Below are positions 1 to 64,000 of a stretch of DNA of 64,000 nucleotides, one piece after another. Source of the DNA: Alphaproteobacteria bacterium (GTDB lineage: Bacteria > Pseudomonadota > Alphaproteobacteria > MPNO01 > UBA830); the NCBI GenBank assembly GCA_965243135.1, contig OZ251539.1, forward strand, positions 4,448,001 through 4,512,000. Direction: 5' to 3'. The notes beneath the pieces were generated by a model, which was given only the letters and a program-made list of their open reading frames with translations, was not told the DNA's origin and did not search any database. Position numbers and translations under genes: made by a program. Position 1 is the stretch's first letter. Every line of letters starts with the position of its first letter.

Positions 1-2988
1 GATCCTCACATCGCAAAGGTCCGTGAATATAACGCGAAGTTCGTTGGGCAACGCTTGTTTATCCTCAGGCGAACTTCGATACCACCAATTCAACAATGCC
101 TCGGTTACTTGGCCTGTCGGATGGCTGATGGCGCGGCTAAAGAGATCGTTCGTGTCTTGGTTCGCATCCTCTCCATCATCAAGCGCCAATATCCTGCGGC
201 AAAGATCGAGAAACAGCGCCTCATGGCCATCGAACGTGTTGGAAAGGCTTTCCAGCCAGAAGCCGACGCCGTGTACGAGCTGACGCAGTACATCATCGGG
301 CGCGATGGCCAAGACCGGTGCCATATACCGCCATGATTGCTTGATCAGTTTTTCATCAAACCAAGCCTCCAACGCCTCGTGCCAACGATCAATTGGCCAA
401 TTGTCGTCTCTCGCAAGGGCGTACAATGCGCAGGCGGTAGTGGGAAAGTCCGCAAGACAACGCCGATCCCAATCGTCTTCGTTCGGCCATTGAGGTGTTT
501 CGGGATGTTCGCGGATCCAGTGCACCAAATCGCGGCGGCGATGCGGCATAGCGACATGCCTTCGTAATTCGCTTCCATCTCCTATCCAAAAGGAAAACTC
601 TTCGCGATTTTCTTCCTGGAGCCGCCAATCCGGATGACGCACGGTCAAGTTGTCGAATTTCGCCTTCGCGTCTTCTCCCAAGGCCGTACCCGCCTCGTTC
701 ATCTTGGCAAGCCGCAACCAAACCTCCCTCTCGACGATCCGTATCCACCGTTCATCCTCAAGATCGTTCTCGTACATCGCGCGAGGTGGGCCAACGAGAA
801 CGGCATGTTCCAGATCCGCCAACAAATCATCATCAAGCTTGGGCGACATCGTCGTCAGAAGCCGCATTACTTCGCGCCGGCACTGCGGCGACCAAAGCCA
901 CCAGTGATCGTCTGCCAGAAGCCAGTCGAGCCCCTGCCGCAACGGTATAACGTCATCATGCATGGCCGAGAAGAAAGCCAATCGTCGAAACACCGGGTAT
1001 TTCACCCGTTGCCATGCTTCGGCGATGAATCTCGCCTGCTCCCGCGCGACCGCCGCAGTTGCGAGCCACGCGTCGCGAGCAAGCTCGATCAATGCCGTCC
1101 AATCGCGGAAATTTCTGTTCTGAGAATGCTCTTGGACCGAAGGTCGATGTACATAGGATCGATCTCTCCAGTCATCGGCCTCACCGAGTTCCCGCATCAA
1201 ATCCATCGCATCCCGCAGCAACGCGCCGAAGTCATCCAGCAGATCCGGCAGTGCCTCAGACCAGCACGGGCTACTGCGCAGGTCGCGCAAGTCGGAATGG
1301 GGACGATCCGAGGACAATACGACTTCGCATTCCACATGGATCCGCTCCGGCTCGTCCGGGATTTTACCATCTCCGTCCCAGCGGAATGGTGGACGCAGGG
1401 CAACGCGCGGAGTTAGCAGATCGCGTAGTTCGAAGCGCAAAGCCGTTGTAAGGCCATCGCGCTCGAAACGTTCCCGCCATTGGAAAATGTCGGCGGTTGA
1501 CAACAACGATTTCATCCGCCCGACGAGCAGCAACCGCCAGAGCGTCCGCATGAACGGTCTAGGAATGGCCCGGGGTGCACTGTCGCGTATACGGTCCAAT
1601 TCGTCCGTATTGCCGTCGGTTTCGAGTTGGCCGAGTTCCTCCAAGCGCCATTCAATGCGCCTAATGAGCTCAGGGTGAAGCCGACCCCCACGCTTCGTCA
1701 GCCACAACAGAAGCTTCGGGTCGTCAAGATGTCGCAGCAGCCAGTGCGCCAGATTGGACATGACATCGTCCCACTCTCTGCCGGTGCCCCCCTCGTCCAC
1801 CAGCGACATCCAAGGCGCACGGGTATGGGGACAGGGCCTGAGGATCAGGCCGTATGTCAACTTGTCGTTTCCGTCCGCGTGAGGCGTTACACCGAAACGG
1901 CTCAGGTCGATGTGCCTGTAGCGCTTCTCACTAAGAGGCTCAAGCCAGTCCAGGGACGGGACCGGATCGTGGTCGGCAAAGCGTTTGGCGGGCAAGCCAC
2001 TAGGATCGCTCAAAGCCCACAATACGCGGCCAACGAAATCGTCCTGGCTCGCGCTCGCCAGAGGGATCGAACTTGCGTACCGGGTAACGATCTGTTCCTT
2101 GCCGAACACCCCATCGCGGTAGATTTTCGCCCACTCGCGCAATGTCCTGTGCAGATATTGGTGATGACGGAATTCACGGTACAGGATGGGCGTTACGTTC
2201 CTCGCCTTCCACTTGTTGGTTTGTTCTTTTTCCTTACTCTTCGAACAACTGCCGAAGGCGAACATTTCCAAAGGCGCTTCGCCTAACAGGCGGTCAGCGG
2301 CCAGAGCGTCCGTCATGTAACGCAGCACCGGATCGTCGATGCTGTACCCGACGAAACAGACGGTGTAGTTTTGGAACAGTTCACCGACGAATCGCGCTGC
2401 CCAACGTTCGATCAGGTAGGCAAGCCCGAAATCGCCGCTAGAGACGACCAAGCGATCCAGCTCCTGAGCGGAAGGCTCCGCCGATAGCAAGCCGTGCAGA
2501 TAGACGAGGCCGTCCCACCGGCTTTTTGGCACCGGCAACATCGGCGCCCGAAAACGCTCGACCTCAAGGTTCGTTTCGTCGATCGCTTTCTCGAACAGCC
2601 GGTCGAAGTTTGTGGTGACGAGCCGTGTCCGACCCTCGCGAGTCTGGCTCAACGTCAGCAATGCCTTGTGGGTGGCGTTCACCCCGATCGTATCCAAGTT
2701 CGGGGCTAGGATTCTCGCCAGTTCCGTCCGCACTACTTCGCGCCCGCCAACCACTCCGTTTTCCAGCAAGCTAATGGCCGTATCGAAGCGCTTGGTCTTG
2801 ATCGCAGCCTGCTGCTCAGCGTCAGGAGCGATGTTCAGATTGCCGTAAAGTTGGTCGACCAGTCTGGCAAAGCTTGGAAGGCCAGCCGGATAGGAGATAC
2901 CCGCGCCGCAGAACAACACTACATGGCCGTCCTCATGCGCCTGAAGCAGACGCTCTGGAATATCGGGGCCGTTTCTTACGAATCGCAT
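1..2988 (-). CDS. dsr1: Anti-phage defence-associated sirtuin Dsr1-like protein (SIR2_2 NADase domain), 3' end outside the window
   Basis: Spot translation from ATG 2988 (GAGG upstream): MRFVRNGPDIPERLLQAHEDGHVVLFCGAGISYPAGLPSF...RLVTTNFDRLF...WDGLVYLHG...VCFVGYSIDDP. Frame appears to stay open to base 1, which would explain its absence from the ORF track. Confidence 0.85.
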   Translation of the reverse strand, partial: MRFVRNGPDIPERLLQAHEDGHVVLFCGAGISYPAGLPSFARLVDQLYGNLNIAPDAEQQAAIKTKRFDTAISLLENGVVGGREVVRTELARILAPNLDTIGVNATHKALLTLSQTREGRTRLVTTNFDRLFEKAIDETNLEVERFRAPMLPVPKSRWDGLVYLHGLLSAEPSAQELDRLVVSSGDFGLAYLIERWAARFVGELFQNYTVCFVGYSIDDPVLRYMTDALAADRLLGEAPLEMFAFGSCSKSKEKEQTNKWKARNVTPILYREFRHHQYLHRTLREWAKIYRDGVFGKEQIVTRYASSIPLASASQDDFVGRVLWALSDPSGLPAKRFADHDPVPSLDWLEPLSEKRYRHIDLSRFGVTPHADGNDKLTYGLILRPCPHTRAPWMSLVDEGGTGREWDDVMSNLAHWLLRHLDDPKLLLWLTKRGGRLHPELIRRIEWRLEELGQLETDGNTDELDRIRDSAPRAIPRPFMRTLWRLLLVGRMKSLLSTADIFQWRERFERDGLTTALRFELRDLLTPRVALRPPFRWDGDGKIPDEPERIHVECEVVLSSDRPHSDLRDLRSSPCWSEALPDLLDDFGALLRDAMDLMRELGEADDWRDRSYVHRPSVQEHSQNRNFRDWTALIELARDAWLATAAVAREQARFIAEAWQRVKYPVFRRLAFFSAMHDDVIPLRQGLDWLLADDHWWLWSPQCRREVMRLLTTMSPKLDDDLLADLEHAVLVGPPRAMYENDLEDERWIRIVEREVWLRLAKMNEAGTALGEDAKAKFDNLTVRHPDWRLQEENREEFSFWIGDGSELRRHVAMPHRRRDLVHWIREHPETPQWPNEDDWDRRCLADFPTTACALYALARDDNWPIDRWHEALEAWFDEKLIKQSWRYMAPVLAIAPDDVLRQLVHGVGFWLESLSNTFDGHEALFLDLCRRILALDDGEDANQDTNDLFSRAISHPTGQVTEALLNWWYRSSPEDKQALPNELRVIFTDLCDVRI

Positions 2989-3014
2989 TTGACCTCACCC
3001 ACGAAACATCGTCG

Positions 3015-3815
3015 TCACCTTAATTCTCCACCATTGATCCCAACGGAGTTGCGTGCGTTTGTGGAGCCGAACCAAATATCCATTCCTGAGAATTTTATCT
3101 CCTCGGCACCACTTGGAAGCGCGAGCAAATCGAAAACCCCGCTATGACATTCAATCCACACCGCCGTTTCCGGCGACATCCACCTGATCGCATCCAGAAT
3201 GCGTTCGTGATCCTTGGCTAAATCTCGCGAGAAGATCGGTTCGTGATGAGCAATCCGGTTTCGCAAGGTTCTCAGATCGTTCAGTGGGCCGTGAGCCTGT
3301 TTTCGCGTCAGTTTCTCGCGATACGGAAACGCTTGGCGAAGCGCCGGCCGCCAAAGCGTCCTCTGGTAATTCGCCTTGCGTCCTGCGGGCATTCGCCCGC
3401 TAGGCCCGATGAGCGAAACCCAGAACCCGAACAACAGCTTAGCCACGAACGGACCGTTCCCGTCGCCGGAGTGCGCCAGTTTCGACCTCGCGTCCTCGAT
3501 CCGATCAAGTGCGCCCTTGTCGAGGCCTGCGCTCGGATTGTTGTACCACGCCGGGCCGTATCGTTCGGCGAGTCGTCCGTGCATGGCGTTTCGCAAGGTT
3601 ATTTCCAACGTCTGTAGTGGCCCGTAAAATGCGGCACTGATGTCGGTATTCCAGACATAGAGCCGTATCGCCTTTTCTGGATCGCCCCGAGTCGCGATGA
3701 GATAGGTATTCAGGCGCTCACGCGAGAGCGACACCTCAAGCTCGTGGAGACTATCTTGCGTATAGGAGAAGCCCTTGACATGCGCCCCGCTACCCATCAT
3801 GTTGCCCTCGTACAC
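3015..3815 (-). CDS. Abi_2 / AbiD-AbiF family HEPN RNase (start may be the ATG at ~3800)
   Basis: SLSRERLNTY...LYVWN..S..F...L..LEITLRN and the HEPN motif LRNRIAHHEPI. Confidence 0.8.
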   Translation of the reverse strand: MYEGNMMGSGAHVKGFSYTQDSLHELEVSLSRERLNTYLIATRGDPEKAIRLYVWNTDISAAFYGPLQTLEITLRNAMHGRLAERYGPAWYNNPSAGLDKGALDRIEDARSKLAHSGDGNGPFVAKLLFGFWVSLIGPSGRMPAGRKANYQRTLWRPALRQAFPYREKLTRKQAHGPLNDLRTLRNRIAHHEPIFSRDLAKDHERILDAIRWMSPETAVWIECHSGVFDLLALPSGAEEIKFSGMDIWFGSTNARNSVGINGGELR

Positions 3816-3853
3816 CCCGGACCCGCCTCTGCCTCTCGGTATGCGCCCGGGGT
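3814..3853 (-). ncRNA. Putative abiF-type structured RNA (antitoxin-like hairpin) at the 5' end of the Abi gene
   Basis: ACCCCGG (3814-3820) pairs with CCGGGGT (3847-3853). Minus-strand core GCGCATACCGAGAGGCA resembles RNA motifs recalled upstream of AbiF-family genes. Confidence 0.45.
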
Positions 3854-4262
3854 CTTGCTTTACGAACTCCCCCGGTTTTCACCTTTGCTGGCCGATTGCG
3901 CCTGGGTTGGGAGACCATCCGGCGGGCCGCTCTCCTCATCACCTTGCGAAACTCCGGCTCAAGATTCCGCAGGCGTTTCACCAAACCGCCGAGGATATCT
4001 TGCCGTTGTGACTGACCTGTTGCTGCTGCGTATGTTCGACCAACCGGACGGTTTCGAGTTCCTCGGCTGGACATGACGCAGGCTCGCCCCCACGCCGGAG
4101 ACGACCTTGCAAAGCCTCCGTTCACGCCGGGAATCGCAAAGTCGCTTGCGAGCGGCGTCCATGCGATCCCCGGCCGCCGCTGCGCCCGCCGCGCGGCGCT
4201 GAGGCCAGGCGCACTGACGCCGGACGCCCGGTTTCCACTTGCTTCGTTCAACATCTCCTTCT

Positions 4263-4310
4263 CCAACAAGGTTGTTGGCAACAATATCGTTGGAAAATGA
4301 CGGATGTCAA
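4263..4310 (-). promoter_or_regulatory. sigma70-like promoter overlapped by two tandem CAAC-N6-GTTG palindromes
   Basis: Minus-strand TTGACA (4305-4310), 18 nt, TATTGT (4281-4286). Palindromes at 4264-4277 and 4279-4292. Confidence 0.5.
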
Positions 4311-4825
4311 GCGGCAAATTCCGGTTTCCCGAAAAAATTCCAAGCCGCCGCACGGCGAACACGGCCCGGACACGGACGATGGCCTCGCGAAACGGCGGAA
4401 ACGCTGCGATTTCGCCAAGCGAAAACAGAGGGTGCCGCTCCAAGCCATCAAAAAAAGAGGATTATTCGCGAAAGCGGCCGCGGGCCGCTCCCGACCCGGA
4501 TCCCGCCGGAATATTCTGCTGGCCGCCTTGCCCCGGCGCGAGTTGGACTTCACGCCATCGCCTATCGCTTGCGGCGTGGCCTGCATCGACCGGAGTTGGC
4601 CGCCGCGATCCCCAAGGCTTCCCGACGGCGTCCATTTCGGAACCCGCCCGTCCTCCCCGTATCTCCATGCGCCGCACGCCGACTCGCGCGCGGAAAAGCG
4701 GAAGGCTCCAACGCCCCTCCCCCGGCGAACCGGAGACCGCGCGGATTCGGCGGCAGCGCAGAGTTCGCGGATGCCAGTCGAAGCTTTCCGGACGAAAGGC
4801 CGAAAACGCGGCGGCACCGCCGCGC

Positions 4826-7028
4826 CTTTCGTCAAATAATAGTTGATTCCATGAATCGGTGACGCTACTTTCGGCGTATGCAAGTTGGACTTCACCGTTT
4901 CCATGCGGACAGTATCGAGTGGTTCCGAGCGGCAGTCGCCGAGGGTGGTCGCACCCGGCGTCAGTTGGCCCACGGGCTGTGCGAGCGCGAGAACTGGCGC
5001 AATGAGAAGGGCGAACTTTGCCTCGCCTCGGCGCGACGGATCCTGCCGAAGCTCGCCGGGAAACTCGGGATCGCCTTGCCGCCGCCGCAGGAGCGCCTGC
5101 CGCAGAAGGCGCCGGCCCGGAATTTTCCGAACCTGTCGCTTCGCTGCAGTCTGGCGGAGGTCGGAGAAGTCGCGCTGGAACCGGTTTCTGGGAGCGCCGA
5201 CAAGGAGCGGTGGGCGATGGCAACCCCGCAGCGATGGATGCGTCCGCCGGGCGCGCAAAGGTGTTACTGGATCGTGTCGTCCCGTCATGGCCGACTGGGC
5301 GGCATCGCTTTCTGCGCCGCCAGTTGGCACCAGAAAGCGCGCGATGAGTTCATCGGCTGGTCGGCGGACGCACGGGTCGCCAACCTGCAAGGTCAACAAT
5401 AACCGGTTTCTGCTGTTGCCGGGGGTGCGCGTGCGCGGGCTTGCGTCGCACGTTCTCGACCTCGCGGCGACGCGACTGCCCGGCGATTGGGAAGCCGCCT
5501 ACGGCGTGCGTCCGGCCTACACTTACGTCTCTCCCGACCAGCGCTTGCTATCGCGCGGCAGGATGGGAGCGTTGCGGCAGGCCGACGTCGGGGTTGCCGC
5601 CAGGCGCCATGGAGAGGGGCGTCGCACGGTCGGTCGAAGCCGCTGGCCGCCGACTGGAAAGAGCGGCTGCGCCGGGAACCGGAACGGATGCTCGGCCTCG
5701 CCCCGGAGGCACCTCCGTCCGACGATTGGGCGGAATGGGACGCGGAACGCACCCGGACGGACGCATTCGCGGTGGTACGAATGGGGCGCGCATGGGAGGC
5801 ACGGCCCGGCGAACCGGTACCGGTGCCCGGACAAGGAAGATCAGAAAGCAGCCTACCGGCTGCTGTCGAATCCGAGGGTGAGCATGGAGCACGTTCTCGA
5901 GTCGCACAAGGAATGCATGGTCGAGCGCTGCCGCAAGGAGCGCGTGGTTCTAGCGGTCCAGGACACGACGATGCTGAATTACAACGGCCTGCAAGCCACC
6001 TGGTGCCGCTCGGCGGCGGCGGGTCGGGAACCAAAGGCATTGCCGCCCACTTCGGACTTGCGACCTCAAGACGCCCGCTCGGGGTCTTCGAGATCGACGC
6101 CACCATGCGCGACGACAAGGACGAAAGCGAGAGCGTCCGCTGGCCACTTCGACAAGGCGCAGGAAATCGCGCGCGCCTGCCCCGACACGCAGGTCATCAC
6201 CGTGTGCGACCGGGAAGGGGATGGAACTGCTGTCGAGGGCGGTCGCGGCGGGTGCCGGCCTGGTGGTGCGCGCCTGCCGCTCGAAGCGGCGGCGCGTGCT
6301 GTGCGAAGATGGCAGCAAAAAAGGGCTTTGGAACCACATGGCGGAACAGCCGGTGCTGACCCGGAGGTCGCTGAACCTCGCCGCCTGCGGCGGCAAGCGG
6401 GCGCGCAAGAAACGCGAGGTGACGCTTGACATCCGCGCCGCCCGCGTCCGGCTCGTGCCGCCCGGCGACAGGACCGGCGACGCGCCTCTCTCCATGCTCG
6501 CCGTGTCGGTCGCAGGACCGCAAGGCCTCGACTGGCTGTTGCTCACGACGGAGGGCAAACCCGAGAAAGACGACGCGGTGCGCGTCGTAAAGTGGTACGA
6601 ACGGCGCTGGACGGAATACTTCAAGGCCCTCAAGTCCGGCATGGGCATCGAAGACCGGCGGTTCGACGATGCCGACGACCTCCGAAAGTGCCTTGCTTTC
6701 GACGCCATTACCGCATGCCGGGTCTTCGACTTCCAGCGCATGGCGCGGGACAGGCCGGACGCCCCCGCCGCCGAAGTCGCGGACGAAGATGAAATTGCGG
6801 TGCTTTACCTTGCCGAACGAGGCATGGTCAAGAGCAGGCCGCCGCCCGAAAACCTCGACGTCCGGACCTTCGTGGTCGACGTGGGACGGCTCGCGGGCTT
6901 CATCCCAACGCCAGCCCTTGCCCGGGACCATCTGGCAGGGCTACGGCTACCTCAAGGCCTACGTTCAAATATACAAGGCGCTACGGAACAACGACATGCT
7001 CAAGGACTCGACAATGGGGGGATGAAAG
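4826..7028 (+). mobile_element. IS4-family (IS50/Tn5-like) insertion sequence, decayed
   Basis: Imperfect terminal IRs (CTTTCRTC-N5-ATWGTYGA) at 4826 and 7028. Exact 9-bp direct repeat CCGCCGCGC at 4817-4825 and 7029-7037. Confidence 0.85.
4878..7025 (+). pseudogene. Frameshifted DUF4338 (DruA-like)-IS4 transposase fusion
   Basis: Pieces in all three frames: ASWHQKARDEFIGWS / NNNRFLLLPGVRVRGLASHVL (DUF4338), KAAYRLLSN, VLAVQDTT, VCDREGD, WLLLTT, WYERRW.EYFKALKSG, LAGF. Confidence 0.85.
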
Positions 7029-7047
7029 CCGCCGCGCGGCCCGACCG

Positions 7048-7656
7048 CTATGCCGCCCAGATTTCCTCGACGATCGACTCCGAGGCGAGCGCCACCAGCG
7101 CCACGTCCGTGCGGCCGCCGTCGAATACGGCGACTTCGACGGCGAACCGGCGACGGTCGCCGACCAGCCGGTAGTGATCGAAGCCCTCCCCTCCCGGCAA
7201 ATCCGTCGCGGAACCCGGGTCGCCCTCGTGGCGGTAGCCTTGATGAGCCGCTTCCTGACGGTAGACCGGCGCGGTCCAACCCTCCAGTTCCGGCAGTTCC
7301 CGGCGCCGCTTCAAGGTCAGATTGGGCGGTTCGTCGGGGTCGAACAGTCGAGCGAACTTGTCCAGATCGAACAGGCGTTTCACCGTCGGCCGCTGAATCC
7401 GGAGCGCCACCGCCAGCGTGTCGCGCTCGTCCCGCCAGAGCTCGCGCCCGCCGTCGAACCCCAGCACGCGCCGAATCTTGCCCGCGCCGCCGAGGTCGAG
7501 AGCGTGCACCGAGGCGACCTGCAACTCGGCCTGCGACAACCCGTGGGGAGCGACGAAGCCGAACTTCACGAAATCGCCGGACCGGAGATCCCAGGCATGG
7601 GCTGCCTGGCGCGGCGGCGGTTCCTCCTTCCGGCCGAACAGGCGGCGCAACATCAC
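7048..7656 (-). CDS. YjfK/DUF2491-like protein of the PspA-associated operon
   Basis: 202-aa ORF overlapping the pspA stop by 4 nt; starts M..RLFGRK; position matches yjfIJK-type operons. Confidence 0.6.
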   Translation of the reverse strand: MMLRRLFGRKEEPPPRQAAHAWDLRSGDFVKFGFVAPHGLSQAELQVASVHALDLGGAGKIRRVLGFDGGRELWRDERDTLAVALRIQRPTVKRLFDLDKFARLFDPDEPPNLTLKRRRELPELEGWTAPVYRQEAAHQGYRHEGDPGSATDLPGGEGFDHYRLVGDRRRFAVEVAVFDGGRTDVALVALASESIVEEIWAA

Positions 7657-8345
7657 CCGCCGCGTTTGGCCTTGATCCGCGCCAGGACGTCGCTTGCGCC
7701 GCCGCCGCCCGACACGATTCCGGCTTCCTTCAGCCTGCGCTCGAGATCCCCGCCCTCGGCCTCGTTGGCGAGCTGCGCCGCGGCCTCCATGCGGTCGGCG
7801 CGTTCCTGCTGCCGCTTCTTGATCCTTTCGAGCGACTCGGCGGCGGAGGTCATGGAGGTGGCCGTGCCGGAAAACCGTGCGTTCGCCGCTGCGCTGGCTT
7901 TCTGCACCCGCTCGGTCGCCTTGACCATGCTCACCTGACGCTTCATCGCGGCGATGTTGCGCTCGGTCGCCTTGATGCTGCGCTTGAGCTGGTTGACCCC
8001 GGAGTCGTACTGCGCATAGGCCTGCTCCTGAAGCTTCAGCTCGTCCTCGAACTGCGCGATGCGCTCCGCGACCTCAGTCGCGAGGGCCTCGTCGCCCTTG
8101 TCCAGAGCCTTCGCCGCATAGTCCTCGTGCTCGGCGATCGCCGACCTGAGCCGCGCCGTTTCGCGCTCCACGCTCTTGCGCTGCGCCATGACCTCGGTCA
8201 GCTGCGACTTGGCCGCGTTCAGTTCCTTTTCGGCGTCGCGCATCTCCTGATCCAGTATCCTGAGCGCCTGATGATCGACGATCGCCTGACCGGTTTCGGT
8301 GGCGCCGCCCTTCAGGGCCGTGAACATCTTCGCGAGAATTGCCAT
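7653..8345 (-). CDS. pspA: PspA/IM30 family protein (YjfJ-like)
   Basis: MAILAKMFTALKGGATETGQAIVD..ALRILDQEMRDA, long coiled coil, C-terminal ASDVLARIK. Confidence 0.9.
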   Translation of the reverse strand: MAILAKMFTALKGGATETGQAIVDHQALRILDQEMRDAEKELNAAKSQLTEVMAQRKSVERETARLRSAIAEHEDYAAKALDKGDEALATEVAERIAQFEDELKLQEQAYAQYDSGVNQLKRSIKATERNIAAMKRQVSMVKATERVQKASAAANARFSGTATSMTSAAESLERIKKRQQERADRMEAAAQLANEAEGGDLERRLKEAGIVSGGGGASDVLARIKAKRGG

Positions 8346-8361
8346 GTCTCTGTCTCCTTCG

Positions 8362-8970
8362 TCAGTTGAGGTAAGGCGCGGCGGCTTCGAGCGCCTCGAG
8401 CGAGTTGTCGCTGAGCGTTTCGAGCTCCGTGACGACGTCGTCGATCGTCGATTCCGCGGAGAGAGCCCCGAACACCACGTACCGGTCGCCGATCTTGCCG
8501 AAGGACGACAGCGGCAGCGGAACGTTCATCTCCAGCAGCGTCTCCAGCAGCTCGGTCCGCCGCGCCGGCTTGACCTGCTGTTCGCTCCACAGATAGGTGA
8601 TGCAGAGGATCTGCTCCTCGTCGGCGGATACGAGGACAGGAAACTCCTCGCGATCTTCGACGACGACCTCGAAACCGTTTTCGTCGTCCGAATCCCGGGT
8701 GGAGAACGCGAATCCGTTCGGAGACGTAAAGTTGTCGAGGGTCTTGCGCAACAAACTGATATCCATGGCTTCCTTCCCGATTGAAAGTTCATTGGGCGAC
8801 GGCGCGACGCCGCGGCGCAGCAACTGCTCGATCCGACGCAGATACCGGCGATGCGCCGCCGGAATCCAGACCTCGACCGGCGTCAGGCCCGCTCGCTGGA
8901 GCCGTTCGCGCTGGCGCCGCTTGCGTTCGGCGACGCTCAGGGGGCGCTTCTCCCGCAGCGCGTCGTTCAT
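8362..8970 (-). CDS. YjfI/DUF2170 family protein with an N-terminal RHH/antitoxin-like extension
   Basis: C-terminal LEMNVPLPLSSFGKIGDRYVVFGALS (DUF2170); N-terminal AERKRRQRERLQRAGLTPVEVWIP. Confidence 0.8.
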   Translation of the reverse strand: MNDALREKRPLSVAERKRRQRERLQRAGLTPVEVWIPAAHRRYLRRIEQLLRRGVAPSPNELSIGKEAMDISLLRKTLDNFTSPNGFAFSTRDSDDENGFEVVVEDREEFPVLVSADEEQILCITYLWSEQQVKPARRTELLETLLEMNVPLPLSSFGKIGDRYVVFGALSAESTIDDVVTELETLSDNSLEALEAAAPYLN

Positions 8971-8991
8971 TGATCGAGGCCCCGCCGCTTC

Positions 8992-9033
8992 CGTGACATG
9001 TCACGATATGGGGGCCGCGCCGCGGATTGTCAA
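8992..9033 (-). promoter_or_regulatory. Internal promoter with a perfect 14-bp palindromic operator upstream of yjfI-pspA
   Basis: Minus-strand TTGACA (9028-9033), 17 nt, CATATC (9005-9010). Palindrome CGTGACATGTCACG at 8992-9005. Confidence 0.6.
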
Positions 9034-10730
9034 GGGACGCCTTGCTCCCGCTCCCAGCTTCTCTGGTAGTAGCGGTAGGCCGCGGCGTTGCCCAACCGGT
9101 TGATCTCGATTTCGTCGAGGCCGTCGAAGACCCCCTTGGGAAACGCGAACGCGCCGAGCAGGACCTCCCGCGTCGTCCAGCCGTCGTCGACGGGAAGCGT
9201 TTCGAGGGAGGCCAGGCGCTCGCTCGCCGGCGCCCCGTGCCGGGTGGCGATGGTCCATCCCCATTCGCCGAAACTCGGAACGTTCTGGCGATACTGCTCG
9301 ACGTTCCCGAAGCCGGCGGCGGAAACGGTCCTTCCGATGCTCAGGAACGTCTCCCGCGCATGGTAAGGCGAAGTGGACTGGATCGCGATCGCGCCGTCTC
9401 CGGCCAGCAGATGCCGAAGCTTGGCGTAGAACCGCACGCTGTAGAGGCGCCCGAGATCGGGATGGCTGGGATCCGGAAGGTCGACGACGATCGCGTCGAA
9501 CCGGCGGCCCTCGCGCAGCAAGCCGTCGACGGTCAGGAAGGCGTCCCCGAAAACCGTCCGAACGCGGGGATCCCGGAACGCGAACTCGTTGAGTTCGAGC
9601 AGCGGCGCGTTGATCGCCCGCCCGCCGCGAAGGATCGGCCGGGAAAACAGCCTGACCAGCTCGGAATCGAGATCGAGCACCACGACTTCCTTTGGCCGCC
9701 ACCTGAGAATGTCGCGCACGCCGAGCCCGTCGCCGCCGCCGACCACGAGGACGCGCTCGCGACGCGCCGACGCGGCGAGCGCCGGATAGGTGAGCATCGC
9801 GTGGTAGATGTGCTCGTCGTCGCTGGCGAACTGCGTGCGGCCGTTGATGAAGAACGTGTAGACGGCGGGTCCGTCGGGATCGTTGAACCGCTCGGTGATC
9901 GTCAGCCGCTGATGTCCGGTGTCCGCGCTGTAGACGATCCGGTCCCGAAACAGCAGCTGCTCCATCGCTTCGGCCCAGTCGCCGCCGCGAAAGCCCGCGA
10001 CGAGCAACAGGGCGCCGACCGCGGCATGCAGCGCGAGGACCAGTCCGAATCGCCCGATCCGCTGACGGTACAACAAGATGAACAGGACGCCCATCGCCAG
10101 ATTGGCGGCGGCGGTCAACGCGGCGGCGAGCGCCGGCTCCATCGCCAGCATGAACGCGACCCAGAGCGCCGCGCCGATCCCGGCGCCGATGTAGTCCGCG
10201 CCGTAGATCGTGCCGGTGTTGTGCTCCAGGCGATGCCGATGGAATTCCTGGCGCACCCGGGCCAGCAGCGGAATCTCCATGCCCACCAGCACGCCGACGG
10301 CGGCGCCGAGAACGTACGGCGCGGCGTCGGCCGCCGCGCTGAGAGCGGCGAACAATCCGCCGCGCGGCACCAGATCGGGCGGCATGCCGTAGGTCTCGGC
10401 CAACGTGCGCGGCAACACCGCCGCGAGCGCGGCGATTCCGCCAAGGATCAGCACCGACACGCCGCCGAAACCGGCGAGCGTCGCTTCGAGCCAAGCGAAG
10501 CCGGCGAACGGCCTAGCGATCACTCGGGCAAGGAACGATCCGACGCCCATCGACACGATCATGACGCCGATCATGCTGAAGATGACCGCCTCGACGGCGC
10601 CCAGCATCCGGCCGGCGGTATGGGCCAGAAGGTATTCGTACACCAGGCCGCAACCGGCGAGTACGCCGGTCACCAGCATAATCGCGACATCGTCGAAGGT
10701 GAGCGCCTTCCTCCGGCTGTCGGACGGCAT
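9030..10730 (-). CDS. speE: Membrane-anchored polyamine aminopropyltransferase (spermidine synthase-like)
   Basis: Likely start MPSDSRR at 10730. TM region (AGCGLVYEYLL), then VLVVGGGDGL, DAIVVDLPDP, VPSFGEWG. Confidence 0.9.
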   Translation of the reverse strand: MPSDSRRKALTFDDVAIMLVTGVLAGCGLVYEYLLAHTAGRMLGAVEAVIFSMIGVMIVSMGVGSFLARVIARPFAGFAWLEATLAGFGGVSVLILGGIAALAAVLPRTLAETYGMPPDLVPRGGLFAALSAAADAAPYVLGAAVGVLVGMEIPLLARVRQEFHRHRLEHNTGTIYGADYIGAGIGAALWVAFMLAMEPALAAALTAAANLAMGVLFILLYRQRIGRFGLVLALHAAVGALLLVAGFRGGDWAEAMEQLLFRDRIVYSADTGHQRLTITERFNDPDGPAVYTFFINGRTQFASDDEHIYHAMLTYPALAASARRERVLVVGGGDGLGVRDILRWRPKEVVVLDLDSELVRLFSRPILRGGRAINAPLLELNEFAFRDPRVRTVFGDAFLTVDGLLREGRRFDAIVVDLPDPSHPDLGRLYSVRFYAKLRHLLAGDGAIAIQSTSPYHARETFLSIGRTVSAAGFGNVEQYRQNVPSFGEWGWTIATRHGAPASERLASLETLPVDDGWTTREVLLGAFAFPKGVFDGLDEIEINRLGNAAAYRYYQRSWEREQGVP

Positions 10731-11623
10731 CACCCGAAGTGCGAAAGCAGCAGCAACCCGATCCCGAGATAGACGGCGACTTCGGTAAGGGCGACGCCGA
10801 CGTTGCGCTGCCGGTCGACCTCCGCGGACAGATCGATCCCGGCCAGAACGCAAAACTCGGCGACCAGGCTGAGGATCACGAGCAATGCCGCGGTGCCGAT
10901 CGAGAACGCGCCCCAGACAACGGCCTGCAGCACCGGATCGCCGCCAGGAACGTATGGCGCGAGGCCCGAGGCGGCGGTCACCGCCAGCGCCACGCCGCAC
11001 TGGAACCCGACGAAACGAAGCGCGAGAGCGACGTTTCCGCCTTGGACGGTCTCGTGAAACCGTCCTTCCTTGTTGCGCCGCCCGAAAAGCCATATCCGGT
11101 AATACGCGGTCAGCGTAAGGATGATCTGCGTGACCACGTAACCCACGACGACCGCGATCAAGCCGGCGACCAGCGCGTCGTCGGACCACGCGATCACCGC
11201 CCGCAACATGATCGCGGTAGCGATCATGTTGCCCGCATCGACCACGGCGACCGGAACGTTGCCGCCCGCTATCTCGTCCTTGACCGACAGGTTCGGCAGC
11301 GCGATGCGATCGAAGATCAGGCGGGTCGCCCACATGAGAACGAGGCCGACGGCTCCGTAAGCGGCCACGAGGCCGGCTTCCGCGCCGTAGCTCCGCGCGA
11401 AGCCGCCCGAAAGCACGCCGGTGAGCATGATCGCCACGCCCGCCGTCGCGCCGGCGAGAGAGATGCCTATGGCGAAGTTGTCGTTGTCCGCCAGTTCCCG
11501 CGTGGCGTTCACGCCGCTCGCGAGTCCGTACATGAAGCGCACCAGCAAGAGCACGGCGAAGACGATCGCCAGATCCATCGCCAGCAGGCCGATCGTGTCG
11601 CCAGTCACAAGCGTCGGGTCCAT
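10730..11623 (-). CDS. DUF350 (YjfL-like) membrane protein, tandem domains
   Basis: Start MDPTLVT at 11623. Repeated ELA..DN.A.G / EI..GN..VA / EVD.QRNVGVA motifs with TM helices. Confidence 0.85.
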   Translation of the reverse strand: MDPTLVTGDTIGLLAMDLAIVFAVLLLVRFMYGLASGVNATRELADNDNFAIGISLAGATAGVAIMLTGVLSGGFARSYGAEAGLVAAYGAVGLVLMWATRLIFDRIALPNLSVKDEIAGGNVPVAVVDAGNMIATAIMLRAVIAWSDDALVAGLIAVVVGYVVTQIILTLTAYYRIWLFGRRNKEGRFHETVQGGNVALALRFVGFQCGVALAVTAASGLAPYVPGGDPVLQAVVWGAFSIGTAALLVILSLVAEFCVLAGIDLSAEVDRQRNVGVALTEVAVYLGIGLLLLSHFG

Positions 11624-11634
11624 GTTTTCTCCGT

Positions 11635-12561
11635 TCACTTTCCGCGGAAGCCGGACGCGCGCGACGTTCCGCGCGCCGAACTGCCGTAATTGCGGCTGTA
11701 GGTCGAGGCTCGGCGAGTGGCGGCGCCCGCGCTTCGGCTGGCCGACCGTCCATAGGTGCTCAGCCGCCGCTCGCTGCGCAACGGACCGTAAGACTTTTTC
11801 GGCGAAGAAGGTTGCGTCCGGCTCGCCCGGTCCCAGCGCCGGGAATCGGCGCGCGTACCGTAGTAATGCCGACCGACGTCGCCGTAATACGACCAGCCCC
11901 GGTTCGGATACCAGTCGCGATGGTAGTAGGTCGACGGCCCGAAGAACAGATCGCGCATCAAGGCGTATTGTCCGTAGAACTGCCAGAAGCTGCCGCCGCT
12001 GCCTTGGCGCCATTCGCCGTAGCGCGGATTGCCGACGAGATGGCTGCCGGGGCCGGCGTCCGGGCGCGGTTCGGAGCGCGGGATCTGCAGCCTGGACAAC
12101 TTGCCGTCGGACAGGTCGGCAAGCACGTTGACGACGTCGATCAGACTGTCGTTGAACACCACGGCATCGGAAGCGGCCTCGATCCGCAAGAGCTCCTCCA
12201 TGCTTTCGTCGGCCTCTTTCTGATCAGCGGGAGAAAGGTTGATCCGGTCCAGCCGGCCGGCGAGAGACGCATACGCAAGCCCTCGGGTCGTGGCCTCCTT
12301 GGACAGCTCGTCCGCGAGCGCCGCCACGTCGGGACGGTCGCGGCGCACGATCCGCGCATATTGCTTGACGATGTTGGCGTTGCGGATCCGGCCGCCGTCA
12401 AGGGCGGCGCCGAGGTTTCGCACCGTCTCGACGATCTGGACATGCTGCCGGCGCACGAGGTCCGAATGGCTCTCGCCGCAGCCGGCCAGCACCAGCGCGA
12501 CCGCCAGAGCGGCAACCGCTCCCGAGAAAAGCCTCAGCCGCCTGCCTGCGACCACATCCAT
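11635..12561 (-). CDS. Lipoprotein of the DUF350/spermidine synthase operon with an Arg/Ser-rich tail
   Basis: Start MDVVAGRR at 12561; lipobox LAGC; LVGNPRYGEW..GSGGSFWQFYGQYALM motif. Confidence 0.75.
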   Translation of the reverse strand: MDVVAGRRLRLFSGAVAALAVALVLAGCGESHSDLVRRQHVQIVETVRNLGAALDGGRIRNANIVKQYARIVRRDRPDVAALADELSKEATTRGLAYASLAGRLDRINLSPADQKEADESMEELLRIEAASDAVVFNDSLIDVVNVLADLSDGKLSRLQIPRSEPRPDAGPGSHLVGNPRYGEWRQGSGGSFWQFYGQYALMRDLFFGPSTYYHRDWYPNRGWSYYGDVGRHYYGTRADSRRWDRASRTQPSSPKKSYGPLRSERRLSTYGRSASRSAGAATRRASTYSRNYGSSARGTSRASGFRGK

Positions 12562-13016
12562 GGTTCCCGTTCCGCGCCGGAGAAGACTCCCGGCCGGCAA
12601 GAACCTAGCATTCTTGCCCCGATGCTGTGAAGACGGTCGGCCGCCGCCGTTCGAACGGCGGGCGGGCGCCTGGAACTTGCCCCACGGAACGCTTCGACGC
12701 TCGGGAAGGCCGGTTCGTCCGAAGCGCCGGCCGACGCGGGCCCCACGGGAGCGCGCCGCCTGCCGGCCCGACTCGTCCGAACCGGAAAGAAGAGCGGCGG
12801 CCGCAGGGAAACCGCAGCTTTCCGGAACCGCCCCCGCTTCGCCGCCTCGCCCGAGCGGCGGCGTTCTTTCGGGGACCGGACGACACGGCCCCGCAACGAA
12901 GAAGGGAAGGCCGTCGACAGCGCGGCTTCCGTCTTCTCCGGGCGCGAAGCCGCGGACGCGCTCATTCCATGTCCGCCGGGCAGGACGGCGCGGGTTCCGC
13001 CGTCCTGCGTGAGAGG

Positions 13017-14081
13017 CTACTCGGCGGCGATCGCCAGACCCGGCTCCGCCGCGACCTTCCGGTCGATCATCGCCCGCGCAGCGATCGAACCCGCGTCCTG
13101 GATCGTGTCCACCGTCGGACGCTCGTCCCAGTTCTCCTGCTGCTTGTTGAACACCTCCCAATCCTGGTGAAACGCCGTGAAGATCTGCTGGTACTGCAAC
13201 TCCGTCATCTCCGGCGTCACCGCCTTCCCCGGAATGTTGTAGGCGTTCGACCAGAAATAATGCGTCGTCGTCGCCGTCTCCGGCGTCACGAAGTTCAGGT
13301 TGTGGAAGCCGAAACCTCCCTCCGGAACGTCCCGCTCGATGTCCGTGAAGCCGAACTCCCGGCCTTCCGCAGCCCCCGGAGCCGCCCCCGTGAACAGGCG
13401 CACCGCTCCCGGCATCCGGAACTCGATGATCTGCCAGCGGTCCACGATCGCGTCCGCGCTCCAGCCGCCCATCTTCTGATACGTCGGAGCCGGATTCTGC
13501 CCCACCGTCCAACGCGCGACCGTCACCGAATCCTCGTCCTTCAGCGTCCGCACCCGCGCCGCCTCCGCGACCGCCGCGTTGCCGATCGTCGAACGGTGCA
13601 CGAAACCCAGATGCGACAGGTCCAGAAGATTGTCCACGATCAGGCGGTAGTCGCACTTCACGTAGAAATACGTCCCCTTGTCGCCCCAATCCGACGACGT
13701 CTTCCACGGATACGGTACGATCCTTCCCTCGTCCGCGAGCGCCGGATCCCCCATCCAGATCCACACCCAGTTGTACTTCTCCACGACCGGAAACGTCCGC
13801 ACCCGCGCTCCCGGCGGTATCGTCGCCTGACCCGGAACGTGCACGCACGCCCCGTCGCCGTCGAACTGCAAACCGTGATAGTAGCACTCCATCCGGTCGC
13901 CGATCAGCTTCCCCTTCGACAACGGCATCCGGCGATGGCAGCAACGGTCCTCGAACGCCACAGGCGTCCCGTCCTCGCGACGCCAGAAAACGACCTTCTC
14001 GTCGCAGATCGTCCGCGACATCGGCGTCCGGCCGACCTCCCCAGGCTCGGCGCAGACGTACCACGTGTTCTTCAGAAACAT
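13017..14081 (-). CDS. Rieske non-heme iron oxygenase alpha subunit (VanA-like O-demethylase family)
   Basis: MFLKNTWY start; Rieske CCH-x16-CYYH; mononuclear iron site DNLLDLSHLGFVH. Confidence 0.92.
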   Translation of the reverse strand: MFLKNTWYVCAEPGEVGRTPMSRTICDEKVVFWRREDGTPVAFEDRCCHRRMPLSKGKLIGDRMECYYHGLQFDGDGACVHVPGQATIPPGARVRTFPVVEKYNWVWIWMGDPALADEGRIVPYPWKTSSDWGDKGTYFYVKCDYRLIVDNLLDLSHLGFVHRSTIGNAAVAEAARVRTLKDEDSVTVARWTVGQNPAPTYQKMGGWSADAIVDRWQIIEFRMPGAVRLFTGAAPGAAEGREFGFTDIERDVPEGGFGFHNLNFVTPETATTTHYFWSNAYNIPGKAVTPEMTELQYQQIFTAFHQDWEVFNKQQENWDERPTVDTIQDAGSIAARAMIDRKVAAEPGLAIAAE

Positions 14082-14249
14082 GCCTCGACCCTCCTCGTTT
14101 CTCCCCCGCAGTCTAATCATCGCGATCTCGCCGATCAACCGGCTTCGACGCAAGGCGACGTCAGGATCGAATGGCCGGGCGGACCGCTCCTCGCGGCGAT
14201 GCACGGAAAGGGGCTAACCCGCATATCTCACCAGATCGAATCAGAGGGT

Positions 14250-14560
14250 CGGGTCCGGGATCGCCGGGTCCGGTAACGGAAATCGCAAAACCGCCGCTAC
14301 GCCTGGCCGGTGCAGCGGCGGCGCGACTTGCGCAACCGCCTGCCGACGCGCTCCGCCAAGCGGGCTTGCGGGCCTGACCGAACAGGTAGTCGACGTCGTT
14401 GTCGTCGCACCACGTCATGATGTCGTCGCGGCAGAATCCGCTATCGCCGCGAACGACGATTTTGGTTTTCGGCCAACGTCGGCGAATGCGCATCGACGAT
14501 GCCCGCCAGTTCCTCCACCGGGTTGACCAAGGACGAGTTCGCTAGGGGAGCCGTCCACGG
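14250..14560 (-). pseudogene. IS1380-family transposase fragment
   Basis: RIRRRWPKTKIVVRGDSGFCRDDIMTWCDDNDVDYLFG, then frameshifted RRF.DFRYRT. Confidence 0.8.
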
Positions 14561-14580
14561 AATCGACGGATCTCCAGCGC

Positions 14581-15645
14581 TTAGTTATGCTCGATTTCCA
14601 GATCCTCTCCAGAATAACCAAATAGTTTTAACAAATTTTCGCAACGTCTCACAATTTCATGTGCAGAAGCATGAGTTTCAATCCAGTAACGGGAATTCCC
14701 GATCTGATAGGGCGATTTCATCCCTGAGTTGCCGACATTGACATAAATTTTCAGTCCAGATGTATCCCTTACTTTCCATTCAAACTGTTCTGGATGCCGT
14801 AAATACAGAGCTTCGGCTACTCCTCTCAATATATCTTTCCAGTATTTAACACTGTACTGTTCCTTCCACAGCCTGTAGCCTGTAGGCGAAGGTTGTCCAC
14901 TTCGTTTATTTTTTTGATGTGGTATACTATTAGTAGGTTGTAGGTGAGCTGGTTCCGATATATTTCGGATCTGTTCACTCAAGAAACCGCTTATTTCCTC
15001 TTTATATAGTGGAAGGCCTTCTGACTCAATTCGCCGATTGATGAGTTTCATAAGCTCTTCTGGGGGTTCTTTAAGCATTGCGTTCCATATCCTTGGAAGC
15101 TCTTTGGCCAATTGTTCACGTTTCAACTTCTCGTCAAGAGCGTTTTTGGCATGTGTCAGTGCTTTCCCTGAAATTAACGCATCATAAGATAAATACTTCT
15201 CAAACTCGCTAGTTAGCCGATCAAGCGGATCGGTTTTGATGTCCATTTTTGCAAATATGCGTTGTTCCACTGTAGTGCCTGGTTTCATCTGAAAAAGCAG
15301 AAACCATTTGAACCCAGTTGTATATATAACTATCGGAACGGTTTTGTGAAACGCATATTCGATGACTTGTCTAAATTCAGTCTCATGAACTATGCCTTTA
15401 GGAGGACCAATACGGGTATCCGCTTTTTTTGCTTCCACTATAGCTACAGGACTTCCTTCTGATCCAAACAGCACATAATCGGCCCTTCCCTTTCCAACCG
15501 GGTATTCGGCCTCCAATTTATTGGGATCTGCGGAGTCCCAGCCCAAACAATGAAGGATCGGTAATATCGCTTGTAGTTTTGTGCTTTCTTCACTATTCGG
15601 TTGTCGTAAATTTCGAATTTTTTCGAGTACGGGAAGAAGTTCCAT
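14581..15645 (-). CDS. HsdR_N-type PD-(D/E)XK nuclease with a SeqA-C-like C-terminal domain
   Basis: EESTK..ILPIL..LGWD, EYPV..GRADY..IVEAKK, TTG..W. C-terminal IGNSRYWIETHASA..I. Markedly AT-rich. Confidence 0.75.
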   Translation of the reverse strand: MELLPVLEKIRNLRQPNSEESTKLQAILPILHCLGWDSADPNKLEAEYPVGKGRADYVLFGSEGSPVAIVEAKKADTRIGPPKGIVHETEFRQVIEYAFHKTVPIVIYTTGFKWFLLFQMKPGTTVEQRIFAKMDIKTDPLDRLTSEFEKYLSYDALISGKALTHAKNALDEKLKREQLAKELPRIWNAMLKEPPEELMKLINRRIESEGLPLYKEEISGFLSEQIRNISEPAHLQPTNSIPHQKNKRSGQPSPTGYRLWKEQYSVKYWKDILRGVAEALYLRHPEQFEWKVRDTSGLKIYVNVGNSGMKSPYQIGNSRYWIETHASAHEIVRRCENLLKLFGYSGEDLEIEHN

Positions 15646-16308
15646 CGCCTATTCTCCTGTAGATATTGTTTCGTCAATCGAACGACAACTTGTGAAATAC
15701 GCCGCTGGCATGTTTCGTCGTTCCGCTCCCTGCGCCGTTCTCTGACAATTTTCGGCCTCGATCAGGGCATCCAACATGCTGACTGCCGGGAGACCGCCGC
15801 CATCGTGCCCGAATCGACGTTTTCCTGCTGCAGGCCGATGGATCCATCCAGAGGTCTTCGAGAAAGGCTTCGTGAACATTCTGCCTTGGCCTGCACAGCT
15901 TGCGTCACAGCGTGTTTCATGATATAGAATATAGCATATTCGCATGACCATAACAACCACTTTAAATTAGCGAGAAGCCTAACCTCTGCCGCCGCACGCC
16001 GCCGTTCGCTTGCCTGAGGTCTTCGAGGCGCGGGTCGACGGCCGGAGGCGTCCGGGACCGCAGGCGGTCTCTCGACAGACCGCCGCCTGCAAGGATGCGG
16101 AGCCGGCGGGAACGACAACGGCGGACGACCGGGCGGAGAGCGAGCGATTACTCCTTGAAGGACGTTCTCGCGAACCTGAGTATCCATTCTCTCGAGTGGG
16201 TCCGGTACGAATGGGCGCAGACGCGCGGCGACGAACCGGGCGAGCGGGAAGCGACGGTTCCGCGCATTGTCGGCCGTCCCGTCGGCATCGTGCGCGGCGG
16301 CGGCCCCT

Positions 16309-18009
16309 TCACGCTTCCGCAAGTACCGAGTCGGCGATTTTTTCGGCCATCATGATGGTCGGAACATTGGTATTCGCGCGCGGCACGCAGGGCATGATGG
16401 AGGCGTCGCAGACGCGCAATCCCGCAATGCCGTAAACCCGTCCCGATGAATCGGTCACGGCTTCTCTGTCGTTCGCCGCCCCCATGCGGCAGGTGCACGA
16501 GGCATGCCAGTGGCCCGTCACTGTCTTGCGCACCCAATCCGCGATGGCTTCGCCATCCGCGAGCAATTCGTCAAGGGTCGGCCCTTCGATGACGAATCGC
16601 CGAATGAACGCCCTGCGCAGCGGGCCGCCCAGGTCGGTCGCCCGGGCGGCGAGCGCGGTCCTGACGCGGTTCGCTCGGGTAGGCTCGGCTACCCGGCGCA
16701 CCCGCTCGGAATAGGCCGCGGGAAAAACCTCGTGAACCGCCGCGGCCAGCGACGGATGGGCATGCAGGCGAGCGAGCAACCGCGTGGCTCCGACAAGCCG
16801 GATCAGATCCCGCTCGTCGGAGCACAAGTTGAAATCGACGCGCGGTTCCACCGAAGGCTCGGCGGAAACCAGCGTCACTGCGCCCGTCGAATAGGACTTG
16901 TTGACCCAGACCATCGCTGCGCCGATGCGGTCTCCCAGCGCATGCCACGCGAACTTGTTGGTGGGGACCAGGAACATGTCGCCTGCGCCGCAGCCCTCGA
17001 CCCCCGACGAGAACCGCAGCGCCGCGATCATCTGGCGCCGCATGCCTGCAGGCAGCCGCGCGGCGCGCTGCATCCATGACGCCATCGATATCCCGGGATG
17101 CTCCATCAAGTGCCGCCCGACTCCGGGGCGGTCGGCGGCGACGCGGATGCCGAGATGCGAGAGCGGCGCGGCGGGACCGATGCCCGAGCGCATCAGTATG
17201 GCGGGCGAATGAATCGCGCCGGCGCAAAGGATCACCTCGCGAGCGCGGATATCGCGGTCCACGCCGTCGCGCCGCACCGTCAGGCCGGTCGCGCGCGCGC
17301 CTTCGAGAGTCAGGGTCCGCGCTTCCGAGAGATCGAGAATTTCGAGATTGCGGCGGGCGCGAACTTCGGCGGTCAGGTAGGCGACGTTCGCCGACACCCG
17401 CCGGTCGTCGATGTTGGAGATCGAAACGGGGGAATAGCCGTCCCCGAAATCCGCGTTCATGTCTTCGATATAACGGTGCCCCTCGGCGCGGACCGCCTCC
17501 ATGACGGCCCGCGTGTAGCCCGGCCAGACGTCGGGAAACAACCGGCGAATGCCGATGGGACCGTCGGCGCCGTGAAGGGGACCGCGGAAGTCCCGATCCG
17601 ATTCGAGCTTCCTGAAATAAGGCAGCACGTCGTCCCAGCCCCAGCCAGCGGCGCCGCGTTCCACCCATTCGTCATAGTCGAGCGGACTGCCGCGATTCGC
17701 CATCATGCCGTTGATCGAGGATCCGCCGCCGATGACGCGGCCTTGCTGGTAGAGCCGGTCCGGCCTGAGGTCCGGAGCGTTGCCGGGATGCGGCTGGACG
17801 ACGGCGCGCAGCCGTTCCCAGATGAAACGCCGATCATTGTAGGCGACGGCTGCGAAGCCGTCTTCGAGACTGGCGGGGATCCGGCCGGGCGGATAATCCG
17901 GTCCGGCCTCGACCAGCAGCACGCGTCGCCGCGCGCTCAGCCGGGCCGCCAGAACGCAGCCGGCGGAACCGCCGCCCACGATGGCGTAGTCGTAAACGGC
18001 GTCGTTCAT
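16309..18009 (-). CDS. GMC family FAD oxidoreductase
   Basis: YDYAIVGGGSAG, GRVIGGGSSINGM, WHASCTCRMG, RANTN. Confidence 0.93.
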   Translation of the reverse strand: MNDAVYDYAIVGGGSAGCVLAARLSARRRVLLVEAGPDYPPGRIPASLEDGFAAVAYNDRRFIWERLRAVVQPHPGNAPDLRPDRLYQQGRVIGGGSSINGMMANRGSPLDYDEWVERGAAGWGWDDVLPYFRKLESDRDFRGPLHGADGPIGIRRLFPDVWPGYTRAVMEAVRAEGHRYIEDMNADFGDGYSPVSISNIDDRRVSANVAYLTAEVRARRNLEILDLSEARTLTLEGARATGLTVRRDGVDRDIRAREVILCAGAIHSPAILMRSGIGPAAPLSHLGIRVAADRPGVGRHLMEHPGISMASWMQRAARLPAGMRRQMIAALRFSSGVEGCGAGDMFLVPTNKFAWHALGDRIGAAMVWVNKSYSTGAVTLVSAEPSVEPRVDFNLCSDERDLIRLVGATRLLARLHAHPSLAAAVHEVFPAAYSERVRRVAEPTRANRVRTALAARATDLGGPLRRAFIRRFVIEGPTLDELLADGEAIADWVRKTVTGHWHASCTCRMGAANDREAVTDSSGRVYGIAGLRVCDASIMPCVPRANTNVPTIMMAEKIADSVLAEA

Positions 18010-18197
18010 CGCTCCTCCCGCACGCAGAGGCGACGTTTCCGGGAAAGCGCTGCCGCGGACGAACCAAGCCTACGGAATTCCGGTTCCGATGGCGAACGCG
18101 CCGCGACGCGGAAGGGAGGCGCCGGTCCTGAGCATTACGCGGCCGGCGCGGTCGTGCTATTGATCGCTTCATCCGTACCGAAGGGGAGAAAAGGAGC

Positions 18198-18953
18198 ATG
18201 GGACGACTTGACGAACGGGCCGCGGTCGTGACCGGCGCCGGCCGGGGCATCGGAGCCGAATACGCAAAGGCGCTGGCCGCCGAGGGCGCCAGAGTCATGG
18301 TGACGGACATCGTCGACACCGAAAACACGGTCAACATCATCAAGCAGGCCGGCGGCGAGGCGATCGGCAAGCATTGCGACGTCACCCGCCCGGCGGACGT
18401 GAAGGCGATGGTCGACGAGACGGTTCGCGCCTTCGGAAAGCTCGACATCATGGTGACCAACGCCGCGCTGTTCGCCGATCTCGACCAGAAGCCGTTCCTG
18501 GAGATCGACGAAGCGGAATGGGATCGGGTGATGCAGGTGAACACGAGGGGGGTTTTCACCTGCGTGAAGGCCGCCGTGCCCGAAATGAAGAAGAACGGCT
18601 ACGGCAAGATCGTAAACGTCGCTTCCGGCACCGTCTTCAAGGGAACGCCGATGCTCCTGCACTACGTGAGTTCGAAGGGAGCGATGGTCGCGTTCACGCG
18701 GGCGCTCGCCCGCGAGGTCGGGGACGACGGAATCACCGTGAACTGCATCGCTCCCGGACTGACCATGAGCGAAAAGGTCCTCGGCGCGGCGCAGTGGGAC
18801 GCCATCAAGGACGGCAATACCGCGTCGCGCGCGATCAAGCGCGAAGAGGTGCCTGAAGACTTGCTGGGAACCGTCGTGTTCTTTTCGTCGTCCGAATCGG
18901 ACTTCATCACCGGCCAGACCCTGGTCGTCGACGGCGGCTCGGCGATGCACTGA
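18198..18953 (+). CDS. Short-chain dehydrogenase/reductase
   Basis: TGAGRGIG, NAA, YVSSK; RBS AAGGAG. Confidence 0.95.
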   Translation: MGRLDERAAVVTGAGRGIGAEYAKALAAEGARVMVTDIVDTENTVNIIKQAGGEAIGKHCDVTRPADVKAMVDETVRAFGKLDIMVTNAALFADLDQKPFLEIDEAEWDRVMQVNTRGVFTCVKAAVPEMKKNGYGKIVNVASGTVFKGTPMLLHYVSSKGAMVAFTRALAREVGDDGITVNCIAPGLTMSEKVLGAAQWDAIKDGNTASRAIKREEVPEDLLGTVVFFSSSESDFITGQTLVVDGGSAMH

Positions 18954-19172
18954 GAGAGCGCGGAGGCCGGTTCCCCGGGAGAGGAGACGGGCACCGCGCC
19001 CGGGCGGAGCCGTGCGCGGCGGCTCCGCCCGGGCCTTTCCGCCCAAGCGGCCGCCTGCGGCAAGGACCTTCGGTCCCGGAGGCCGGCGACAGCGCGAAGC
19101 CGGACGAGGCCGGGCGTCCATGGGCGCGTGAAGGCAGCGAGCACGACTCGCCGAAAGTACGCGCGGCCGGGA

Positions 19173-19784
19173 TCAGCTTGGGCCGGGCCGCCTGCGGCGC
19201 AGCAGCGGGTAGAAGAGTATGCCGGCGAAAAATCCCCCGGCGTGGGCTTCCCAACTGATGTTGCCGCCGCTGAGCAAAGCGTAGCCCACATTCATGATCA
19301 TCATGAGAAGCATGTACTGCGCGTAGTCGCGAAGACTCGGACGGGAAACACCGTCGTGTCCACGCAGAAGAACGTGGGCGCCCGCGCCGAGAAAGCCGAA
19401 CACGACGCCCGACGAGCCTATCAACAGCTGGCTCTGGCCCCAGTTGAGAATCGCATGGGCGAGCGCGCCCGCTGCGGCGGTAACGAGGAAGAAGGCAAAG
19501 TAGCGCGCGCCGTAGAGATGCGGGCGAAGCTGCGCGGACATCACCACGAGCCAGAAAGCGTTCGCCCCGAGATGCGCCCAACCGCCGTGCACGAACGCCG
19601 ACGTCGCCGCGCCGTACAGCCAGATCGTTTCGAACGCGCCGCGCCTGAACGCGTCGAACCCCATGAAATAAAGGACGTACGCATCGAATTCCAGCGGGAG
19701 AACGCTGCGGATCGCCTGGACGGCCGCGAGGACGACGAGGATTTTCACGGCCGCCGACGGCAAGAGAAGGCGGGCGGCGCTCAT
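19173..19784 (-). CDS. Rhomboid intramembrane serine protease
   Basis: HGGWAHLGAN, GSSG, AHAGG. Confidence 0.88.
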   Translation of the reverse strand: MSAARLLLPSAAVKILVVLAAVQAIRSVLPLEFDAYVLYFMGFDAFRRGAFETIWLYGAATSAFVHGGWAHLGANAFWLVVMSAQLRPHLYGARYFAFFLVTAAAGALAHAILNWGQSQLLIGSSGVVFGFLGAGAHVLLRGHDGVSRPSLRDYAQYMLLMMIMNVGYALLSGGNISWEAHAGGFFAGILFYPLLRRRRPGPS

Positions 19785-19932
19785 TTACGCGGGCAGTTTA
19801 CGTTGCGCTTCCGGATGCGCGCGGCCGGACCGCCGAACGATGCGCCGGTCTTCGCCGACGGAGCGCGGAGGCCCGCGCGGACGATCGCGGACAGCGCGGC
19901 GGCCGCCGGCCGGCCGATCCTCCGGAGGCCCG

Positions 19933-20841
19933 TCACAGCACCACCAGCATGAGCAACGGCAACGTCGCAAGCGAAATCACGGTGGAAATCAGGATCATGC
20001 CGGCGGTATCGGCGGGACTGCGGTCGAAGCGCTGGGCGAACAGAAAGTTATGCACGGCGACGGGCATGGAGCAGGCGATAATCAGAACGCCGCGTTCGGC
20101 GCCCTCCAGTTCGAGGAGAACGGACAGCGCATAGCCAACCACGAAGCCGATCGCCAGCCGGATAGCGGACACGCCGGCGTTCAACGCGATGCTCGGAACG
20201 CGGATTCCGGCGATGGCGACGCCGAGGGAAATGAGCATCAGCGGTATCGCCATACCGCCGACGAGGCGCGTGGCGTTGGCCAGCCATTCGGGAGGCTGGA
20301 TGCCCGCGAGCATGAAGAAGAGCGCGGCGGCAACGGCGTAGATGAGCGGATTGTTGTAGAGAAGGTCGGCGGCCAGACGGCCGGCGTAGATGCTCCACCC
20401 GACAACGAAACTGACCAGCGAGGACAGGACGAACACGCCGATCGCCAGCGCGAGTCCCTCGGGTCCGAACGCGAAGAGGCAGAGCGGGAGTCCCATGTTG
20501 CCGGTATTCGCGGAGGTGAACGCGGGCAGATAGGTGTGAACGGGCAGTTTCAGAAGCGCGATCACGGCGAAACCGGCCGCGATGAAGCTACAGAGCGCCA
20601 GACCGTAGGCTCCCGCGATCTTCGCCAGCGCCTCGGGACTGATCCGAAGTTCGGTCAGCGTCGAGAAGGCAAGGCACGGTATGCCGAGATAGAGCGCAAG
20701 CGCGCTCACCATCCGGGTATCGAAGGGGCGGCCGGTGCGGGCCCAGACGAAGCCTATCGCAGCGCATGCGAAAACCGGGGCCACGACCGCGAATATCTTG
20801 GAAATCAAGGAAACGCCGCCCCGTTTCGGTCGCGAGGCCAA
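19933..20841 (-). CDS. AEC (auxin efflux carrier) family transporter
   Basis: Multiple TM helices; NTGNMGLP, AIPLMLISLG, SMPVAV. Confidence 0.9.
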   Translation of the reverse strand: MASRPKRGGVSLISKIFAVVAPVFACAAIGFVWARTGRPFDTRMVSALALYLGIPCLAFSTLTELRISPEALAKIAGAYGLALCSFIAAGFAVIALLKLPVHTYLPAFTSANTGNMGLPLCLFAFGPEGLALAIGVFVLSSLVSFVVGWSIYAGRLAADLLYNNPLIYAVAAALFFMLAGIQPPEWLANATRLVGGMAIPLMLISLGVAIAGIRVPSIALNAGVSAIRLAIGFVVGYALSVLLELEGAERGVLIIACSMPVAVHNFLFAQRFDRSPADTAGMILISTVISLATLPLLMLVVL

Positions 20842-20931
20842 CCGCGGGACGGAAGCCGGCGCCGCAAAGGCGGCGGAACCGGCCGCGCAGCGGTCCGGGC
20901 GTTGCGGCGCGGACGGCGAGGTCCAATCACC

Positions 20932-21390
20932 CTACTCCTCCGTCAACGCCGCGAGATCGCTCATGTCCTCGATCATGCGGCGCCAGCGATCTTCGCCGAA
21001 AGCCGCGACGAGCCGGTCCTGCGCTTCCCTCCACACCGGCGTCGCGCGTTCGATGGCGACCTCGCCTGCCCCGGTGATCGACGCGACGCGTTCCCGGCGG
21101 TCGCTGCCGGGCGAGATCCGGACCAGCCCCCGGTCGGCGAGCACCTTGAGGTTTCGGGTCAGGGTCGTGCGGTCGAGCGCCAGATGCTCCGCGAGCCGGG
21201 TCGCCGACGCCGGCCCCATCATGGCCACCGCCCCGAGCATGGTGAACTGCGTCGCCTTTATTCCGCTGTCCGCCATGATGTCGTCGTAGAACTGGGTTAT
21301 CGCACGCGAGGCGCGGCGAACGTTGAAACACGTGCAGTGCCACGCAACGCGAACCTGGGTCGGGTTGGCAAGCGGATCGTTTTCGCTCAT
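20932..21390 (-). CDS. MarR family transcriptional regulator
   Basis: CTCFNVRRASRAITQFYD, LDRTTLTRNL, DRR. Confidence 0.92.
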   Translation of the reverse strand: MSENDPLANPTQVRVAWHCTCFNVRRASRAITQFYDDIMADSGIKATQFTMLGAVAMMGPASATRLAEHLALDRTTLTRNLKVLADRGLVRISPGSDRRERVASITGAGEVAIERATPVWREAQDRLVAAFGEDRWRRMIEDMSDLAALTEE

Positions 21391-21418
21391 ATGCGTGCAT
21401 TAACACGCATATGAGCGA
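21383..21418. promoter_or_regulatory. Perfect 15-bp inverted repeat over the marR start codon (probable operator)
   Basis: TCGCTCATATGCGTG-cattaa-CACGCATATGAGCGA. Confidence 0.7.
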
Positions 21419-21572
21419 CTCGTCCATCACTTTTTGGGCGAACGACACGCCGCGGCCTTCGCGCGGCGGCGGCGGAACGTCCCGACCGGCAGGCGCGGCC
21501 GCGGGAACCGCGCTTCGACATCCCGGACCCGCCGGGATAGGCTGGCGACGCGACGGTTCGGGAGACGGCGCG

Positions 21573-22139
21573 ATGGTGAGGCTGGACAAAATATACACCG
21601 GCGGCGGCGACGCCGGCCAAACCTCGCTCGGCGACGGCGCCCGGGTTTCGAAAGCGGCGGCGCGCGTCTGCGCCCAGGGCGACATCGACGAAACCAACGC
21701 CGCGATCGGGCTCGCGCGCCGTCATGCGGCACCGGTTTCGGCGGACGAAATCCTCGCCCGCGCGCAGAACGACCTGTTCGATCTTGGCGCGGACATCGCG
21801 CGGCCCGGGCGCGACGACGCCGACGGCCGCCTTCGCGTCAAGCCGGACCAGGTCGCCCGCCTCGAACGCGAAATCGACGCGATCAACGAGGACCTCTCGC
21901 CGCTCGCCTCCTTCGTGCTGCGCGGCGGAAACGATTTCGCGGCCTCGCTCCACTACGCCTGCACGGTATGCCGGCGCGCCGAACGCGCCGCCTGCGCCCT
22001 CGCCGCCGAAGAGGAGGTCAACCCGCAAGCCCTCGCGTACCTCAACAGGTTGTCGGACCTCCTTTTCGTCATGGCGCGCGCCGCCAACGACAGCGGCAAA
22101 GCCGACGTGCTCTGGAAACCGGGCGCAACCACGAGATGA
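21573..22139 (+). CDS. pduO: PduO-type ATP:cob(I)alamin adenosyltransferase
   Basis: KIYTGGGDAGQTSL, GDIDETN, QNDLFDLGAD, CRRAER, YLNRLSD. Confidence 0.92.
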   Translation: MVRLDKIYTGGGDAGQTSLGDGARVSKAAARVCAQGDIDETNAAIGLARRHAAPVSADEILARAQNDLFDLGADIARPGRDDADGRLRVKPDQVARLEREIDAINEDLSPLASFVLRGGNDFAASLHYACTVCRRAERAACALAAEEEVNPQALAYLNRLSDLLFVMARAANDSGKADVLWKPGATTR

Positions 22140-22766
22140 AGCCCTTTCGGCGAAATTCCGGACGATCAGGCGAACGTCCTGCCGCGGCTTTCCGTTGTTG
22201 CAGTTCTCTTCCGGTCGACCGCGTCCCCGGCAGCTGCGGTCTCAGGGTTGTCCGACCGCTTGCGCCCATCGTCGGACGGTCGATTTCGAGCAAGGTTTTC
22301 TCTCCTGAAACGTTGATGAGTTTTCCGCCGACGCCCGCTCGGGACAAGCCCGTTTCCTGCCAGCTTGCGCAGACGGCGGCTTTCGTCAATTCCTCCCCCT
22401 CCCCCCATGTCCCGCCATGACTCCCGCTCGCAGCTTGCCCTTGATTCGCGAGGCAGCGGCACTTGCGGTTGCGGGGGTTAGGGTTCGGGACGGAGATCGC
22501 CTTGGGACAAAGTTTCCGCAAGAGACTTTCTCGCCACTCGACGAAGGCCTCGCGCCCAGCCGATATGGCGGACGTCTCCGCCGAGAAAGTCGGCCACTGC
22601 AGCTCGGTTCTCGATCTTTCCGTGACAGGTCCTTCTTTCTGCTGTATGGTATGTTCGCTCGCGTTGCTTGTTCGGCGTTTCGCCATATATTGTTCTTATA
22701 CTGCAGGAACGCCGACAGGCTAGCGGCAGTACGGCCGCAGCCAGCGAGATTGGAGACGGAAACAAC

Positions 22767-23222
22767 ATGAACAAAGACTTGGAATATTTCGTCGACGGCA
22801 AGCCGTTTTCAATTGCGAAACCGGAACCGACCGTCGCGGAAATACTGGCCCGCGCGGAGGTATCCATCCAACAGTTTTACCTTGTGTCGGCGGATGGAAC
22901 GGAATACCGCGAGCCGGACAAGACGATCAAATTACGTTCGAGCGACCGGTTCGAGACGAAAAAGCGAACGGATACGAGGCCGGTTTCTAATACCTACACC
23001 GTCAATGGAGAAATCCAGACCACGGAACGCCACTCGCTAGCCGTGGAAACGATTCTGAAAACTGCCGGCAAGGCGGCCAGCATCGACGTTACGCAAATCA
23101 ACAGTTATTTTCTTGAAAACCTCGCCGACGGCCGTAAATACGAGAAGCTTTCCGATCAGGTGGCAATCCAAGACGGCGACAAATTTCTGGCCGTTCACAT
23201 TGGAAGAACGCCGGTAGCATGA
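22767..23222 (+). CDS. Multi-ubiquitin-domain protein (two tandem beta-grasp domains)
   Basis: Two repeats of Y.V[DN]G...T..EIL..A...Y.L......Y....I....D.F; ends HIGRTPVA; GGAG upstream. Confidence 0.75.
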   Translation: MNKDLEYFVDGKPFSIAKPEPTVAEILARAEVSIQQFYLVSADGTEYREPDKTIKLRSSDRFETKKRTDTRPVSNTYTVNGEIQTTERHSLAVETILKTAGKAASIDVTQINSYFLENLADGRKYEKLSDQVAIQDGDKFLAVHIGRTPVA

Positions 23223-23599
23223 TTCCACTCAGAGAAATCTCCTCGGAATTACGCGCTCTCGGATACCAGTCCGAGATCGTGGCAAACAGCGAGTTCGGAG
23301 GATGCAGCGCCGTCTTGTTCGATTATCCAGTCGCCACAGGCAGACACAAAAACCATACGTTCAGACTCGGCATCGGTTTCCAGGAGGAGGGATATCCGGA
23401 ATATCCGCCCCATTTCGTGTATGTTGCCGACCTTCCCAACCCGCAACTCCCGATACATACCTCTTTCCGTTACGATGATGCGGAATGGTCAGCGTTCAGC
23501 GTACCGCCCAGCGACTTCTGGGACGGCCTCCCGTTCCAAGACAAAAACATGAAGACCTACGTTTATCGGCACCTTGCAAGATTCTGGAGTCAGGTTTGA
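23219..23599 (+). CDS. Prokaryotic E2/UBC-like protein (no Cys in the expected active-site region)
   Basis: DYPVATG, GYPEYPPHF, WSAFSVPP, NMKTYV..HL; ATGA overlap with the Ubl gene. Confidence 0.7.
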   Translation: MIPLREISSELRALGYQSEIVANSEFGGCSAVLFDYPVATGRHKNHTFRLGIGFQEEGYPEYPPHFVYVADLPNPQLPIHTSFRYDDAEWSAFSVPPSDFWDGLPFQDKNMKTYVYRHLARFWSQV

Positions 23600-25065
23600 G
23601 GTACGATGCCGTTCTGACCGAACAAGTCCATGAAAAGGCGTGCGCGCTCCTTCTCAAGCATGCGCGGGAAGGTCAGGCGCAAGAGGAACTGTCTTTTGCC
23701 CTGTGGCGGCCGAGTACGGGGGCGACCCGGAAATCGGCCCTTATATTCGACATCATTCCACCCGCTGAAGGCGAACGTCATCTCCACGGAAACGCCAGCT
23801 TCGAGCCCGGCTACCTGACGCGCGCCATCAGACTTGCCTGCGTTGAAAAATCCGGCCTAGCGTTCATGCACAACCACCTCGCCAACGGCTGGCAGGAAAT
23901 GAGTCCCGAGGACGAAATCGCAGAAAGGGACCGCATCTCGCCGCCAGCGCGCGCATGCGGATTTCCATTGGTTGGTTTGACGTTAGGAACGGACGGTGGA
24001 TGGAGCGCTCGTTTCTGGACATGGGACGGTCGCCGCTTCAAACTATCCTGGTGCGATAAAGTCCGGGTTACCGGACGAAAACAGCGCATTACCTTCAACG
24101 ACCATAACGCGCCTCCACCTCGCCGACGCGCTATGCTGCGTAGAACCATCGACACATGGGGCGAAGCGCGACAGCACGACCTCGCCCGCCTTCGAGTCGG
24201 CGTGGTCGGCGTCGGGAGCGTAGGGTCCATGGTGGCCGAGACATTAGCAAGAATCGGTATAGAGAAGATTGTGCTCATCGACCCGGATCGGGTGGAAACG
24301 CACAATATCGACCGGTTGCTTCACGCCAGGAGGAAGGACATCGGAAAACACAAGGTGGAACTTACCGCACGATGCCTGAAGGCCGGCGCGACGGCAGAGA
24401 ACTTCGACGTATCCGTGCACAGAGAGTTCATTCAGCGAAAGAGCGCCTACCTTGCGGCTCTCGATTGCGACATCCTGTTTTCTGCGGTGGATCGTCCTCT
24501 ACCGAAGGACTTGCTGAACCGCATCGCTTACGCTCACTGCATACCGGTGATTTTCGGCGGCGTTTTCGTTGACAATAAACCCGATGGATCGTTGGGACAG
24601 GCAGCGTGGAGCGTGGTGACGGCGGGCCCCGACAGGCGCTGTCTTCGATGCGACGGCCAATATAATACTTCGGAGGTCGCGATGGAGCGGGACGGCTCTC
24701 TGGACAAGGCTAGCTACGTTCGACAAGCGGCGGCAGCGGATGGTATGCTGCCCAATCAGAACGTGTTTCCATTTAGCGCAAATCTAGCGAGCTTCATGAT
24801 AATTGAAATGGTGCGCCTCGTGGCGTCGGACGATTGGTGGCCGGACATGGGCGGTAAGCTGCACTACAGCATGATACCTAGCCGTTTGCGCACCGAGCAG
24901 GGACAATGTTCGGTCAGTTGTTCCGTCAGCAGCAGTTTGACTCTCGGGGATCTGTACCGGTATCCTTTCCTCTCCGCCGACAAGTCGATCAACCGGACAT
25001 CGAGAACCTTTCTCCGGCCTCTTAGAGAGCTGATATCGAGGTTTCCGATCAGGAGACAGCGCTGA
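23596..25065 (+). CDS. JAB/MPN peptidase - ThiF/E1 adenylating enzyme fusion
   Basis: Probable TTG start overlapping the E2 stop (GGAG RBS). N-terminal E..HNH-x8-S-x2-D; E1 GVGSVG, DPDRVETHNIDR, VD, CLRC, C-terminal CSVSC. Confidence 0.85.
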   Translation: MRYDAVLTEQVHEKACALLLKHAREGQAQEELSFALWRPSTGATRKSALIFDIIPPAEGERHLHGNASFEPGYLTRAIRLACVEKSGLAFMHNHLANGWQEMSPEDEIAERDRISPPARACGFPLVGLTLGTDGGWSARFWTWDGRRFKLSWCDKVRVTGRKQRITFNDHNAPPPRRRAMLRRTIDTWGEARQHDLARLRVGVVGVGSVGSMVAETLARIGIEKIVLIDPDRVETHNIDRLLHARRKDIGKHKVELTARCLKAGATAENFDVSVHREFIQRKSAYLAALDCDILFSAVDRPLPKDLLNRIAYAHCIPVIFGGVFVDNKPDGSLGQAAWSVVTAGPDRRCLRCDGQYNTSEVAMERDGSLDKASYVRQAAAADGMLPNQNVFPFSANLASFMIIEMVRLVASDDWWPDMGGKLHYSMIPSRLRTEQGQCSVSCSVSSSLTLGDLYRYPFLSADKSINRTSRTFLRPLRELISRFPIRRQR

Positions 25066-26309
25066 TGGGAAAAATCATCGAATTTCGATTGCGGGACGTA
25101 CGATGCTTTGACGGTGAACAGTCCGCCAAACTGGGCCGAATCACCTTGCTTGTAGGCGAAAACAGTGCGGGAAAATCAACCTTCATGGGTTGTTACCAAG
25201 CCTTTGCAAAACTAGCCAATCTGCTCGATCTCGGCGAGGAAAACCATTTCAACGCTCCCCCATTCCGGATGGGTTCCTTCGGTACGGTCGTTCGAGCGGG
25301 GAAAACCGATTTCACCATCGGGGGCATCTTTGAAAATCATTGTCATACTGACGCCGCATTTACGTTCGTCGCGGGGGACGGGGACAAACCCGTTGAGCAG
25401 GAAGTTCGTTTCCGCTTCAATGACAAACAAGGCGGAAATCATGAAATCGGTATCATCCACAAGTCGCCCAAACGCGATATCTTGACATTCGAAGGGCCGA
25501 ATTTCCACTTTGATCTGGACAGAAGCGAGATCTCATATATTCCTATATCGACGTGGTTGTCACGCTATGTTCGGTTTGGCTATTTACCTTTCCGCGGCGA
25601 ACCAGCCGATTTCAGGGCGCGCAACGACGTTTCGGAAAAAGACGAAATCGAGTTCGCCAAATTCATAGGCTTCTTCCGATCAAGTTTCGACTTTCCCGGT
25701 CCCCCGCCGTTCACGGTTAACGCTCTCGATCCCCATTTCCCGGCCCGCGAACGTGTTTATTCCGCATTGCCTTCCTATCTAGAAGACCTCGAATCCGGTT
25801 TGCGATCCGAATTCGCAGCAATCGGGTCGATAATGAAACTGTGGAACGACATTACGACCGAGGCCGCCCCAGACGGCTCGCAAGTATTGGTTGACGTTGC
25901 GGGCGGCTTACGCAATCTGGTCGATGTCGGCTATGGCGTTCACAGCCTATTGCCGCTGATCAATGCCATCTTGGGATCGAAATCGGTACTGTTGCTTCAG
26001 CAGCCGGAGATTCATGTCCATCCGATGGCGCAAGCCCGTTTGGCGCAGTTTATGGCTGAAAATGATCGAGACTTTATCATCGAAACGCATAGCGAACACT
26101 TTGTGGACCGCTTCAGGATATGCGTCATGGACGGCATTCTGCGGCCGGAGGATCTGTCCATCGTTTACTTTGAACCTCATGCGGACGGAACGAAGTGTCG
26201 AATTCACAGCATTTCCGTGGATGCTGAAGCTAATTTGTTGGACGTGCCAAAGAGTTATAGATCATTCTTCGTTGAGGAGACCGAGCGGTTGTTGGGTCTA
26301 GAAAGGTGA
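25065..26309 (+). CDS. ABC-type/AAA_21 ATPase with a DUF3696-like C-terminus
   Basis: Walker A GENSAGKS, signature LVDVGYGV, Walker B-like LLLQQPEIHVHP, ETHSEH; TGATG overlap with E1. Confidence 0.85.
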   Translation: MGKIIEFRLRDVRCFDGEQSAKLGRITLLVGENSAGKSTFMGCYQAFAKLANLLDLGEENHFNAPPFRMGSFGTVVRAGKTDFTIGGIFENHCHTDAAFTFVAGDGDKPVEQEVRFRFNDKQGGNHEIGIIHKSPKRDILTFEGPNFHFDLDRSEISYIPISTWLSRYVRFGYLPFRGEPADFRARNDVSEKDEIEFAKFIGFFRSSFDFPGPPPFTVNALDPHFPARERVYSALPSYLEDLESGLRSEFAAIGSIMKLWNDITTEAAPDGSQVLVDVAGGLRNLVDVGYGVHSLLPLINAILGSKSVLLLQQPEIHVHPMAQARLAQFMAENDRDFIIETHSEHFVDRFRICVMDGILRPEDLSIVYFEPHADGTKCRIHSISVDAEANLLDVPKSYRSFFVEETERLLGLER

Positions 26310-26315
26310 GAATTT

Positions 26316-26783
26316 ATGTGCATGAAGATCATCATAGATGCATGTGCATTTGGCAGTGTCTTGGATAGCGACAGAGATTCCATCTTGCGCAAATGGATCG
26401 ACAATCGAAATTGTATCGTCGTATACACGGAATCAGGAACCTATGGGGAGGAATTACGCGGAAGCCGCAGGATGCTGCGACTGTTTGGGGAATATCGCCG
26501 CAACGGCTCTGCGGAACTTGTGGATAATAACAGATTGCGGGCTGTAGCAGGGGCGTTGCAAAATAAGGTTGTTCGCTCGAACGACGAACACATATTGCAT
26601 CTGGCCTTGGCCAGCAAAGCGCTGATGCTACGAACGGAAGAACGCGCAAATTTACGGGCAGATTTTGTCGATAAAGATTTGTTGCCGAAAATCGGCAGGA
26701 AAAAGCGCGCCGTATACCCGGAAAGCGGATCTCCGAGGGTCAAGCGACAGTTTCTTGATCGAAGAAGATGCCCCAGCACATGA
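26316..26783 (+). CDS. PIN-like domain protein (putative nuclease effector)
   Basis: N-terminal IIIDAC, SNDEHILHLALASKA, L..DF; 6 nt after the ATPase. Confidence 0.6.
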   Translation: MCMKIIIDACAFGSVLDSDRDSILRKWIDNRNCIVVYTESGTYGEELRGSRRMLRLFGEYRRNGSAELVDNNRLRAVAGALQNKVVRSNDEHILHLALASKALMLRTEERANLRADFVDKDLLPKIGRKKRAVYPESGSPRVKRQFLDRRRCPST

Positions 26784-27085
26784 AGCTGAATGGCTGCCGG
26801 TTGGAAAATTGTCGCCTGCTACCTACATGTTCGTGTATCCGTGGGCGGCCGTTTATCCGAAACGTTCGACTGGTCGAGAAGGAGGTCGCGTTGGAGGCGG
26901 ACATTGTTCCGTTCTCTTTTCCGCGCATTTCTCCGAGAACGACCGCGCCATCGTCGAGATTTGTCCGATTCCGTCTTTCGGTTGCGCTTTCAACCCGACA
27001 GGAAGCGTTGAATTCGTTCGGGAAGAAATGGTAAGTGAAACCAGACCGCGGCGCGGGACGACAAGGCGATCAAGGAGGGCATGGA

Positions 27086-27460
27086 ATGACAACGACGTTT
27101 CTCGGACTCAGGACCACGATCTACAAGGTCGGCGACCTTGATCGCGCCAAGGAATGGTATGCCGAAGCGTTCGGCGTCGAACCGTATTTCGACCAGCCGT
27201 CCTATGTCGGCTTCAGCGTCAGGGGATACGAGCTCGGCCTGATGCCCGACGACGGAACGCCTGCGGACAAGCCCGACAACGTGCTTAGCTACTGGGGCGT
27301 GGAGAATATCCGCGAAGAGACCGGCAGGCTGATCGCGCTTGGAGCGACCGAGCACGAAAAACCGGTCAACGTGGGCGGAGAAATCATGGTGGCGTCCGTC
27401 CGGGATCCCTGGGGCAACGTGATCGGCCTGATCCGCAATCCCGAGTTCAAGGCCGAATGA
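27086..27460 (+). CDS. VOC/glyoxalase family protein
   Basis: VGDLDRAKEWY, YWGV, DPWGNVIGL; RBS AAGGAGG. Confidence 0.9.
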   Translation: MTTTFLGLRTTIYKVGDLDRAKEWYAEAFGVEPYFDQPSYVGFSVRGYELGLMPDDGTPADKPDNVLSYWGVENIREETGRLIALGATEHEKPVNVGGEIMVASVRDPWGNVIGLIRNPEFKAE

Positions 27461-28319
27461 CCGGCCCGGCGCCCCTGCCTCCGACCGCCTCGGCGGTCAT
27501 GCCGACGGCGCCGGCGCGATCCGTTGCCCAGAGAGCGATGCGCGCGCCGTCCGGCCTGCCCCACAGCGTGAAATCCCCATCGTCGTATATCGGATGTCCG
27601 GAACGAAACGAAAATCCGGCGATCCTGAATTCGGGCCTCTTGCGCCGAACCAGTTCCAGCATGAGCCTCGCGATCAGCGCGCCCTGCACCAGAAGGCCCG
27701 GATAGCCTCGCGCGCGGGCGAAATCCCGGTCGTAGTGAACGCGGTGGCTGTTGAAAGTCACCGCCGAATGCCGAAACATCAGAACCGGATCGGGAGCGAC
27801 GGTTTCCGACCAGACGGCGGCGGCGGGCGGTTCGCCGGCAGGCCGGCTCCTCGACCCGCGCGGCGCTCCCGACGGCCGGAAAATGACGTCGTTCTCCTCC
27901 GTCACGGCGAGTCCCGCCGGGCCGTAAATGCGATGACGCACCAGTCCGACGACGAACGCGCCCCCTCTCCCCTGCTTCAGATCGAACGACGCCATTTCCG
28001 ACTCCTTGCGGATGCGGTCTCCGATCCGGAGCGCCCGATCGAACCGGTAGCGCGCGCCGCCGAACAGCCTGACCGGATACTCGGGCGCGGCCGGAAGCAG
28101 TTCCTCGTCTCTGGCGAGTCCGTCGGGGCCGAGTCTGGACGGCGGCAGGCTGGCCGAGCAAAACAGCCCGTGCCAGAGCGGCGGAAGGGGATCTCCCTCG
28201 ACCGGGGCCGGCTCTTCGCGGCCGAACGCCGCCATCAGCCGAACGACCGGCGCAATCGTCACCGTATCTTCCGCCTCGACGAGACGGCCGCGCGCCGCGC
28301 TCAGCGATGCCGGAATCAT
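27447..28319 (-). CDS. Double hot-dog (MaoC/FAS1-like) acyl-CoA dehydratase/hydratase
   Basis: LPPLWH, LGPDG, RLFGG, FRHSAVTFNSHRVHYD, YPGLLVQG. Confidence 0.82.
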   Translation of the reverse strand: MIPASLSAARGRLVEAEDTVTIAPVVRLMAAFGREEPAPVEGDPLPPLWHGLFCSASLPPSRLGPDGLARDEELLPAAPEYPVRLFGGARYRFDRALRIGDRIRKESEMASFDLKQGRGGAFVVGLVRHRIYGPAGLAVTEENDVIFRPSGAPRGSRSRPAGEPPAAAVWSETVAPDPVLMFRHSAVTFNSHRVHYDRDFARARGYPGLLVQGALIARLMLELVRRKRPEFRIAGFSFRSGHPIYDDGDFTLWGRPDGARIALWATDRAGAVGMTAEAVGGRGAGPVIRP

Positions 28320-28565
28320 GGTCGTTCTCCTCCGCGGGCATCCGCCTTCCATCCCGGACGACGATCAGGTCCGCCGCGCCCTCGACACTTCCGTTGGCCG
28401 GCCTCGACGCCGCGCCGAAAAACGGCAATGCTCATGCTTCCGGACGTCAAGACGGGGTCTGCGGACGGGCCGGGTTGCGCCGAGTCGCGCGTTCGCCGCG
28501 CCCCCAACGAGCGCGACGGATCCATCCGTTCTCTGGCGCGCCTCCGCTCAAGCGCTCCGACCTCT

Positions 28566-29771
28566 TCAAACCCGTTCGATCACCGTCGCTATTCCTTGTC
28601 CGACGCCGATGCACATGGTGCAAAGCGCCCGCTTCCCGCCGTTGCGCTCGAGTTCGTAGAGCGCGGCGGCGATCAGCCTGGCTCCCGACATGCCGAGAGG
28701 GTGGCCGAGCGCGATGGCGCCGCCGTTGGGATTGATTCGCGGATCGTCGTCGGCAAGGCCGAGTTCGCGAGTGCAGGCGAGAGCCTGGGCGGCGAAAGCC
28801 TCGTTGAATTCCATAACGTCCATGTCGTCGAGCGCGAGGCCCGCGCGCTCCAGCGCGCGGCGAGTGGCGGGCACGGGACCGATGCCCATGATGCGCGGCG
28901 GCACCCCGGCGGTCGCGGCGGCGACGACGCGAGCGCGCGGCGTCAGGCCGTGCTTCCGCGCCGCCTCTTCGTCGGCAAGAACGAGCGCGGCGGCACCGTC
29001 GTTGACGCCCGACGAGTTGCCAGCCGTAACGGTGCCGCCTTTCCTGAAGGCAGGGCGCAGTTTCTTGAGGTCTTCCATGGCGGTGCCGTGACGCGGATGT
29101 TCGTCGGTATCGACCGTCACGGGGTCGCCGCGGCGGCGCGGCACCGCGACCGGCACGATCTCCGCCGAGAGGCGCCCTTCCTTCTGAGCGGCTTCGGCCT
29201 TGCGCTGGCTCCAGTGCGCGAACCGATCCTGGTCCTCGCGCGTGATCTGGCGCTCTTCGGCGAGATTCTCGGCGGTCTCTCCCATGGCGTCGATGCCGTA
29301 CATCTCTTCCATCTTGGGATTCACGAAGCGCCAGCCGATGGTCGTATCGTGGATCTCGGCCTTGCGGGAAAACGCTGTATCCGATTTGGCCATCACGAAG
29401 GGGGCGCGCGACATGCTCTCGACGCCGCCGGCGACGACGAGGCCGGCCTCCCCGGTCCGGATCGCCCGCGCGCCCTGAGCCGTCGCTTCCATTCCGGATC
29501 CGCAGAGGCGGTTCACGGTGGCGCCGCCGACTTCGAGCGGCAGACCTGCAAGCAGGCTGGACATCCGCGCGACATTGCGGTTGTCCTCGCCTGCTTGGTT
29601 CGCGTTTCCGAAATAGACGTCGTCGGCCGCTTCCCAGTCGACCCCTTCGTTGCGGTCCATCAGGGCGCGAATGGGGACCGCGCCGAGATCGTCGGTGCGA
29701 ACGGCGCTGAGCGCGCCGCCGTAGCGGCCGATGGGAGTGCGAACTGCGTCGCAGACGAAAGCTTCCGGCAT
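28566..29771 (-). CDS. pcaF: 3-oxoadipyl-CoA thiolase (PcaF/PaaJ)
   Basis: [49 protein letters not shown]. Confidence 0.92.
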
Positions 29772-29870
29772 GACAGAATCCCGACAGTTGCAGCGGAGCG
29801 CATTCTTGTCGATGCGCCGTCGTGCGGCAAGGCCGTTTCGCGCGGAACGGAGGCGCATCGCCGGAAAGGG

Positions 29871-29959
29871 GGCGCTCGCGCTCGCGCGCGGAGATCCGCA
29901 TTCCGGAATCTCCATAGATTCTCGTAGTGCCGGCGCTCGCGCTCGCGCGCGGAGATCCG
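29871..29959. repeat. 28-bp exact direct repeat pair with a 33-bp spacer (61-bp period)
   Basis: GGCGCTCGCGCTCGCGCGCGGAGATCCG at 29871-29898 and 29932-29959. Confidence 0.85.
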
Positions 29960-30081
29960 GACGGGCGCAAGGTTGCGTCGCGGCCCAAATAACGGGAAGA
30001 TGGCTTGCGTGCCGATGCTGTCGATCCAGGCGCGGAAATCGAAGGCAGCCTCGCAGTCGCCGACCGCCGAAAGAGAGCAGC

Positions 30082-30891
30082 ATGAACGACGTTTACGCCG
30101 GATACGACCGGCTCAAATTCGATACCCCCTCCGAACGAGTGCTCCGGATCACCATGGACGCGCCGGGGCGCCTCAACGCCGCCGACGACAAGATGCACGA
30201 CGAGCTCGGGCGCGTCTGGAAGGATGTCGAAGCCGATCCGGCGACGTCGGCGGCGATCCTCCGCGGCGCCGGCGACGCGTTCTCGGCCGGCGGCGATTTC
30301 GAGATGATCGAAGGCATCATCGACGACTTCGAAACGCGCGCGAGAACATGGAAGGAAGCGCGCGATCTCGTCTACAACGTGATCAACTGCTCCAAGCCCA
30401 TCGTCAGCGCCATGCAGGGACCGGCCGTAGGCGCCGGCCTGGTCGCAGGGCTGCTCGCCGACATCTCCATCGCCGCCAGAACCGCCCGCATCATCGACGG
30501 ACACACGCGGCTCGGCGTCGCGGCGGGCGATCACGCGGCCATCGTCTGGCCTCTTCTCTGCGGCATGGCGAAGGCGAAGTACTTTCTGCTGCTTTGCGAA
30601 CCGATATCGGGCGAAGAAGCGGAACGCATCGGACTCGTCTCCATGTGCGTCGAAGACGACGAGTTGCAGGACGCCGCCGTGAAGGTCGCCGAAAAGCTGG
30701 CCCGCGGCGCCCCGTCGGCGATCCGCTTCACCAAATACGCGCTCAACAACTGGCTGCGCATGATGGGACCGACTTTCGACGCCTCGCTCGCGCTCGAATT
30801 CCTCGGCTTCACGGGGCCCGAAGCGCGGGAGGGACTGGCGAGCCTGAAGGAGAAGCGCCGTCCGGAATTCGATCCGAATTCCGTTCTCTGA
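30082..30891 (+). CDS. Enoyl-CoA hydratase/isomerase family protein
   Basis: [35 protein letters not shown]. Confidence 0.93.
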
Positions 30892-30904
30892 CGGAGACGA
30901 TGCA

Positions 30905-31771
30905 ATGCCGATCTATCGCGACTTCGACCAGGAAACGCTGAACCGGGAATACAGCGCGCGCGACACCGTGCCCGACATCGAACCGTACATTTCGGAATAC
31001 GGGCGGCTCAGCGCCGAGGCGCGGGAGACCCTCGACTGCCGCCTCGACGTGGCCTACGGCCAACATCCGGACGAGGTGGTGGACGTGTTCCCTTCGTCCG
31101 GCGGCGCGCCGATCTTCGTTTACATTCACGGCGGTTACTGGCGCATGCTGAGTTACAAGGAATCCTCCTTCATGGCGCCCTGCTTCGCGGCGGCAGGCGC
31201 CGCGACGGTGGCGGTCAACTACTCCCTCGCGCCCGCCGCGCCGCTCGACCGGATCGTGGGCCAGTGCCGCGCGGCGGTCGCCTGGACGTGGCGCAACGCG
31301 CGGGAGTTCGGGGGCGACCCCGACCGCATATTCGTCTGCGGATCGTCCGCGGGAGGGCACCTCGTCGGCATGATGGTCGCAGGCGGCTGGCGCAGCGAAG
31401 CCGGCCTCCCGGAAGACGCGATAAAGGGCGCGGTTCCGCTGAACGGGCTCCACGACCTGGAACCGGTCAGGCTTTCCAACGTCAACGATTGGGCCGGGCT
31501 CGACGAAGACGCGGCGCGGCGAAACAGCCCGATCCATCATCTGCCCGACAACGGCTGTCCGCTGATCGTCTCCTGGGGCGGCTCCGAGACCTCCGAATTC
31601 AAGCGCCAGAGTCGGCTGTACGCCGAAGCCTGTAAAGCGAAGGGATGGCAGGTCGACGCCTTCGAGCACGAGAAACGCAACCATTTCGATATCGTGTTCG
31701 ATCTGTGCGACGGCGGAAGCCTGCTCGGCCGGAAGGTTTTCGAGATGATGGGGCTTCCCGCGGAGAGCTGA
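30905..31771 (+). CDS. Alpha/beta hydrolase (arylformamidase-like)
   Basis: HGGYW, GSSAG nucleophile elbow, NHF. Confidence 0.88.
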   Translation: MPIYRDFDQETLNREYSARDTVPDIEPYISEYGRLSAEARETLDCRLDVAYGQHPDEVVDVFPSSGGAPIFVYIHGGYWRMLSYKESSFMAPCFAAAGAATVAVNYSLAPAAPLDRIVGQCRAAVAWTWRNAREFGGDPDRIFVCGSSAGGHLVGMMVAGGWRSEAGLPEDAIKGAVPLNGLHDLEPVRLSNVNDWAGLDEDAARRNSPIHHLPDNGCPLIVSWGGSETSEFKRQSRLYAEACKAKGWQVDAFEHEKRNHFDIVFDLCDGGSLLGRKVFEMMGLPAES

Positions 31772-31775
31772 GACG

Positions 31776-32810
31776 ATGGGACCGATACGCACCACGATCG
31801 CCGGCAGCCTTCCCAAACCCGAATGGCTCGCGGCGCCGATGAAACTCCGCGCGCCGTGGAGGCTGGAGGGCGACGCTCTCGCCGAAGGATGCGACGACGC
31901 GGTCAGCCTGTGGCTCGCCGCGCAGGAAGAGGCGGGCCTCGACATCGTCACCGACGGCGAGCAGCGGCGGCGTCATTACATCTGGGGATTCGTCGAGCAT
32001 CTCGGTCGGATCGATTTCGACTCTCCCGGATTCAAGAAGAGCCGCGGACAGCGTTACATGTCCGAAACTCCGGCGCCGCGAACGCTCGAAGACTGGAGTT
32101 GGCCCGGCCCCGTGCTGCTGGACGCCCTGCGCTTCGCGCGTTCGCGCACCGGCAAGCCGATCAAGGTGACCCTGCCCGGCCCGATGACGGTTGCCGACAG
32201 CGTGTTCGACGAGGCCGGCCAACGGGAGGACGCGGAATTCGCGGCCCACTACGCGGCCATTCTCAACAAGGAAGCGCGCGCGCTGTCGGAAGCCGGAGCC
32301 GACGTGATCCAGATCGACGAGCCCTGCTTCAACATCTACACGGATGCGGTAAGGGATTGGGGCCTCGAATTGCTCGAACGCGCGTTCGAAGGGGTGACCG
32401 CGACGCGCGCGGTGCACATCTGCTACGGATACGGCACGGAAGTCGTCCTGAAGTGGAAAAACTCCAACCGGGACTGGTCCCACTACGACGCCACGCTGCC
32501 GCTGCTCGCGAACAGTTCGGTCGATCAGATTTCCGTGGAGTGCGCCGCCTCGGGAGTCGATCTCCGGACGCTCGAATGCCTCCAAGGCAAGGACGTCATG
32601 GTCGGCGTGATCGACGTCGGCACCGAAGAAGTGGAGAGCGGGGCGCTGGTGGCGGAACGCATCCGGAAGGCGTTGGACCACGTGCCCGCGGAACATCTCA
32701 TCGCCTGCACCGATTGCGGCATGGTGCCGCGCAGTCGCCGCGCGGCCGCTGGCAAGATCGCCGCCCTGGTTGCGGGCGCGGCGCTGGTAAATCGGGAGCA
32801 GGGCGCCTGA
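31776..32810 (+). CDS. Core (cobalamin- and folate-independent-type, MesD-like) methionine synthase family protein
   Basis: AGSLPKPEWL, TDGEQRR, LPGPMT, QIDEP, zinc ligands HICYGYG and TDCG. Confidence 0.85.
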   Translation: MGPIRTTIAGSLPKPEWLAAPMKLRAPWRLEGDALAEGCDDAVSLWLAAQEEAGLDIVTDGEQRRRHYIWGFVEHLGRIDFDSPGFKKSRGQRYMSETPAPRTLEDWSWPGPVLLDALRFARSRTGKPIKVTLPGPMTVADSVFDEAGQREDAEFAAHYAAILNKEARALSEAGADVIQIDEPCFNIYTDAVRDWGLELLERAFEGVTATRAVHICYGYGTEVVLKWKNSNRDWSHYDATLPLLANSSVDQISVECAASGVDLRTLECLQGKDVMVGVIDVGTEEVESGALVAERIRKALDHVPAEHLIACTDCGMVPRSRRAAAGKIAALVAGAALVNREQGA

Positions 32811-32891
32811 AAATCGCCCTTGAGGCCGCTCCAAGAAGGCCGCGCGCCGGTTTCGCTTTTCGAACTCGATAGAGCGCAGTCGCGCCATCCA

Positions 32892-32940
32892 TCAGGTTCG
32901 CAACCTGAAGGCCGCAGGTTCGAATCCCGCTCCCGCAACC
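32892..32940 (+). pseudogene. Degenerate 3' part of tRNA-fMet (att-site-like relic)
   Basis: TCAGG-TTCGCAA-CCTGA-AGGCCGCAGGTTCGAATCCCGCTCCCGCAACC matches the initiator tRNA anticodon arm to 3' end. Anticodon mutated; no 5' acceptor strand or D arm. Confidence 0.7.
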
Positions 32941-32950
32941 GTATTGCTAG

Positions 32951-33323
32951 TTAACCCATCTTCAGCACTTTCCGGTTGAATTAGAGCCTTTTCGGCCAAT
33001 TTGTCTGCCATAACCTAATGATATTATTGAATGTCGAGCCTGAAACCTTCTTTGTAGTGCCATAATTTCAGAGATTTCGACATTTTTTCTTGAACGAGTC
33101 GCGTGGCGCACTACAATCCTGGCATGGGGCCAAATCGTGATCCGCCAAGATGCCCGTCTGGATGCTCACGCCTGCGCTATCGTGCATGCCTTGGGCGTTC
33201 GGACCAGCCCGCACAGGCAGCGCAACAAAATGTAGTGCCATACAGCACCGATGAAAAATTTTGTTGATTTATTTTCAATGTGTTACGGGATGGCGTCAGT
33301 GAAAAGTGCTGAAGATGGGTTAA
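32951..33323. mobile_element. Non-autonomous MITE-like element with perfect terminal inverted repeats
   Basis: TTAACCCATCTTCAGCACTTT (32951-32971) and its exact reverse complement (33303-33323). AT-rich, no convincing ORF, internal TGTAGTGCCATA repeats. Confidence 0.75.
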
Positions 33324-33778
33324 AACATTGACGCTTTCGGGAGATTCCGATTCCCGCTCCGTGGCCATCCGCGTGAAGCCGCAAGCATGCCGTATCGAGC
33401 CAATTCCGGCGTGTCCCGGCTCGCTTCCGACAGCGGCGCAAACTCCGCGCCAAGGCCCCGCAGCTGCGGCCCCTTCCCCGCGTCCTCGCCAGCCAGTCGG
33501 CCGGGCGACGAACATTCGGCGCCCGGCCAATCCGGATCGTCGACTTCGCCACATCGCCGCCGGCCGCAAGGGATCGACGGGAAGCATTCGCGGTTGACGG
33601 ACCAGACCAGCGCGACCCCGCGCCCGAAGCGCGCGGAACCCGGCCGTGCCGCCATCGTCCACTCGCATCGAGACAGCAGACCGTCCCGGCGCTTCGTTCA
33701 GCCGGCCGATCTCGCCGACGATACGCGTCGCCATCAAATCGCACGAGCGGGGGCTCTCCGTACCGAAGCCGGGAAAGG

Positions 33779-34213
33779 TTACGCCTCGTGGAGCGTCAGG
33801 CGTATCCTGATGCGATAATAACGCTCGGGGCTCACGTCGACGACCTCGGCCGTCACCGACCTGCCCGCATCCATCAACCGAGCGAACGGTTCGTTGTCCG
33901 CGCGCGGAACGTAGCCAAGCTTCGGTCCCGCGGCCGTGAACACCTCGATCGCCAGGTCGTCGTATGCGTTATCCGGCTCCCGGCGCAGGACCAGAGCGTC
34001 GCCCGGGCGCAAATCGCCGCAGACGCGGCAAGCCTCGTAATAGGCCGTGCCGGCCACATAGGTTTCCAGCAGAACCAGGGACCGTCCCTGCTTCGTCGGC
34101 GTCGGCTCCCGCGCCCGGACGCTCGTCGCCGCCAAGGCTCCGGACAGCGCCGCAAGCAGCGTCCGGCGGGTGAGCGCGAGCGGCGATCGGACCGCCATCC
34201 TTCCATCCTCCAT
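33779..34213 (-). CDS. Stand-alone HIRAN domain protein with a Tat-like N-terminus
   Basis: VAGTAYY, L.REPDNAYD..AI, KLGYVPR; N-terminal TRRTLLAALSGALAATSVRA. Confidence 0.85.
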   Translation of the reverse strand: MEDGRMAVRSPLALTRRTLLAALSGALAATSVRAREPTPTKQGRSLVLLETYVAGTAYYEACRVCGDLRPGDALVLRREPDNAYDDLAIEVFTAAGPKLGYVPRADNEPFARLMDAGRSVTAEVVDVSPERYYRIRIRLTLHEA

Positions 34214-34674
34214 GCCATCGCCGCCGGAAACGTCGCATTCCCCGCAGCCTCCCGGTTATCGTTTTTTCCAGGATAATCGTCAAGGCTCGATTCAGGGCGA
34301 ATCCGGGAACGGGCCGGTTGAGGGAGGCGTTCATTGCCGGGTGCCGCCCGCGAGGAGAAGGAGGCGGTGCAGGAAGCGAAGCCACCGACCGACCGCACGC
34401 AGCTGCCAAGTTTCCGCTTTCCAACCCGGCAACGCCGCTCATTCCCTGTTCGGGGCTACGGCGGCATGCCGCATCGCCGACCATGCCTCGGAACTCAAGG
34501 TAGACGATTTCGCCCGGCCGAACCTTTCGTCGGGCACGGCTCGGCTCCCTGCCGGCGTGCTCTGTAACGTCGCCAGCATCCAGGACGAGCGGTCATTCTT
34601 CCTTCGGGGAAGAATTGTTGATGCGGCCTCCAAGAGTCACTGTCCGCCAGTCTCCGCCCGCACTTCGTTGATTC

Positions 34675-34960
34675 TCATCCATCAACGCCACGCGTTCCGA
34701 TGCGCTCGCGGAAGTTTTCCGGAATCTCGTCCCAGACGAACAGGTCCACCCGGAAAGGCAGATCGCTTTCCTCGAACGCCTCCCGCAGGTCGCCGACCCG
34801 GCGGCATTGCTTGGGCGTGTACAACCAGACCCAGGTCGGACGTCGGGCGCGACTTCCGCTTGACGCGAGAACCGCAGGCTCAGGCCCTCGTTCCCGGCCG
34901 GCGCCGTTCGAGCAACGACAGGATCGTCTCGCGCTGCTCGGCCTTGACGTCGGGCGTCAT
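34675..34960 (-). pseudogene. MNT nucleotidyltransferase antitoxin pseudogene, followed by a short HsdS-like N-terminal scrap
   Basis: RA*ACGSRV...SDL with an internal TGA, frameshift, then LREAFEESDLPFRVDL; downstream DWRTVTLG. Confidence 0.7.
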
Positions 34961-35376
34961 TCCCATGCCTCGCCGCTCATGGTTTGGTAAAGGCCTATGG
35001 CGTCTTCGATGAAGTCGGCCATGACATTGAGGCAAGCCTCGGCCTTCTCGCCATTGCAGTCATGCGAAACGGCGTTGCGCCTGTCGGCGTACAACAGCCA
35101 TCGCTCCACCGGCGCGCGCAACAGATGGTTCTGGTGCGCTATTCTCAAGACCGGCTTCGGACTGTTGGGCGGGTCCACGACGCCAAGGACCTCGAGGAGA
35201 TATCTCCTCAGCACCTTCCACAGGCAGTCGTAGCAGGTCTTGAAGCGCCGGATCGCCGATTCGGCAATGGCCTCCCGCGTTAGAACGGGAAGATCGGGGT
35301 GGGGTTTCCGGTAATTCTCGTGCTGTTCCTGGAGCCGTCCGAGCGACGTCCGGAACTTGTCGTAGTCGATCCGCAT
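34957..35376 (-). CDS. HI0074-type HEPN (nucleotidyltransferase substrate-binding) protein
   Basis: IRRF..CYD..WK.L..YL, SPK..LR.A, RNAVSH; RBS GAGGAGG. Confidence 0.85.
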   Translation of the reverse strand: MRIDYDKFRTSLGRLQEQHENYRKPHPDLPVLTREAIAESAIRRFKTCYDCLWKVLRRYLLEVLGVVDPPNSPKPVLRIAHQNHLLRAPVERWLLYADRRNAVSHDCNGEKAEACLNVMADFIEDAIGLYQTMSGEAWE

Positions 35377-35389
35377 CCGGACCTCCTCG

Positions 35390-35616
35390 TCAATTGAGCG
35401 CTCGGCGGAAGGCCAGAGCCTTGGCGGTCTCGGCGCTCATCCATGGGTTGAAGGCGCCAAGCGCCGAACCGAGTCGTCGCGAAACAGCGTTCTGGCCCCG
35501 CCGCTCCGTTTCGCCGTGGCGTCTTCGGATGGAAGGGGAGTCCAGCCGACCTCCGCCGCGCGTGCCGCCACGGGGCACTGGACCGAGGCGGCTTCGCTGA
35601 CGCGGGGCATGCTCAC
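35390..35616 (-). pseudogene. 5' fragment of type I restriction HsdR
   Basis: VSEAASVQCPV...AAEVGWTP...KRSG...LFRD, frameshift, AFNPWMS. Confidence 0.55.
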
Positions 35617-35785
35617 CGCTCCGCCTCGCCGGACGGCGCGGCGTTGGCGTTTCTGGCCGCTGGCACCCCGCTCCGCGTCTTACCGTTCAGCGTTATTTTC
35701 ATCATTTGACACCGCCTCGTCAACGCTTGATATATGGAACGTCGGGTGCCCTTGATGGGCTCGATATGGTTCGCCCAGCCTGACA

Positions 35786-36350
35786 TCACTCGCCCTCCAC
35801 CAGGAGGGTTTTCCGTTTGTATGCGTTCCATGCGTCCCGTGCCGCTCCGACCAGCGGAGAAGGGTCCGGCCACACCTTCAACCCGTTGAGAGTTTCGCCA
35901 TCGATAGAAGTTCGGCAGCGCTTTCTCGAAATACGGGTAGCCGAAATCTTCGAGCTTGAAAGCGCGATAGACGTTGTAGGCCAGCAAATCGGCAAGCTGG
36001 ACGCCGTTCGACAATTCGCTACGGGTAAAGAACGGATATTCGACGATCGCCGGAAAGGTCATATTCCGGTTGCCCGTCCGCTGAAACGAGGCGTGCTTCA
36101 TCGCGACGACACGGTTGAGTTGCCTGCTCGTATCGTCCATCAGCGCACGATGCTTCGGGTGATATTCCCTCATGTAGTGCTGTATCCTTTCCAACAGAAA
36201 TTCGTATGCCTTCATGTAAAGAGTTTCGTGGGTAACGCGGAGAAACCGCTTGTCGATCACGTCGCACATGATGACCGTGTTACGCTCGGTAATCTGACGG
36301 AAATAAGCGTCGGCGAGATCACCTCTCTCGCGAAACTGCCCAAACTACGG
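35786..36350 (-). pseudogene. DUF3800 domain protein, truncated and frameshifted
   Basis: AYEFLLERI, IVEYPFF..S.LS.GVQLADLLAY; C-terminus LKVWP lies in another frame; no clear N-terminus. Confidence 0.7.
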
Positions 36351-36990
36351 CCGATTTCCGCAAACTCCGCCTGCGAACCCCATGCCCGCCTCGCCGACAA
36401 AGCCCACATGGTAGAACCGCGCTCCGAACCGTCAGAATGGTGCGAGAGGCATGACTCGCACAGCGGACAAGGCGGGAAGCGTTTGGTCCGCGCGCCGATG
36501 CCGTGTAGACAGGTGGAGGGAAGCGCAAGCTCAGCGCAGGTCATGAGGACTGACTGAAGATGACGCCATCGAGTAACTGTTTCGCAATGACCGCAACCGA
36601 GCCGGCCGATTCCTCACGAGATCGAAGGCGAACGGGGCGGCCCGCCACCAAGAAGACCGTCGCTCGGCCATGGAACCGCCTGCGTAGCCCTCTTCGCCGG
36701 CCAAGGCCCTACGGCCGTTCCGGTTTAAACACGGCACGATCCGTTCGGGCCGTCCGGTTCCACGCCAGACGGCGCTTCAGGCTGGCTGACATGGTTCGCG
36801 CTCCCGATGATCGACGTTCTCCCTTGGTGGAGCGGGCGGACGAGGCGGGCCTGCACTTCGACGCGGTCGTGGACCGCGAGGAAGAGTTCTCGGTTACGAC
36901 AATGCCTGAAACCGCGTTCCGCCGGGAATGCGATCTCCGGGCGCCATGCCGGGCGGAGGGCGTCATCGGCGAATCGGAGGCGCTGGCTGC

Positions 36991-38811
36991 ATGACCCCTG
37001 CCGACCTCGCAATCCTCATCCAGCAGGGCGAGGGCACCACGCTGGAGTTCAAGGAGAGCCTGTCCTCGTCGTTCGCGCGGGAGCTCGTCGCCCTGGCCAA
37101 TACCATCGGCGGGAAGATCCTCCTCGGCGTGCGCGACGGCGGCAGCGTGGTCGGGATCAAAGACACCAACGGCCTGCGCGCCCACGTTCAGAACGTTGCC
37201 CGCAATTGCGATCCGGCGGTGAAGGTGCTGGTCGAGCCGGTGGACGGGGTGCTCGCGGTCCATGTCCGGGAAAGCAACGCCAAGCCGGTGCAGTGCAGCG
37301 AGGGCTTCTTCTGGCGTCAGGGCGCGGTGACCCAGAAGATGAACCGTGACGAGATCCACGACTTTTTCCGCGCCGAGGGCGCGATCCGGTTCGACCTCTC
37401 GCCCTGCTCCCGCTTCAGCTACCCGGAGGATTTCGACCGCGAGAAGTTCGACGGCTGGCTCGCCCTGTCCGGCATCACCGGAAATCCGCCGGTCGAGGAC
37501 GTGCTGGTCAACATCGAGGTCGCCGAGCGGGCCGGCGACAAGTTGCTCTTCCGCAACGCGGGAGTACTCTTCTTCGCCAAGAACGCGCGTCGTTTCTTCC
37601 CGGAGGCGTACATCACCTGCCTGTTGGCAAGGGGTACGGACAAGGTGCATATCCTGGACCGCAAGGATTTCGACGGCGGCATCGTGGCCGACGTCGAGGA
37701 CGCCATGCGCTTCATCGAGCGCAACACCCGCACCGCCTACCGCATCGAGGGCTTGAGGCGGCAGAACATCCCGGAGTACCCGATGGAGGCCGTGCGCGAA
37801 GCGATCACCAACGCGGTCATGCACCGGGACTGGTTCTTCGACGGCGCCAACGTTTTCGTCGAGGTCTACACGGACCGGATCGAGGTTATCAGCCCCGGCA
37901 GCCTGCCCAAGGGCCTGACCCTGTCCGATCTCGGGCACATGAGCATCCGCCGGAACCCGCTCGTCGCCGACCTGCTCCACCGCATCGACTTCATCGAGAA
38001 GGCGGGCACGGGGATCCGCCGCATCCGGGACGGCGCGAAAGCCGTGGATTGCCCGGAGCCGGAGTTCGAAGCCAACAATTTCGTCACTGTCACTTTTCGT
38101 CCGAACCCGGAAGTGCGGGAGGTGTCGGGGGGTGATCGGGTCGCCGATCAAGTCACCGGGGAAGTCACCGGGGAAGTCACCGGGGAAGTCACCGGGGAAG
38201 TTCGACTGCTACAGGCGATGTCGGGCGAAATGACCAGGCAAGACCTCCAAGAAGCCGTTGGCCTGAAACACGAGGACCATTTCCGCAAAGTCTATCTGAC
38301 ACCAGCTCTTGAGGCCGGCCTGATCGAAACGACCATCCCGGACAAGCCGCGCAGCAGCAAACAGCGATACCGCCTGACGCCCGAGGGAAGCGAGTACCTG
38401 AAACGAAACCCGGAAGTGCGGGAGGTGTCGGGGGGTGATCGGGTCGCCGATCAAGTTACCGATCAAATCACCGGGGAAGTCGCCGGGGAAGTCGCCGGGG
38501 AAGTCGCCGGGGAAGTCGCCGGGGAAGTCGCCGGGGAAGTCGCCGGGGAAGTCGCCGGGGAAGTCGCCGGGGAAGTCGCCGGGGAGGTTCGACTGCTACA
38601 GGCGATGTCGGGCGAAATGACCAGGCAAGACATCCAAGAAACCGTTGGCCTGAAACACGAGGACCATTTCCGCAAAGTCTATCTGACGCCAGCTCTTGAG
38701 GCCGGCCTGATCGAAATGACCATCCCGGACAAGCCGCGCAGCAGCAAACAGCGATACCGCCTGACGCCCGCGGGAAGCGAGTGCCTGAAACGAATCGGAG
38801 AAGCCCGGTAA
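36991..38811 (+). CDS. Schlafen/AlbA_2 + HATPase_c_4 'ATP-binding protein' with a duplicated C-terminal wHTH
   Basis: GEGTTLEFKES, ALANTIGG, EYP.EAVREAITNAVMHRD, ISPG, RNP, EKAGTG; two copies of PDKPRSSKQRYRLT. Confidence 0.9.
   Translation: MTPADLAILIQQGEGTTLEFKESLSSSFARELVALANTIGGKILLGVRDGGSVVGIKDTNGLRAHVQNVARNCDPAVKVLVEPVDGVLAVHVRESNAKPVQCSEGFFWRQGAVTQKMNRDEIHDFFRAEGAIRFDLSPCSRFSYPEDFDREKFDGWLALSGITGNPPVEDVLVNIEVAERAGDKLLFRNAGVLFFAKNARRFFPEAYITCLLARGTDKVHILDRKDFDGGIVADVEDAMRFIERNTRTAYRIEGLRRQNIPEYPMEAVREAITNAVMHRDWFFDGANVFVEVYTDRIEVISPGSLPKGLTLSDLGHMSIRRNPLVADLLHRIDFIEKAGTGIRRIRDGAKAVDCPEPEFEANNFVTVTFRPNPEVREVSGGDRVADQVTGEVTGEVTGEVTGEVRLLQAMSGEMTRQDLQEAVGLKHEDHFRKVYLTPALEAGLIETTIPDKPRSSKQRYRLTPEGSEYLKRNPEVREVSGGDRVADQVTDQITGEVAGEVAGEVAGEVAGEVAGEVAGEVAGEVAGEVAGEVRLLQAMSGEMTRQDIQETVGLKHEDHFRKVYLTPALEAGLIEMTIPDKPRSSKQRYRLTPAGSECLKRIGEAR
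38104..38790 (+). repeat. Tandem duplication of a ~300-bp unit, each copy holding a 12-bp VNTR (RCCGGGGAAGTC x4 and x10)
   Basis: Units start at ~38104 and ~38407; the 10-copy tract spans 38470-38589 and encodes (A/T)GEV. Confidence 0.95.
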
Positions 38812-40613
38812 TGGCGAAGATCAACGTCACGAAGACCGAACTGGTCTGGCCCGGCAAATATAACGATGACGGGTCACTTAAGGAAGTTCCGCGGGTTAAT
38901 CTGCCGTTCCAGATCATCGAGACCGTCAACGAGAGCCGTGCCACCCGCGAGGCGAAGAGGGGCGGCGTGCAGACATCGCTGTTCGACGTCTACGAGGGTA
39001 ACGAGGGCGACACCTTCGAGGAAGGATGGAAGAACAAGCTCATCTGGGGCGACAACCTGCTGGTGATGGGATCGCTCTTGGAGAAGTTCGCAGGGAAAGT
39101 CGATCTGATCTACATTGATCCGCCATTCGCTACGGGGGCAGATTTTTCGTTTACTGCGGAGATTGGTGAATCTGGCCTCAATCTGGAAAAGGAACAGACG
39201 CTAATCGAGGAAAAAGTATATCGGGACACTTGGGGATCAGGTACAGCATCATATCTCAATATGGTGCAGATGAGACTTAATTTACTCAGAGATATATTGA
39301 GCCCTACAGGCAGTATTATCCTCCATTGTGATTTTCGACTCTCCCATCTGCTCGGTGTAGTCCTTGATGAAATATTCGGACTTGGGGATCGGGGGTCTCG
39401 CGCAGATGAACCAGGTTTCCGAAACGAGGTAGTGTGGTTATACGGTCTTGGCGGATCGAGTCCAAAGTGTTATCCAAAGAAACATGACTGCCTACTTTGG
39501 TATTCAAAATCCACTCAATGGTTTTTTGATCCTCCAAAGATTCCGGCAACATCTCAGCGAATGAAGGGGCAGGATAAGAAGTGTCCTGACTATTGGGATA
39601 TTCCCAATATTAATAATATGGCTGACGAGCGTACAGGTTATCCCACACAAAAACCAGAAGCATTGCTGGAGAGAGTTGTCTCTGCGCACTCACGCCCAGG
39701 AGAACTTGTTGCCGATTTTTTCTGCGGCTCCGGTACGACTCTTGCTGTCGCCGAGAAACTCGGACGCCGTTGGATCGGCTGCGACCTAGGACGATGGGGC
39801 ATCCACGTTACCCGAAAGCGGCTGCTCGGTATCCAGAACTGCAAGCCCTTCGATTTGCTGAATCTAGGCAAATACGAACGCCAATACTGGCAAGGCGTAA
39901 CCTTCGGAGAACAAAAAAGCAAGCCCGTTGCCGAGCGAGCACTTTTCGAATATCTTTCCTTTATCCTCAAGCTTTACGGTGCCCAGCCAGTGGCGGGCAA
40001 TGACCATCTGCATGGCAAGAAGTACAAGGCCATGGTCCATATCGGTGCTGTGGATGCGCCAGTAACCATCGGCGAAATCGCATTCACGGTAGAAGAATGC
40101 GTCAAGCTGAAGCAGAAGGAATTGCACGTTCTCGGTTGGGAATGGGAAATGGGCGTTCAGGATCTCGTGGTTCAAGAAGCGAGGCGCAAGGGCGTCAAAC
40201 TACTGCTGTTACAGATCCCTCGCGAGGTCATGGAACAACAGGCCGCCGACAAGGGTGACGTTCGCTTTTTCGAGTTGGCATACTTGGACGCTGTGATCAA
40301 GAAGCCGAAGAAACTCGTCGCGCAAGTGGCGCTCAAGGATTTTGTGATCCCCAACGCCGAGCTCGTCCCGGACGAGGTGCGGAGCAAGATCACGAAGTGG
40401 TCGGACTACATCGACTATTGGGCGGTGGATTGGGATTTCCGAAACGACACCTTCATACAGGGATGGGTGGCCTACCGCACCCGTAAGGACCGGACACTGT
40501 CCCTCGTGTCCGGCGCGCACGCCTATGAGAAGACGGGTCAGTATCAGGTGCTGGTCAAGGTCATCGACATCTTTGGCAACGATACGTCGCAAGCATACGA
40601 GGTCAATGTATAG
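38811..40613 (+). CDS. mod: Type III RM modification methyltransferase
   Basis: NKLIWGDNL, LIYIDPPF, YPTQKPE.LL, DFFCGSGTT, VKVIDIFGND. Confidence 0.9.
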   Translation: MAKINVTKTELVWPGKYNDDGSLKEVPRVNLPFQIIETVNESRATREAKRGGVQTSLFDVYEGNEGDTFEEGWKNKLIWGDNLLVMGSLLEKFAGKVDLIYIDPPFATGADFSFTAEIGESGLNLEKEQTLIEEKVYRDTWGSGTASYLNMVQMRLNLLRDILSPTGSIILHCDFRLSHLLGVVLDEIFGLGDRGSRADEPGFRNEVVWLYGLGGSSPKCYPKKHDCLLWYSKSTQWFFDPPKIPATSQRMKGQDKKCPDYWDIPNINNMADERTGYPTQKPEALLERVVSAHSRPGELVADFFCGSGTTLAVAEKLGRRWIGCDLGRWGIHVTRKRLLGIQNCKPFDLLNLGKYERQYWQGVTFGEQKSKPVAERALFEYLSFILKLYGAQPVAGNDHLHGKKYKAMVHIGAVDAPVTIGEIAFTVEECVKLKQKELHVLGWEWEMGVQDLVVQEARRKGVKLLLLQIPREVMEQQAADKGDVRFFELAYLDAVIKKPKKLVAQVALKDFVIPNAELVPDEVRSKITKWSDYIDYWAVDWDFRNDTFIQGWVAYRTRKDRTLSLVSGAHAYEKTGQYQVLVKVIDIFGNDTSQAYEVNV

Positions 40614-40953
40614 CGCAATGCTGATGCTTCACCCCGAAGAACAAACTTGGCTGGACGAATATCGAAAGGCACTCGGCGAACGGTACCCAGGTGCGGTCTT
40701 GCGCATGGTCATATACGGATCAAAGGCGCGAGGCGATGCGCGAGAGAACAGCGACCTGGATGTACTCATCATTGTCAGAAACGAAGCGACCGCTCTCAAG
40801 ATCCCTCTCCGGTGTATCGGCTACGATCTGGCTACGGAGTCATACGCCGTACCCTCCATTATGGCGTATACGCAGGCCGAATGGGATCGCCTAGAGGCCT
40901 TACGCTCGGCTTACCGGGAATCGGTCGAACGCGACGGGATAACGGTGCTGTGA
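40606..40953 (+). CDS. Minimal nucleotidyltransferase (MNT) antitoxin
   Basis: YGSKARGDARENSDLDVL; C-terminal VERDGI. Confidence 0.85.
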   Translation: MYSAMLMLHPEEQTWLDEYRKALGERYPGAVLRMVIYGSKARGDARENSDLDVLIIVRNEATALKIPLRCIGYDLATESYAVPSIMAYTQAEWDRLEALRSAYRESVERDGITVL

Positions 40954-41252
40954 ACCGGGAAATGACGGCGGCAGAGCGGCGCGCAGTGAAGTCTCTGGGC
41001 ACCGCCAAAATCCTGATGCGCTCCGGCTACCCGGAGGATGCAGTGTCCCGGTGCTACTATGCGGTTCTGCATGCCGCCAAATCGGCGCTGTTCGTGCACG
41101 ATGTCGACACTGCGAGTCATGCCGCGGTGCGCAGGATGTTCGGCCTCCATCTTGTGCGTTGGGGCGAAGTCGAACAGCAATGGGCGAGTGCGCTCGCTCG
41201 GACGATGGACGGCCGACTGATGGCCGACTACAGCGCAGATGCGCGCTTATGA
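40950..41252 (+). CDS. HEPN domain protein, C-terminus apparently frameshifted
   Basis: GTGA overlap; AVSRCYYAVLHAAK, SH, R..ADY. A probable tail (..DQQLELEHGND) continues out of frame to ~41360. Confidence 0.75.
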   Translation: MNREMTAAERRAVKSLGTAKILMRSGYPEDAVSRCYYAVLHAAKSALFVHDVDTASHAAVRRMFGLHLVRWGEVEQQWASALARTMDGRLMADYSADARL

Positions 41253-41391
41253 GGAAACCCGAGGCTGCGCAGGTCGAACCAAGGCGTTCATCAAACGGTA
41301 GTATCTGTTGGCCAAGGACTTGACCGATCAGCAGCTAGAACTGGAGCATGGCAATGACTGAAACTATCATCGCCGGGGAGGCGAAGTAGCC

Positions 41392-44250
41392 ATGGCAAAC
41401 GCCGTCATTCGCTACGACAGGGAGCTGCCGGAGATTCGAGGCCGCCGACCGTGGGAGCCGCCCGTTTCCCATCTGGTCAAGGACGACGACGGCTGGCACG
41501 AAGACGACTCCGGCCGCCGGCCGAGTAGGCTGTTGCTGGCGCCGAAGATTCGCGATGCGGTGAACGCTTGGCGCGACGGCGGGTATCAGGGCGCCTCCGA
41601 AGTCACCCGACGTCTGTTGGAATACTGGTTCGAGGAAGATCACGAGGTCGACGACTTCGACGTGCCGTTCCGATACCACTTCTGCCAGCGCGAGGCGATA
41701 GAGACGTTGATCTGGCTGGTGGAAATCAATGGCCAGCGCGACGCGAAAGCGTTGATCGAGGCCCACGGAACGATCGTTCAGAGGGATCTGGCTTCGAAGA
41801 ACCTCGAGTTCCAGACGACGATGGAAGGGAAGCGCCAGCTTCGCCGCTACATCCCGGAACGGGAAGCGGAAGGCGTGCAGGATCTGCCGCCCGAGAACCT
41901 GCGCCGGTTCGCCTTCAAGATGGCCACCGGCTCGGGCAAGACTTGGGCAATGGTGATGGCCATCGTCTGGTCCCGCCTCCACAAGCAGCACGTTTCCGGT
42001 TCGGACATGTCGACGAATTTCCTCGTCGTCGCGCCCAACGTCATCGTGTATCAACGGTTGGAGAAGGACTTCGCGAACAATCGGATATTCCGTCGGCTTC
42101 CGCTCGTTCCGCCGGAATGGCGGGGCGGTTTCTCACAGAAAGTGATTCTTCGAGGGGAGGCCACCGAACCAGATCCGTCAGGAAATCTTTTTCTTACCAA
42201 CATTCACCAACTCTACGAGTCGCGCGACCACGATTGGACACCGGGGAACGCCGTCGAGGCGCTTCTAGGCATGAAGCCGTCGCAAGACCTCGCGTCGTCC
42301 GCTCAGCGCTCAATGTTGGAACGGATTATGTCGCTCAAGGACCTCGTCGTGTTGAACGACGAAGCGCATCATGTCCACGACGATGCCCTTTGGAACAAAT
42401 CGCTTCTCGCCGTTCACGAAGCGCTGCCGCACGGCCTTGGTGCTTGGCTCGATTTCTCGGCCACGCCGAAGGACCAGAACGGCATGTATTTCCCCTGGAC
42501 GGTCGTGGATTACCCGCTAGCGCAAGCCGTAGAAGATCGAATCGTCAAAGCCCCCATCATCGTCACAAAGGAGGCCGACCAGAATCAGCCGACCGAAGAT
42601 CCCCACGTGAAGGACATTAACAGGCACAACGTGGCGGAGAAGTACGGCTACTGGCTACAGGCCGCGGTTCGGCGCTGGAAGGAGCACCAAAAGGCGTACA
42701 AGAAGCTGGGCATCAGGCCAGTGCTCTTCATCATGGCGGAGAAGAACGTCTACGCCGACGTCTTGGGCGAGCATCTATGGAACACCAAGGAGTTCGGCTT
42801 CAAACAGTCCGAGGTGCTCGTCATCCATACCAACAATGAAGGTGAGATCAACAACGAGCGTGATCTCGAAAAGGCCCGGCAAGCGGCCCGAGACATCGAC
42901 GACGCCGACAGCAGGATCAAGGCCATCGTCAGCGTGATGATGCTGCGCGAGGGATGGGACGTGCGCAACGTGACTGTCGTGCTGGGCCTGCGGCCGTTCA
43001 CCGCCACAGCCGAAATCCTCCCAGAGCAGGTGATCGGGCGCGGGTTGCGCCTGATGACGCAGGTAAGTCCGGACCGGACGCAGACCCTGGAAGTGCTCGG
43101 CACGCGCAATCTGCTCAACGTCCTCCGCGAGCAACTGGAGGCGGAAGGCGTCGGTGTGGCGAGCACGCCGACCAATCCGCCATCGCCGATCGTCATCGAA
43201 CCGGTGAAGGAACGACTGGAGTACGACATTGCCGTTCCCATCACCAAACCCAGCCTGAAGCACGACCACCGCAAGCTATCGAATCTGGACGTGCAGTCCC
43301 TCAAGCCGGTATTCGATCAGAAAGAGCTCGACGAGCGGTTCCGGATCACGCTGAAACTGGAATTCGCCACGACCGAAACCGAAGTGCATCACGAAGACAT
43401 CCCCGGCGGCGGGCGGCCCGTCGAGGAAATCCTGGCCGACGTGACCAACTTGGTGGCTGGCAAGGCAGGGCTGACCAATCGTTTCGCGGAGTTGTACCCT
43501 AAGATACGCGAGTACGTCGGGAGTCGGTGTTTCGGCCGGGAGGTCGACATGGACGACGACGCCCTCCGCTCCCATCTGGCCCGACTGGAAATAAGGGAAG
43601 GCATCGCCGATTACCTTGTCCGCAAGATCGCCGATCTCACCGTCGAACGCCGAGAGATCGAATTCGACAAGGAGGGCTTCCGCCTGTCCGAAACCAGACC
43701 CTTCAGCTGGCGGCGAAACCTTCCGCCTCTGGAAGCGCGGAAAACGGTGTTCAATTTCGTCGCCACCTACAACGATTTCGAGCGCGGCTTTGCGGAATTC
43801 ATGGACGGAGCGGAGGACATCCTGCGCTTCGCTGCGTTGGGCACGACGGAACAGGGGGCCTCCGGCACGTCGTTCCGCGTCGATTACCTGAAGCCGAGCG
43901 GCACCATCGGGTTCTACTACCCGGACTGGGTGGCCGTTCAGCGCGACGCAGAAGGCGGGATAGTCAACTGGATCGTCGAGACCAAGGGCCGCGTCTGGGA
44001 AGGCACCGACGAGAAAGATGCCGCTATGCAGGAATGGTGCCGACGCGTTACCGAGGCAACGGGCGATGCCTGGAAGTACATCCGCGTGAACCAGATCGAT
44101 TTCCGCCCGGACTTCGCCACTTTTCGAGCGCTCGTATTCGCCTTGGTCGGCAAGGTCATGACTCGAAAGCGCGACGCGAGCGGAGCCATCATGTCGCGCG
44201 AGGAGTTTCTTCAATGGCGGGATGAGGGTCGTCGCGAATGGCCATTGTGA
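41392..44250 (+). CDS. res: Type III restriction endonuclease Res subunit (SF2 helicase + PD-(D/E)XK)
   Basis: QREAIET, KMATGSGKT, NDEAHH, SATP, MLREGWD, QVIGRGLR, YYPDW...VETKG. Confidence 0.92.
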   Translation: MANAVIRYDRELPEIRGRRPWEPPVSHLVKDDDGWHEDDSGRRPSRLLLAPKIRDAVNAWRDGGYQGASEVTRRLLEYWFEEDHEVDDFDVPFRYHFCQREAIETLIWLVEINGQRDAKALIEAHGTIVQRDLASKNLEFQTTMEGKRQLRRYIPEREAEGVQDLPPENLRRFAFKMATGSGKTWAMVMAIVWSRLHKQHVSGSDMSTNFLVVAPNVIVYQRLEKDFANNRIFRRLPLVPPEWRGGFSQKVILRGEATEPDPSGNLFLTNIHQLYESRDHDWTPGNAVEALLGMKPSQDLASSAQRSMLERIMSLKDLVVLNDEAHHVHDDALWNKSLLAVHEALPHGLGAWLDFSATPKDQNGMYFPWTVVDYPLAQAVEDRIVKAPIIVTKEADQNQPTEDPHVKDINRHNVAEKYGYWLQAAVRRWKEHQKAYKKLGIRPVLFIMAEKNVYADVLGEHLWNTKEFGFKQSEVLVIHTNNEGEINNERDLEKARQAARDIDDADSRIKAIVSVMMLREGWDVRNVTVVLGLRPFTATAEILPEQVIGRGLRLMTQVSPDRTQTLEVLGTRNLLNVLREQLEAEGVGVASTPTNPPSPIVIEPVKERLEYDIAVPITKPSLKHDHRKLSNLDVQSLKPVFDQKELDERFRITLKLEFATTETEVHHEDIPGGGRPVEEILADVTNLVAGKAGLTNRFAELYPKIREYVGSRCFGREVDMDDDALRSHLARLEIREGIADYLVRKIADLTVERREIEFDKEGFRLSETRPFSWRRNLPPLEARKTVFNFVATYNDFERGFAEFMDGAEDILRFAALGTTEQGASGTSFRVDYLKPSGTIGFYYPDWVAVQRDAEGGIVNWIVETKGRVWEGTDEKDAAMQEWCRRVTEATGDAWKYIRVNQIDFRPDFATFRALVFALVGKVMTRKRDASGAIMSREEFLQWRDEGRREWPL

Positions 44251-44645
44251 TCGATGCTTCCATCGCCATCGCTTGGCGCCTGCGGGATCGTGAAGGAATG
44301 CCTTATGCCGATTCCGCGATCGAACGGGGTGGGCTGGAGAGCGTCGTCGTGCCGGATTTGTTCTGGCACGAAGTGCGCGACGTCCTGCTGGTCGCGGAGC
44401 GCAAAGGGCGCGTTGACGCCGACACTGCGGAAGATCATCTGAAAGACCTGCGCCAACTATCTTTCCAATCCGACGGCGATCAAAGTGACGATCTGATCGC
44501 CGAGCTGGTCCGTCGCCACGGCCTCAGCGGCTACGACGCAGCGTACCTGGAGACTGCGATACGCCGCGGGGCTAAACTCGCCACCCTCGACAAGAGCCTC
44601 GCGGATGCCGCTGCCAAAGAGGGCGTTTTCATGGAGGGCGACTGA
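44238..44645 (+). CDS. vapC: VapC/PIN toxin
   Basis: IVIDAS, WHEV, LSGYDAAYL, LATLD; overlaps the res 3' end by 13 nt. Confidence 0.9.
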   Translation: MAIVIDASIAIAWRLRDREGMPYADSAIERGGLESVVVPDLFWHEVRDVLLVAERKGRVDADTAEDHLKDLRQLSFQSDGDQSDDLIAELVRRHGLSGYDAAYLETAIRRGAKLATLDKSLADAAAKEGVFMEGD

Positions 44646-45047
44646 TCTCGCATCAGGCGAATTGTTCTTGGAAGGGCTGTTCGCCCGCCTGCGAGTCCAC
44701 GTTTTCCCAAGGGTCTGATCCGCCGGGCGAGCGCGCCCGAGGCACACCGCATGTGAATGGAAATGACGGGAAACTTCGACGTTGCTGATCGCCATCGCGC
44801 AAATCGTCGTCAGCAAGTCGCCATCGTCGCCTACGGCATCCGGCGAACAATAGACGAGCGGCATACGCGCGAGCAAGACCGGAGACACATTGGAAGCCAT
44901 GCGCGCGCTGGAAACGCTGGCGCGCCGGAAGAGCTTCCTGAGCGCCCCGCACGGTGCCGCTTCCCTCCTTGAAAAATGGTCGGGCCCCCGAATGTCGGCG
45001 CCGCGGGCGCGCCGTTCGACGCCGGGCCGAAAACCGGCACTGGCATC

Positions 45048-45290
45048 TCAGGCTTCCCGAAGCATCTTGAGGGCATGGCGAAAAGGCTGGCGGCCGTGCG
45101 CTGGACGCATGCGCCATCGTGCAGGAGAATACCGTAGGTGAAGCGGTCGCTCGCAGCCTCCTTCAAGTGCGCCAGCCCGCGGAAGTCTTTCGGCTGCTCT
45201 GTCGCGCCCACCATGACCCTGACGGTCCCGTCCGGGGAGCGCTCCGGAACCAGATGCAACCCGTCGACGAGGTCGGCACGTTCGGAAACG
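45048..45290 (-). pseudogene. C-terminal remnant of an AAA_14/DUF4143 ATP-binding protein
   Basis: DFRGLAHLKEAASDRF..GILLHDG...LFAMP; no N-terminal part. Confidence 0.6.
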
Positions 45291-45662
45291 TCCAGACGGT
45301 TCCAAGCTGCGGCGCACCCGGCAGCCCCCACCCGCTCGCGGTGCCCGTAGAACTATTCGCTTGTCCGTCGCGAGAGCGCAAAGGGCTGGTCTGCGAATGT
45401 CCGCGGGGGAAGCCGAACTCGCGGCAACCTTCTGCGGCTGGCGCGCGAAAGGTGCGGCCCGGCGGACAACGGCCCGCTGCTGCGCCCAGACACGCTCGGG
45501 CTCTGCTTGACAAGATTCTGTCTATTCGTAGCGCTTTAGCGAATGCGCGAATCGGTCGTCTCTGAGCGGATTTGCGCTCGCAGGGCAGCGCCAGCATCTT
45601 GATTCCCGCATCTTCTTGCGGGAGAGTTTCGGAAAAACGATCCTCCGAGTAGTTTCGAGACG

Positions 45663-47438
45663 ATGAGCCGCAAGAAACGACGAAGGCTGCCCGGCAAGCC
45701 GACAAAGCGGCCCGCCCCGCCGCCGGCGCACTTGCCGGCCTCGGCAGCGACGATCACTGGAGATTGGTTCGCGCAGCCGCTTGCCGCCCCGGTTCTCGCT
45801 CTTTTGGTGACCGTCAGCTACGGCCCTGCGTTCTTTGCCGGCTTCGTATGGGACGACGCGGTATTCACGGAAGCTGGAGCGATCCAGGATTGGTCCGGCT
45901 TGTTTCGCATCTGGCTCTCTCCCCGCGCCTTGGAGAACGAGGGACACTACTGGCCGCTGGTCTATACGACCTTCTGGCTTGAGCACAAGCTCTGGGGGTT
46001 CGCTCCGGCCGGCTACCACATCGTCAACGTTCTCCTGCACATCGCCAACACCCTGCTTCTCTGGCGCCTGGCCGAACGGCTGGCCGTACCCGGCGCGTGG
46101 GCGATCGCCGCCGTCTTCGCCGTCCATCCCCTGCACGTCGAGTCCGTCGCTTGGGTCATCGAACGCAAGGACCTGCTCTCGGGCCTGTTCTACCTCGCCG
46201 CCTTCCTGACCTGGATCCGCTTCGTCGAGCGGCCGCGGCCCGGGCGTTACCTCCTGGTGCTGGCGCTGTTCGCGCTGGGAATGCTCTGCAAATCCATCGT
46301 GGTGACGCTGCCCGCGGCGCTGGCGATCTGGCACTGGTGGAAGCAGGGCCGGATCTCGGGAACCGACCTTCTCCGGCTGGCGCCTCTCGCCGCCGCGGGC
46401 GCGGCGATCGCGGCGCTGGACGTGTCGTTCTACAACGAGAGGGAGCCGGTTTCCCTGGGCTACACGGCGGTCGAGCGGATGCTGATCGCGGCGCAGGCGC
46501 TGTGGTTCTACGTCGGCAAGCTGCTGTGGCCGGGCGGGCTGGCGGTGATCTATCCGCATTGGGAAGTGAGCGCCGGAAACCCGGCGGGGTGGGCCTGCCT
46601 CGCGGCGGCGGCAGCGGCTGTCGCGGTCCTGTGGCTCCTCCGTCATCGGCTCGGCCGGGGGGCCCTGGCGGGCGTTCTCTTCTTTGTGGTGACGCTGTCG
46701 CCGGTTCTGGGGTTCGTGGACTACGGCTACATGCAGTTCTCGTTCGTGGCCGACCGCCACCAGTATCTGGCGGGGATCGGGCTGATCGCGGTGCTCGTGG
46801 GCGCGGCGGCGCGCGGCGCGAGCCGCCTGCCGACGTGGCGCAAGGGCGCGGCCGGCGCCGCGGCCGTCGTGCTGGTCGTCCTCGGGGTGCTGACGTGGCG
46901 GCACGCGGAAATCTATCGCGACGAAGTGACCTTCTTCGCTCATGTCGTCGCGCACAACCCGACGGCGCGCGGCGCGCAACAAAATCTCGGCAAAGCCCTG
47001 CTGGCCGCGCAACGCCCGGAGGAAGCGCTGGCCGCTTCCCGCGCAGCGGTGGAACACGCGCCGGACGACGTCAAGGCCCACGCGAACGCAGGCGCCGCGC
47101 TCATACGGATGGGCCGGCTCGACGAGGCGGAAGAGCAACTGCGCCGCGCCCTGGAGATCGATCCGAGTCATCCGATCGTTCTCCAAAATCTGGCGGAGTC
47201 CTTGCGGAAACTGGGAAGATTCGAGGAAGCGCTCCAGTTCTACCGCGCCGCGATAAAGGCGAACGTCGGAAACGCCCTCCCGCACGCGGGCCTGGGCCAC
47301 GCGCTGGTTGGCCTCGAACGGTACGAGGAGGCCGTCAAAAGCCTCGATCGGGCGCTGGAGCTGGCGCCGGATCTCGATTCGGTCCGCGCCATGCGCGAAA
47401 CGGCGATGTCGCGTCTTCGGAAGGCGGGAGATCGTTGA
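45663..47438 (+). CDS. TMTC-like GT-C glycosyltransferase with C-terminal TPRs (copy 1)
   Basis: FVWDD, YWPL, HIVNVLLH, FAVHPLHVESVAWV, ADRHQY, multiple TMs, TPR motifs. Confidence 0.85.
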   Translation: MSRKKRRRLPGKPTKRPAPPPAHLPASAATITGDWFAQPLAAPVLALLVTVSYGPAFFAGFVWDDAVFTEAGAIQDWSGLFRIWLSPRALENEGHYWPLVYTTFWLEHKLWGFAPAGYHIVNVLLHIANTLLLWRLAERLAVPGAWAIAAVFAVHPLHVESVAWVIERKDLLSGLFYLAAFLTWIRFVERPRPGRYLLVLALFALGMLCKSIVVTLPAALAIWHWWKQGRISGTDLLRLAPLAAAGAAIAALDVSFYNEREPVSLGYTAVERMLIAAQALWFYVGKLLWPGGLAVIYPHWEVSAGNPAGWACLAAAAAAVAVLWLLRHRLGRGALAGVLFFVVTLSPVLGFVDYGYMQFSFVADRHQYLAGIGLIAVLVGAAARGASRLPTWRKGAAGAAAVVLVVLGVLTWRHAEIYRDEVTFFAHVVAHNPTARGAQQNLGKALLAAQRPEEALAASRAAVEHAPDDVKAHANAGAALIRMGRLDEAEEQLRRALEIDPSHPIVLQNLAESLRKLGRFEEALQFYRAAIKANVGNALPHAGLGHALVGLERYEEAVKSLDRALELAPDLDSVRAMRETAMSRLRKAGDR

Positions 47439-47964
47439 AGGCAAGCCTGTCTCGAAACGAGCCGGCCGTTTTCGGGGCCGCGGTCGCGAAAAGCCCGGAA
47501 GCGCGACACGGAGATCCCCCCGGCTCGAACTTTCGGACGGAGACGTCTCGCCGCGCTTTTCGCACAAGCCGTCGACGGCGCCGTGCTCGGACGGGCCGTG
47601 TCGGCATTCTCCCGGCCGGATTTGGAATCCGGGCGAAAAACGCCCTGCCGACGGGACGTTCTTGGGGAAGGCCGCTCAACCCTGCTTGCGTTCAGGAAAC
47701 GGGCCGGCGGCGAGTTCCTCGGAAACGACATGCCCGCCGGGCGGGTCCTGGCGGCAAGCCGACTTGCCCCGGTTCCAGCCGCCGAGACGAAGGCAGGACG
47801 GCCGCGCCGCCGACGCGGCAGCGCGTCCATCAGCCGAAGCCGGCGGCATAGCCGGAATCCGCCGTCGGCATCCCTTCGGACGAGCGAAGCCCGCCGCCGG
47901 CATTTTGCAACCGAACGACGCCTGTGGCATGGTCCGGTCGGACGCTCAGCGAAGGGTGACGGCA

Positions 47965-49740
47965 ATGAGCCGCAGGAAGCGAGGACGAAGGCCGCCCGGC
48001 AAGCCGGCGAAGCGGCCCGCCCCGCCGCCAGCCCGCTCGCCGGCTCCGGCTGCGCCGACCATTGGAGACTGGTTCGCTCAACCGCTTGCCGTCCCGGCCC
48101 TCGTCCTGCTGGTGGCCGTCAGCTACGGTCCAGCGTATTTCGCCGGCTTCGTATGGGACGATCGGGTCTTCGCCCAAGCCCTCGCCGTTCGGGACGTGGA
48201 CGGTCTCGGACGCCTCTGGTTCTCGCCTTCGGAGCTCAGGGACGAGGGGCATTACTGGCCGCTGGTCTATACGACCTTCTGGCTTGAGCACAAGCTCTGG
48301 GGGTTCGCTCCGGCCGGCTACCACATCGTCAACGTTCTCCTGCACATCGCCAACACCCTGCTTCTCTGGCGTCTGGCCGAACGGCTGGCCGTGCCCGGCG
48401 CGTGGGCAATCGCCGCCGTCTTCGCCGTCCATCCCCTGCACGTCGAGTCCGTCGCCTGGGTCATCGAACGCAAGGACCTGCTCTCGGGCCTGTTCTACCT
48501 CGCCGCCTTCCTGACCTGGATCCGCTTCGTCGAGCGGCCGCGGCCCGGAAGTTACCTCCTGGTGCTGGCGCTGTTCGCGCTGGGAATGCTCTGCAAGTCC
48601 ATCGTGGTGACGCTGCCCGCGGCGCTGGCGATCTGGCACTGGTGGAAGCAGGGCCGGATCTCGGGAACCGACCTCCTCCGGCTGGCGCCTCTCGCCGCCG
48701 CGGGCGCGGCGATCGCGGCGCTGGACGTGTCGTTCTACAACGAGAGGGAGCCGGTTTCCCTGGGCTACACGGCGGTCGAGCGGCTGCTGATCGCGGCGCA
48801 GGCGCTGTGGTTCTACGTCGGCAAGCTGCTGTGGCCGGGCGGGCTGGCGGTGATCTATCCGCATTGGGAAGTGAGCGCCGGAAACCCGGCGGGGTGGGCC
48901 TGCCTCGCGGCGGCGGCCGCGGCGGTCGCGGGCCTGTGGCTCCTCCGTCATCGGCTCGGCCGGGGACCCCTCGCGGGCGTTCTGTTCTTCGCGGTGACGC
49001 TGTCGCCGGTGCTGGGGTTCGTGGACTACGGCTACATGCAGTTCTCGTTCGTGGCCGACCGCCACCAGTATCTGGCGGGGATCGGGCTGATCGCGGTGCT
49101 CGTGGGCGCGGCGGCGCGCGGCGCGAGCCGCCTGCCGGCGTGGCGCAAGGGCGCGGCCGGCGCCGCGGCCGTCGTGCTGGTCGTCCTCGGGGCGCTGACG
49201 TGGCGGCACGCGGAAATCTACCGAGACGGAATCACTCTCTTCAACCACGTCATTGCGCACAATCCCACGGCGCGGTTCGCTCATCGCAATCTTGGCGAAG
49301 CCCTGACCAAGTTGGGAAAATGGGAGGAAGCTCTCGCCGCCTTTCGCGTCGCCGTGGCGCAGACCCCGGACGACGCCCGCGACCATTCCAACGTGGGAGC
49401 CGCGCTGATCATGCTGGATCGGCACGACGAGGCCGAGGAACCGTTTCGCCGCGCCTTGGCGCTGGATCCGAAATCCACCTACGCCCTGCAGAACTTCGCC
49501 TCGCTCAGGACCAGGCAGCAACGCTATCGCGAAGCTCTCGATCTCTTTCGCCGCCTCGTCCGGGTCGATCCCCGCAATCCGAGCGCCCACCATGGGATGG
49601 GCACCGTGCTTTATTTTCTCGAAAGACCCGAAGAGGCGCTCGCTTCCCTGGAGCGGGCGCTGGCCCTGGATCCCCTGCGCGACGACATACGCACCAATCG
49701 CGACCAGGTGCTGACGTTCCTGCGGCGGCGCGAGCGATGA
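47965..49740 (+). CDS. TMTC-like GT-C glycosyltransferase with C-terminal TPRs (copy 2)
   Basis: Start MSRRKRG at 47965; same motifs. 48253-49220 is nearly identical to 45948-46915. Confidence 0.85.
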   Translation: MSRRKRGRRPPGKPAKRPAPPPARSPAPAAPTIGDWFAQPLAVPALVLLVAVSYGPAYFAGFVWDDRVFAQALAVRDVDGLGRLWFSPSELRDEGHYWPLVYTTFWLEHKLWGFAPAGYHIVNVLLHIANTLLLWRLAERLAVPGAWAIAAVFAVHPLHVESVAWVIERKDLLSGLFYLAAFLTWIRFVERPRPGSYLLVLALFALGMLCKSIVVTLPAALAIWHWWKQGRISGTDLLRLAPLAAAGAAIAALDVSFYNEREPVSLGYTAVERLLIAAQALWFYVGKLLWPGGLAVIYPHWEVSAGNPAGWACLAAAAAAVAGLWLLRHRLGRGPLAGVLFFAVTLSPVLGFVDYGYMQFSFVADRHQYLAGIGLIAVLVGAAARGASRLPAWRKGAAGAAAVVLVVLGALTWRHAEIYRDGITLFNHVIAHNPTARFAHRNLGEALTKLGKWEEALAAFRVAVAQTPDDARDHSNVGAALIMLDRHDEAEEPFRRALALDPKSTYALQNFASLRTRQQRYREALDLFRRLVRVDPRNPSAHHGMGTVLYFLERPEEALASLERALALDPLRDDIRTNRDQVLTFLRRRER

Positions 49741-51878
49741 CCCGACGCGGACGAAACGCGGAACGCGCGGGCCGGAAGAGGCGGCGGCCGATCGGCAAGC
49801 GGCGGCAGTCGGCCGACAGGCCGGCGCGGCGGAGGCCGGCCGGCAAGCTGGCGGCATGGCTGCAGTCTCTGCCGTCGCTCCCGGATCTTCACGATCTCAA
49901 GCCCCGGACGGACGCCGTCGGCCTCGCGCTGCTGTTCGCCGGCGCATTCGCGCTGTACGCCGTTTCCGCGCCGCGCGGCGTCGTTCTGGAGGACGACGGC
50001 CTCTTCATCACCACCGCAACGTTCGCCGGGGTCGCGCATCCGCCGGGATATCCCCTGTACATCCTTCTCGGCTGGCTCGCCACGCTGGTTCCGCTCGGCG
50101 AGGTCGCCTGGCGCGTCCACGCGCTCAGCGGCCTGATGGGCGCACTTGCCTGCGCCTGCGTCGCGTGGGTCGTGCTGCGCCGCACCGGCAATCGGCCCGC
50201 CGCCTTGCTGGCCGGCGCAGCTCTCGCGGTCTCCGAGCATTTTTGGTCCCAGGCGATCATCGCCGACGTCTACACGACCAATGCCGCCGCAGTGTTCCTG
50301 ACGATGGCCCTTGCGCAGGAGGCGGCGGCGGCGCGGAGCGCGCGCTTGTGGGTCGCGGCGGCCGCCGTCTGCGGGCTCGGCCTCGCCAACCACTACCCGC
50401 TTCTGATTCTGGCGAGTCCCCTGTTCCTCGCTTACGCCGTCGGGGCGGGGAGGGATTTCTGGCGCAGGCTCCCCTATCTGATCCCGGTCGCCGCGCTCGC
50501 CGTGGCCGCTCTCTACGGCTGGATGGTGTGGCGATCCCACCAGCCGCTTCCGGTCAATTTTCTGGGTCCGATCCAATCCTGGAGCGAGTTCCTCTCTTTC
50601 GTCGACCGCAGCATTTACTCGCACATCGACCAGAATCCCAACGCCGGCCTCGTCGACAAGTTCTATTTCGCCGGGCACTTCACGATGCAGGCGCTGCTGC
50701 AGTTCGGCGTGATCGGCACCCTCGCCGCGCTCTGGGGCGCGGTCGCTTCGTGGCGGCGCGGCTGGCGGCTCGGAATCTCCTGCGAGGCGCTCGCGTTCGC
50801 GGCCAGCAGCTTTCTGCTGGTCGCCATGCTCGGTTTCAACTACGAGCCCCTCAGGATTTCCACCTTCCGCCCGTATCCGCTGGTCGCCTACGGCGTTCTC
50901 GCGCTCTGGCTGGGCCTCGGCGCGCACGCGTTGACGCTATGGGCGCGAGGCCGGCGCAGGCCGTTGCTTCCGGCCGTCTATGCGGCGTGCGCGCTCCTCG
51001 TGGCGGCCCTCGGCGGCCGGAACTTCGAGATCAACGACAGATCCCGTGAACGGTTCGCCGAGGAGCAGGCGCGGGCGTTGCTCGACGTCCTCAAGAAAGA
51101 CAGCGCCTTCGTCCTGTACGCGGATCCGTTCGTCGGCCCGATATCCTATCTCCACTGGGTGAAAGGGCTGCGTCCGGATTTGCGGCTGCTGGAGTATCAC
51201 GGCGTGTACTTCGACGATCGGGTCGTGCGTCCGTTGTGGACCACGAAACGGAAGACCGCCGGCTGGGCCGAGTTTCTCCGGAACGCGGACCGGCCGGTGT
51301 ATTCCCTCTGGTACGGCCCGGCCTTTTCGAAAGCGGGTCTGGCGCACGTGGGCTTCTTCGTGCAAGTTCACAGGGAAGTCGGGCCGGGCCGGATCGAAAT
51401 CCGGCCCAACGACAAGGCGAAGGAATACTTCAGGAAACTGATGACGATGCCGACGCCCAGGGATCTGGCCAGCGCCGTCCACCGGAACGAAATGCTCAGG
51501 GCCTACGGCGAATACATGGGTCTGGCGCAGGTGAACGCAAAAACCGCGATGAACGAATACGTCGCGGACATCGTGCCTCTGGCGGCCGAAAACTACTGGT
51601 CGCTGATGGGGATGTCGAAGGCGCTCGTGAGTCAACCGGGCGACCGGCCGCTGCGGCTGGCGGAAACCTACCTGCGAAAGGCGAGGCGCGTCGCGGACGA
51701 CGACCTCGGCAAGGAAGCCAGGGCGACGGCGATCTTCGTGGAAGCTCAAATCGAGCGGCGAAAGGGCAATCTCGACAAGGCGAAGGCCTTGTTCCGCGAG
51801 TCCCTGCGGATCGACCGGGGTCCGGACAACCCGTCCCGCGAGGCGCTCGCGAGGATGGGACCCGCCGCGCGGAAGTGA
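49737..51878 (+). CDS. DUF2723 / TMEM260-like GT-C mannosyltransferase with a C-terminal TPR
   Basis: ATGA-overlap start at 49737; DDG.F.....GVAHPPGYPLY, FWSQA..ADVY, GLANH. Confidence 0.85.
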   Translation: MTRRGRNAERAGRKRRRPIGKRRQSADRPARRRPAGKLAAWLQSLPSLPDLHDLKPRTDAVGLALLFAGAFALYAVSAPRGVVLEDDGLFITTATFAGVAHPPGYPLYILLGWLATLVPLGEVAWRVHALSGLMGALACACVAWVVLRRTGNRPAALLAGAALAVSEHFWSQAIIADVYTTNAAAVFLTMALAQEAAAARSARLWVAAAAVCGLGLANHYPLLILASPLFLAYAVGAGRDFWRRLPYLIPVAALAVAALYGWMVWRSHQPLPVNFLGPIQSWSEFLSFVDRSIYSHIDQNPNAGLVDKFYFAGHFTMQALLQFGVIGTLAALWGAVASWRRGWRLGISCEALAFAASSFLLVAMLGFNYEPLRISTFRPYPLVAYGVLALWLGLGAHALTLWARGRRRPLLPAVYAACALLVAALGGRNFEINDRSRERFAEEQARALLDVLKKDSAFVLYADPFVGPISYLHWVKGLRPDLRLLEYHGVYFDDRVVRPLWTTKRKTAGWAEFLRNADRPVYSLWYGPAFSKAGLAHVGFFVQVHREVGPGRIEIRPNDKAKEYFRKLMTMPTPRDLASAVHRNEMLRAYGEYMGLAQVNAKTAMNEYVADIVPLAAENYWSLMGMSKALVSQPGDRPLRLAETYLRKARRVADDDLGKEARATAIFVEAQIERRKGNLDKAKALFRESLRIDRGPDNPSREALARMGPAARK

Positions 51879-51900
51879 TTGCCGAACGTCGGGCCGGGAC

Positions 51901-53601
51901 ATGCGAGCGAAGCGAAGGAAGGGTCAGGCGCGGCGACGCGCGACGACGCGCCGGGAAGAGCGGCGCTGGACGGCGCGCGCGACCCTCGCCGCCGCGCCGG
52001 AGGTTCTGCTGCATCCGCGCCAGCCCGGGGAACCAGCATGGAAATATTTCTGGCCCGTGCTCGCGCTGGCTTTCGCGGCGCGCGGCTTCGTCGCCCTTTC
52101 CGGCGACTTCGCCGCGCACCCGGACGAGATCATGCAGTACCTGGAACAGGCGCACCGCCTGGTCTTCGGCAACGGCATCCTCCATTGGGAGCAATTCTAC
52201 GGCGCGCGTTCTTGGCTGGTGCCCGGCCTGATCGCAGGGGTCCTGGCAGCGTTCGACTTCGTCGGCCTCGGCCGGCCTGCCTGGTACGTCGACGGGGTCA
52301 AGTTGGTTTTCTGCGCCATTTCCCTCGCGATTCCTGCGGGAATGTACTTCTTCGCGCGGCGGCACTTCAGCGAAAGCGCGGCGCGGGTCGCGCTGCTGGC
52401 CGGAGCGTTCTGGTACGAGTTGGTCGGCTTCGCGCACAAGCCGATGACCGAGTTCGTGGCCACCGCTCTCGTTGCGGCGCTGCTCGTCCTTTGCGCGCGC
52501 CCCGCCCCGCTCGGGGCCGGGACCGTCTGGTCGGCGGCCTTTCTCGCGGTGCTGGCCGCGGCGGTGCGGATGCAATACGCCCCGGTCGCGGTCGCGTTGC
52601 TCTTTCTGCTCTTTCTTCGCGCCGGCGGACCGGGAGCGGCGTGGTGGCGCGGCGGGCGGGCGCAAATCGCGTTCGCCGCCGTCCTGTTCCTTCTTGCCGT
52701 CGGCGCGTTCGACGCGGCGACGTGGGACGCCGAATTGTTCCGCTCCTATCTCGCCAACCTGCGGTTCAATCTGGCGCTGGAGGAAGCGCGCGCCGGCACG
52801 AGTCCGCCTTGGCAGTACCTGTGGTGGTCCCTGCTGACCGCGGCGGGATTGAGCGCCGTCTGTCTGGCGCTGGCGCTGCGCGACCTGCGCCGTTACGGAC
52901 TCCTCCTCGCGCTGATCGCTCTCGTCCTGATCATCCATTCCGCGGAGTCGCACAAGGAGTACCGCTTCGTCTTCGTCCTGATCCCGCTCTGGCTGCTGAT
53001 CGGCGCGGACGGCGCGGCGCGGCTCGCGGCGCGCAAGCCGGCGTGGGTCTACGGCGCCGCCGGCTCCCTGTTCGCGGCGATCTCGCTTGCGGGGATCCTG
53101 AACGCCCTGCCTCGCCAGGACGACGCCTACAGGCTGATCTTCGCGCCCGCGGAGACTCCCGTGCGGTTCGTCCGCGACCAGGATCCCTCGTTCGCCGCCT
53201 ATCGCTACCTCGCCAAGGCGCCCGGCGTCGAGGCCGTCTGGCACATCGGCCGCTACTACCACAGCCTTCCCGGCTACTATTATCTGCACCGCTCGATTCC
53301 GCTTTACGACTCCGTGACCGGCGTCCGCCTCATCGGCACGCAGATGCCGAAAATCCTGGCCTCGGTCACCCACATCCTGACCGCGGACCGCGGCTTGACA
53401 GCGCCCGGCTACGCCCTTGACAGGGAGTTCGGGGACATCCGAATTCTGCGCCGCCAGGAGAACGAGGTCCCCGTCCGCCAATGGCGGACGTTCACGCCTA
53501 CGGTGACCGAGAGCTCGGCCGACCGCATCATGACCCGGCTCTACCCCGACGGCCCGCGGCCGCCGGCGGATTTCGGAATCAGCTTCGCGGAGCCGGAATG
53601 A
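51901..53601 (+). CDS. PIG-B/Alg9-like (GT22) mannosyltransferase
   Basis: HPDEIMQYLEQAHRLVFG.G...WE...GARSW, HKEYRF. Confidence 0.85.
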   Translation: MRAKRRKGQARRRATTRREERRWTARATLAAAPEVLLHPRQPGEPAWKYFWPVLALAFAARGFVALSGDFAAHPDEIMQYLEQAHRLVFGNGILHWEQFYGARSWLVPGLIAGVLAAFDFVGLGRPAWYVDGVKLVFCAISLAIPAGMYFFARRHFSESAARVALLAGAFWYELVGFAHKPMTEFVATALVAALLVLCARPAPLGAGTVWSAAFLAVLAAAVRMQYAPVAVALLFLLFLRAGGPGAAWWRGGRAQIAFAAVLFLLAVGAFDAATWDAELFRSYLANLRFNLALEEARAGTSPPWQYLWWSLLTAAGLSAVCLALALRDLRRYGLLLALIALVLIIHSAESHKEYRFVFVLIPLWLLIGADGAARLAARKPAWVYGAAGSLFAAISLAGILNALPRQDDAYRLIFAPAETPVRFVRDQDPSFAAYRYLAKAPGVEAVWHIGRYYHSLPGYYYLHRSIPLYDSVTGVRLIGTQMPKILASVTHILTADRGLTAPGYALDREFGDIRILRRQENEVPVRQWRTFTPTVTESSADRIMTRLYPDGPRPPADFGISFAEPE

Positions 53602-55040
53602 CGGCCGGCGCGCGGATGCCCGCGATTCTGCCGGTGGTTCTGGCGGGCGGCTCGGGCACGCGCCTGTGGCCGCTGTCCCGAGCGCTCCATCCGAAGCAGT
53701 TTCTCGCCCTGACCGGCGGCCGCACGATGATGCAGGAGACGCTGCTTCGTCTGGCCGAAGCGGAAGGCGCGCTGGATCCCTGCATCGTATGCAACGAGGA
53801 ACATCGGTTCCTGGCGGCCGAGCAGTGCCGCGAGATCGGGAGCTCGTGGAGCGTCATCATGCTGGAAGGGGCGCCCCGCGGCACGGCGCCCGCCGCCGCC
53901 CTCGCCGCCTGCCGAGCCCTCGCGGCCGGGGAAGATCCGGCGTTGCTCGTCGCGCCCTCCGACGGTTACGTCGAGAGCGCCGAGCGTTTCCGGCAGGCGG
54001 TCGCCGACGGCCTCCCCGCGGCCGCCGACGGGCATCTCGTGACGTTCGGCGTGCCCCCGGCGGCGGCGGAAACCGGCTACGGGTACATTCGCGCCGGGGA
54101 AGCGCTCGGGGGCGGCGCGCGGCGCGTCGACGAATTCGTCGAGAAACCCGACCGCGAGGCCGCCGAACGGTATGTCGAGTCGGGGGCTTTCCTCTGGAAC
54201 AGCGGCATCTTCCTTTTCAAGGCGAGCGCCTGGGCGGAGGCGCTTTCGCGGCACGCGCCGGAGATCCTCGCGAGCTGCCGGGCGGCGATCGAGAAGGGAA
54301 AGGCGGATCTGGATTTTTTCCGGCCGGGTCCGGAGTTCGCGAACGCGCCCGCGGCCTCGATCGATCGCGCCGTCATGGAACGGACGAACGACGCGGCCGT
54401 CGTGCCGCTGGAAACCGGCTGGAGCGATCTGGGCTCCTGGCCGGCGCTTCATTCGGCGAGCCCCGGAGACGGCGACGGGAACGCGATTTCCGGAGACGTG
54501 GTCGCGGTCGGGACCACCAACTCGCTGGTGCGAGCCGAAAGCCGGCTGGTGGCGACGGTGGGGATCGACCGGTTGATCGTCGTCGAAACCGCGGACGCGG
54601 TGCTGGTGTCGTCGTGGGAAGCGAGCCAGCGGGTGAGGGAAGCCGTCGCGCGCCTCGAAGCGCGCGAGGAACACCGCGCCCACCGGCGCGTCCATCGTCC
54701 GTGGGGGTCGTTCGAGACCGTGGAGGACGGACCCGGATACCGGGTGAAGCGGCTCGCGATCAAGCCCGGCGCGCGGATCTCCCTGCAATCGCACCGGCAC
54801 CGGTCGGAGCACTGGGTCGTCGTGCGCGGGACGGCGCAGGTGACGCGCGACGACGCCAAGCTGATCCTTTCCGAGAACCAGTCGACCTACATTCCGCGCG
54901 GCAGCCGCCACCGGCTGGGCAATGCCGGCGAAGAGCCGCTCGAAATAATCGAGGTGCAGGTCGGCACCCTGATCGACGAGGATGACATCGTAAGGTTCGA
55001 TGACGACTTCGGCAGAGATTCCGGCGAGCGCGGGGAATGA
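53598..55040 (+). CDS. manC: Mannose-1-phosphate guanylyltransferase / mannose-6-phosphate isomerase
   Basis: LAGGSGTRLWPLSR..PKQF, ETGYGYI, FVEKP, WNSG, WSDLGSW, cupin SLQSHRHRSEHW. Confidence 0.95.
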   Translation: MTAGARMPAILPVVLAGGSGTRLWPLSRALHPKQFLALTGGRTMMQETLLRLAEAEGALDPCIVCNEEHRFLAAEQCREIGSSWSVIMLEGAPRGTAPAAALAACRALAAGEDPALLVAPSDGYVESAERFRQAVADGLPAAADGHLVTFGVPPAAAETGYGYIRAGEALGGGARRVDEFVEKPDREAAERYVESGAFLWNSGIFLFKASAWAEALSRHAPEILASCRAAIEKGKADLDFFRPGPEFANAPAASIDRAVMERTNDAAVVPLETGWSDLGSWPALHSASPGDGDGNAISGDVVAVGTTNSLVRAESRLVATVGIDRLIVVETADAVLVSSWEASQRVREAVARLEAREEHRAHRRVHRPWGSFETVEDGPGYRVKRLAIKPGARISLQSHRHRSEHWVVVRGTAQVTRDDAKLILSENQSTYIPRGSRHRLGNAGEEPLEIIEVQVGTLIDEDDIVRFDDDFGRDSGERGE

Positions 55041-55052
55041 CCGCGCGCCCGG

Positions 55053-56174
55053 CTACGGCGTCGGCTTCTCGCGAAACGTCCAGTAGGAATTGACGAAATA
55101 ATTGAGCGCCGCGGCCGGCAGGATGGCGCAAGCCTGGAGCCACACGGGCGGGACCTCGGGAAAGGGCATCGACAGGCCGACGAAGGTGGCGTAGCTCAGC
55201 GCCAGGGTCGCCAGCGCGACGACGTTGAATTTCAGACCCCGGATGCGCTTGCGGCCGATCATGACCCGTTCGGCGAAGGTCCAGTAGTTGTTCATCAGGA
55301 AATTCGAGACGATCGACAGCTCGATCGCGACGGGCGACGCCAGAAACTTGTGCAGGCCGAGTTCGAGAAGGATCTGGAACGCCCCGAGGTTGACCAGGGC
55401 GCCGACGAGCCCCGTAAGGCCGTATCTGACGAGAACGCGGTAGCTCACCAGACGCAGCCACCAGATGCTGTAGAAGAACTCAAGGATGCTCGCGGCACCG
55501 AGCTTGGTCACTCCAAGCTCTCGGTCGCGGAAATGGATCGGCTCCTCGACGACCCGGGCGCCGGAATGGAGAAGGCGGTGCAACAGCACCACCTGGAACG
55601 TATGGCCGCGCACGCCGATGTCCTCCACCCGCGCGGCCCTGAGCGCCGCGGTCCGGATCGCCTTGAAGCCCGCCGTGCAGTCGCGCACTCCCTTCAGACC
55701 GGCGATCGAGCGGGCGAAGCGGTTGCCCCAGCGGGACAGCAACCGCCGACGCATGTGCCACAGCGGGTCGATCGTGCCGCCGGCGACGTAGCGGCTGCCG
55801 ATCGCCACGTCCGCGCCGTCCGCAAGCCGGTCCAGAAGGCGTTGCGCATCCGCGGGATCGTGGGAGAAGTCGGCGTCGATCTGCACGACCGCGTCGGCGC
55901 CGAGGACATCCATGGCGTGTATCATGCCCTGCACATAGGCCTGTCCGAACCCCCGCCTCGGGCCTTCGAGAAGATGGACGCGGCCGTCCGACTCGGCGAA
56001 CTCCCGGACCAGGCGTCCGGTGCCGTCCGGACTCTCGTCGTCGACGACCAGAAACGCCGTATCGGCATCCCGGTGCAGCTCGGTCAGGCGCCGCAGCAAC
56101 GGCACGATGTTCGGCGCTTCGTTATAGGTGGGAACGACGAAGCATACGCCGACCCCGGGAGTTTCCCGCTCCAT
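55053..56174 (-). CDS. Polyprenol-phosphate-mannose synthase (Dpm1/Ppm1-like GT2) fused to a GtrA domain
   Basis: VPTYNE, VDDESPDGTG, DADFSHDP, IGSRY, DCTAGF, F.DR..G.TK; C-terminal 4-TM with NFLMN..WTF. Confidence 0.9.
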   Translation of the reverse strand: MERETPGVGVCFVVPTYNEAPNIVPLLRRLTELHRDADTAFLVVDDESPDGTGRLVREFAESDGRVHLLEGPRRGFGQAYVQGMIHAMDVLGADAVVQIDADFSHDPADAQRLLDRLADGADVAIGSRYVAGGTIDPLWHMRRRLLSRWGNRFARSIAGLKGVRDCTAGFKAIRTAALRAARVEDIGVRGHTFQVVLLHRLLHSGARVVEEPIHFRDRELGVTKLGAASILEFFYSIWWLRLVSYRVLVRYGLTGLVGALVNLGAFQILLELGLHKFLASPVAIELSIVSNFLMNNYWTFAERVMIGRKRIRGLKFNVVALATLALSYATFVGLSMPFPEVPPVWLQACAILPAAALNYFVNSYWTFREKPTP

Positions 56175-56400
56175 GGCCCCCTTTTCTCTAAAAGAACGGC
56201 CTCGCGGCCCGACCGGAATTTAAACGAATTCCGGCGCTTCGCCACCGCCCGCGTTCGGGCGGCGGGGCCAACTCGCTCCGGGTCCGCGGCGGAGAGCCGC
56301 CGTTTTCGTTCGAACGATCCGGCGGCCGCGCCGCCGCTTGCGAACCTGTCGGCGGGCGGCAAAAAAATTTCGCGGAGCGAACGCGCGCCTAAAAAAGGTA

Positions 56401-56430
56401 TTGACATCTCTCTGAAGTTCGCTTTATGTA
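56401..56430 (+). promoter_or_regulatory. sigma70-like promoter upstream of rpn
   Basis: TTGACA at 56401, 18 nt, TATGTA; A-tracts upstream. Confidence 0.45.
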
Positions 56431-56477
56431 TGAGAAAAAGCTGCGACGACGCTCGCCGGAAACCGACAGGAGCCGAC

Positions 56478-57482
56478 ATGGTTCACGACATCTACGATGC
56501 CGCCATGAAAACGCTTTTCGACAATCCGCGGTCCGTCGAGGATTTGGCTTGCGGCTTCCTCCGGGTGGACCTTGGCGGAGAGTTGGACTTCCGCACCCTG
56601 GAACAGGCTCCGTCGCAGTTCGTCGACGGCGACCTGCAGCAGAGCCGCGCCGACATGGTCTGGCGCATCCGCCTGCGCATGGAAGACAGCGAGGTCGATG
56701 TGCTTCTGCTGCTGGAGTTCCAGTCGCGCGTCGACCGGGAGATGGTCTTGCGCATCAACTCTTACACGTCGGAGTTGTACAGGAAACTCATCCGCGGCGG
56801 CGCGAAGACGATGCCGGCGATGCTGCCGATCGTCGTTTACGACGGCGAGCCGCCCTGGTCGGCCGCGCTCGGAACGGAGGAGATCGTTCCGACGGTCAGG
56901 GCCGACATGCCGGACTTCCAGTTGCGGCAGTACTATTTTCTCGTTGACGTGCACCGGCTGAAGGTAGAGGATCTGCCCGAGGACAACGTGTTTTCCTTCC
57001 GGGTGCGGGTCGCCCGGGGCGCGTGGCCCGAGATCCGGGCGGATCTGCGGAGATGGAAGGACGACCCGGCGTTCGCGGCCGACCGCGGCCTCAGGAAGGC
57101 GGTGGCGGCGCTGGTGGCGCGCGAGTTCAACCGGAGCGAGCGAGCGCCACCCGACATGGAACCGGAGTTGGAACGGTTCGTGGAAAGAGGAGATCTCGGT
57201 GCGATGGAAGCTTTGTTTGACACGGTTTTCGCCGACGGCATAAAACGGGGCTTGGCCGACGGAATGGAACGGGGTCTGGCCGACGGAATGGAACGGCAAC
57301 GGACGATGCTTGTGCGCCAGGCAGCGCGGAAGTTCGGTCCGGGGGCCGCGAACCGCCTCGATGCGTTCCTGGCGGGCGTCGACGACCCGGAACGGCTTGT
57401 CGAGATCGGCGGCCTGCTGATCGACCGCGCCGACGGCGAGGAGTTCCTTTCCCGCGCGACGAGCTCTGCCCAACGGCGCTGA
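56478..57482 (+). CDS. Rpn/YhgA-like PD-(D/E)XK nuclease (recombination-promoting nuclease family)
   Basis: RBS AGGAG; D...K.LF, RADMVW, LLEFQS..D..M..R, LPIVVYDG..PW; GLADGMER repeats. Confidence 0.88.
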   Translation: MVHDIYDAAMKTLFDNPRSVEDLACGFLRVDLGGELDFRTLEQAPSQFVDGDLQQSRADMVWRIRLRMEDSEVDVLLLLEFQSRVDREMVLRINSYTSELYRKLIRGGAKTMPAMLPIVVYDGEPPWSAALGTEEIVPTVRADMPDFQLRQYYFLVDVHRLKVEDLPEDNVFSFRVRVARGAWPEIRADLRRWKDDPAFAADRGLRKAVAALVAREFNRSERAPPDMEPELERFVERGDLGAMEALFDTVFADGIKRGLADGMERGLADGMERQRTMLVRQAARKFGPGAANRLDAFLAGVDDPERLVEIGGLLIDRADGEEFLSRATSSAQRR

Positions 57483-57604
57483 CGCGACAGGCGAAAGCGC
57501 CGCCGCCGACGTTCGCGCCGCCGCGCCCGAACCGCGCTGCGAATCGCTCGGCGGCAGGCCCGGACAAGGACGGCCTCCGCCGGAAAATGGCGCGAACGCC
57601 CCTT

Positions 57605-57931
57605 TCAAGAGCGTTCCTTCACGCGTTTGAGGATTTCGCAAGCCATGTCGACCGCTTGCGCCGCTTCCGATCCTGACATCGCGCCGCCGCGCCGTTCCAT
57701 CAGGCAGATCAGAAGGCGGCCTGCGAGATCGGACACGAACCGGGTGCGTTCGTCGATGCCTTCGCTCTCCATGGCCTCAAGCCGCGCCTCGGCTCGTTCG
57801 AGAAGATAGGCGAGGCCGTCGCCAAGGGAGGAAAGTTGGTCGCCGATATCCTTGCCGTTGCCGTGATCCTTGGCGGCGTCAGCAACTTGCCGCCGGAGGC
57901 GAACAATTTCGTTCAGAATGTCCTCGGCCAT
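57605..57931 (-). CDS. Hypothetical helical protein
   Basis: 108-aa ORF with AGAGGA upstream and normal composition. Confidence 0.55.
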   Translation of the reverse strand: MAEDILNEIVRLRRQVADAAKDHGNGKDIGDQLSSLGDGLAYLLERAEARLEAMESEGIDERTRFVSDLAGRLLICLMERRGGAMSGSEAAQAVDMACEILKRVKERS

Positions 57932-58777
57932 TTCCGCTTCCTCTGCTGTCGGTCACGAGCGAGGGTCTATAGACCCTTGCGCTCTCCAGCGGAACCATTG
58001 GCAGTCGATCGGCCGTTTCTTCCGCGCTGTCGCTAGGCGAGGCCGCGCTTGTCACCCGGCACCCCTGAACGATGCCATAAGTCGGCTCCGTCCGCCAAGA
58101 ACCTACGTTCGCGTTCTTCGGCGACATGTGTTTATTGTGAACGGCGGAGGATCGCATGCCTTGGGAAGCGCCATCTTCCTCAAGGACCGGACTGAACTGC
58201 GCGCCCGATTGGCCGACAACGCGAACCTGTTCCCGTGCTTCGACCAACGACCTTGCAAGCTGCGTTCGCAGCGGCCGCGCGAACCCTGCAGCCGGTCGGC
58301 GCCTTCTCGAACGGGATCCGCCTCGCCCGGCCGACCGTCGCCATCGACGCAGAAACCCTCGTCGCGTTCTCAACCGCGAAGAGTATTGCTGGGTGCGGTC
58401 CCGGAAACTGCCGCCCGAGATTCGCGAAGCTGCGTTCCTGCCAACCTGAGGCGGTATGCGAGCGAAAAACGGGAGAAGGCGCTGCGGCCGGCGAACCGAA
58501 TAGAACCGGTTTCCCGAACGGTCAGCCCGTCGTCCGAAACCCCTCCGGGTCTGCAAGGGCGGGGAATTCGTCCCGGGAAACGGGAAGCGACGGATGGAAT
58601 TCGGCGCGAGGCTCGTACCGGCATCGAGTTGGGGAGCGCAGGAAAAACGCTGTCGCGAAAACGGGATGTCGACGGCGCGCAACCGCTCCCGAACCAACCG
58701 ATGGCGTCGCTCGCGCAGCGGCGAAGAGCGGAACATGATTCTCGGATCCGCTTGGCAATCCCCCAGTCTGCCGGATC

Positions 58778-59182
58778 CTAGGGAATTTTCTTTCTTCCCT
58801 TGTCCTCAAGCCAGTAATTTCCTTTTTCGTCTTTGTGCAATTTTCCACCGATGAGTAAATCTCTTCTGTTAAACTCACGGATACTTCTCGGTTTCGAGTT
58901 CACGTTGACCGGCTCGCATAAAATACCAAATGCAGCCGCACCCTGAGTTATCAATTTAACGTGTTCCAGCCTTTCGTTATATCCGGGCTTACCTTGAGTA
59001 TTTCCGTGATCCGTCAATCGCACGAACTGTTTTCCATCGAACTTCTCGACCTGATCCGTCCAGACCCTCAGATAGACGTCGCCATTTTTGGAAACCCCGC
59101 CCCAAGACCACCGCCAGTTCTTCAACTTCACACCGAGATATGAGAACGCTTTGGTAATCTTTACACGTTCCGGGATCGACAT
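58778..59182 (-). CDS. Hypothetical AT-rich accessory protein (N.RWSWG motif)
   Basis: RBS AAGGAGG before ATG 59182; low GC relative to flanks. Confidence 0.7.
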   Translation of the reverse strand: MSIPERVKITKAFSYLGVKLKNWRWSWGGVSKNGDVYLRVWTDQVEKFDGKQFVRLTDHGNTQGKPGYNERLEHVKLITQGAAAFGILCEPVNVNSKPRSIREFNRRDLLIGGKLHKDEKGNYWLEDKGRKKIP

Positions 59183-59500
59183 GTTGCCCTCCTTCGTTGC
59201 GCCGGATTCCGGGAACCCATCGGTTTTGGAGAACCTCAAGGAGCGGTATTGTCGCAACCAGATTCATTCCATAGGTCGCGTTCATACTCCGATCGGCGCG
59301 CGGCCTGCGGGCTTGCCGGAAACCGTCGCCGACGGGCGCGTTCATGCGCGGTTAGACGACCGCGATGCAAGCCGCCATCATCGCCCCGCCTCCGCCGCGA
59401 GGGGGGCCGTCACCATGCTGCCGGTCGAGCGAACCGTTTCGGCCGGCGCGCGTTCGCTCCGCTGCAAGGTTTCATCGGACATCCGCGCCCCGAAGGCGCA

Positions 59501-59692
59501 TCAAAGAACCGTGACGTTGTCCGGTTCGCAGCCGAGCCAGCGACGGCAGGCGGCGCGCCCTCCGGTTTCGGCGCTTTCGAGCGAGTCGTACGGGCCGTCC
59601 ATGCGCTCGCGTTCGCCGTCCCGCCAGATCGACCACAACCATTCCTCCGGTCCGTCGCGCCGGGACCACCGTTCGATCATCATCTCGATCAT
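59501..59692 (-). CDS. Small hypothetical protein coupled to cobB
   Basis: ATGA overlap with the cobB stop; Trp-rich 63 aa. Confidence 0.6.
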   Translation of the reverse strand: MIEMMIERWSRRDGPEEWLWSIWRDGERERMDGPYDSLESAETGGRAACRRWLGCEPDNVTVL

Positions 59693-61044
59693 TCTTCCCG
59701 CCTCCCGCGCCGCTTATGGGCAGCGTCCGCATCGATGTCAATCGGACGCGCGTCGATAAGGTGGACGAAGGACCCCATCACGTTGTCCCGGCGGAGGCCG
59801 CCGCGGCCGAGCGGCGCGCCGACTGCGTCGCGCACCCTGAACAAAGGATCCGCGCAGCCCTCCCGAATGACGCTCGCGTAGTGGAACTCATGCGCGCCGA
59901 ACGTTCCGCCTTCAGGGCCCAACGGTCCGGCAGCCGCCAGTTCCGCCTGGCGGTAACCCAGATGGAGGCTTCGTTCGGCCATGGAGGAATCGAGCGGCAA
60001 CAGGCCCGCCATGCGGTGCGCCGCGCCGTCGGCATCCGCCAAGATTTCTCCCAGCGCCATGTAGCCGCCGCATTCGCCGTAGACGATCGCGCCGCGGGTT
60101 CCGGCCCGGCGCAGGCCGTCGAGGAAAGCGCCGTTCGCCGCCAGCCGACCGGCGTGCAGTTCGGGGTAGCCGCCCGGCAGGTATACGGCGTCCGCCGCGG
60201 CGTCCGGCGGTTCGTCGGCGAGCGGCGAGAACGGGACGATTTCCGCGCCGGCGCGCCGCCATCCGTCCAGGACATGGGGATAGGAAAAGCGGAACGCGTC
60301 GTCCGACGCGACCGCGACGCGCTGTCCGAGCGGCGGCAACGGCGGCGCCGACGTTCCGCCGGGAAGAACGTCGACGGCGCGAAGCAGCGCGCGGAACGCC
60401 TCCAGGTCGAGACGGGCGGCGACCAGATCCGCGGCCGCTTCGATAAAGGTCTCGAGGGCCGGCGTTTCGCTCGCCTGCACGAGGCCCAGATGGCGGCTCG
60501 GAAGGGCGATGCCGGCGGCGCGAGGCAGGCAACCGACAACCGGCGCGTCGAGCGGCTCCATGGCCGCGCGCAACATCGCGGCATGACGGTCGCCGCCGAC
60601 GCGGTTGAAGACGACGCCGGCCACGCGAACGTCCGCGCGCCAGCTCGCGAACCCGTGAACGACCGCCGCCGCGGATTGCGCCTGCGCCGCCGCGTCGACG
60701 ACAAGCAAGACCGGAAGGCCGAGCGTCGCGGCGAGGTCGGCCGTCGACCCTCCCGGCGGACCGTCGAACAATCCCATCACGCCTTCGCCGATCACGACTC
60801 CGGCGTCCTCCGCAGCTTCGCTGAACAGCGCCGCCAGCGTTTCGGGGCGCATGGCCCAACCGTCGAGATTGAGACAGGCGCGCCCCGCGGCGGCCGCGTG
60901 AAAGGCGGGATCGATGTAATCCGGTCCCGCCTTGAAGGAGGACACGCGCGCGCCGCTTCGCCTCAGGCAGCGCAGCAAACCGAGGGTCACCGTGGTCTTG
61001 CCGCTGCCGGAGGAAGGCGCGGCGATCACGACCCCGTCCGGCAT
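59689..61044 (-). CDS. cobB: Cobyrinate/hydrogenobyrinate a,c-diamide synthase
   Basis: SGSGKTT, KAGPDYIDP, EGVMGLFDG, PSRHLGL, GGYPELH, YGECGG, HEFHY. Confidence 0.95.
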   Translation of the reverse strand: MPDGVVIAAPSSGSGKTTVTLGLLRCLRRSGARVSSFKAGPDYIDPAFHAAAAGRACLNLDGWAMRPETLAALFSEAAEDAGVVIGEGVMGLFDGPPGGSTADLAATLGLPVLLVVDAAAQAQSAAAVVHGFASWRADVRVAGVVFNRVGGDRHAAMLRAAMEPLDAPVVGCLPRAAGIALPSRHLGLVQASETPALETFIEAAADLVAARLDLEAFRALLRAVDVLPGGTSAPPLPPLGQRVAVASDDAFRFSYPHVLDGWRRAGAEIVPFSPLADEPPDAAADAVYLPGGYPELHAGRLAANGAFLDGLRRAGTRGAIVYGECGGYMALGEILADADGAAHRMAGLLPLDSSMAERSLHLGYRQAELAAAGPLGPEGGTFGAHEFHYASVIREGCADPLFRVRDAVGAPLGRGGLRRDNVMGSFVHLIDARPIDIDADAAHKRRGRREE

Positions 61045-61871
61045 CAGCGGCGCGTCGCGGCGAGCGGATCGGAGGAGAGCGCGCGGCCCTCGATGGCTCC
61101 GGCCCAGTCGAGTCCGGACCTCAGGCGCACGACTTCGCCGACGACCACGATGGCGGGCGGCTCCAGCGCCGCCGCGTCCTCGACGCAGGCGCCGAGAGTG
61201 GTCTCGACGATCTCCTCGTCCGGCCGCGTCGCCTTGGAGACGACCGCGGCCGGTTCCCGGGCCGACCGCCCCGCGGCCAGCAACCTGTCCCGGATGGCGG
61301 CGAGATGGCGAAGCGCCATGTAGAGCACCAGCACCGGCGACGAGGCCGCGACCGCGGGCCAATCGATTCCGTCCGGGACGTCGCCCGACGCTCCGTGCCC
61401 GGTAAGGAAAGTGACGATCGAGTTCGTGTCCCGATGGGTCAGCGGTATGCCTGCGCTGGCGAGTCCGCCGATCCCGGCCGATATGCCCGGAATCACGCGG
61501 AACGGAACCCCGGCGGCGACCAGCGCCAGCGCCTCTTCGGTCCCCCTGCCGAACACGAACGGATCGCCGCCCTTGAGGCGCAGCACCCGCTTGCCGGCGC
61601 GGGCCAGCGAAACCAGCCGCGCCGAGATGTCCGGCTGCCTCGGGGAAGGGCGGCCGCCCCGCTTCCCGGCATGGACGAACTCGCAGGACGGACTCGCGAG
61701 CGAGAGAACGTCTTCGCTGACCAGGGAATCGTGGACGATCACGCCCGCCTGACGGATGCCGTTGAGCGCGTGCAGGGTGAGGAGGCCGGGATCGCCCGGC
61801 CCGGCTCCGGCCAGCCAGACCCAGCCGGGATCGAGATCGGGCAGCGGGATGGTCAGCCGTTCCATGGGCAA
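61044..61871 (-). CDS. cobA: Uroporphyrinogen-III C-methyltransferase
   Basis: GAGPGDPGLLT, RLKGGDPFVFGRG.EE, PLTHR. Confidence 0.95.
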   Translation of the reverse strand: MPMERLTIPLPDLDPGWVWLAGAGPGDPGLLTLHALNGIRQAGVIVHDSLVSEDVLSLASPSCEFVHAGKRGGRPSPRQPDISARLVSLARAGKRVLRLKGGDPFVFGRGTEEALALVAAGVPFRVIPGISAGIGGLASAGIPLTHRDTNSIVTFLTGHGASGDVPDGIDWPAVAASSPVLVLYMALRHLAAIRDRLLAAGRSAREPAAVVSKATRPDEEIVETTLGACVEDAAALEPPAIVVVGEVVRLRSGLDWAGAIEGRALSSDPLAATRR

Positions 61872-61916
61872 CGCTTAGCACATATAAGGTTCGCGCAGCA
61901 GGCAACGGATGGCGCG

Positions 61917-62987
61917 ATGTCGAGAAAACCGGCCGGCGAGCTGAGACGGGGCTGGACCACCGGCGCCTGCGCGACCGCGGCGACGAAAGCGGCCTACGCC
62001 GCCCTCCTGACCGGCGCGTTTCCCGATCCCGTCGGCATCGCCCTGCCTCGCGGACGCCGGCCCTTCTTCGCCTTGGCGGAAAGAAGCCTGGGCGAAGAAA
62101 GCGCGTCGGCCGCCGTAATCAAGGACGCGGGCGACGATCCGGACGTGACCCACGGCGCGCTGATCGCCGCCGAAGTCCGCGCCGGCGACCCCGGCTCCGG
62201 CGTCGTCTTCCGCGCGGGTCCCGGCGTGGGGACCGTCACCCGTCCGGGACTGCCGCTCGAGGTCGGCGAACCCGCGGTCAACCCGGCGCCGCGCGCCATG
62301 ATGCGCGCCGCCGTCGCGGAGGTCGCGGCGCTGCACGGCGCGCCCGGCGACGCGGAGGTGAGGCTTTCCGTGCCGGGAGGCGAAGCGCTCGCGGAGCGGA
62401 CCTGGAACCCGCGCCTCGGGATCGTCGGGGGGATTTCGATCCTCGGCACCACGGGCGTGGTCGTGCCCTATTCCTGTTCGGCCTGGATCGAGTCGATCCG
62501 GCGCGGCATCGACGTGGCGCGGGCGGCCGGCGAGCCCGTGGTCGCCGGCTGCGCCGGAGCCGTCTCCGAGGAGAGAACGCGGGAACTCCTGTCGCTGCCC
62601 GGGCACGCCATGATCGACATGGGGGATTTCGCGGGAGGCATGCTGAAATACCTTCGCGCCCGCCCGGTTCCGCTCGTCTACGTGGCCGGCGGCTTCGCCA
62701 AGATGGCCAAGCTCGCGCAGGGCGCGCTGGATCTCCATTCGTCCCGCAGCCAGGTGGATTTCGGGAGGCTTGCGGCGCTCGCGTCCGGCGCGGGCGCGAG
62801 CGCGGGGGTCTGCGAGCGGATTCGGCGCGCCGGCAGCGCCGCCGAGGCCCTCGCCCTGGCGCGCCCGCTGGGCCAGGAGGTCGCTCGGGAAGCGCGCAGG
62901 GTCGCCCGCGAGGCGGCGGAAAGCGACGGCGTAGGCGTTCTGGTCTTCGATCGCGCCGGGAACCTGGTGGGCCGCGCCGATGCCTGA
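61917..62987 (+). CDS. cbiD: Cobalt-precorrin-5B C1-methyltransferase
   Basis: LRRGWTTGACA, KDAGDDPDVTHG, NPRLGIVGGISILGTTG. Confidence 0.95.
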   Translation: MSRKPAGELRRGWTTGACATAATKAAYAALLTGAFPDPVGIALPRGRRPFFALAERSLGEESASAAVIKDAGDDPDVTHGALIAAEVRAGDPGSGVVFRAGPGVGTVTRPGLPLEVGEPAVNPAPRAMMRAAVAEVAALHGAPGDAEVRLSVPGGEALAERTWNPRLGIVGGISILGTTGVVVPYSCSAWIESIRRGIDVARAAGEPVVAGCAGAVSEERTRELLSLPGHAMIDMGDFAGGMLKYLRARPVPLVYVAGGFAKMAKLAQGALDLHSSRSQVDFGRLAALASGAGASAGVCERIRRAGSAAEALALARPLGQEVAREARRVAREAAESDGVGVLVFDRAGNLVGRADA

Positions 62988-63771
62988 CCGGCCGCGCGTC
63001 CTGATCCTCGGCGGCACCGCCGAGGCGCTGGAGCTGACGCGGGCGATCGCCGATCTCTATGCCGCGACCTACTCGCTTGCCGGGCGCACCCGGTCGCCGG
63101 CGCTGCCGGAAGGCGCGGCGCCGCGAAGCGGCGGTTTCGGCGGGGTCGACTCGCTGGCCGAATGGCTGCGGAGCAACGCGATCGACGCCCTGGTCGACGC
63201 CGCCCACCCGTTCGCGGCGCGGATCGCCGCGAACGCGGCGGAGGCCGCGGCGCGCGCCGGCGTGCCGCGGCTGAAACTGCTTCGCCCGGCGTGGACCGAA
63301 CGGCCGGGCGATCGGTGGCGGCATGCCGGGGATGCGGCGGCGGCCGCGGCGGCGTTGACGGGAGGGACCGCGTTTCTGTCGATAGGGCGTCAAGGGCTCA
63401 AGGCGTTCAGCGGATTGAACGGCGTCCGGTTCGTGGTTCGCACCGTCGAGCCGCTCGAGCGCTGCCCGTTTCCGAACGCGATCGCCGATCGCGGACCGTT
63501 CACCGTCGAGGGGGAGATCGAGCTGATGAAGCGATACGGCGTCGACACGCTGGTCAGCAAGAACGCGGGGGGGAACGCGACCTACGCCAAGATACTGGCG
63601 GCGCGAAAGCTGCGCCTGCCCGTCGTCATGATCGACCGTCCCGATTGTCCGCCGGGCGACGTCGTCGAAAGCGCCGCCGCCGCGGCCGGCTGGCTCCGGC
63701 GCCGCCTGAAAAAACGCTCCCCCGAAACCCGGCGGTCGACCGGCCCCCGCGCGTCCGGGCCTACGCCATGA
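62980..63771 (+). CDS. cobK: Precorrin-6A / cobalt-precorrin-6A reductase
   Basis: LILGGTAEA, GGFGG, DAAHPFA, RGPF, SKNAGG. Confidence 0.93.
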   Translation: MPDRPRVLILGGTAEALELTRAIADLYAATYSLAGRTRSPALPEGAAPRSGGFGGVDSLAEWLRSNAIDALVDAAHPFAARIAANAAEAAARAGVPRLKLLRPAWTERPGDRWRHAGDAAAAAAALTGGTAFLSIGRQGLKAFSGLNGVRFVVRTVEPLERCPFPNAIADRGPFTVEGEIELMKRYGVDTLVSKNAGGNATYAKILAARKLRLPVVMIDRPDCPPGDVVESAAAAAGWLRRRLKKRSPETRRSTGPRASGPTP

Positions 63772-64000
63772 GCCTCTCGGATATCGTCCCGTCGGCCTCG
63801 AGACGGACGGCGGCCAACGCGCCGCCCCGACCGCAACCGGCGTCGATGCTCACCGAATGCGGCGTTTCCACCACGCCCCGGCGCTCGGGATCGTAACCCC
63901 GCACCACGCGCTTCGCGTCGAAAAACGGCCCGTCGAGCCTGTCGAACGAAGCCGCGTCCCACCACAGCGTGTCGCCCTGGGCGTCGAGCGGCCGCCCCTT
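63761..64000 (-). CDS. 3' end of a gene entering from outside the window (possibly metallophosphoesterase-like)
   Basis: Open frame ...RVVRGYDP...SIDAGCGRGGALAA...LMA* ending at TAG 63761-63763. Confidence 0.55.
   Translation of the reverse strand, partial: KGRPLDAQGDTLWWDAASFDRLDGPFFDAKRVVRGYDPERRGVVETPHSVSIDAGCGRGGALAAVRLEADGTISERLMA

Follow-up and report, generated by a model that had tools for sequence, protein, structure and literature searches.

Among described systems, the five-gene locus analysed here comes closest to the Type I Bub operons (Citrobacter BubAB-BubCD-BubE; once called 6E.1 or DUF6527 operons), with which it shares a fusion of a JAB peptidase to an E1-like domain and a multi-beta-grasp ubiquitin-like protein (Ubl). 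Judged by alignment, it also shares an E2 with an invariant serine and no catalytic cysteine (BubB and G2) and possibly an E1 crossover region with a conserved tyrosine and no cysteine. The original prediction of kinship with Bub-type operons was borne out in that BubCD proved the closest solved relative of G3 and BubB the closest fold match of G2. There are also clear differences: Bub has a BubAB fusion, whereas G1 and G2 are separate ORFs both in the window (the whole 64,000-nt stretch of alphaproteobacterial DNA that we analysed, GCA_965243135.1 OZ251539.1:4448001-4512000) and in the orthologous loci, and Bub operons of Types I and II carry the DUF6527 (PF20137) serine protease BubE, whereas here the E1 gene is followed instead by genes for an NsnB-like ATPase and a PIN protein. 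We found no match to PF20137 in any of the five proteins at E-values up to 0.1, and a six-frame search of the whole genome found one DUF6527, at C1:57354-57533, 4.4 Mb away and beside a different E1-like gene. In the part of the Bub study that we draw on (10.1101/2024.11.21.623953), the authors state that they found no Bub operon that protects E. coli from phage.

The last two genes resemble those of Menshen (NsnA-NsnB-NsnC). According to the portions of the Menshen report used here (PMC12065111), the DUF3696 domains of NsnB clamp the PIN-like domain of NsnC in an AlphaFold 3 model, and the PIN-like domains of Menshen, which have no catalytic residues, are put forward as modules for binding. 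Menshen has NsnA (ParB-DUF262), whereas the upstream place is taken here by the Ubl cassette, and our searches detected no ParB-DUF262 or ParBDB domain, whether in G1 to G5 or in the leader ORF described below. In PARIS (AriA-AriB), Septu (PtuA-PtuB) and Gabija (GajA), an ABC ATPase of the AAA_15/AAA_21 kind likewise holds or controls a nuclease, as far as the same portions of that report describe them (PMC12065111), but that nuclease is Toprim or HNH, whereas here it is PIN, the ATPase is smaller, and conjugation machinery is attached. Type II CBASS (Cap2 E1-E2, Cap3 JAB) and Bil (BilABCD) place Ubl-type conjugation enzymes and a JAB in an antiphage operon, and conjugation serves in CBASS to tune an effector pathway, both statements following the excerpted text of the Bub study (10.1101/2024.11.21.623953). 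CBASS has a CD-NTase and no free Ubl, while the five-gene operon is the reverse; BilD, as outlined in the available description, has inactive and active adenylation domains in tandem, as well as a Cys domain, with a separate JAB, whereas G3 is a single adenylation domain fused to its JAB; and the ATPase-PIN pair of the five-gene operon is present in neither CBASS nor Bil. Our literature search found no paper on the five-gene Ubl/E2/JAB-E1/ATPase/PIN combination, and the original prediction likewise treated it as not known from earlier descriptions.

Operon layout and insertion site

The plus strand from 22767 to 26783 encodes five coupled genes, G1 to G5 (Table 1). G1 and G2 overlap by ATGA, G2 and G3 by TTGA, and G3 and G4 by one base in TGATG, while G4 and G5 are separated by a 6-nt gap. 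These ORFs and junctions all agree with the original prediction, and its assignments (di-Ubl, E2-like, JAB-E1, ATPase and PIN-like) were upheld by profiles, folds and alignments, as was its placement of the genes on a lower-GC insert amid housekeeping genes: the GC content is 0.49-0.58 over 22500-27000 versus 0.62-0.72 in the flanks, and empty sites were found in related genomes.

Table 1. Positions of the island, its leader and the five genes in the window
Feature	Position	Strand	Description	Basis
Island	22134..27092	.	Whole low-GC island, ~4.96 kb; holds all five genes	GC, empty sites
Leader	22134..22766	+	~630 nt of the island 5' of G1; no recognised gene	Missing from empty sites
G1	22767..23222	+	151-aa Ubl, two tandem beta-grasp repeats, end ...TPVA	Pfam, ESM Atlas, self-alignment
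G2	23219..23599	+	126-aa E2/UBC fold, Ser94 invariant, no conserved Cys	AF2, fold search, alignment
G3	23596..25065	+	489-aa JAB/JAMM peptidase and E1-like adenylyltransferase; TTG start	Pfam, alignment, PDB match
G4	25065..26309	+	414-aa NsnB-like ABC ATPase, Walker A intact, Walker B LLQQPE	Pfam, PADLOC, alignment
G5	26316..26783	+	155-aa PIN-fold nuclease-like protein, acidic residues kept	AF2, fold search, alignment

The island lies between a cobalamin adenosyltransferase gene (21411-22139) and a glyoxalase-family gene. In all four genomes of the same genus that we fetched, homology to the window ends at 22124-22133 and restarts at 27093-27101, the two flanking genes are separated by just 46-105 nt, and the island is absent; because of this, we concluded that the five genes are a single inserted block. 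A search of the island turned up neither a tRNA gene nor boundary repeats that were convincing. Within the leader, an ORF at 22417-22770 (plus strand, 117 aa) had no match in a Pfam search, and there is one weak sigma-70-like site, at 22622-22650, recognised by consensus match only. No further defence gene adjoins the island in the window; the genes on either side are housekeeping genes.

The predicted conjugation cassette, G1 to G3

G1 matched Pfam Multi_ubiq weakly and under the cut-off (E-value 0.0042), its two halves aligned with one another (E-value 0.003), and all 30 of its ESM Atlas matches were to Multi_ubiq clusters (score 0.93). Its C-terminus, ...TPVA or ...TPVS, is conserved between clades, with short tails in some orthologues; for BubA the corresponding end is Gly229 in the part of the Bub study that gives it (10.1101/2024.11.21.623953). 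The AF2 model of G2 (pLDDT 93.7) had as its top structural match Citrobacter BubB (9eae_C, Z 9.3, rmsd 3.6, 114 residues aligned), and the remaining 49 listed fold matches were all UBC/UEV domains (Z 7.7-5.5). In an alignment of 20 G2 sequences the sole invariant residues were G41, W90 and S94, and no cysteine was conserved.

The N-terminus of G3 as translated from its start codon (MRYDAVLTE) agrees with that of its orthologues. G3 has one ThiF domain (Pfam, 7.8e-31) and an intact JAMM motif whose residues E30, H92, H94, S103 and D106 are all invariant, as are the GxGxxG loop and the cysteine pairs 349/352 and 438/442. Its closest solved relative was Citrobacter BubCD (9ea4, E-value 1.3e-20), the match covering profile positions 67-330 and both domains; as this alignment stops at position 330, equivalence to Y370 falls outside the aligned span. 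Between C352 and C438 the window protein has no cysteine, and in this region Y356 is invariant and Y374 nearly so. However, several other cysteines that lie outside the crossover loop are invariant too (C153, C291 and C315), and because of these a thioester route could still operate at the E1 step.

The ATPase and its PIN-fold partner

G4 matched the Pfam families AAA_21 (2.2e-15) and AAA_15 (3.1e-09). Among PADLOC models its best match was NsnB of Menshen (9.6e-36), with weaker matches to AriA, GajA and PtuA, and the expected logic of an ATPase paired with a nuclease was sustained both by this search and by the complex fold with its controls described below. Across 17 sequences the invariant residues were G31, E32, G36, K37, S38, L310, L311, Q312, Q313, P314, E315, H317, H319, P320, E340, H342 and S343, while N33 and T341 were nearly so. 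G4 shares with NsnB, as the latter is characterised in the portions of the Menshen report at hand (PMC12065111), both the GxG signature and the degeneracy of Walker B. We predict that G4 binds ATP but, with a Walker B motif that reads QQ, probably hydrolyses it poorly. Pfam detected no DUF3696, the C-terminal domain of NsnB, in G4 itself, and PF12476 was found in just one of the 120 listed relatives (P0351).

G5 consists of one PIN-fold domain and a short basic tail, and its N-terminus, MC..., is invariant throughout the family. With its AF2 model (pLDDT 95.6), the top 29 rows of the wide VIA search were all PIN-domain or PIN-like proteins (Z 8.8-6.5, 101-129 residues aligned), led by 1y82 (Z 8.8), Nmd4 (Z 8.7) and VapC (Z 8.6-8.0); the best Foldseek rows were PIN proteins too, although weak (E-value 0.014). 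G5 had no match to the Pfam PIN family PF01850 or to any PADLOC model, NsnC included, and an orthologue (L021) scored 22.6 bits against PF01850, with a cut-off of 23.6 (E-value 1.7e-4). Active-site acidic residues were assigned from the motif pattern (IIDA, SNDxH, TxD). Among 34 sequences with 31-73% identity to the window protein, D8, S88, D90 and D116 were invariant and E46 and D109 nearly so, position 109 being Glu rather than Asp in the window protein and its closest group.

These residues bear on whether G5 is an active nuclease. NsnC consists of an inactive PIN domain and an effector nuclease domain, whereas G5 is a lone PIN domain with its acidic residues kept and no C-terminal nuclease. 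G5 could itself be an inactive adaptor like the inPIN of NsnC, so that the output of the operon would be Ubl conjugation, for instance a tag put on a phage protein as in Bil, with the ATPase-PIN pair serving in target recognition. The Menshen PIN-like domains without catalytic residues, as presented in the relevant portions of that report (PMC12065111), the missing Pfam PIN match of G5 itself and the Glu at position 109 in the window's closest group would all fit such an adaptor; however, D8, D90 and D116 are invariant, with E46 and D/E109 nearly so, and an inactive domain would not be expected to keep them, so we regard this explanation as very improbable and treat G5 as a probable nuclease.

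When two copies of G4 were folded with one of G5, the complex scored an ipSAE of 0.76 (three runs, 0.76-0.77) versus 0.00 for the best of three controls; among solved complexes 116 of 157 attained this ipSAE mark, as did 2 of 215 mismatched pairs, with the caveat that the score could in part mirror a resemblance to ATPase-nuclease assemblies already solved. The runs had at least 91% of their contacts in common, and the partner pLDDT was at least 84. The predicted contacts join residues 344-348 and 388-412 of one G4 copy and 403-412 of the other to residues 16-73 of G5, and the model thus supports an arrangement in which two G4 copies would clamp G5 with their C-termini. This predicted geometry is the same as that of the NsnB-NsnC AlphaFold 3 model insofar as the consulted part of the Menshen report depicts it (PMC12065111), a PIN-fold partner being held in both by C-terminal parts of two ATPase protomers.

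Linkage of the two modules and a proposed mechanism

Linkage was surveyed at 80 metagenome loci with a relative of G3. At the eight loci with an E1 of 55% identity or more (L015-L021 and L033), G1-G2-G3-G4 occur in identical order in every case, in keeping with the composite system of the original prediction, and G5 follows in 6/6 of those closest loci whose contig extends that far. Because L016-L019 are near copies, the eight loci amount to five distinct sequences. The stop codon of G3 runs into the start codon of G4, with an overlap of 1 or 4 nt, in the window as well as in all four distinct orthologous loci that include the junction (5/5 sequences), and G4 and G5 are 6-13 nt apart. A quick maximum-likelihood tree built from 62 JAB-E1 rows grouped those of the five-gene loci in one clade (SH-aLRT 99), sister to a three-gene clade. 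The nearest relatives of all five window proteins come from one locus group (L016), and the identity of G4 and G5 to their relatives is as low as 28-49%; the ATPase-PIN pair has stayed joined to the Ubl cassette over long divergence. Of the 120 listed G3 relatives, 29 agree in the length of their longest contig with one of the 120 listed G4 relatives, an indirect sign of a shared contig.

The five genes might nonetheless be two systems that move jointly yet act independently, a Ubl cassette of three genes and an ATPase-PIN module of two, the latter of defence or toxin-antitoxin type, in one transcription unit without cross-talk. G4 and G5 are absent from the other 72 of the 80 loci with a G3 relative. 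Three ATPase-PIN pairs were found without any Ubl gene, two of them in other genomes of a sample of ~400 and one at a second site in the same genome, 100 kb away, all sharing with the operon the QQPE Walker B and the MC... N-terminus; because these pairs stand alone, the ATPase-PIN pair needs no Ubl cassette to exist. Defence genes also often cluster. We found no residue or insert of G5 both conserved and specific to Ubl-linked loci, Lys125 not being conserved and Cys2 and Cys152 occurring in the stand-alone pairs as well. Against independence, the gene order is invariant, the stop-start overlap falls precisely at the G3/G4 module boundary in all five distinct sequences, the five-gene loci are a single clade on the E1 tree, all five proteins share their nearest relative even with G4 and G5 identities down to 28-49%, and the five-gene clade's Ubl carries at its N-terminus an additional beta-grasp repeat that is absent from the sister three-gene clade. 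Each half thus also occurs without the other, which is one part of what had been named as refuting the original prediction, but within the orthologous clade the linkage is invariant. We consider independent systems rather unlikely; together with the single insertion, this evidence supports viewing G1 to G5 as a conserved composite unit rather than as chance neighbours.

In our reading, a conjugation cassette of Bub-like kind has taken on, instead of DUF6527, a PIN nuclease held by an ATPase, and the system is probably a virus defence of a type so far undescribed in print. That it is a horizontally acquired five-gene system, likely serving phage defence or abortive infection, in which the Ubl cassette in the place of NsnA switches the ATPase-held PIN nuclease, seems to us about an even bet. 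We infer that tagging gates the nuclease, along with the oxyester chemistry, the RNA substrate, the defence role and the direction of coupling. In the first module (G1-G3), the JAB-E1 would adenylate the C-terminus of the tandem beta-grasp Ubl and hand it to the Cys-less E2, probably via a Ser94 oxyester as in Bub; the E2 would join the Ubl to a target, and the JAB domain would trim Ubl tails, strip the tag, or both. The second module (G4-G5) would be an effector pair of the Menshen NsnB-NsnC, PARIS or Septu type, with a small active PIN nuclease held between the C-terminal helices of two ATPase protomers and the Ubl cassette occupying the position of the NsnA sensor. A tag placed on a phage protein or on the ATPase-PIN complex would switch the ATPase and release or activate the PIN nuclease, which would cut RNA and arrest the infected cell; the JAB peptidase would reset the switch. 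The fully specified version, in which the Ubl tag turns a suicide nuclease on and off (a Cys-free E1-E2 putting the tandem Ubl on the ATPase-PIN complex, or on a phage protein read by the ATPase, to free the PIN RNase, with JAB resetting it), is more doubtful, and we offer it tentatively. If true, no earlier bacterial case would be known in which a free Ubl controls an effector enzyme, and the enigmatic Bub-type chemistry would gain a measurable biological output.

A single system need not be a defence system, and Ubl tags could control the PIN RNase in a host stress or RNA-turnover switch or in an addiction module by which the island is kept stable. PIN proteins are a typical kind of toxin in toxin-antitoxin pairs (VapC is among the fold matches of G5), the island sits amid housekeeping genes with no defence gene adjoining, and in the quoted part of the Bub study an antiphage phenotype is demonstrated for no Bub-type operon (10.1101/2024.11.21.623953). 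The spread of the five-gene form is, however, patchy and horizontal (one of 401 sampled genomes of the phylum, and none of the four same-genus genomes), the closest named ATPase family comes from Menshen, a validated defence system in the portions of its report that we cite (PMC12065111), and restriction enzymes are neighbours at two of the three longer orthologous loci. A non-defence role thus appears unlikely to us, and we continue to favour phage defence. One of the five-gene loci has GmrSD, a restriction enzyme, and a zeta-toxin-like gene next to it, and another adjoins an MmeI-type fragment, while cassette relatives from other clades adjoin CBASS, HipA, AbiE, Fic and Schlafen-like genes.

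The five-gene operon and its insertion site

The original prediction placed five tightly coupled genes in a lower-GC insert, and this was borne out by the open reading frames, their overlaps and single gap (see the table), the base composition and the empty sites found in relatives. The five consecutive plus-strand ORFs, G1 to G5, leave no space for separate promoters. The TTG start assigned to G3 yields MRYDAVLTE, the N-terminus of its relatives, and the first ATG of G5 yields a start of MC..., which is invariant across the G5 family. GC content was 0.49-0.58 in the five-gene block versus 0.62-0.72 around it. We searched window 19800-29900 against 30 relatives; among the matches listed (56 further ones were unlisted) both flanks were matched and nothing matched query positions 2335-7293. 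In all four same-genus genomes fetched, homology ended on the left at window 22124-22133, at the end of a cobalamin adenosyltransferase gene, and restarted on the right at 27093-27101, at the start of a glyoxalase-family gene. Since these two flanks are only 46-105 nt apart in the four genomes, which lack the island, we concluded that about 4.96 kb had been inserted as a unit. The island boundaries had no tRNA gene and no convincing direct, inverted or terminal repeats, and no integrase was present among the ORFs scanned.

Features of the five-gene island and of related loci (G000:C1, contig C1 of the window's own genome; L003, L009, L014, L113 and L114, stretches fetched from it)
Feature	Coordinates	Strand	Remarks
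Island	window 22134-27092		630-nt leader, five genes, ~300 nt tail
G1, di-Ubl	window 22767-23222	+	151 aa; shares ATGA with G2
G2, E2-fold	window 23219-23599	+	126 aa; shares TTGA with G3
G3, JAB-E1 fusion	window 23596-25065	+	489 aa; TTG start; shares A of TGATG with G4
G4, NsnB-like ABC ATPase	window 25065-26309	+	414 aa
G5, PIN-fold protein	window 26316-26783	+	155 aa; begins 6 nt past G4
Nominal glyoxalase-family ORF	window 27035-27460		first GTG at 27035
ORF resembling P0006 N-terminus	window 27447-28352	-
Second ATPase-PIN pair	L113:7383-9171 (G000:C1:4576383-4578171)		~100 kb downstream, outside window
Paralogous cassette	L009:4941-8548 (G000:C1 about 5797.9-5801.5 kb)		Ubl-like, E2-like, JAB-E1
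Third E2-like gene	L014:7972-10062 (G000:C1 about 5913.9-5916.1 kb)	-
DUF6527 match	L114/L003 (G000:C1:56363-57533, together with the separate E1-like gene)		BubE-type
Split G1 and G3	L033:6936-9292		five-gene metagenome locus
Distant three-gene cassette	L044:5426-9593		Ubl, E2, JAB-E1

Because relatives show homology only from 27093-27101 onward, the true start of the glyoxalase-family gene is probably later than its first GTG, and the right end of the island thus falls within the nominal ORF. We also noted a public protein of 110 residues (P0006) whose N-terminus resembles the window's minus-strand ORF listed in the table and whose C-terminus is 70% identical to the end of G5; its sequence may point to a copy of the island that has been rearranged or has decayed in some relative.

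The conjugation cassette and its linkage to the ATPase-PIN pair

G1 matched Multi_ubiq below the Pfam threshold, and all 30 of its 30 ESM Atlas feature matches were to Multi_ubiq clusters (score 0.93), which is a lead rather than a test. Its two halves align to each other (E 0.003). The single-domain Ubls of other clades can be aligned to its C-terminal half, with a common end of ...TPVA or ...TPVS and short extra tails on a few orthologues. An extra N-terminal repeat is present in the Ubl of the five-gene clade and absent from that of its sister clade. Foldseek searches of the PDB gave no match at E ≤0.001 for the G2 or the G5 model, and VIA-align was used instead. The predicted fold of G2 (pLDDT 93.7) best matched Citrobacter BubB (9eae_C, Z 9.3, rmsd 3.6, 114 aligned) among the Foldseek top 1000 chains, and the remaining 49 displayed rows were all UBC or UEV domains (Z 7.7-5.5); a G2 profile run against PDB sequences gave only weak UBC matches (E about 0.2). 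Across 20 sequences from all clades, G41, W90 and S94 were the only invariant residues of G2 and no cysteine was conserved. G3 has an intact JAMM motif (E30, H92-x-H94, S103 and D106) and a ThiF-type adenylation domain with a glycine loop and two Cys pairs, and its best solved relative by sequence was Citrobacter BubCD (E 1.3e-20), the match spanning both domains. The stretch separating the Cys pairs is free of cysteine in the window protein; two tyrosines, Y356 and Y374, are conserved. In the portions of the Bub study drawn on here, the E1 of the BubCD/BubB system is described as lacking a catalytic Cys and using a crossover-loop Tyr, and the BubB-type E2 as acting through Ser, such that both the E1 and the E2 intermediates are oxyesters (10.1101/2024.11.21.623953). 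G2 agrees with the E2 part of this description (an invariant Ser and no conserved Cys); for a Bub-like crossover-loop Tyr in G3 the sequence is only suggestive.

G3 relatives are abundant, with at least 1293 at E ≤1e-20 among 8000 scored candidates. We fetched 80 metagenome loci with an alignment of 15 of these relatives and ran the five window proteins against them by tblastn (E ≤1e-3). Eight of the 80 (L015-L021 and L033) carried a G3 relative at 55-63% identity; as L016-L019 are near copies, these represent five distinct sequences. All eight had G1, G2, G3 and G4 in the window's order, and G5 was present in each of the six whose contig extends far enough, L020 and L033 stopping inside G4. 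No G4 or G5 match was found at the same threshold in the other 72 loci, where G3 is at 38-52% identity. The original prediction had made much depend on the ATPase-PIN pair being linked to the Ubl genes elsewhere, and this was upheld, for all five genes, among the loci with a close E1 and failed for those 72 and for the stand-alone pairs described below. At their junction G3 and G4 overlap, by 1 or 4 nt, both in the window and in L015, L016, L021 and L020 (the last assuming a TTG candidate start), and the G4-G5 gaps are 6-13 nt. The window's G1 to G5 were all nearest to the L016 group (50, 57, 59, 49 and 37% identity, respectively). A quick IQ-TREE run on 62 JAB-E1 rows, which omits matches below 1150 nt (including the frameshifted L033), rows with internal stops (L009, L032 and L044) and the duplicates L016-L018 of L019, placed the five-gene rows in one clade (SH-aLRT 99) whose sister is a three-gene clade (L022, L024, L027 and L030). 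As an indirect check, 29 of 120 listed G3 relatives equaled one of 120 listed G4 relatives in the exact length of the longest contig. Each of the two proteins has more than 120 clusters (90% identity) of close relatives in public data, as listed, so the system is not a one-off. We consider it confirmed that this is a real, conserved and mobile five-gene system combining two known kinds.

Three of the five-gene loci have long flanks. At L015 the neighbors are a GmrSD restriction enzyme and a zeta-toxin-like kinase, at L021 there is an MmeI-type fragment, and at L016 all neighbors are unnamed. Searches of plasmids returned 10 records, all at 35-40% identity and none in the five-gene clade, and searches of viral contigs found no close relative. 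In L033, G1 and G3 are each split over two frames, either because this copy is decaying or because it was misassembled.

The ATPase-PIN pair with and without the cassette

G4 is an AAA_21/AAA_15 ABC ATPase that, among PADLOC models, scored best with Menshen NsnB (9.6e-36) and lower with PDC-M55A, HEC-03B, AriA and GajA. In 17 sequences (39-87% identity to the window protein) its GxG signature is invariant, and its Walker A (GENSxGKST) and H-loop (ETHS) are conserved with exceptions only at N33 and T341. Because Walker B reads LLQQPE in these sequences, where the family norm is an acidic pair, the sequence suggests that G4 acts as a switch by binding nucleotide and is not a fast hydrolase. G5 had no match in Pfam or PADLOC; one of its orthologues almost reaches the Pfam PIN cut-off. 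Its profile recovered 1032 representative proteins at E ≤0.001 (242 at E ≤1e-10), the best 150 of which have 78-217 residues, mostly about 135-185. An unfiltered VIA-align run of the AF2 model of G5 (pLDDT 95.6) against 48,161 chains gave PIN-domain or PIN-like proteins in the first 29 rows (Z down to 6.5), headed by 1y82 (Z 8.8), Nmd4 (Z 8.7) and VapC toxins (Z 8.6-8.0). Four residues, D8, S88, D90 and D116, never vary among 34 sequences, and two more, E46 and D109, are almost invariant (the window has Glu at 109). With its acidic residues thus conserved, G5 looks like an active PIN domain, unlike NsnC of Menshen, whose PIN domains are termed 'inactive PIN' in the text drawn on here (PMC12065111).

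Also invariant in 34 G5-family sequences are two cysteines: Cys2, which follows the start Met directly, and Cys152, close to the C-terminus. They may form a metal site or a disulfide or have another role. We looked for G5 features both conserved and specific to the Ubl-linked form and found none: the two cysteines occur in most stand-alone relatives too, and Lys125 of the 'LLPK' segment, considered as a Ubl acceptor, is absent from L016 and L021. The QQ of Walker B was likewise rejected as special to Ubl-linked G4, as stand-alone pairs also have it.

A complex of two G4 and one G5, predicted with each protein in its own alignment, gave an ipSAE of 0.76 (0.76-0.77 over three runs, with at least 91% of contacts in common and partner pLDDT of at least 84); the best of three controls gave 0.00. 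In the calibration of the method, 116 of 157 solved complexes and 2 of 215 mismatched pairs scored as high, a benchmark that applies only roughly to a 2+1 assembly folded from our own alignments. The predicted contacts join the C-terminal region of G4 (344-348 and 388-412 of one copy, 403-412 of the other) to G5 residues 16-73. This is the same arrangement as the Menshen model, in which two NsnB DUF3696 domains clamp the NsnC PIN-like domain and which its authors liken, in the text drawn on here, to the solved Septu and PARIS assemblies (PMC12065111). The prediction supports G4-G5 binding, and its score may owe something to likeness to solved ATPase-nuclease complexes.

We sampled 401 genomes of the window's phylum (two samplings that hit the same contig coordinates count as one). 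G2 was found in two of them, the window's own (in three places) and one with a weak match containing stops. The G5-family profile matched three. In the two that are not the window's own, an NsnB-like ATPase gene (PADLOC 4.3e-41 and 1e-37) immediately precedes the PIN-like gene, with housekeeping genes as neighbors and no Ubl, E2 or E1 match nearby. The window's genome has a second pair (L113), with an ATPase of 438 residues (30% identical to G4) and a PIN-like protein of 156 residues, in its own low-GC islet of ~2 kb (0.54-0.56 versus 0.63-0.70); genes for Ubl, E2 or E1 are absent beside it. In the stand-alone pairs Walker B also reads QQPE, and the PIN-like protein also begins with MC.... Given these pairs in other genomes and in the window's own, the ATPase-PIN pair forms a module in its own right, which in one lineage became fixed behind a Ubl cassette. 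A scan of metagenomes with the G5 alignment found nothing, and a scan of genome contigs with the single G3 protein found one true relative (L005, 44% identity), which lacks the pair. The cassette, for its part, occurs alone in other clades, beside varied defense or toxin genes: patatin and CD-NTase, HipA, AbiE, Fic, DUF3892, HTH-peptidase M78 and a Schlafen-like nuclease. At L044 it lies directly upstream of a CBASS-like pair, a patatin phospholipase and a CD-NTase, another instance of a cassette abutting an effector module.

Proposed coupling and relation to Bub and Menshen

The anatomy of the system fits a logic of sensor or regulator, transducer and effector, in which the Ubl cassette would occupy the place of Menshen's NsnA, G4 would be a nucleotide-dependent clamp and G5 the nuclease. 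Ubl conjugation, reversed by the JAB domain, would alter the state of the G4-G5 complex and so free or activate the PIN nuclease during infection, the tag's target being a phage protein, G4 or G5. We regard this sequence of events as the most likely reading, at about even odds, and functional coupling of the two halves as plausible. The main rival, that two modules are merely co-transcribed, would suit the stand-alone pairs and the many cassettes with other neighbors; set beside the constant order and tight junctions in the five-gene clade, we regard it as unlikely.

A DUF6527 protease is part of the definition of Bub operons, and in Type I the Ubl is fused to the E2, according to the sections of the two Bub studies drawn on here (10.1101/2024.11.21.623953, 10.1101/2024.11.21.623966); the five-gene operon lacks the protease, and its G1 and G2 are separate. 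The system thus works like Bub and is not a member as defined. Nor is it Menshen, because NsnA is absent and G5 does not qualify as an NsnC. According to the original prediction such a combination is not known to have been described, and our search of openly accessible literature likewise found no account of an ATPase-PIN pair linked to a Ubl-E2-JAB/E1 cassette.

For Bub-type (6E) operons, protein conjugation by unusual oxyester chemistry was demonstrated, and the authors, in the portions drawn on here, report no phage phenotype and no target (10.1101/2024.11.21.623953). The five-gene clade carries an apparent built-in effector, a PIN nuclease held by an ATPase, offering a readout (toxicity, RNA cleavage or phage protection) with which the conjugation step could be tested using simple mutants. 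More broadly, the NsnB-type ATPase and PIN pair appears as a free-standing module drivable by different front ends, namely ParB-DUF262 in Menshen, the Ubl cassette here and nothing recognizable in the stand-alone pairs, which bears on how modular defense systems are assembled.

Further conjugation genes lie elsewhere in the window's genome. The paralogous cassette at L009, whose E1 is 46% identical to G3, is followed by a 333-residue DUF2971 protein (weak PADLOC PDC-S31 match) and has no ATPase-PIN pair. The third E2-like gene, at L014, is 39-42% identical to G2, with a small ORF upstream, a downstream ORF of 398 residues without a Pfam match, and no recognizable E1. Finally, a separate E1-like gene is followed closely by the genome's only DUF6527 match, and the genome therefore probably also has a canonical Bub operon, at a distance of 4.4 Mb from the island.

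Follow-up and report, generated by a model that had tools for sequence, protein, structure and literature searches.

As a rule, restriction-modification and toxin-antitoxin systems are regarded as neighbours within defence islands. According to PMC5499597, no direct interaction between the two kinds of system has been shown. T4 Stp is described in PMC12707154 as inhibiting EcoprrI and activating PrrC. In the solved VapBC2 complex of Rickettsia felis, antitoxin arginines touch Glu43 and Asp99 of the toxin (PMC3326315), and Matelska et al. (2017) report PIN genes in transcriptional coupling with subunits of Type I restriction-modification systems, so that PIN toxins occur within restriction-modification operons, as is the case at the locus described here. 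We found no description of a fusion between a restriction subunit (Res) and an antitoxin in the literature; Supplementary Figure S7 of PMC5499597 may show related operons.

The window, by which we mean the whole 64,000-nucleotide stretch of DNA that was analysed, holds a Res whose reading frame continues into an antitoxin-like tail and overlaps an intact vapC. The preliminary description had claimed this arrangement, with no separate antitoxin, and it is confirmed by the open reading frames, the Pfam matches and the homology reported below. The features of the locus are:

36928..38811, + strand: accessory gene with SLFN/AlbA_2, HATPase_c_4 and Fic-like_C domains, 627 aa (PF04326, 9.5e-18; PF13749, 1.7e-22; PF21247, 7.4e-54)
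38781..40613, + strand: Mod, Type III DNA methyltransferase, 610 aa (PF01555, 4.3e-39; PADLOC MTase_III, 5.3e-119)
40618..40953 (start approximate), + strand: MNT-type nucleotidyltransferase (PF01909, 7.4e-10; PADLOC PDC-S09, 1.5e-14)
40950..41252 (start approximate), + strand: HEPN-domain gene (PF05168, 1.7e-10, residues 111-197 of a 201-aa ORF)
41392..44250, + strand: Res, Type III-like restriction subunit, 952 aa (PF04851 ResIII, 1.4e-16; PADLOC REase_III, 1.3e-18)
44143..44250, + strand: antitoxin-like tail, Res residues 918-952 (by comparison with tail-less relatives and free antitoxins)
44158..44160, + strand: in-frame ATG, Met923 (read from the sequence)
44224..44228, + strand: GAGGG, putative Shine-Dalgarno-like element 10 nt 5' of the vapC ATG (read from the sequence)
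44238..44645, + strand: VapC-like PIN-domain toxin gene, 135 aa (PF01850 PIN, 3.4e-14)

Res ends in ...GKVMTRKRDASGAIMSREEFLQWRDEGRREWPL followed by its stop, which the vapC reading frame overlaps by 13 nt; the GAGGG sits within the Asp-Glu-Gly codons of the tail. No separate antitoxin gene was found at the locus, and there is no space for one 5' of vapC. A position 3' of vapC was considered and rejected: a Pfam scan of six ORFs around and 3' of vapC (44457-45562, both strands) gave no match, and the DNA 3' of the PIN gene shows conservation in only 3 of 136 locus pairs, each of which consists of close relatives. An assembly artefact at the junction was also rejected, as 44100-44300 is bridged without indels by contigs of runs from three studies, one of which runs may be the source sample.

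The restriction subunit contains the SF2 helicase / ResIII ATPase domain (PF04851, PADLOC REase_III). Its putative C-terminal nuclease region matches PF19778 (RE_endonuc) only at E 0.041, under the family cut-off; that domain is annotated in precomputed form for some Res homologues, e.g. P0056 and P0100, and a PDW...ETKG motif is visible in the window sequence. A Type III-class Mod adjoins Res on the 5' side both here and in related loci, and EcoP15I Res (4zcf_C) gives a weak match to the window Res (E 7.7e-4, ~50 residues). The structure model of full-length Res is poor (mean pLDDT 54.6); all it offers near its end is one helix (911-930) and a second, weak helix (936-945). Further upstream, the 627-aa accessory gene overlaps the start of mod and belongs to the context, outside the tail-toxin pair; genes of its type (Schlafen/AlbA_2) also lie 5' of mod in loci L021, L022, L051 and L056. 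The MNT and HEPN genes, which lie nested between mod and res, form a further toxin-antitoxin-like pair. The MNT ORF as listed opens at 40525 within mod, with the PDC-S09 profile matching from residue 36, and the HEPN ORF as listed opens at 40647.

A search with Res residues 700-952 returned 1362 proteins at E<=1e-3, and 119 of the best 120 listed of these homologues end in an EGR-type tail, the sole tail-less one (P0088) stopping at 920 aa. Tail-less relatives terminate ~15-25 residues past an RVNQ..F motif (~residue 904). As the tail is widespread among Res homologues, a one-off deletion is rejected; together with the bridging contigs over 44100-44300, the homologues exclude the one-off deletion or artefact that the preliminary description had named as a possible refutation. 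Further loci joining a Res-EGRR ending to vapC, to which it had pointed as a check, do exist, with a PIN gene in 16 of 18 tailed loci. In 23 diverse homologues the tail residues R927, E938, E945, G946 and R947 are invariant. Over 27 codons of the tail the variable sites by codon position number 17/14/26, and by sequence comparison the Res frame is under protein-level constraint in this segment. The EG codons also encode the putative ribosome-binding site of vapC, which would explain part of the conservation of the EG motif. Tail and four PIN catalytic residues are kept across homologues down to ~58% Res identity, in several phyla. A Pfam search with the 30-aa tail alone matched no family.

The free antitoxins of the window VapC clade stop at the vapC start and end in ...S/T..E(I/L)L.(A/W)R(D/H)EG(R/H).., which bears out the ending S..E.....EGRR given for this class in the preliminary description. 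Searching 1.84 billion proteins with a tail profile yielded 39 matches at E<=1e-3, including free antitoxins of 79-113 aa aligned at their C-terminus (P0137, 1.6e-7; P0155; P0156), and PF02604 (Phd/YefM) is present in 11 of the 22 matches scanned. P0150 (GYF), P0153 (EF-hand) and P0170 were discarded as false positives, and in P0147 (716 aa) the profile matched in 11 stretches. BLASTP of the Res tail against C-terminal segments of free antitoxins gave 15/26 identities (E 5e-6) and 10/18 (E 6e-6), the better of these two pairwise alignments (15/26) being with the antitoxin end of L008. A narrow HMM of 119 tails reached free antitoxins only at E 0.03-1 among ~89,600 ORFs of the relatives' loci, and in the window's own genome it was significant for itself only, missing the antitoxin of L015. 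Shorter tail-bearing proteins were also sought by a word-based search, which yielded only 9 candidates (104-316 aa). A census centred on the toxin covered 80 metagenome loci of the window VapC clade. In 78 of these loci an ORF with a tail-type ending abuts vapC, comprising 77 short Phd-type ORFs and one further Res fusion (L104); the remaining two lie at contig ends. The tail shares with Phd/YefM antitoxins a C-terminal toxin-binding segment that lies directly 5' of the toxin gene and overlaps it. PF02604 was searched for in the tail and in Res without a match and is found in the free relatives; the tail is therefore antitoxin-derived, while Res itself falls outside the Phd/YefM family.

The co-occurrence of tail and toxin was followed in the best 80 of roughly 580 genome loci, the Res end being assessable in 77. 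A PIN ORF stands at the Res stop in 16 of the 18 loci with an intact tail, its start falling 25 to 1 nt ahead of where that stop codon ends, and a PIN gene is found in none of the 56 tail-less loci, 43 of which have >=450 nt of downstream DNA. Loci L030 and L052 have decayed tails and no PIN; L023 and L027 keep the tail and lack the PIN. No locus among the 77 has a PIN without a tail. This asymmetry, in which the tail occurs without the PIN and never the reverse, is expected for a toxin, and loss of the PIN with retention of the tail, as in L023 and L027, is the tolerated direction. As the loci are related, these counts cannot be taken as independent. At least 4 changes are required to account for the tail distribution on the Res tree, with gain and loss indistinguishable, and the tail-PIN pair travels with Res across phyla.

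The vapC product has the PIN fold with its four acidic residues (PF01850, 3.4e-14); D6, E45, D100 and D118 are intact and invariant in 20 sequences. From its sequence, VapC would be a toxic RNase whose activity is relieved by an antitoxin. In the VapC tree the Res-linked VapCs cluster: their label can be explained by 2 changes, where shuffling gives a mean of 14.9 and 0 of 500 shuffles were as low. Their nearest free relatives are those of L008 and L107. The window's own genome also holds a paralogous Phd-VapC pair (L015), its VapC 37% identical to the window VapC.

A complex of the tail with VapC, proposed as a check in the preliminary description, is predicted by the model of VapC with Res 905-952 at an ipSAE of 0.68 (runs 0.68, 0.72 and 0.61), the best of three controls reaching 0.00. 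Among solved complexes 116 of 157 attain the ipSAE mark, as do 2 of 215 mismatched pairs; these counts hold only roughly here because the complex model was built on alignments made for this analysis. The runs share >=89% of contacts, with a partner pLDDT >=68. The predicted interface comprises Res residues 912-952, and in it R947 contacts E45, residue 48 and Y99 of VapC. Since VapBC complexes have already been solved, the model's pass could mirror resemblance to known structures; the nearest PDB chains by sequence profile, PAE0151 and PAE2754, are both antitoxin-free. Comparative and modelling evidence supports the view that Res ends in a toxin-binding segment of antitoxin origin, which is conserved in frame and goes together with the PIN gene.

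Locus L059 has a Res with a different, unrelated tail. In the window's own genome a FitB-like PIN is paired with a free antitoxin whose C-terminus matches this tail at 62% identity over 34 aa (E 5e-12). A PIN of that other clade begins 3 nt after Res in L059 and is 13% identical to the window VapC. Judged by its sequence, L059 is a second, independent antitoxin-tail fusion on the same Res family. Among the tail-bearing proteins there are also short chimeras, P0139 joining a Mod N-terminus and P0143 an MNT N-terminus to the tail, and P0136 and P0140 a RadC N-domain to the Res end. They look like deletion scars that keep the tail in frame, a set biased towards tail-keeping forms because the tail was the search query.

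We propose that the Res tail is the toxin-binding segment of a VapB (Phd/YefM-type) antitoxin and that VapC is inactive only while bound to full-length Res, and we regard this as likely. The N-terminal DNA-binding/dimerisation domain of the antitoxin would have been replaced by the entire restriction subunit, and the downstream vapC, encoding a PIN RNase toxin, would be translationally coupled to res. In the most likely arrangement the tail is wrapped around the PIN domain, with the arginine of its EGR motif, Arg947, lying against the acidic active site, and we infer that this binding neutralises VapC. With the toxin restrained only during binding to full-length Res, removal or depletion of Res through gene loss, proteolysis, phage shut-off or anti-restriction would free VapC. 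The pair would then serve to addict the host to its restriction genes, to add a back-up layer of abortive infection, or to do both. A guard role, in which loss or inhibition of Res frees the putative toxin, and an addiction role of the tail-VapC pair are both suggested by this arrangement. The wider statement, that in a phylum-spanning family of Type III Res a tail has taken the place of a VapBC module's free antitoxin on at least two independent occasions, which involved unrelated tails and PIN clades, and that Res integrity may thereby serve as a checkpoint on an RNase toxin, we put forward tentatively, as conceivable rather than probable.

Other explanations of the tail may be offered. The PIN could be an accessory nuclease recruited to the restriction complex, acting on phage RNA or nucleic-acid intermediates, with the tail as its docking peptide. 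Inheritance of the tail-PIN pair with Res across phyla would agree with this, as would the translationally coupled partners that recur at the Res C-terminus, namely DruA (L045, L065) and unknown ORFs that overlap the Res stop by 4 nt (L034, L068, L071, L087 and L092). PIN nucleases have moreover been raised as possible restriction modules (PMC5499597). However, at 77 loci elsewhere the same VapC clade sits in conventional toxin-antitoxin pairs of two genes, the modelled pose of Arg947 on the active site is inhibitory, and a PIN without a tail occurs at no locus although the opposite case is seen, all of which makes recruitment of an accessory nuclease unlikely. We consider it less probable still that the tail is a functionless vapB relic of a restriction-gene insertion, VapC being inactive or neutralised by another genomic antitoxin. 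The paralogous pair L015 could supply such an antitoxin, yet the Res-tail HMM does not detect it, which argues against cross-neutralisation. Conservation of the tail and the four catalytic residues to ~58% Res identity in several phyla, and decay of the tail where the PIN is gone (L030, L052), leave the relic scarcely credible.

The true antitoxin could also be a nested peptide of ~30 aa translated from the ATG at 44158, the continuity of Res being incidental. The preliminary description had held that Res itself or such a nested 30-aa product neutralises VapC; comparative evidence and the complex model uphold a toxin-binding Res tail, and the nested product is not supported, its Met not being universal and no conserved Shine-Dalgarno preceding it. 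Met occupies position 923 in 101 of the 120 close sequences compared (119 homologues and the window Res), and P0138 and P0144, found by the profile search, carry a free-type tail without a Phd domain, both of which would suit a separate peptide. The other 19 sequences, however, have V (12), I (6) or R (1), and the Met is missing throughout one tail subclade (L023, L024, L029, L043, L056 and L073). No Shine-Dalgarno or purine-rich stretch 5' of 44158 is conserved, the AAGG of the window lying only 2 nt upstream, and a stop between Res core and tail occurs in 0 of 119 proteins and 0 of 18 loci. Free antitoxins carry Leu or Met at the aligned position, fitting a contact residue. As residues 923-924 fall within the predicted interface, a hydrophobic contact accounts for the conservation, and Met923 is probably such a contact residue and not a conserved start codon. 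A nested peptide as the true antitoxin is therefore, in our judgement, very unlikely.

Neutralisation by the Res tail would amount to a physical link between restriction and toxin written into protein sequence, found across several phyla and apparently arisen twice. It gives a testable model in which a first-line defence is wired to a suicide or back-up response, and it offers an explanation for 'orphan' PIN toxins adjoining restriction genes. Annotation would label such vapC genes as orphan toxins and overlook the Res tail; the ~30-aa EGR-motif peptide can serve as a query for other defence proteins. If the wider statement on the swapped antitoxin is true, one polypeptide would combine addiction to res with a counter to anti-restriction, namely abortive infection upon degradation, block or loss of Res. 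It would also point to antitoxin tails as portable 'guard wires', open to grafting onto further defence proteins.

With canonical Phd/YefM VapBC modules the window locus has in common the PIN clade, the C-terminal antitoxin ending and the stop/start overlap with vapC, and an arginine is placed at the acidic site in the predicted pose as in VapBC2 of Rickettsia felis (PMC3326315). In contrast to the canonical modules, there is no small antitoxin and no Phd/YefM domain, and the tail ends a 952-aa restriction subunit; autoregulation through the antitoxin operator has presumably been lost in the Res fusion. With Type III systems of the EcoP15I type the locus shares the mod-res order, a Type III-class Mod, and an SF2 helicase with a putative C-terminal nuclease region. 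A biochemical hallmark of Type III systems is ATP-dependent cleavage that needs two unmodified sites in inverse orientation. The window Res is very distant from EcoP15I in sequence (E 7.7e-4 to 4zcf_C over ~50 residues), and the window family additionally carries the tail, a PIN gene and a variable set of accessory genes (SLFN-like, UvrD-nuclease, RadC, MNT-HEPN).

By analogy, PrrC/EcoprrI, an anticodon nuclease with the Type Ic enzyme that keeps it latent, is the closest functional counterpart of the proposed guard role, both being a toxic RNase in a restriction-modification locus whose activity is thought to be tied to the state of the restriction enzyme. As PrrC differs from the PIN toxin and Type Ic from Type III, the window locus perhaps works alike and is not a member of that system; no antitoxin-derived peptide on a restriction subunit holds PrrC in check, and the association of Res with VapC is a predicted one. 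The operons with PIN toxins of Matelska et al. (2017) are in Type I contexts and not conserved between close species, whereas the window arrangement is of Type III and conserved across phyla; compared with those operons, the missing antitoxin is here located as a tail on Res.

The Res protein of the window ends in an antitoxin-like tail (...GKVMTRKRDASGAIMSREEFLQWRDEGRREWPL, then the stop codon), and the intact vapC that directly follows has no antitoxin gene of its own, as the preliminary description had it; with its ATG at 44238, vapC begins 13 nt before the end of the Res stop, and there is no space for a separate antitoxin 5' of vapC. The two genes are the last of an operon on the + strand, which reads in order SLFN-type gene, Mod, MNT, HEPN, Res and PIN/VapC:

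36928-38811, + strand, SLFN/AlbA_2-HATPase_c_4-Fic-like_C gene, first of the operon and directly upstream of mod
38781-40613, + strand, Mod (PF01555; PADLOC MTase_III 5.3e-119)
about 40618-40953, + strand, MNT nucleotidyltransferase (PF01909)
about 40950-41252, + strand, HEPN gene (PF05168)
41392-44250, + strand, Res, 952 aa (PF04851 1.4e-16; PADLOC REase_III 1.3e-18)
44238-44645, + strand, PIN/VapC gene, 135 aa (PF01850 3.4e-14)
45663-47435, TPR/PMT_2 glycosyltransferase-like ORF, the first gene with a family match after vapC

None of six ORFs that lie around vapC or beyond it, on either strand (44457-45562), has a Pfam match, and conserved sequence 3' of the PIN gene was absent between loci, similarity being seen in 3 of 136 pairs, all close relatives. 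The res-vapC junction is crossed without indels by contigs of runs from three studies, one run of which may be the source sample:

43986-44540, X2 record 3, 0 differences to the window
44077-44337, X4 record 14, 0 differences to the window
44016-44543, X5 record 19, 15 substitutions and 0 gaps against the window

As the G+C content of 39-45 kb (39000-45000) is 49-62% against about 69-70% in the flanks, and the VapC query found no match above 49% identity in the genomes of 60 relatives, the restriction-toxin module looks horizontally acquired. The window holds no tRNA gene. The MNT (PF01909) and HEPN (PF05168) pair between mod and res (40525-41252) forms a second toxin-antitoxin-like module in the same operon, and MNT or HEPN genes occupy the equivalent position in loci L021, L026 and L060. 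The Schlafen-type gene, which matches a PADLOC pAgo model (7.8e-26) and Aga SIR2-PNTD models, also lies directly 5' of mod in L021, L022, L051 and L056; elsewhere its position is filled by a gene for a UvrD-helicase/PD-(D/E)XK protein of 954 aa or by a RadC gene, and a NOV_C protein of ~1000 aa is encoded upstream of mod in a tail-less sister clade (L033, L038, L045). Just upstream of the operon, a DUF3800 ORF (35613-36266; PF12686, E 9.9e-10) lies on the - strand.

Searching with Res residues 700-952 returned 1362 proteins at E<=1e-3. Among the best 120 of these, nearly all 945-955 aa long, 119 carry the same tail with an EGR-type motif (E945-G946-R947 in the window) within the last 9 residues, the lone exception, P0088, ending at 920 aa; the possibility that the fusion is an accident or a one-off was rejected on this count. 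Among 23 diverse homologues, aligned at 70-85% identity to the window Res, R912, R927, E938, E945, G946 and R947 do not vary. Over 27 codons of nine tail-coding sequences, variable sites fall at codon positions 1/2/3 in the proportion 17/14/26, a spread which shows protein-level constraint on the tail in the Res reading frame.

Counterparts of the tail are seen in the genomes of relatives, where each VapC homologue (45-49% identical) follows a separate gene of ~80 aa whose stop overlaps the vapC start. The products of these genes (for example that of L002, MARHVKIGEAKTHLSALLAEVEAGEDLVICRGSTPIAHVTRILSAGDHAALSATLRRERARQQPVTTAEILAWRHEGHTR) match PF02604 Phd/YefM and can be aligned over their last ~27 residues with the Res tail; by BLASTP the L026 tail matches the L008 antitoxin with 15/26 identities (E 5e-6) and the L023 tail the L002 antitoxin with 10/18 (E 6e-6). 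From 17 Res tails and the ends of 4 free antitoxins we built a 31-position profile, which gave 39 matches at E<=1e-3 among 1.84 billion proteins; 28 of these matches were retrieved as sequences. They include free antitoxins of 79-113 aa matched at the very C-terminus (P0137, 1.6e-7; P0155, ending ...VSVEEILAWRDEGRK; P0156, ending ...VSLEEILQWRDEGRK), along with Res fragments and, as false positives, a few GYF and EF-hand proteins. Of 22 matches scanned, 11 contain PF02604. A narrower HMM of the 119 tails was much weaker: the free antitoxins of relatives scored no better than E 0.03-1, and the antitoxin of L015, the paralogous Phd-VapC pair of the window's own genome, was missed. The ending given for antitoxins of this VapC class in the preliminary description was verified from the toxin side: a VapC alignment searched against metagenome contigs gave 80 loci, in 78 of which an ORF with a tail-type ending abuts the vapC start (the other 2 lie at contig ends), 77 of these ORFs being short and Phd-type and one, L104, another Res fusion of 962 aa. 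Two further matches of the profile, P0138 and P0144, have free-type antitoxin tails (...RRERAKQ..VTT.EILSWRHEGHA.) without a Phd/YefM domain, which suggests that tail-only antitoxins also exist outside the Res context.

Further tailed Res-vapC loci, whose search had been proposed as a check, were found by a scan of one genome per species. With 580 Res relatives confirmed, the analysis went on with the best 80 loci, in 77 of which the Res C-terminus could be assessed; since these loci are related, the figures are counts and not independent events. The tail is intact in 18 (L021, L022, L023, L024, L026, L027, L029, L032, L043, L044, L051, L056, L064, L073, L074, L079, L083, L085), decayed in 2 (L030, L052), of a different, long type in 1 (L059) and missing in 56, where Res ends 15-25 residues past the RVNQ..F motif. 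By record titles, that is, MAG labels, the intact-tail loci belong to Pseudomonadota, Acidobacteriota, Gemmatimonadota, Latescibacterota, Actinomycetota and Chloroflexota. A PIN ORF (PF01850; tblastn) stands at the Res stop in 16 of the 18, its start lying 1-25 nt before the stop codon ends, and in the other two (L023, L027) convergent, unrelated genes take its position. No PIN follows Res in either decayed-tail locus or in any of the 56 tail-less ones (downstream DNA at least 450 nt in 43, less in 13). Thus among the 77 loci a PIN is never seen without a tail, whereas a tail is seen without a PIN and then appears to decay, an asymmetry that a toxin and its antidote predict.

Other genes are found at the Res stop as well. 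In L023 two convergent genes (7863-9615, - strand) follow the intact tail, the 364-aa one with a GASGSGKT P-loop-like motif by eye. After tail-less Res we find a DruA (Druantia) gene overlapping the stop (L045, L065), an OLD-like ATPase/TOPRIM gene (L038), a SIR2_2 gene (L100) and five ORFs that overlap the stop by 4 nt (L034:7763-8344, L068:7769-8608, L071:7809-8183, L087:7207-7533, L092:7727-end), which have no Pfam match and, in L034, L068, L071 and L087, no PADLOC match. The end of Res seems to be a favoured place for partner genes with translational coupling.

The Res of L059, of the same clade as that of the window, ends in ...PSLKELLLAPNPRTDELAPPREPHSHRPPPEFE, and a PIN gene only 13% identical to the window VapC begins 3 nt after it. 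A PIN of the window's own genome, L101, is 49% identical to this second PIN, and its free Phd-type antitoxin, ending ...QPDLKALLLAPEARTEMLAPPRARHGHRPASAFE, matches the L059 tail with 62% identity over 34 residues (E 5e-12), both matches reaching the C-terminus. We call this second PIN/antitoxin type FitB/FitA-like. That one Res family carries, at one and the same place, two antitoxin tails unrelated to each other and each paired with a PIN clade of its own is a strong argument that the tails are functional. Two of the three FitB-like PIN copies in this genome (L101, G000:C1:826181-826447; L102, 3402183-3402569) are each interrupted by a single internal stop codon (TAG, TGA); the antitoxin that precedes L101 is undamaged.

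The complex model proposed as a check, computed from VapC (20-sequence alignment) and Res 905-952 (23-sequence alignment), reached an ipSAE of 0.68 (runs 0.68, 0.72 and 0.61), the best of three controls giving 0.00. Of 157 solved complexes 116 pass the mark used, and of 215 mismatched pairs 2 do so, a calibration that is only rough for custom alignments. The runs share at least 89% of contacts, with a partner pLDDT of at least 68, and place Res 912-952 against VapC residues around D6, E45, D100 and D118, R947 contacting E45, residue 48 and Y99. For the solved VapBC2 complex, PMC3326315 describes contacts of antitoxin Arg66 and Arg74 with Glu43 and Asp99; one antitoxin C-terminus there occupies the groove linking both active sites of the toxin dimer. 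The model supports a predicted tail-VapC binding; its pass may reflect likeness to solved VapBC complexes in the PDB, and the nearest PDB chains by sequence profile, PAE0151 and PAE2754, are both antitoxin-free.

The ATG at 44158 is indeed in frame with Res, and the preliminary description had allowed that a nested 30-aa product started there, at Met923, might be the antitoxin. Among the window Res and its 119 homologues this residue is M in 101, V in 12, I in 6 and R in 1; the tails of L023, L024, L029, L043, L056 and L073 have no Met there, and the aligned column in free antitoxins is Leu or Met. The bases before the codon vary and show no purine stretch common to the homologues (the AAGG of the window is just 2 nt away from the ATG), no homologue has a stop between Res core and tail, and residues 923-924 fall within the predicted VapC interface. 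A nested peptide is therefore not the conserved mechanism and is disfavoured, though for the window's strain alone it is conceivable.

In a FastTree tree of 69 Res cores, tails removed, all tail-bearing Res fall in one 45-row clade (support 100), within which a 23-row tail-less clade (support 98) is nested together with L068; the tail label needs at least 4 changes, and the tree fits gain or loss alike. The VapC tree has the 17 Res-linked sequences in two groups beside the free L008 and L107, with weak support (72) for the joint group; 2 changes suffice for the Res-linked label, where shuffled labels need 14.9 on average and 0 of 500 shuffles are as low. The better of the two pairwise tail alignments is that with the L008 antitoxin end. 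Capture of an L008-like vapBC module, then co-inherited with Res, would fit the VapC tree and this alignment. In four short chimeras among the profile matches, the Res tail follows in frame on the N-terminus encoded by an operon gene further upstream: P0139 has that of Mod (62% identical to residues 14-60, E 9e-17), P0143 that of MNT (56% identical to the window MNT, E 2e-22), and P0136 and P0140 a RadC N-domain, followed by the last ~45 Res residues. In this set, biased as it was found by searching with the tail itself, restriction-gene deletions tolerated only because the tail is still expressed would fit, which we offer as a lead.

The comparisons show that the fusion exists and is conserved, that the tail is of antitoxin ancestry and linked to an intact PIN gene, and that such a fusion has recurred convergently. 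We consider the reading of the Res tail as a fused antitoxin well supported computationally and quite probably correct; full-text literature searches found no description of a Res-antitoxin fusion. We propose that the tail would bind and block VapC, which would then be active only when free of Res. Removal of Res by gene loss, proteolysis or phage shut-off of host synthesis could free the toxin, as could disturbance of the Res C-terminus by an anti-restriction factor of a phage, and it is conceivable, as speculation, that a VapC dimer holding two tails could bridge two Res subunits. The benefit may lie in abortive infection, in addiction to res, or in both. PMC5499597 describes the coupling of PIN genes, in some cases lacking an antitoxin, to Type I systems, and states that a direct toxin-antitoxin/restriction-modification interaction had not yet been shown at its time. 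The closest functional analogue is PrrC, which EcoprrI keeps latent and T4 Stp activates, as reported in PMC12707154; a guard role of the Res tail is plausible.
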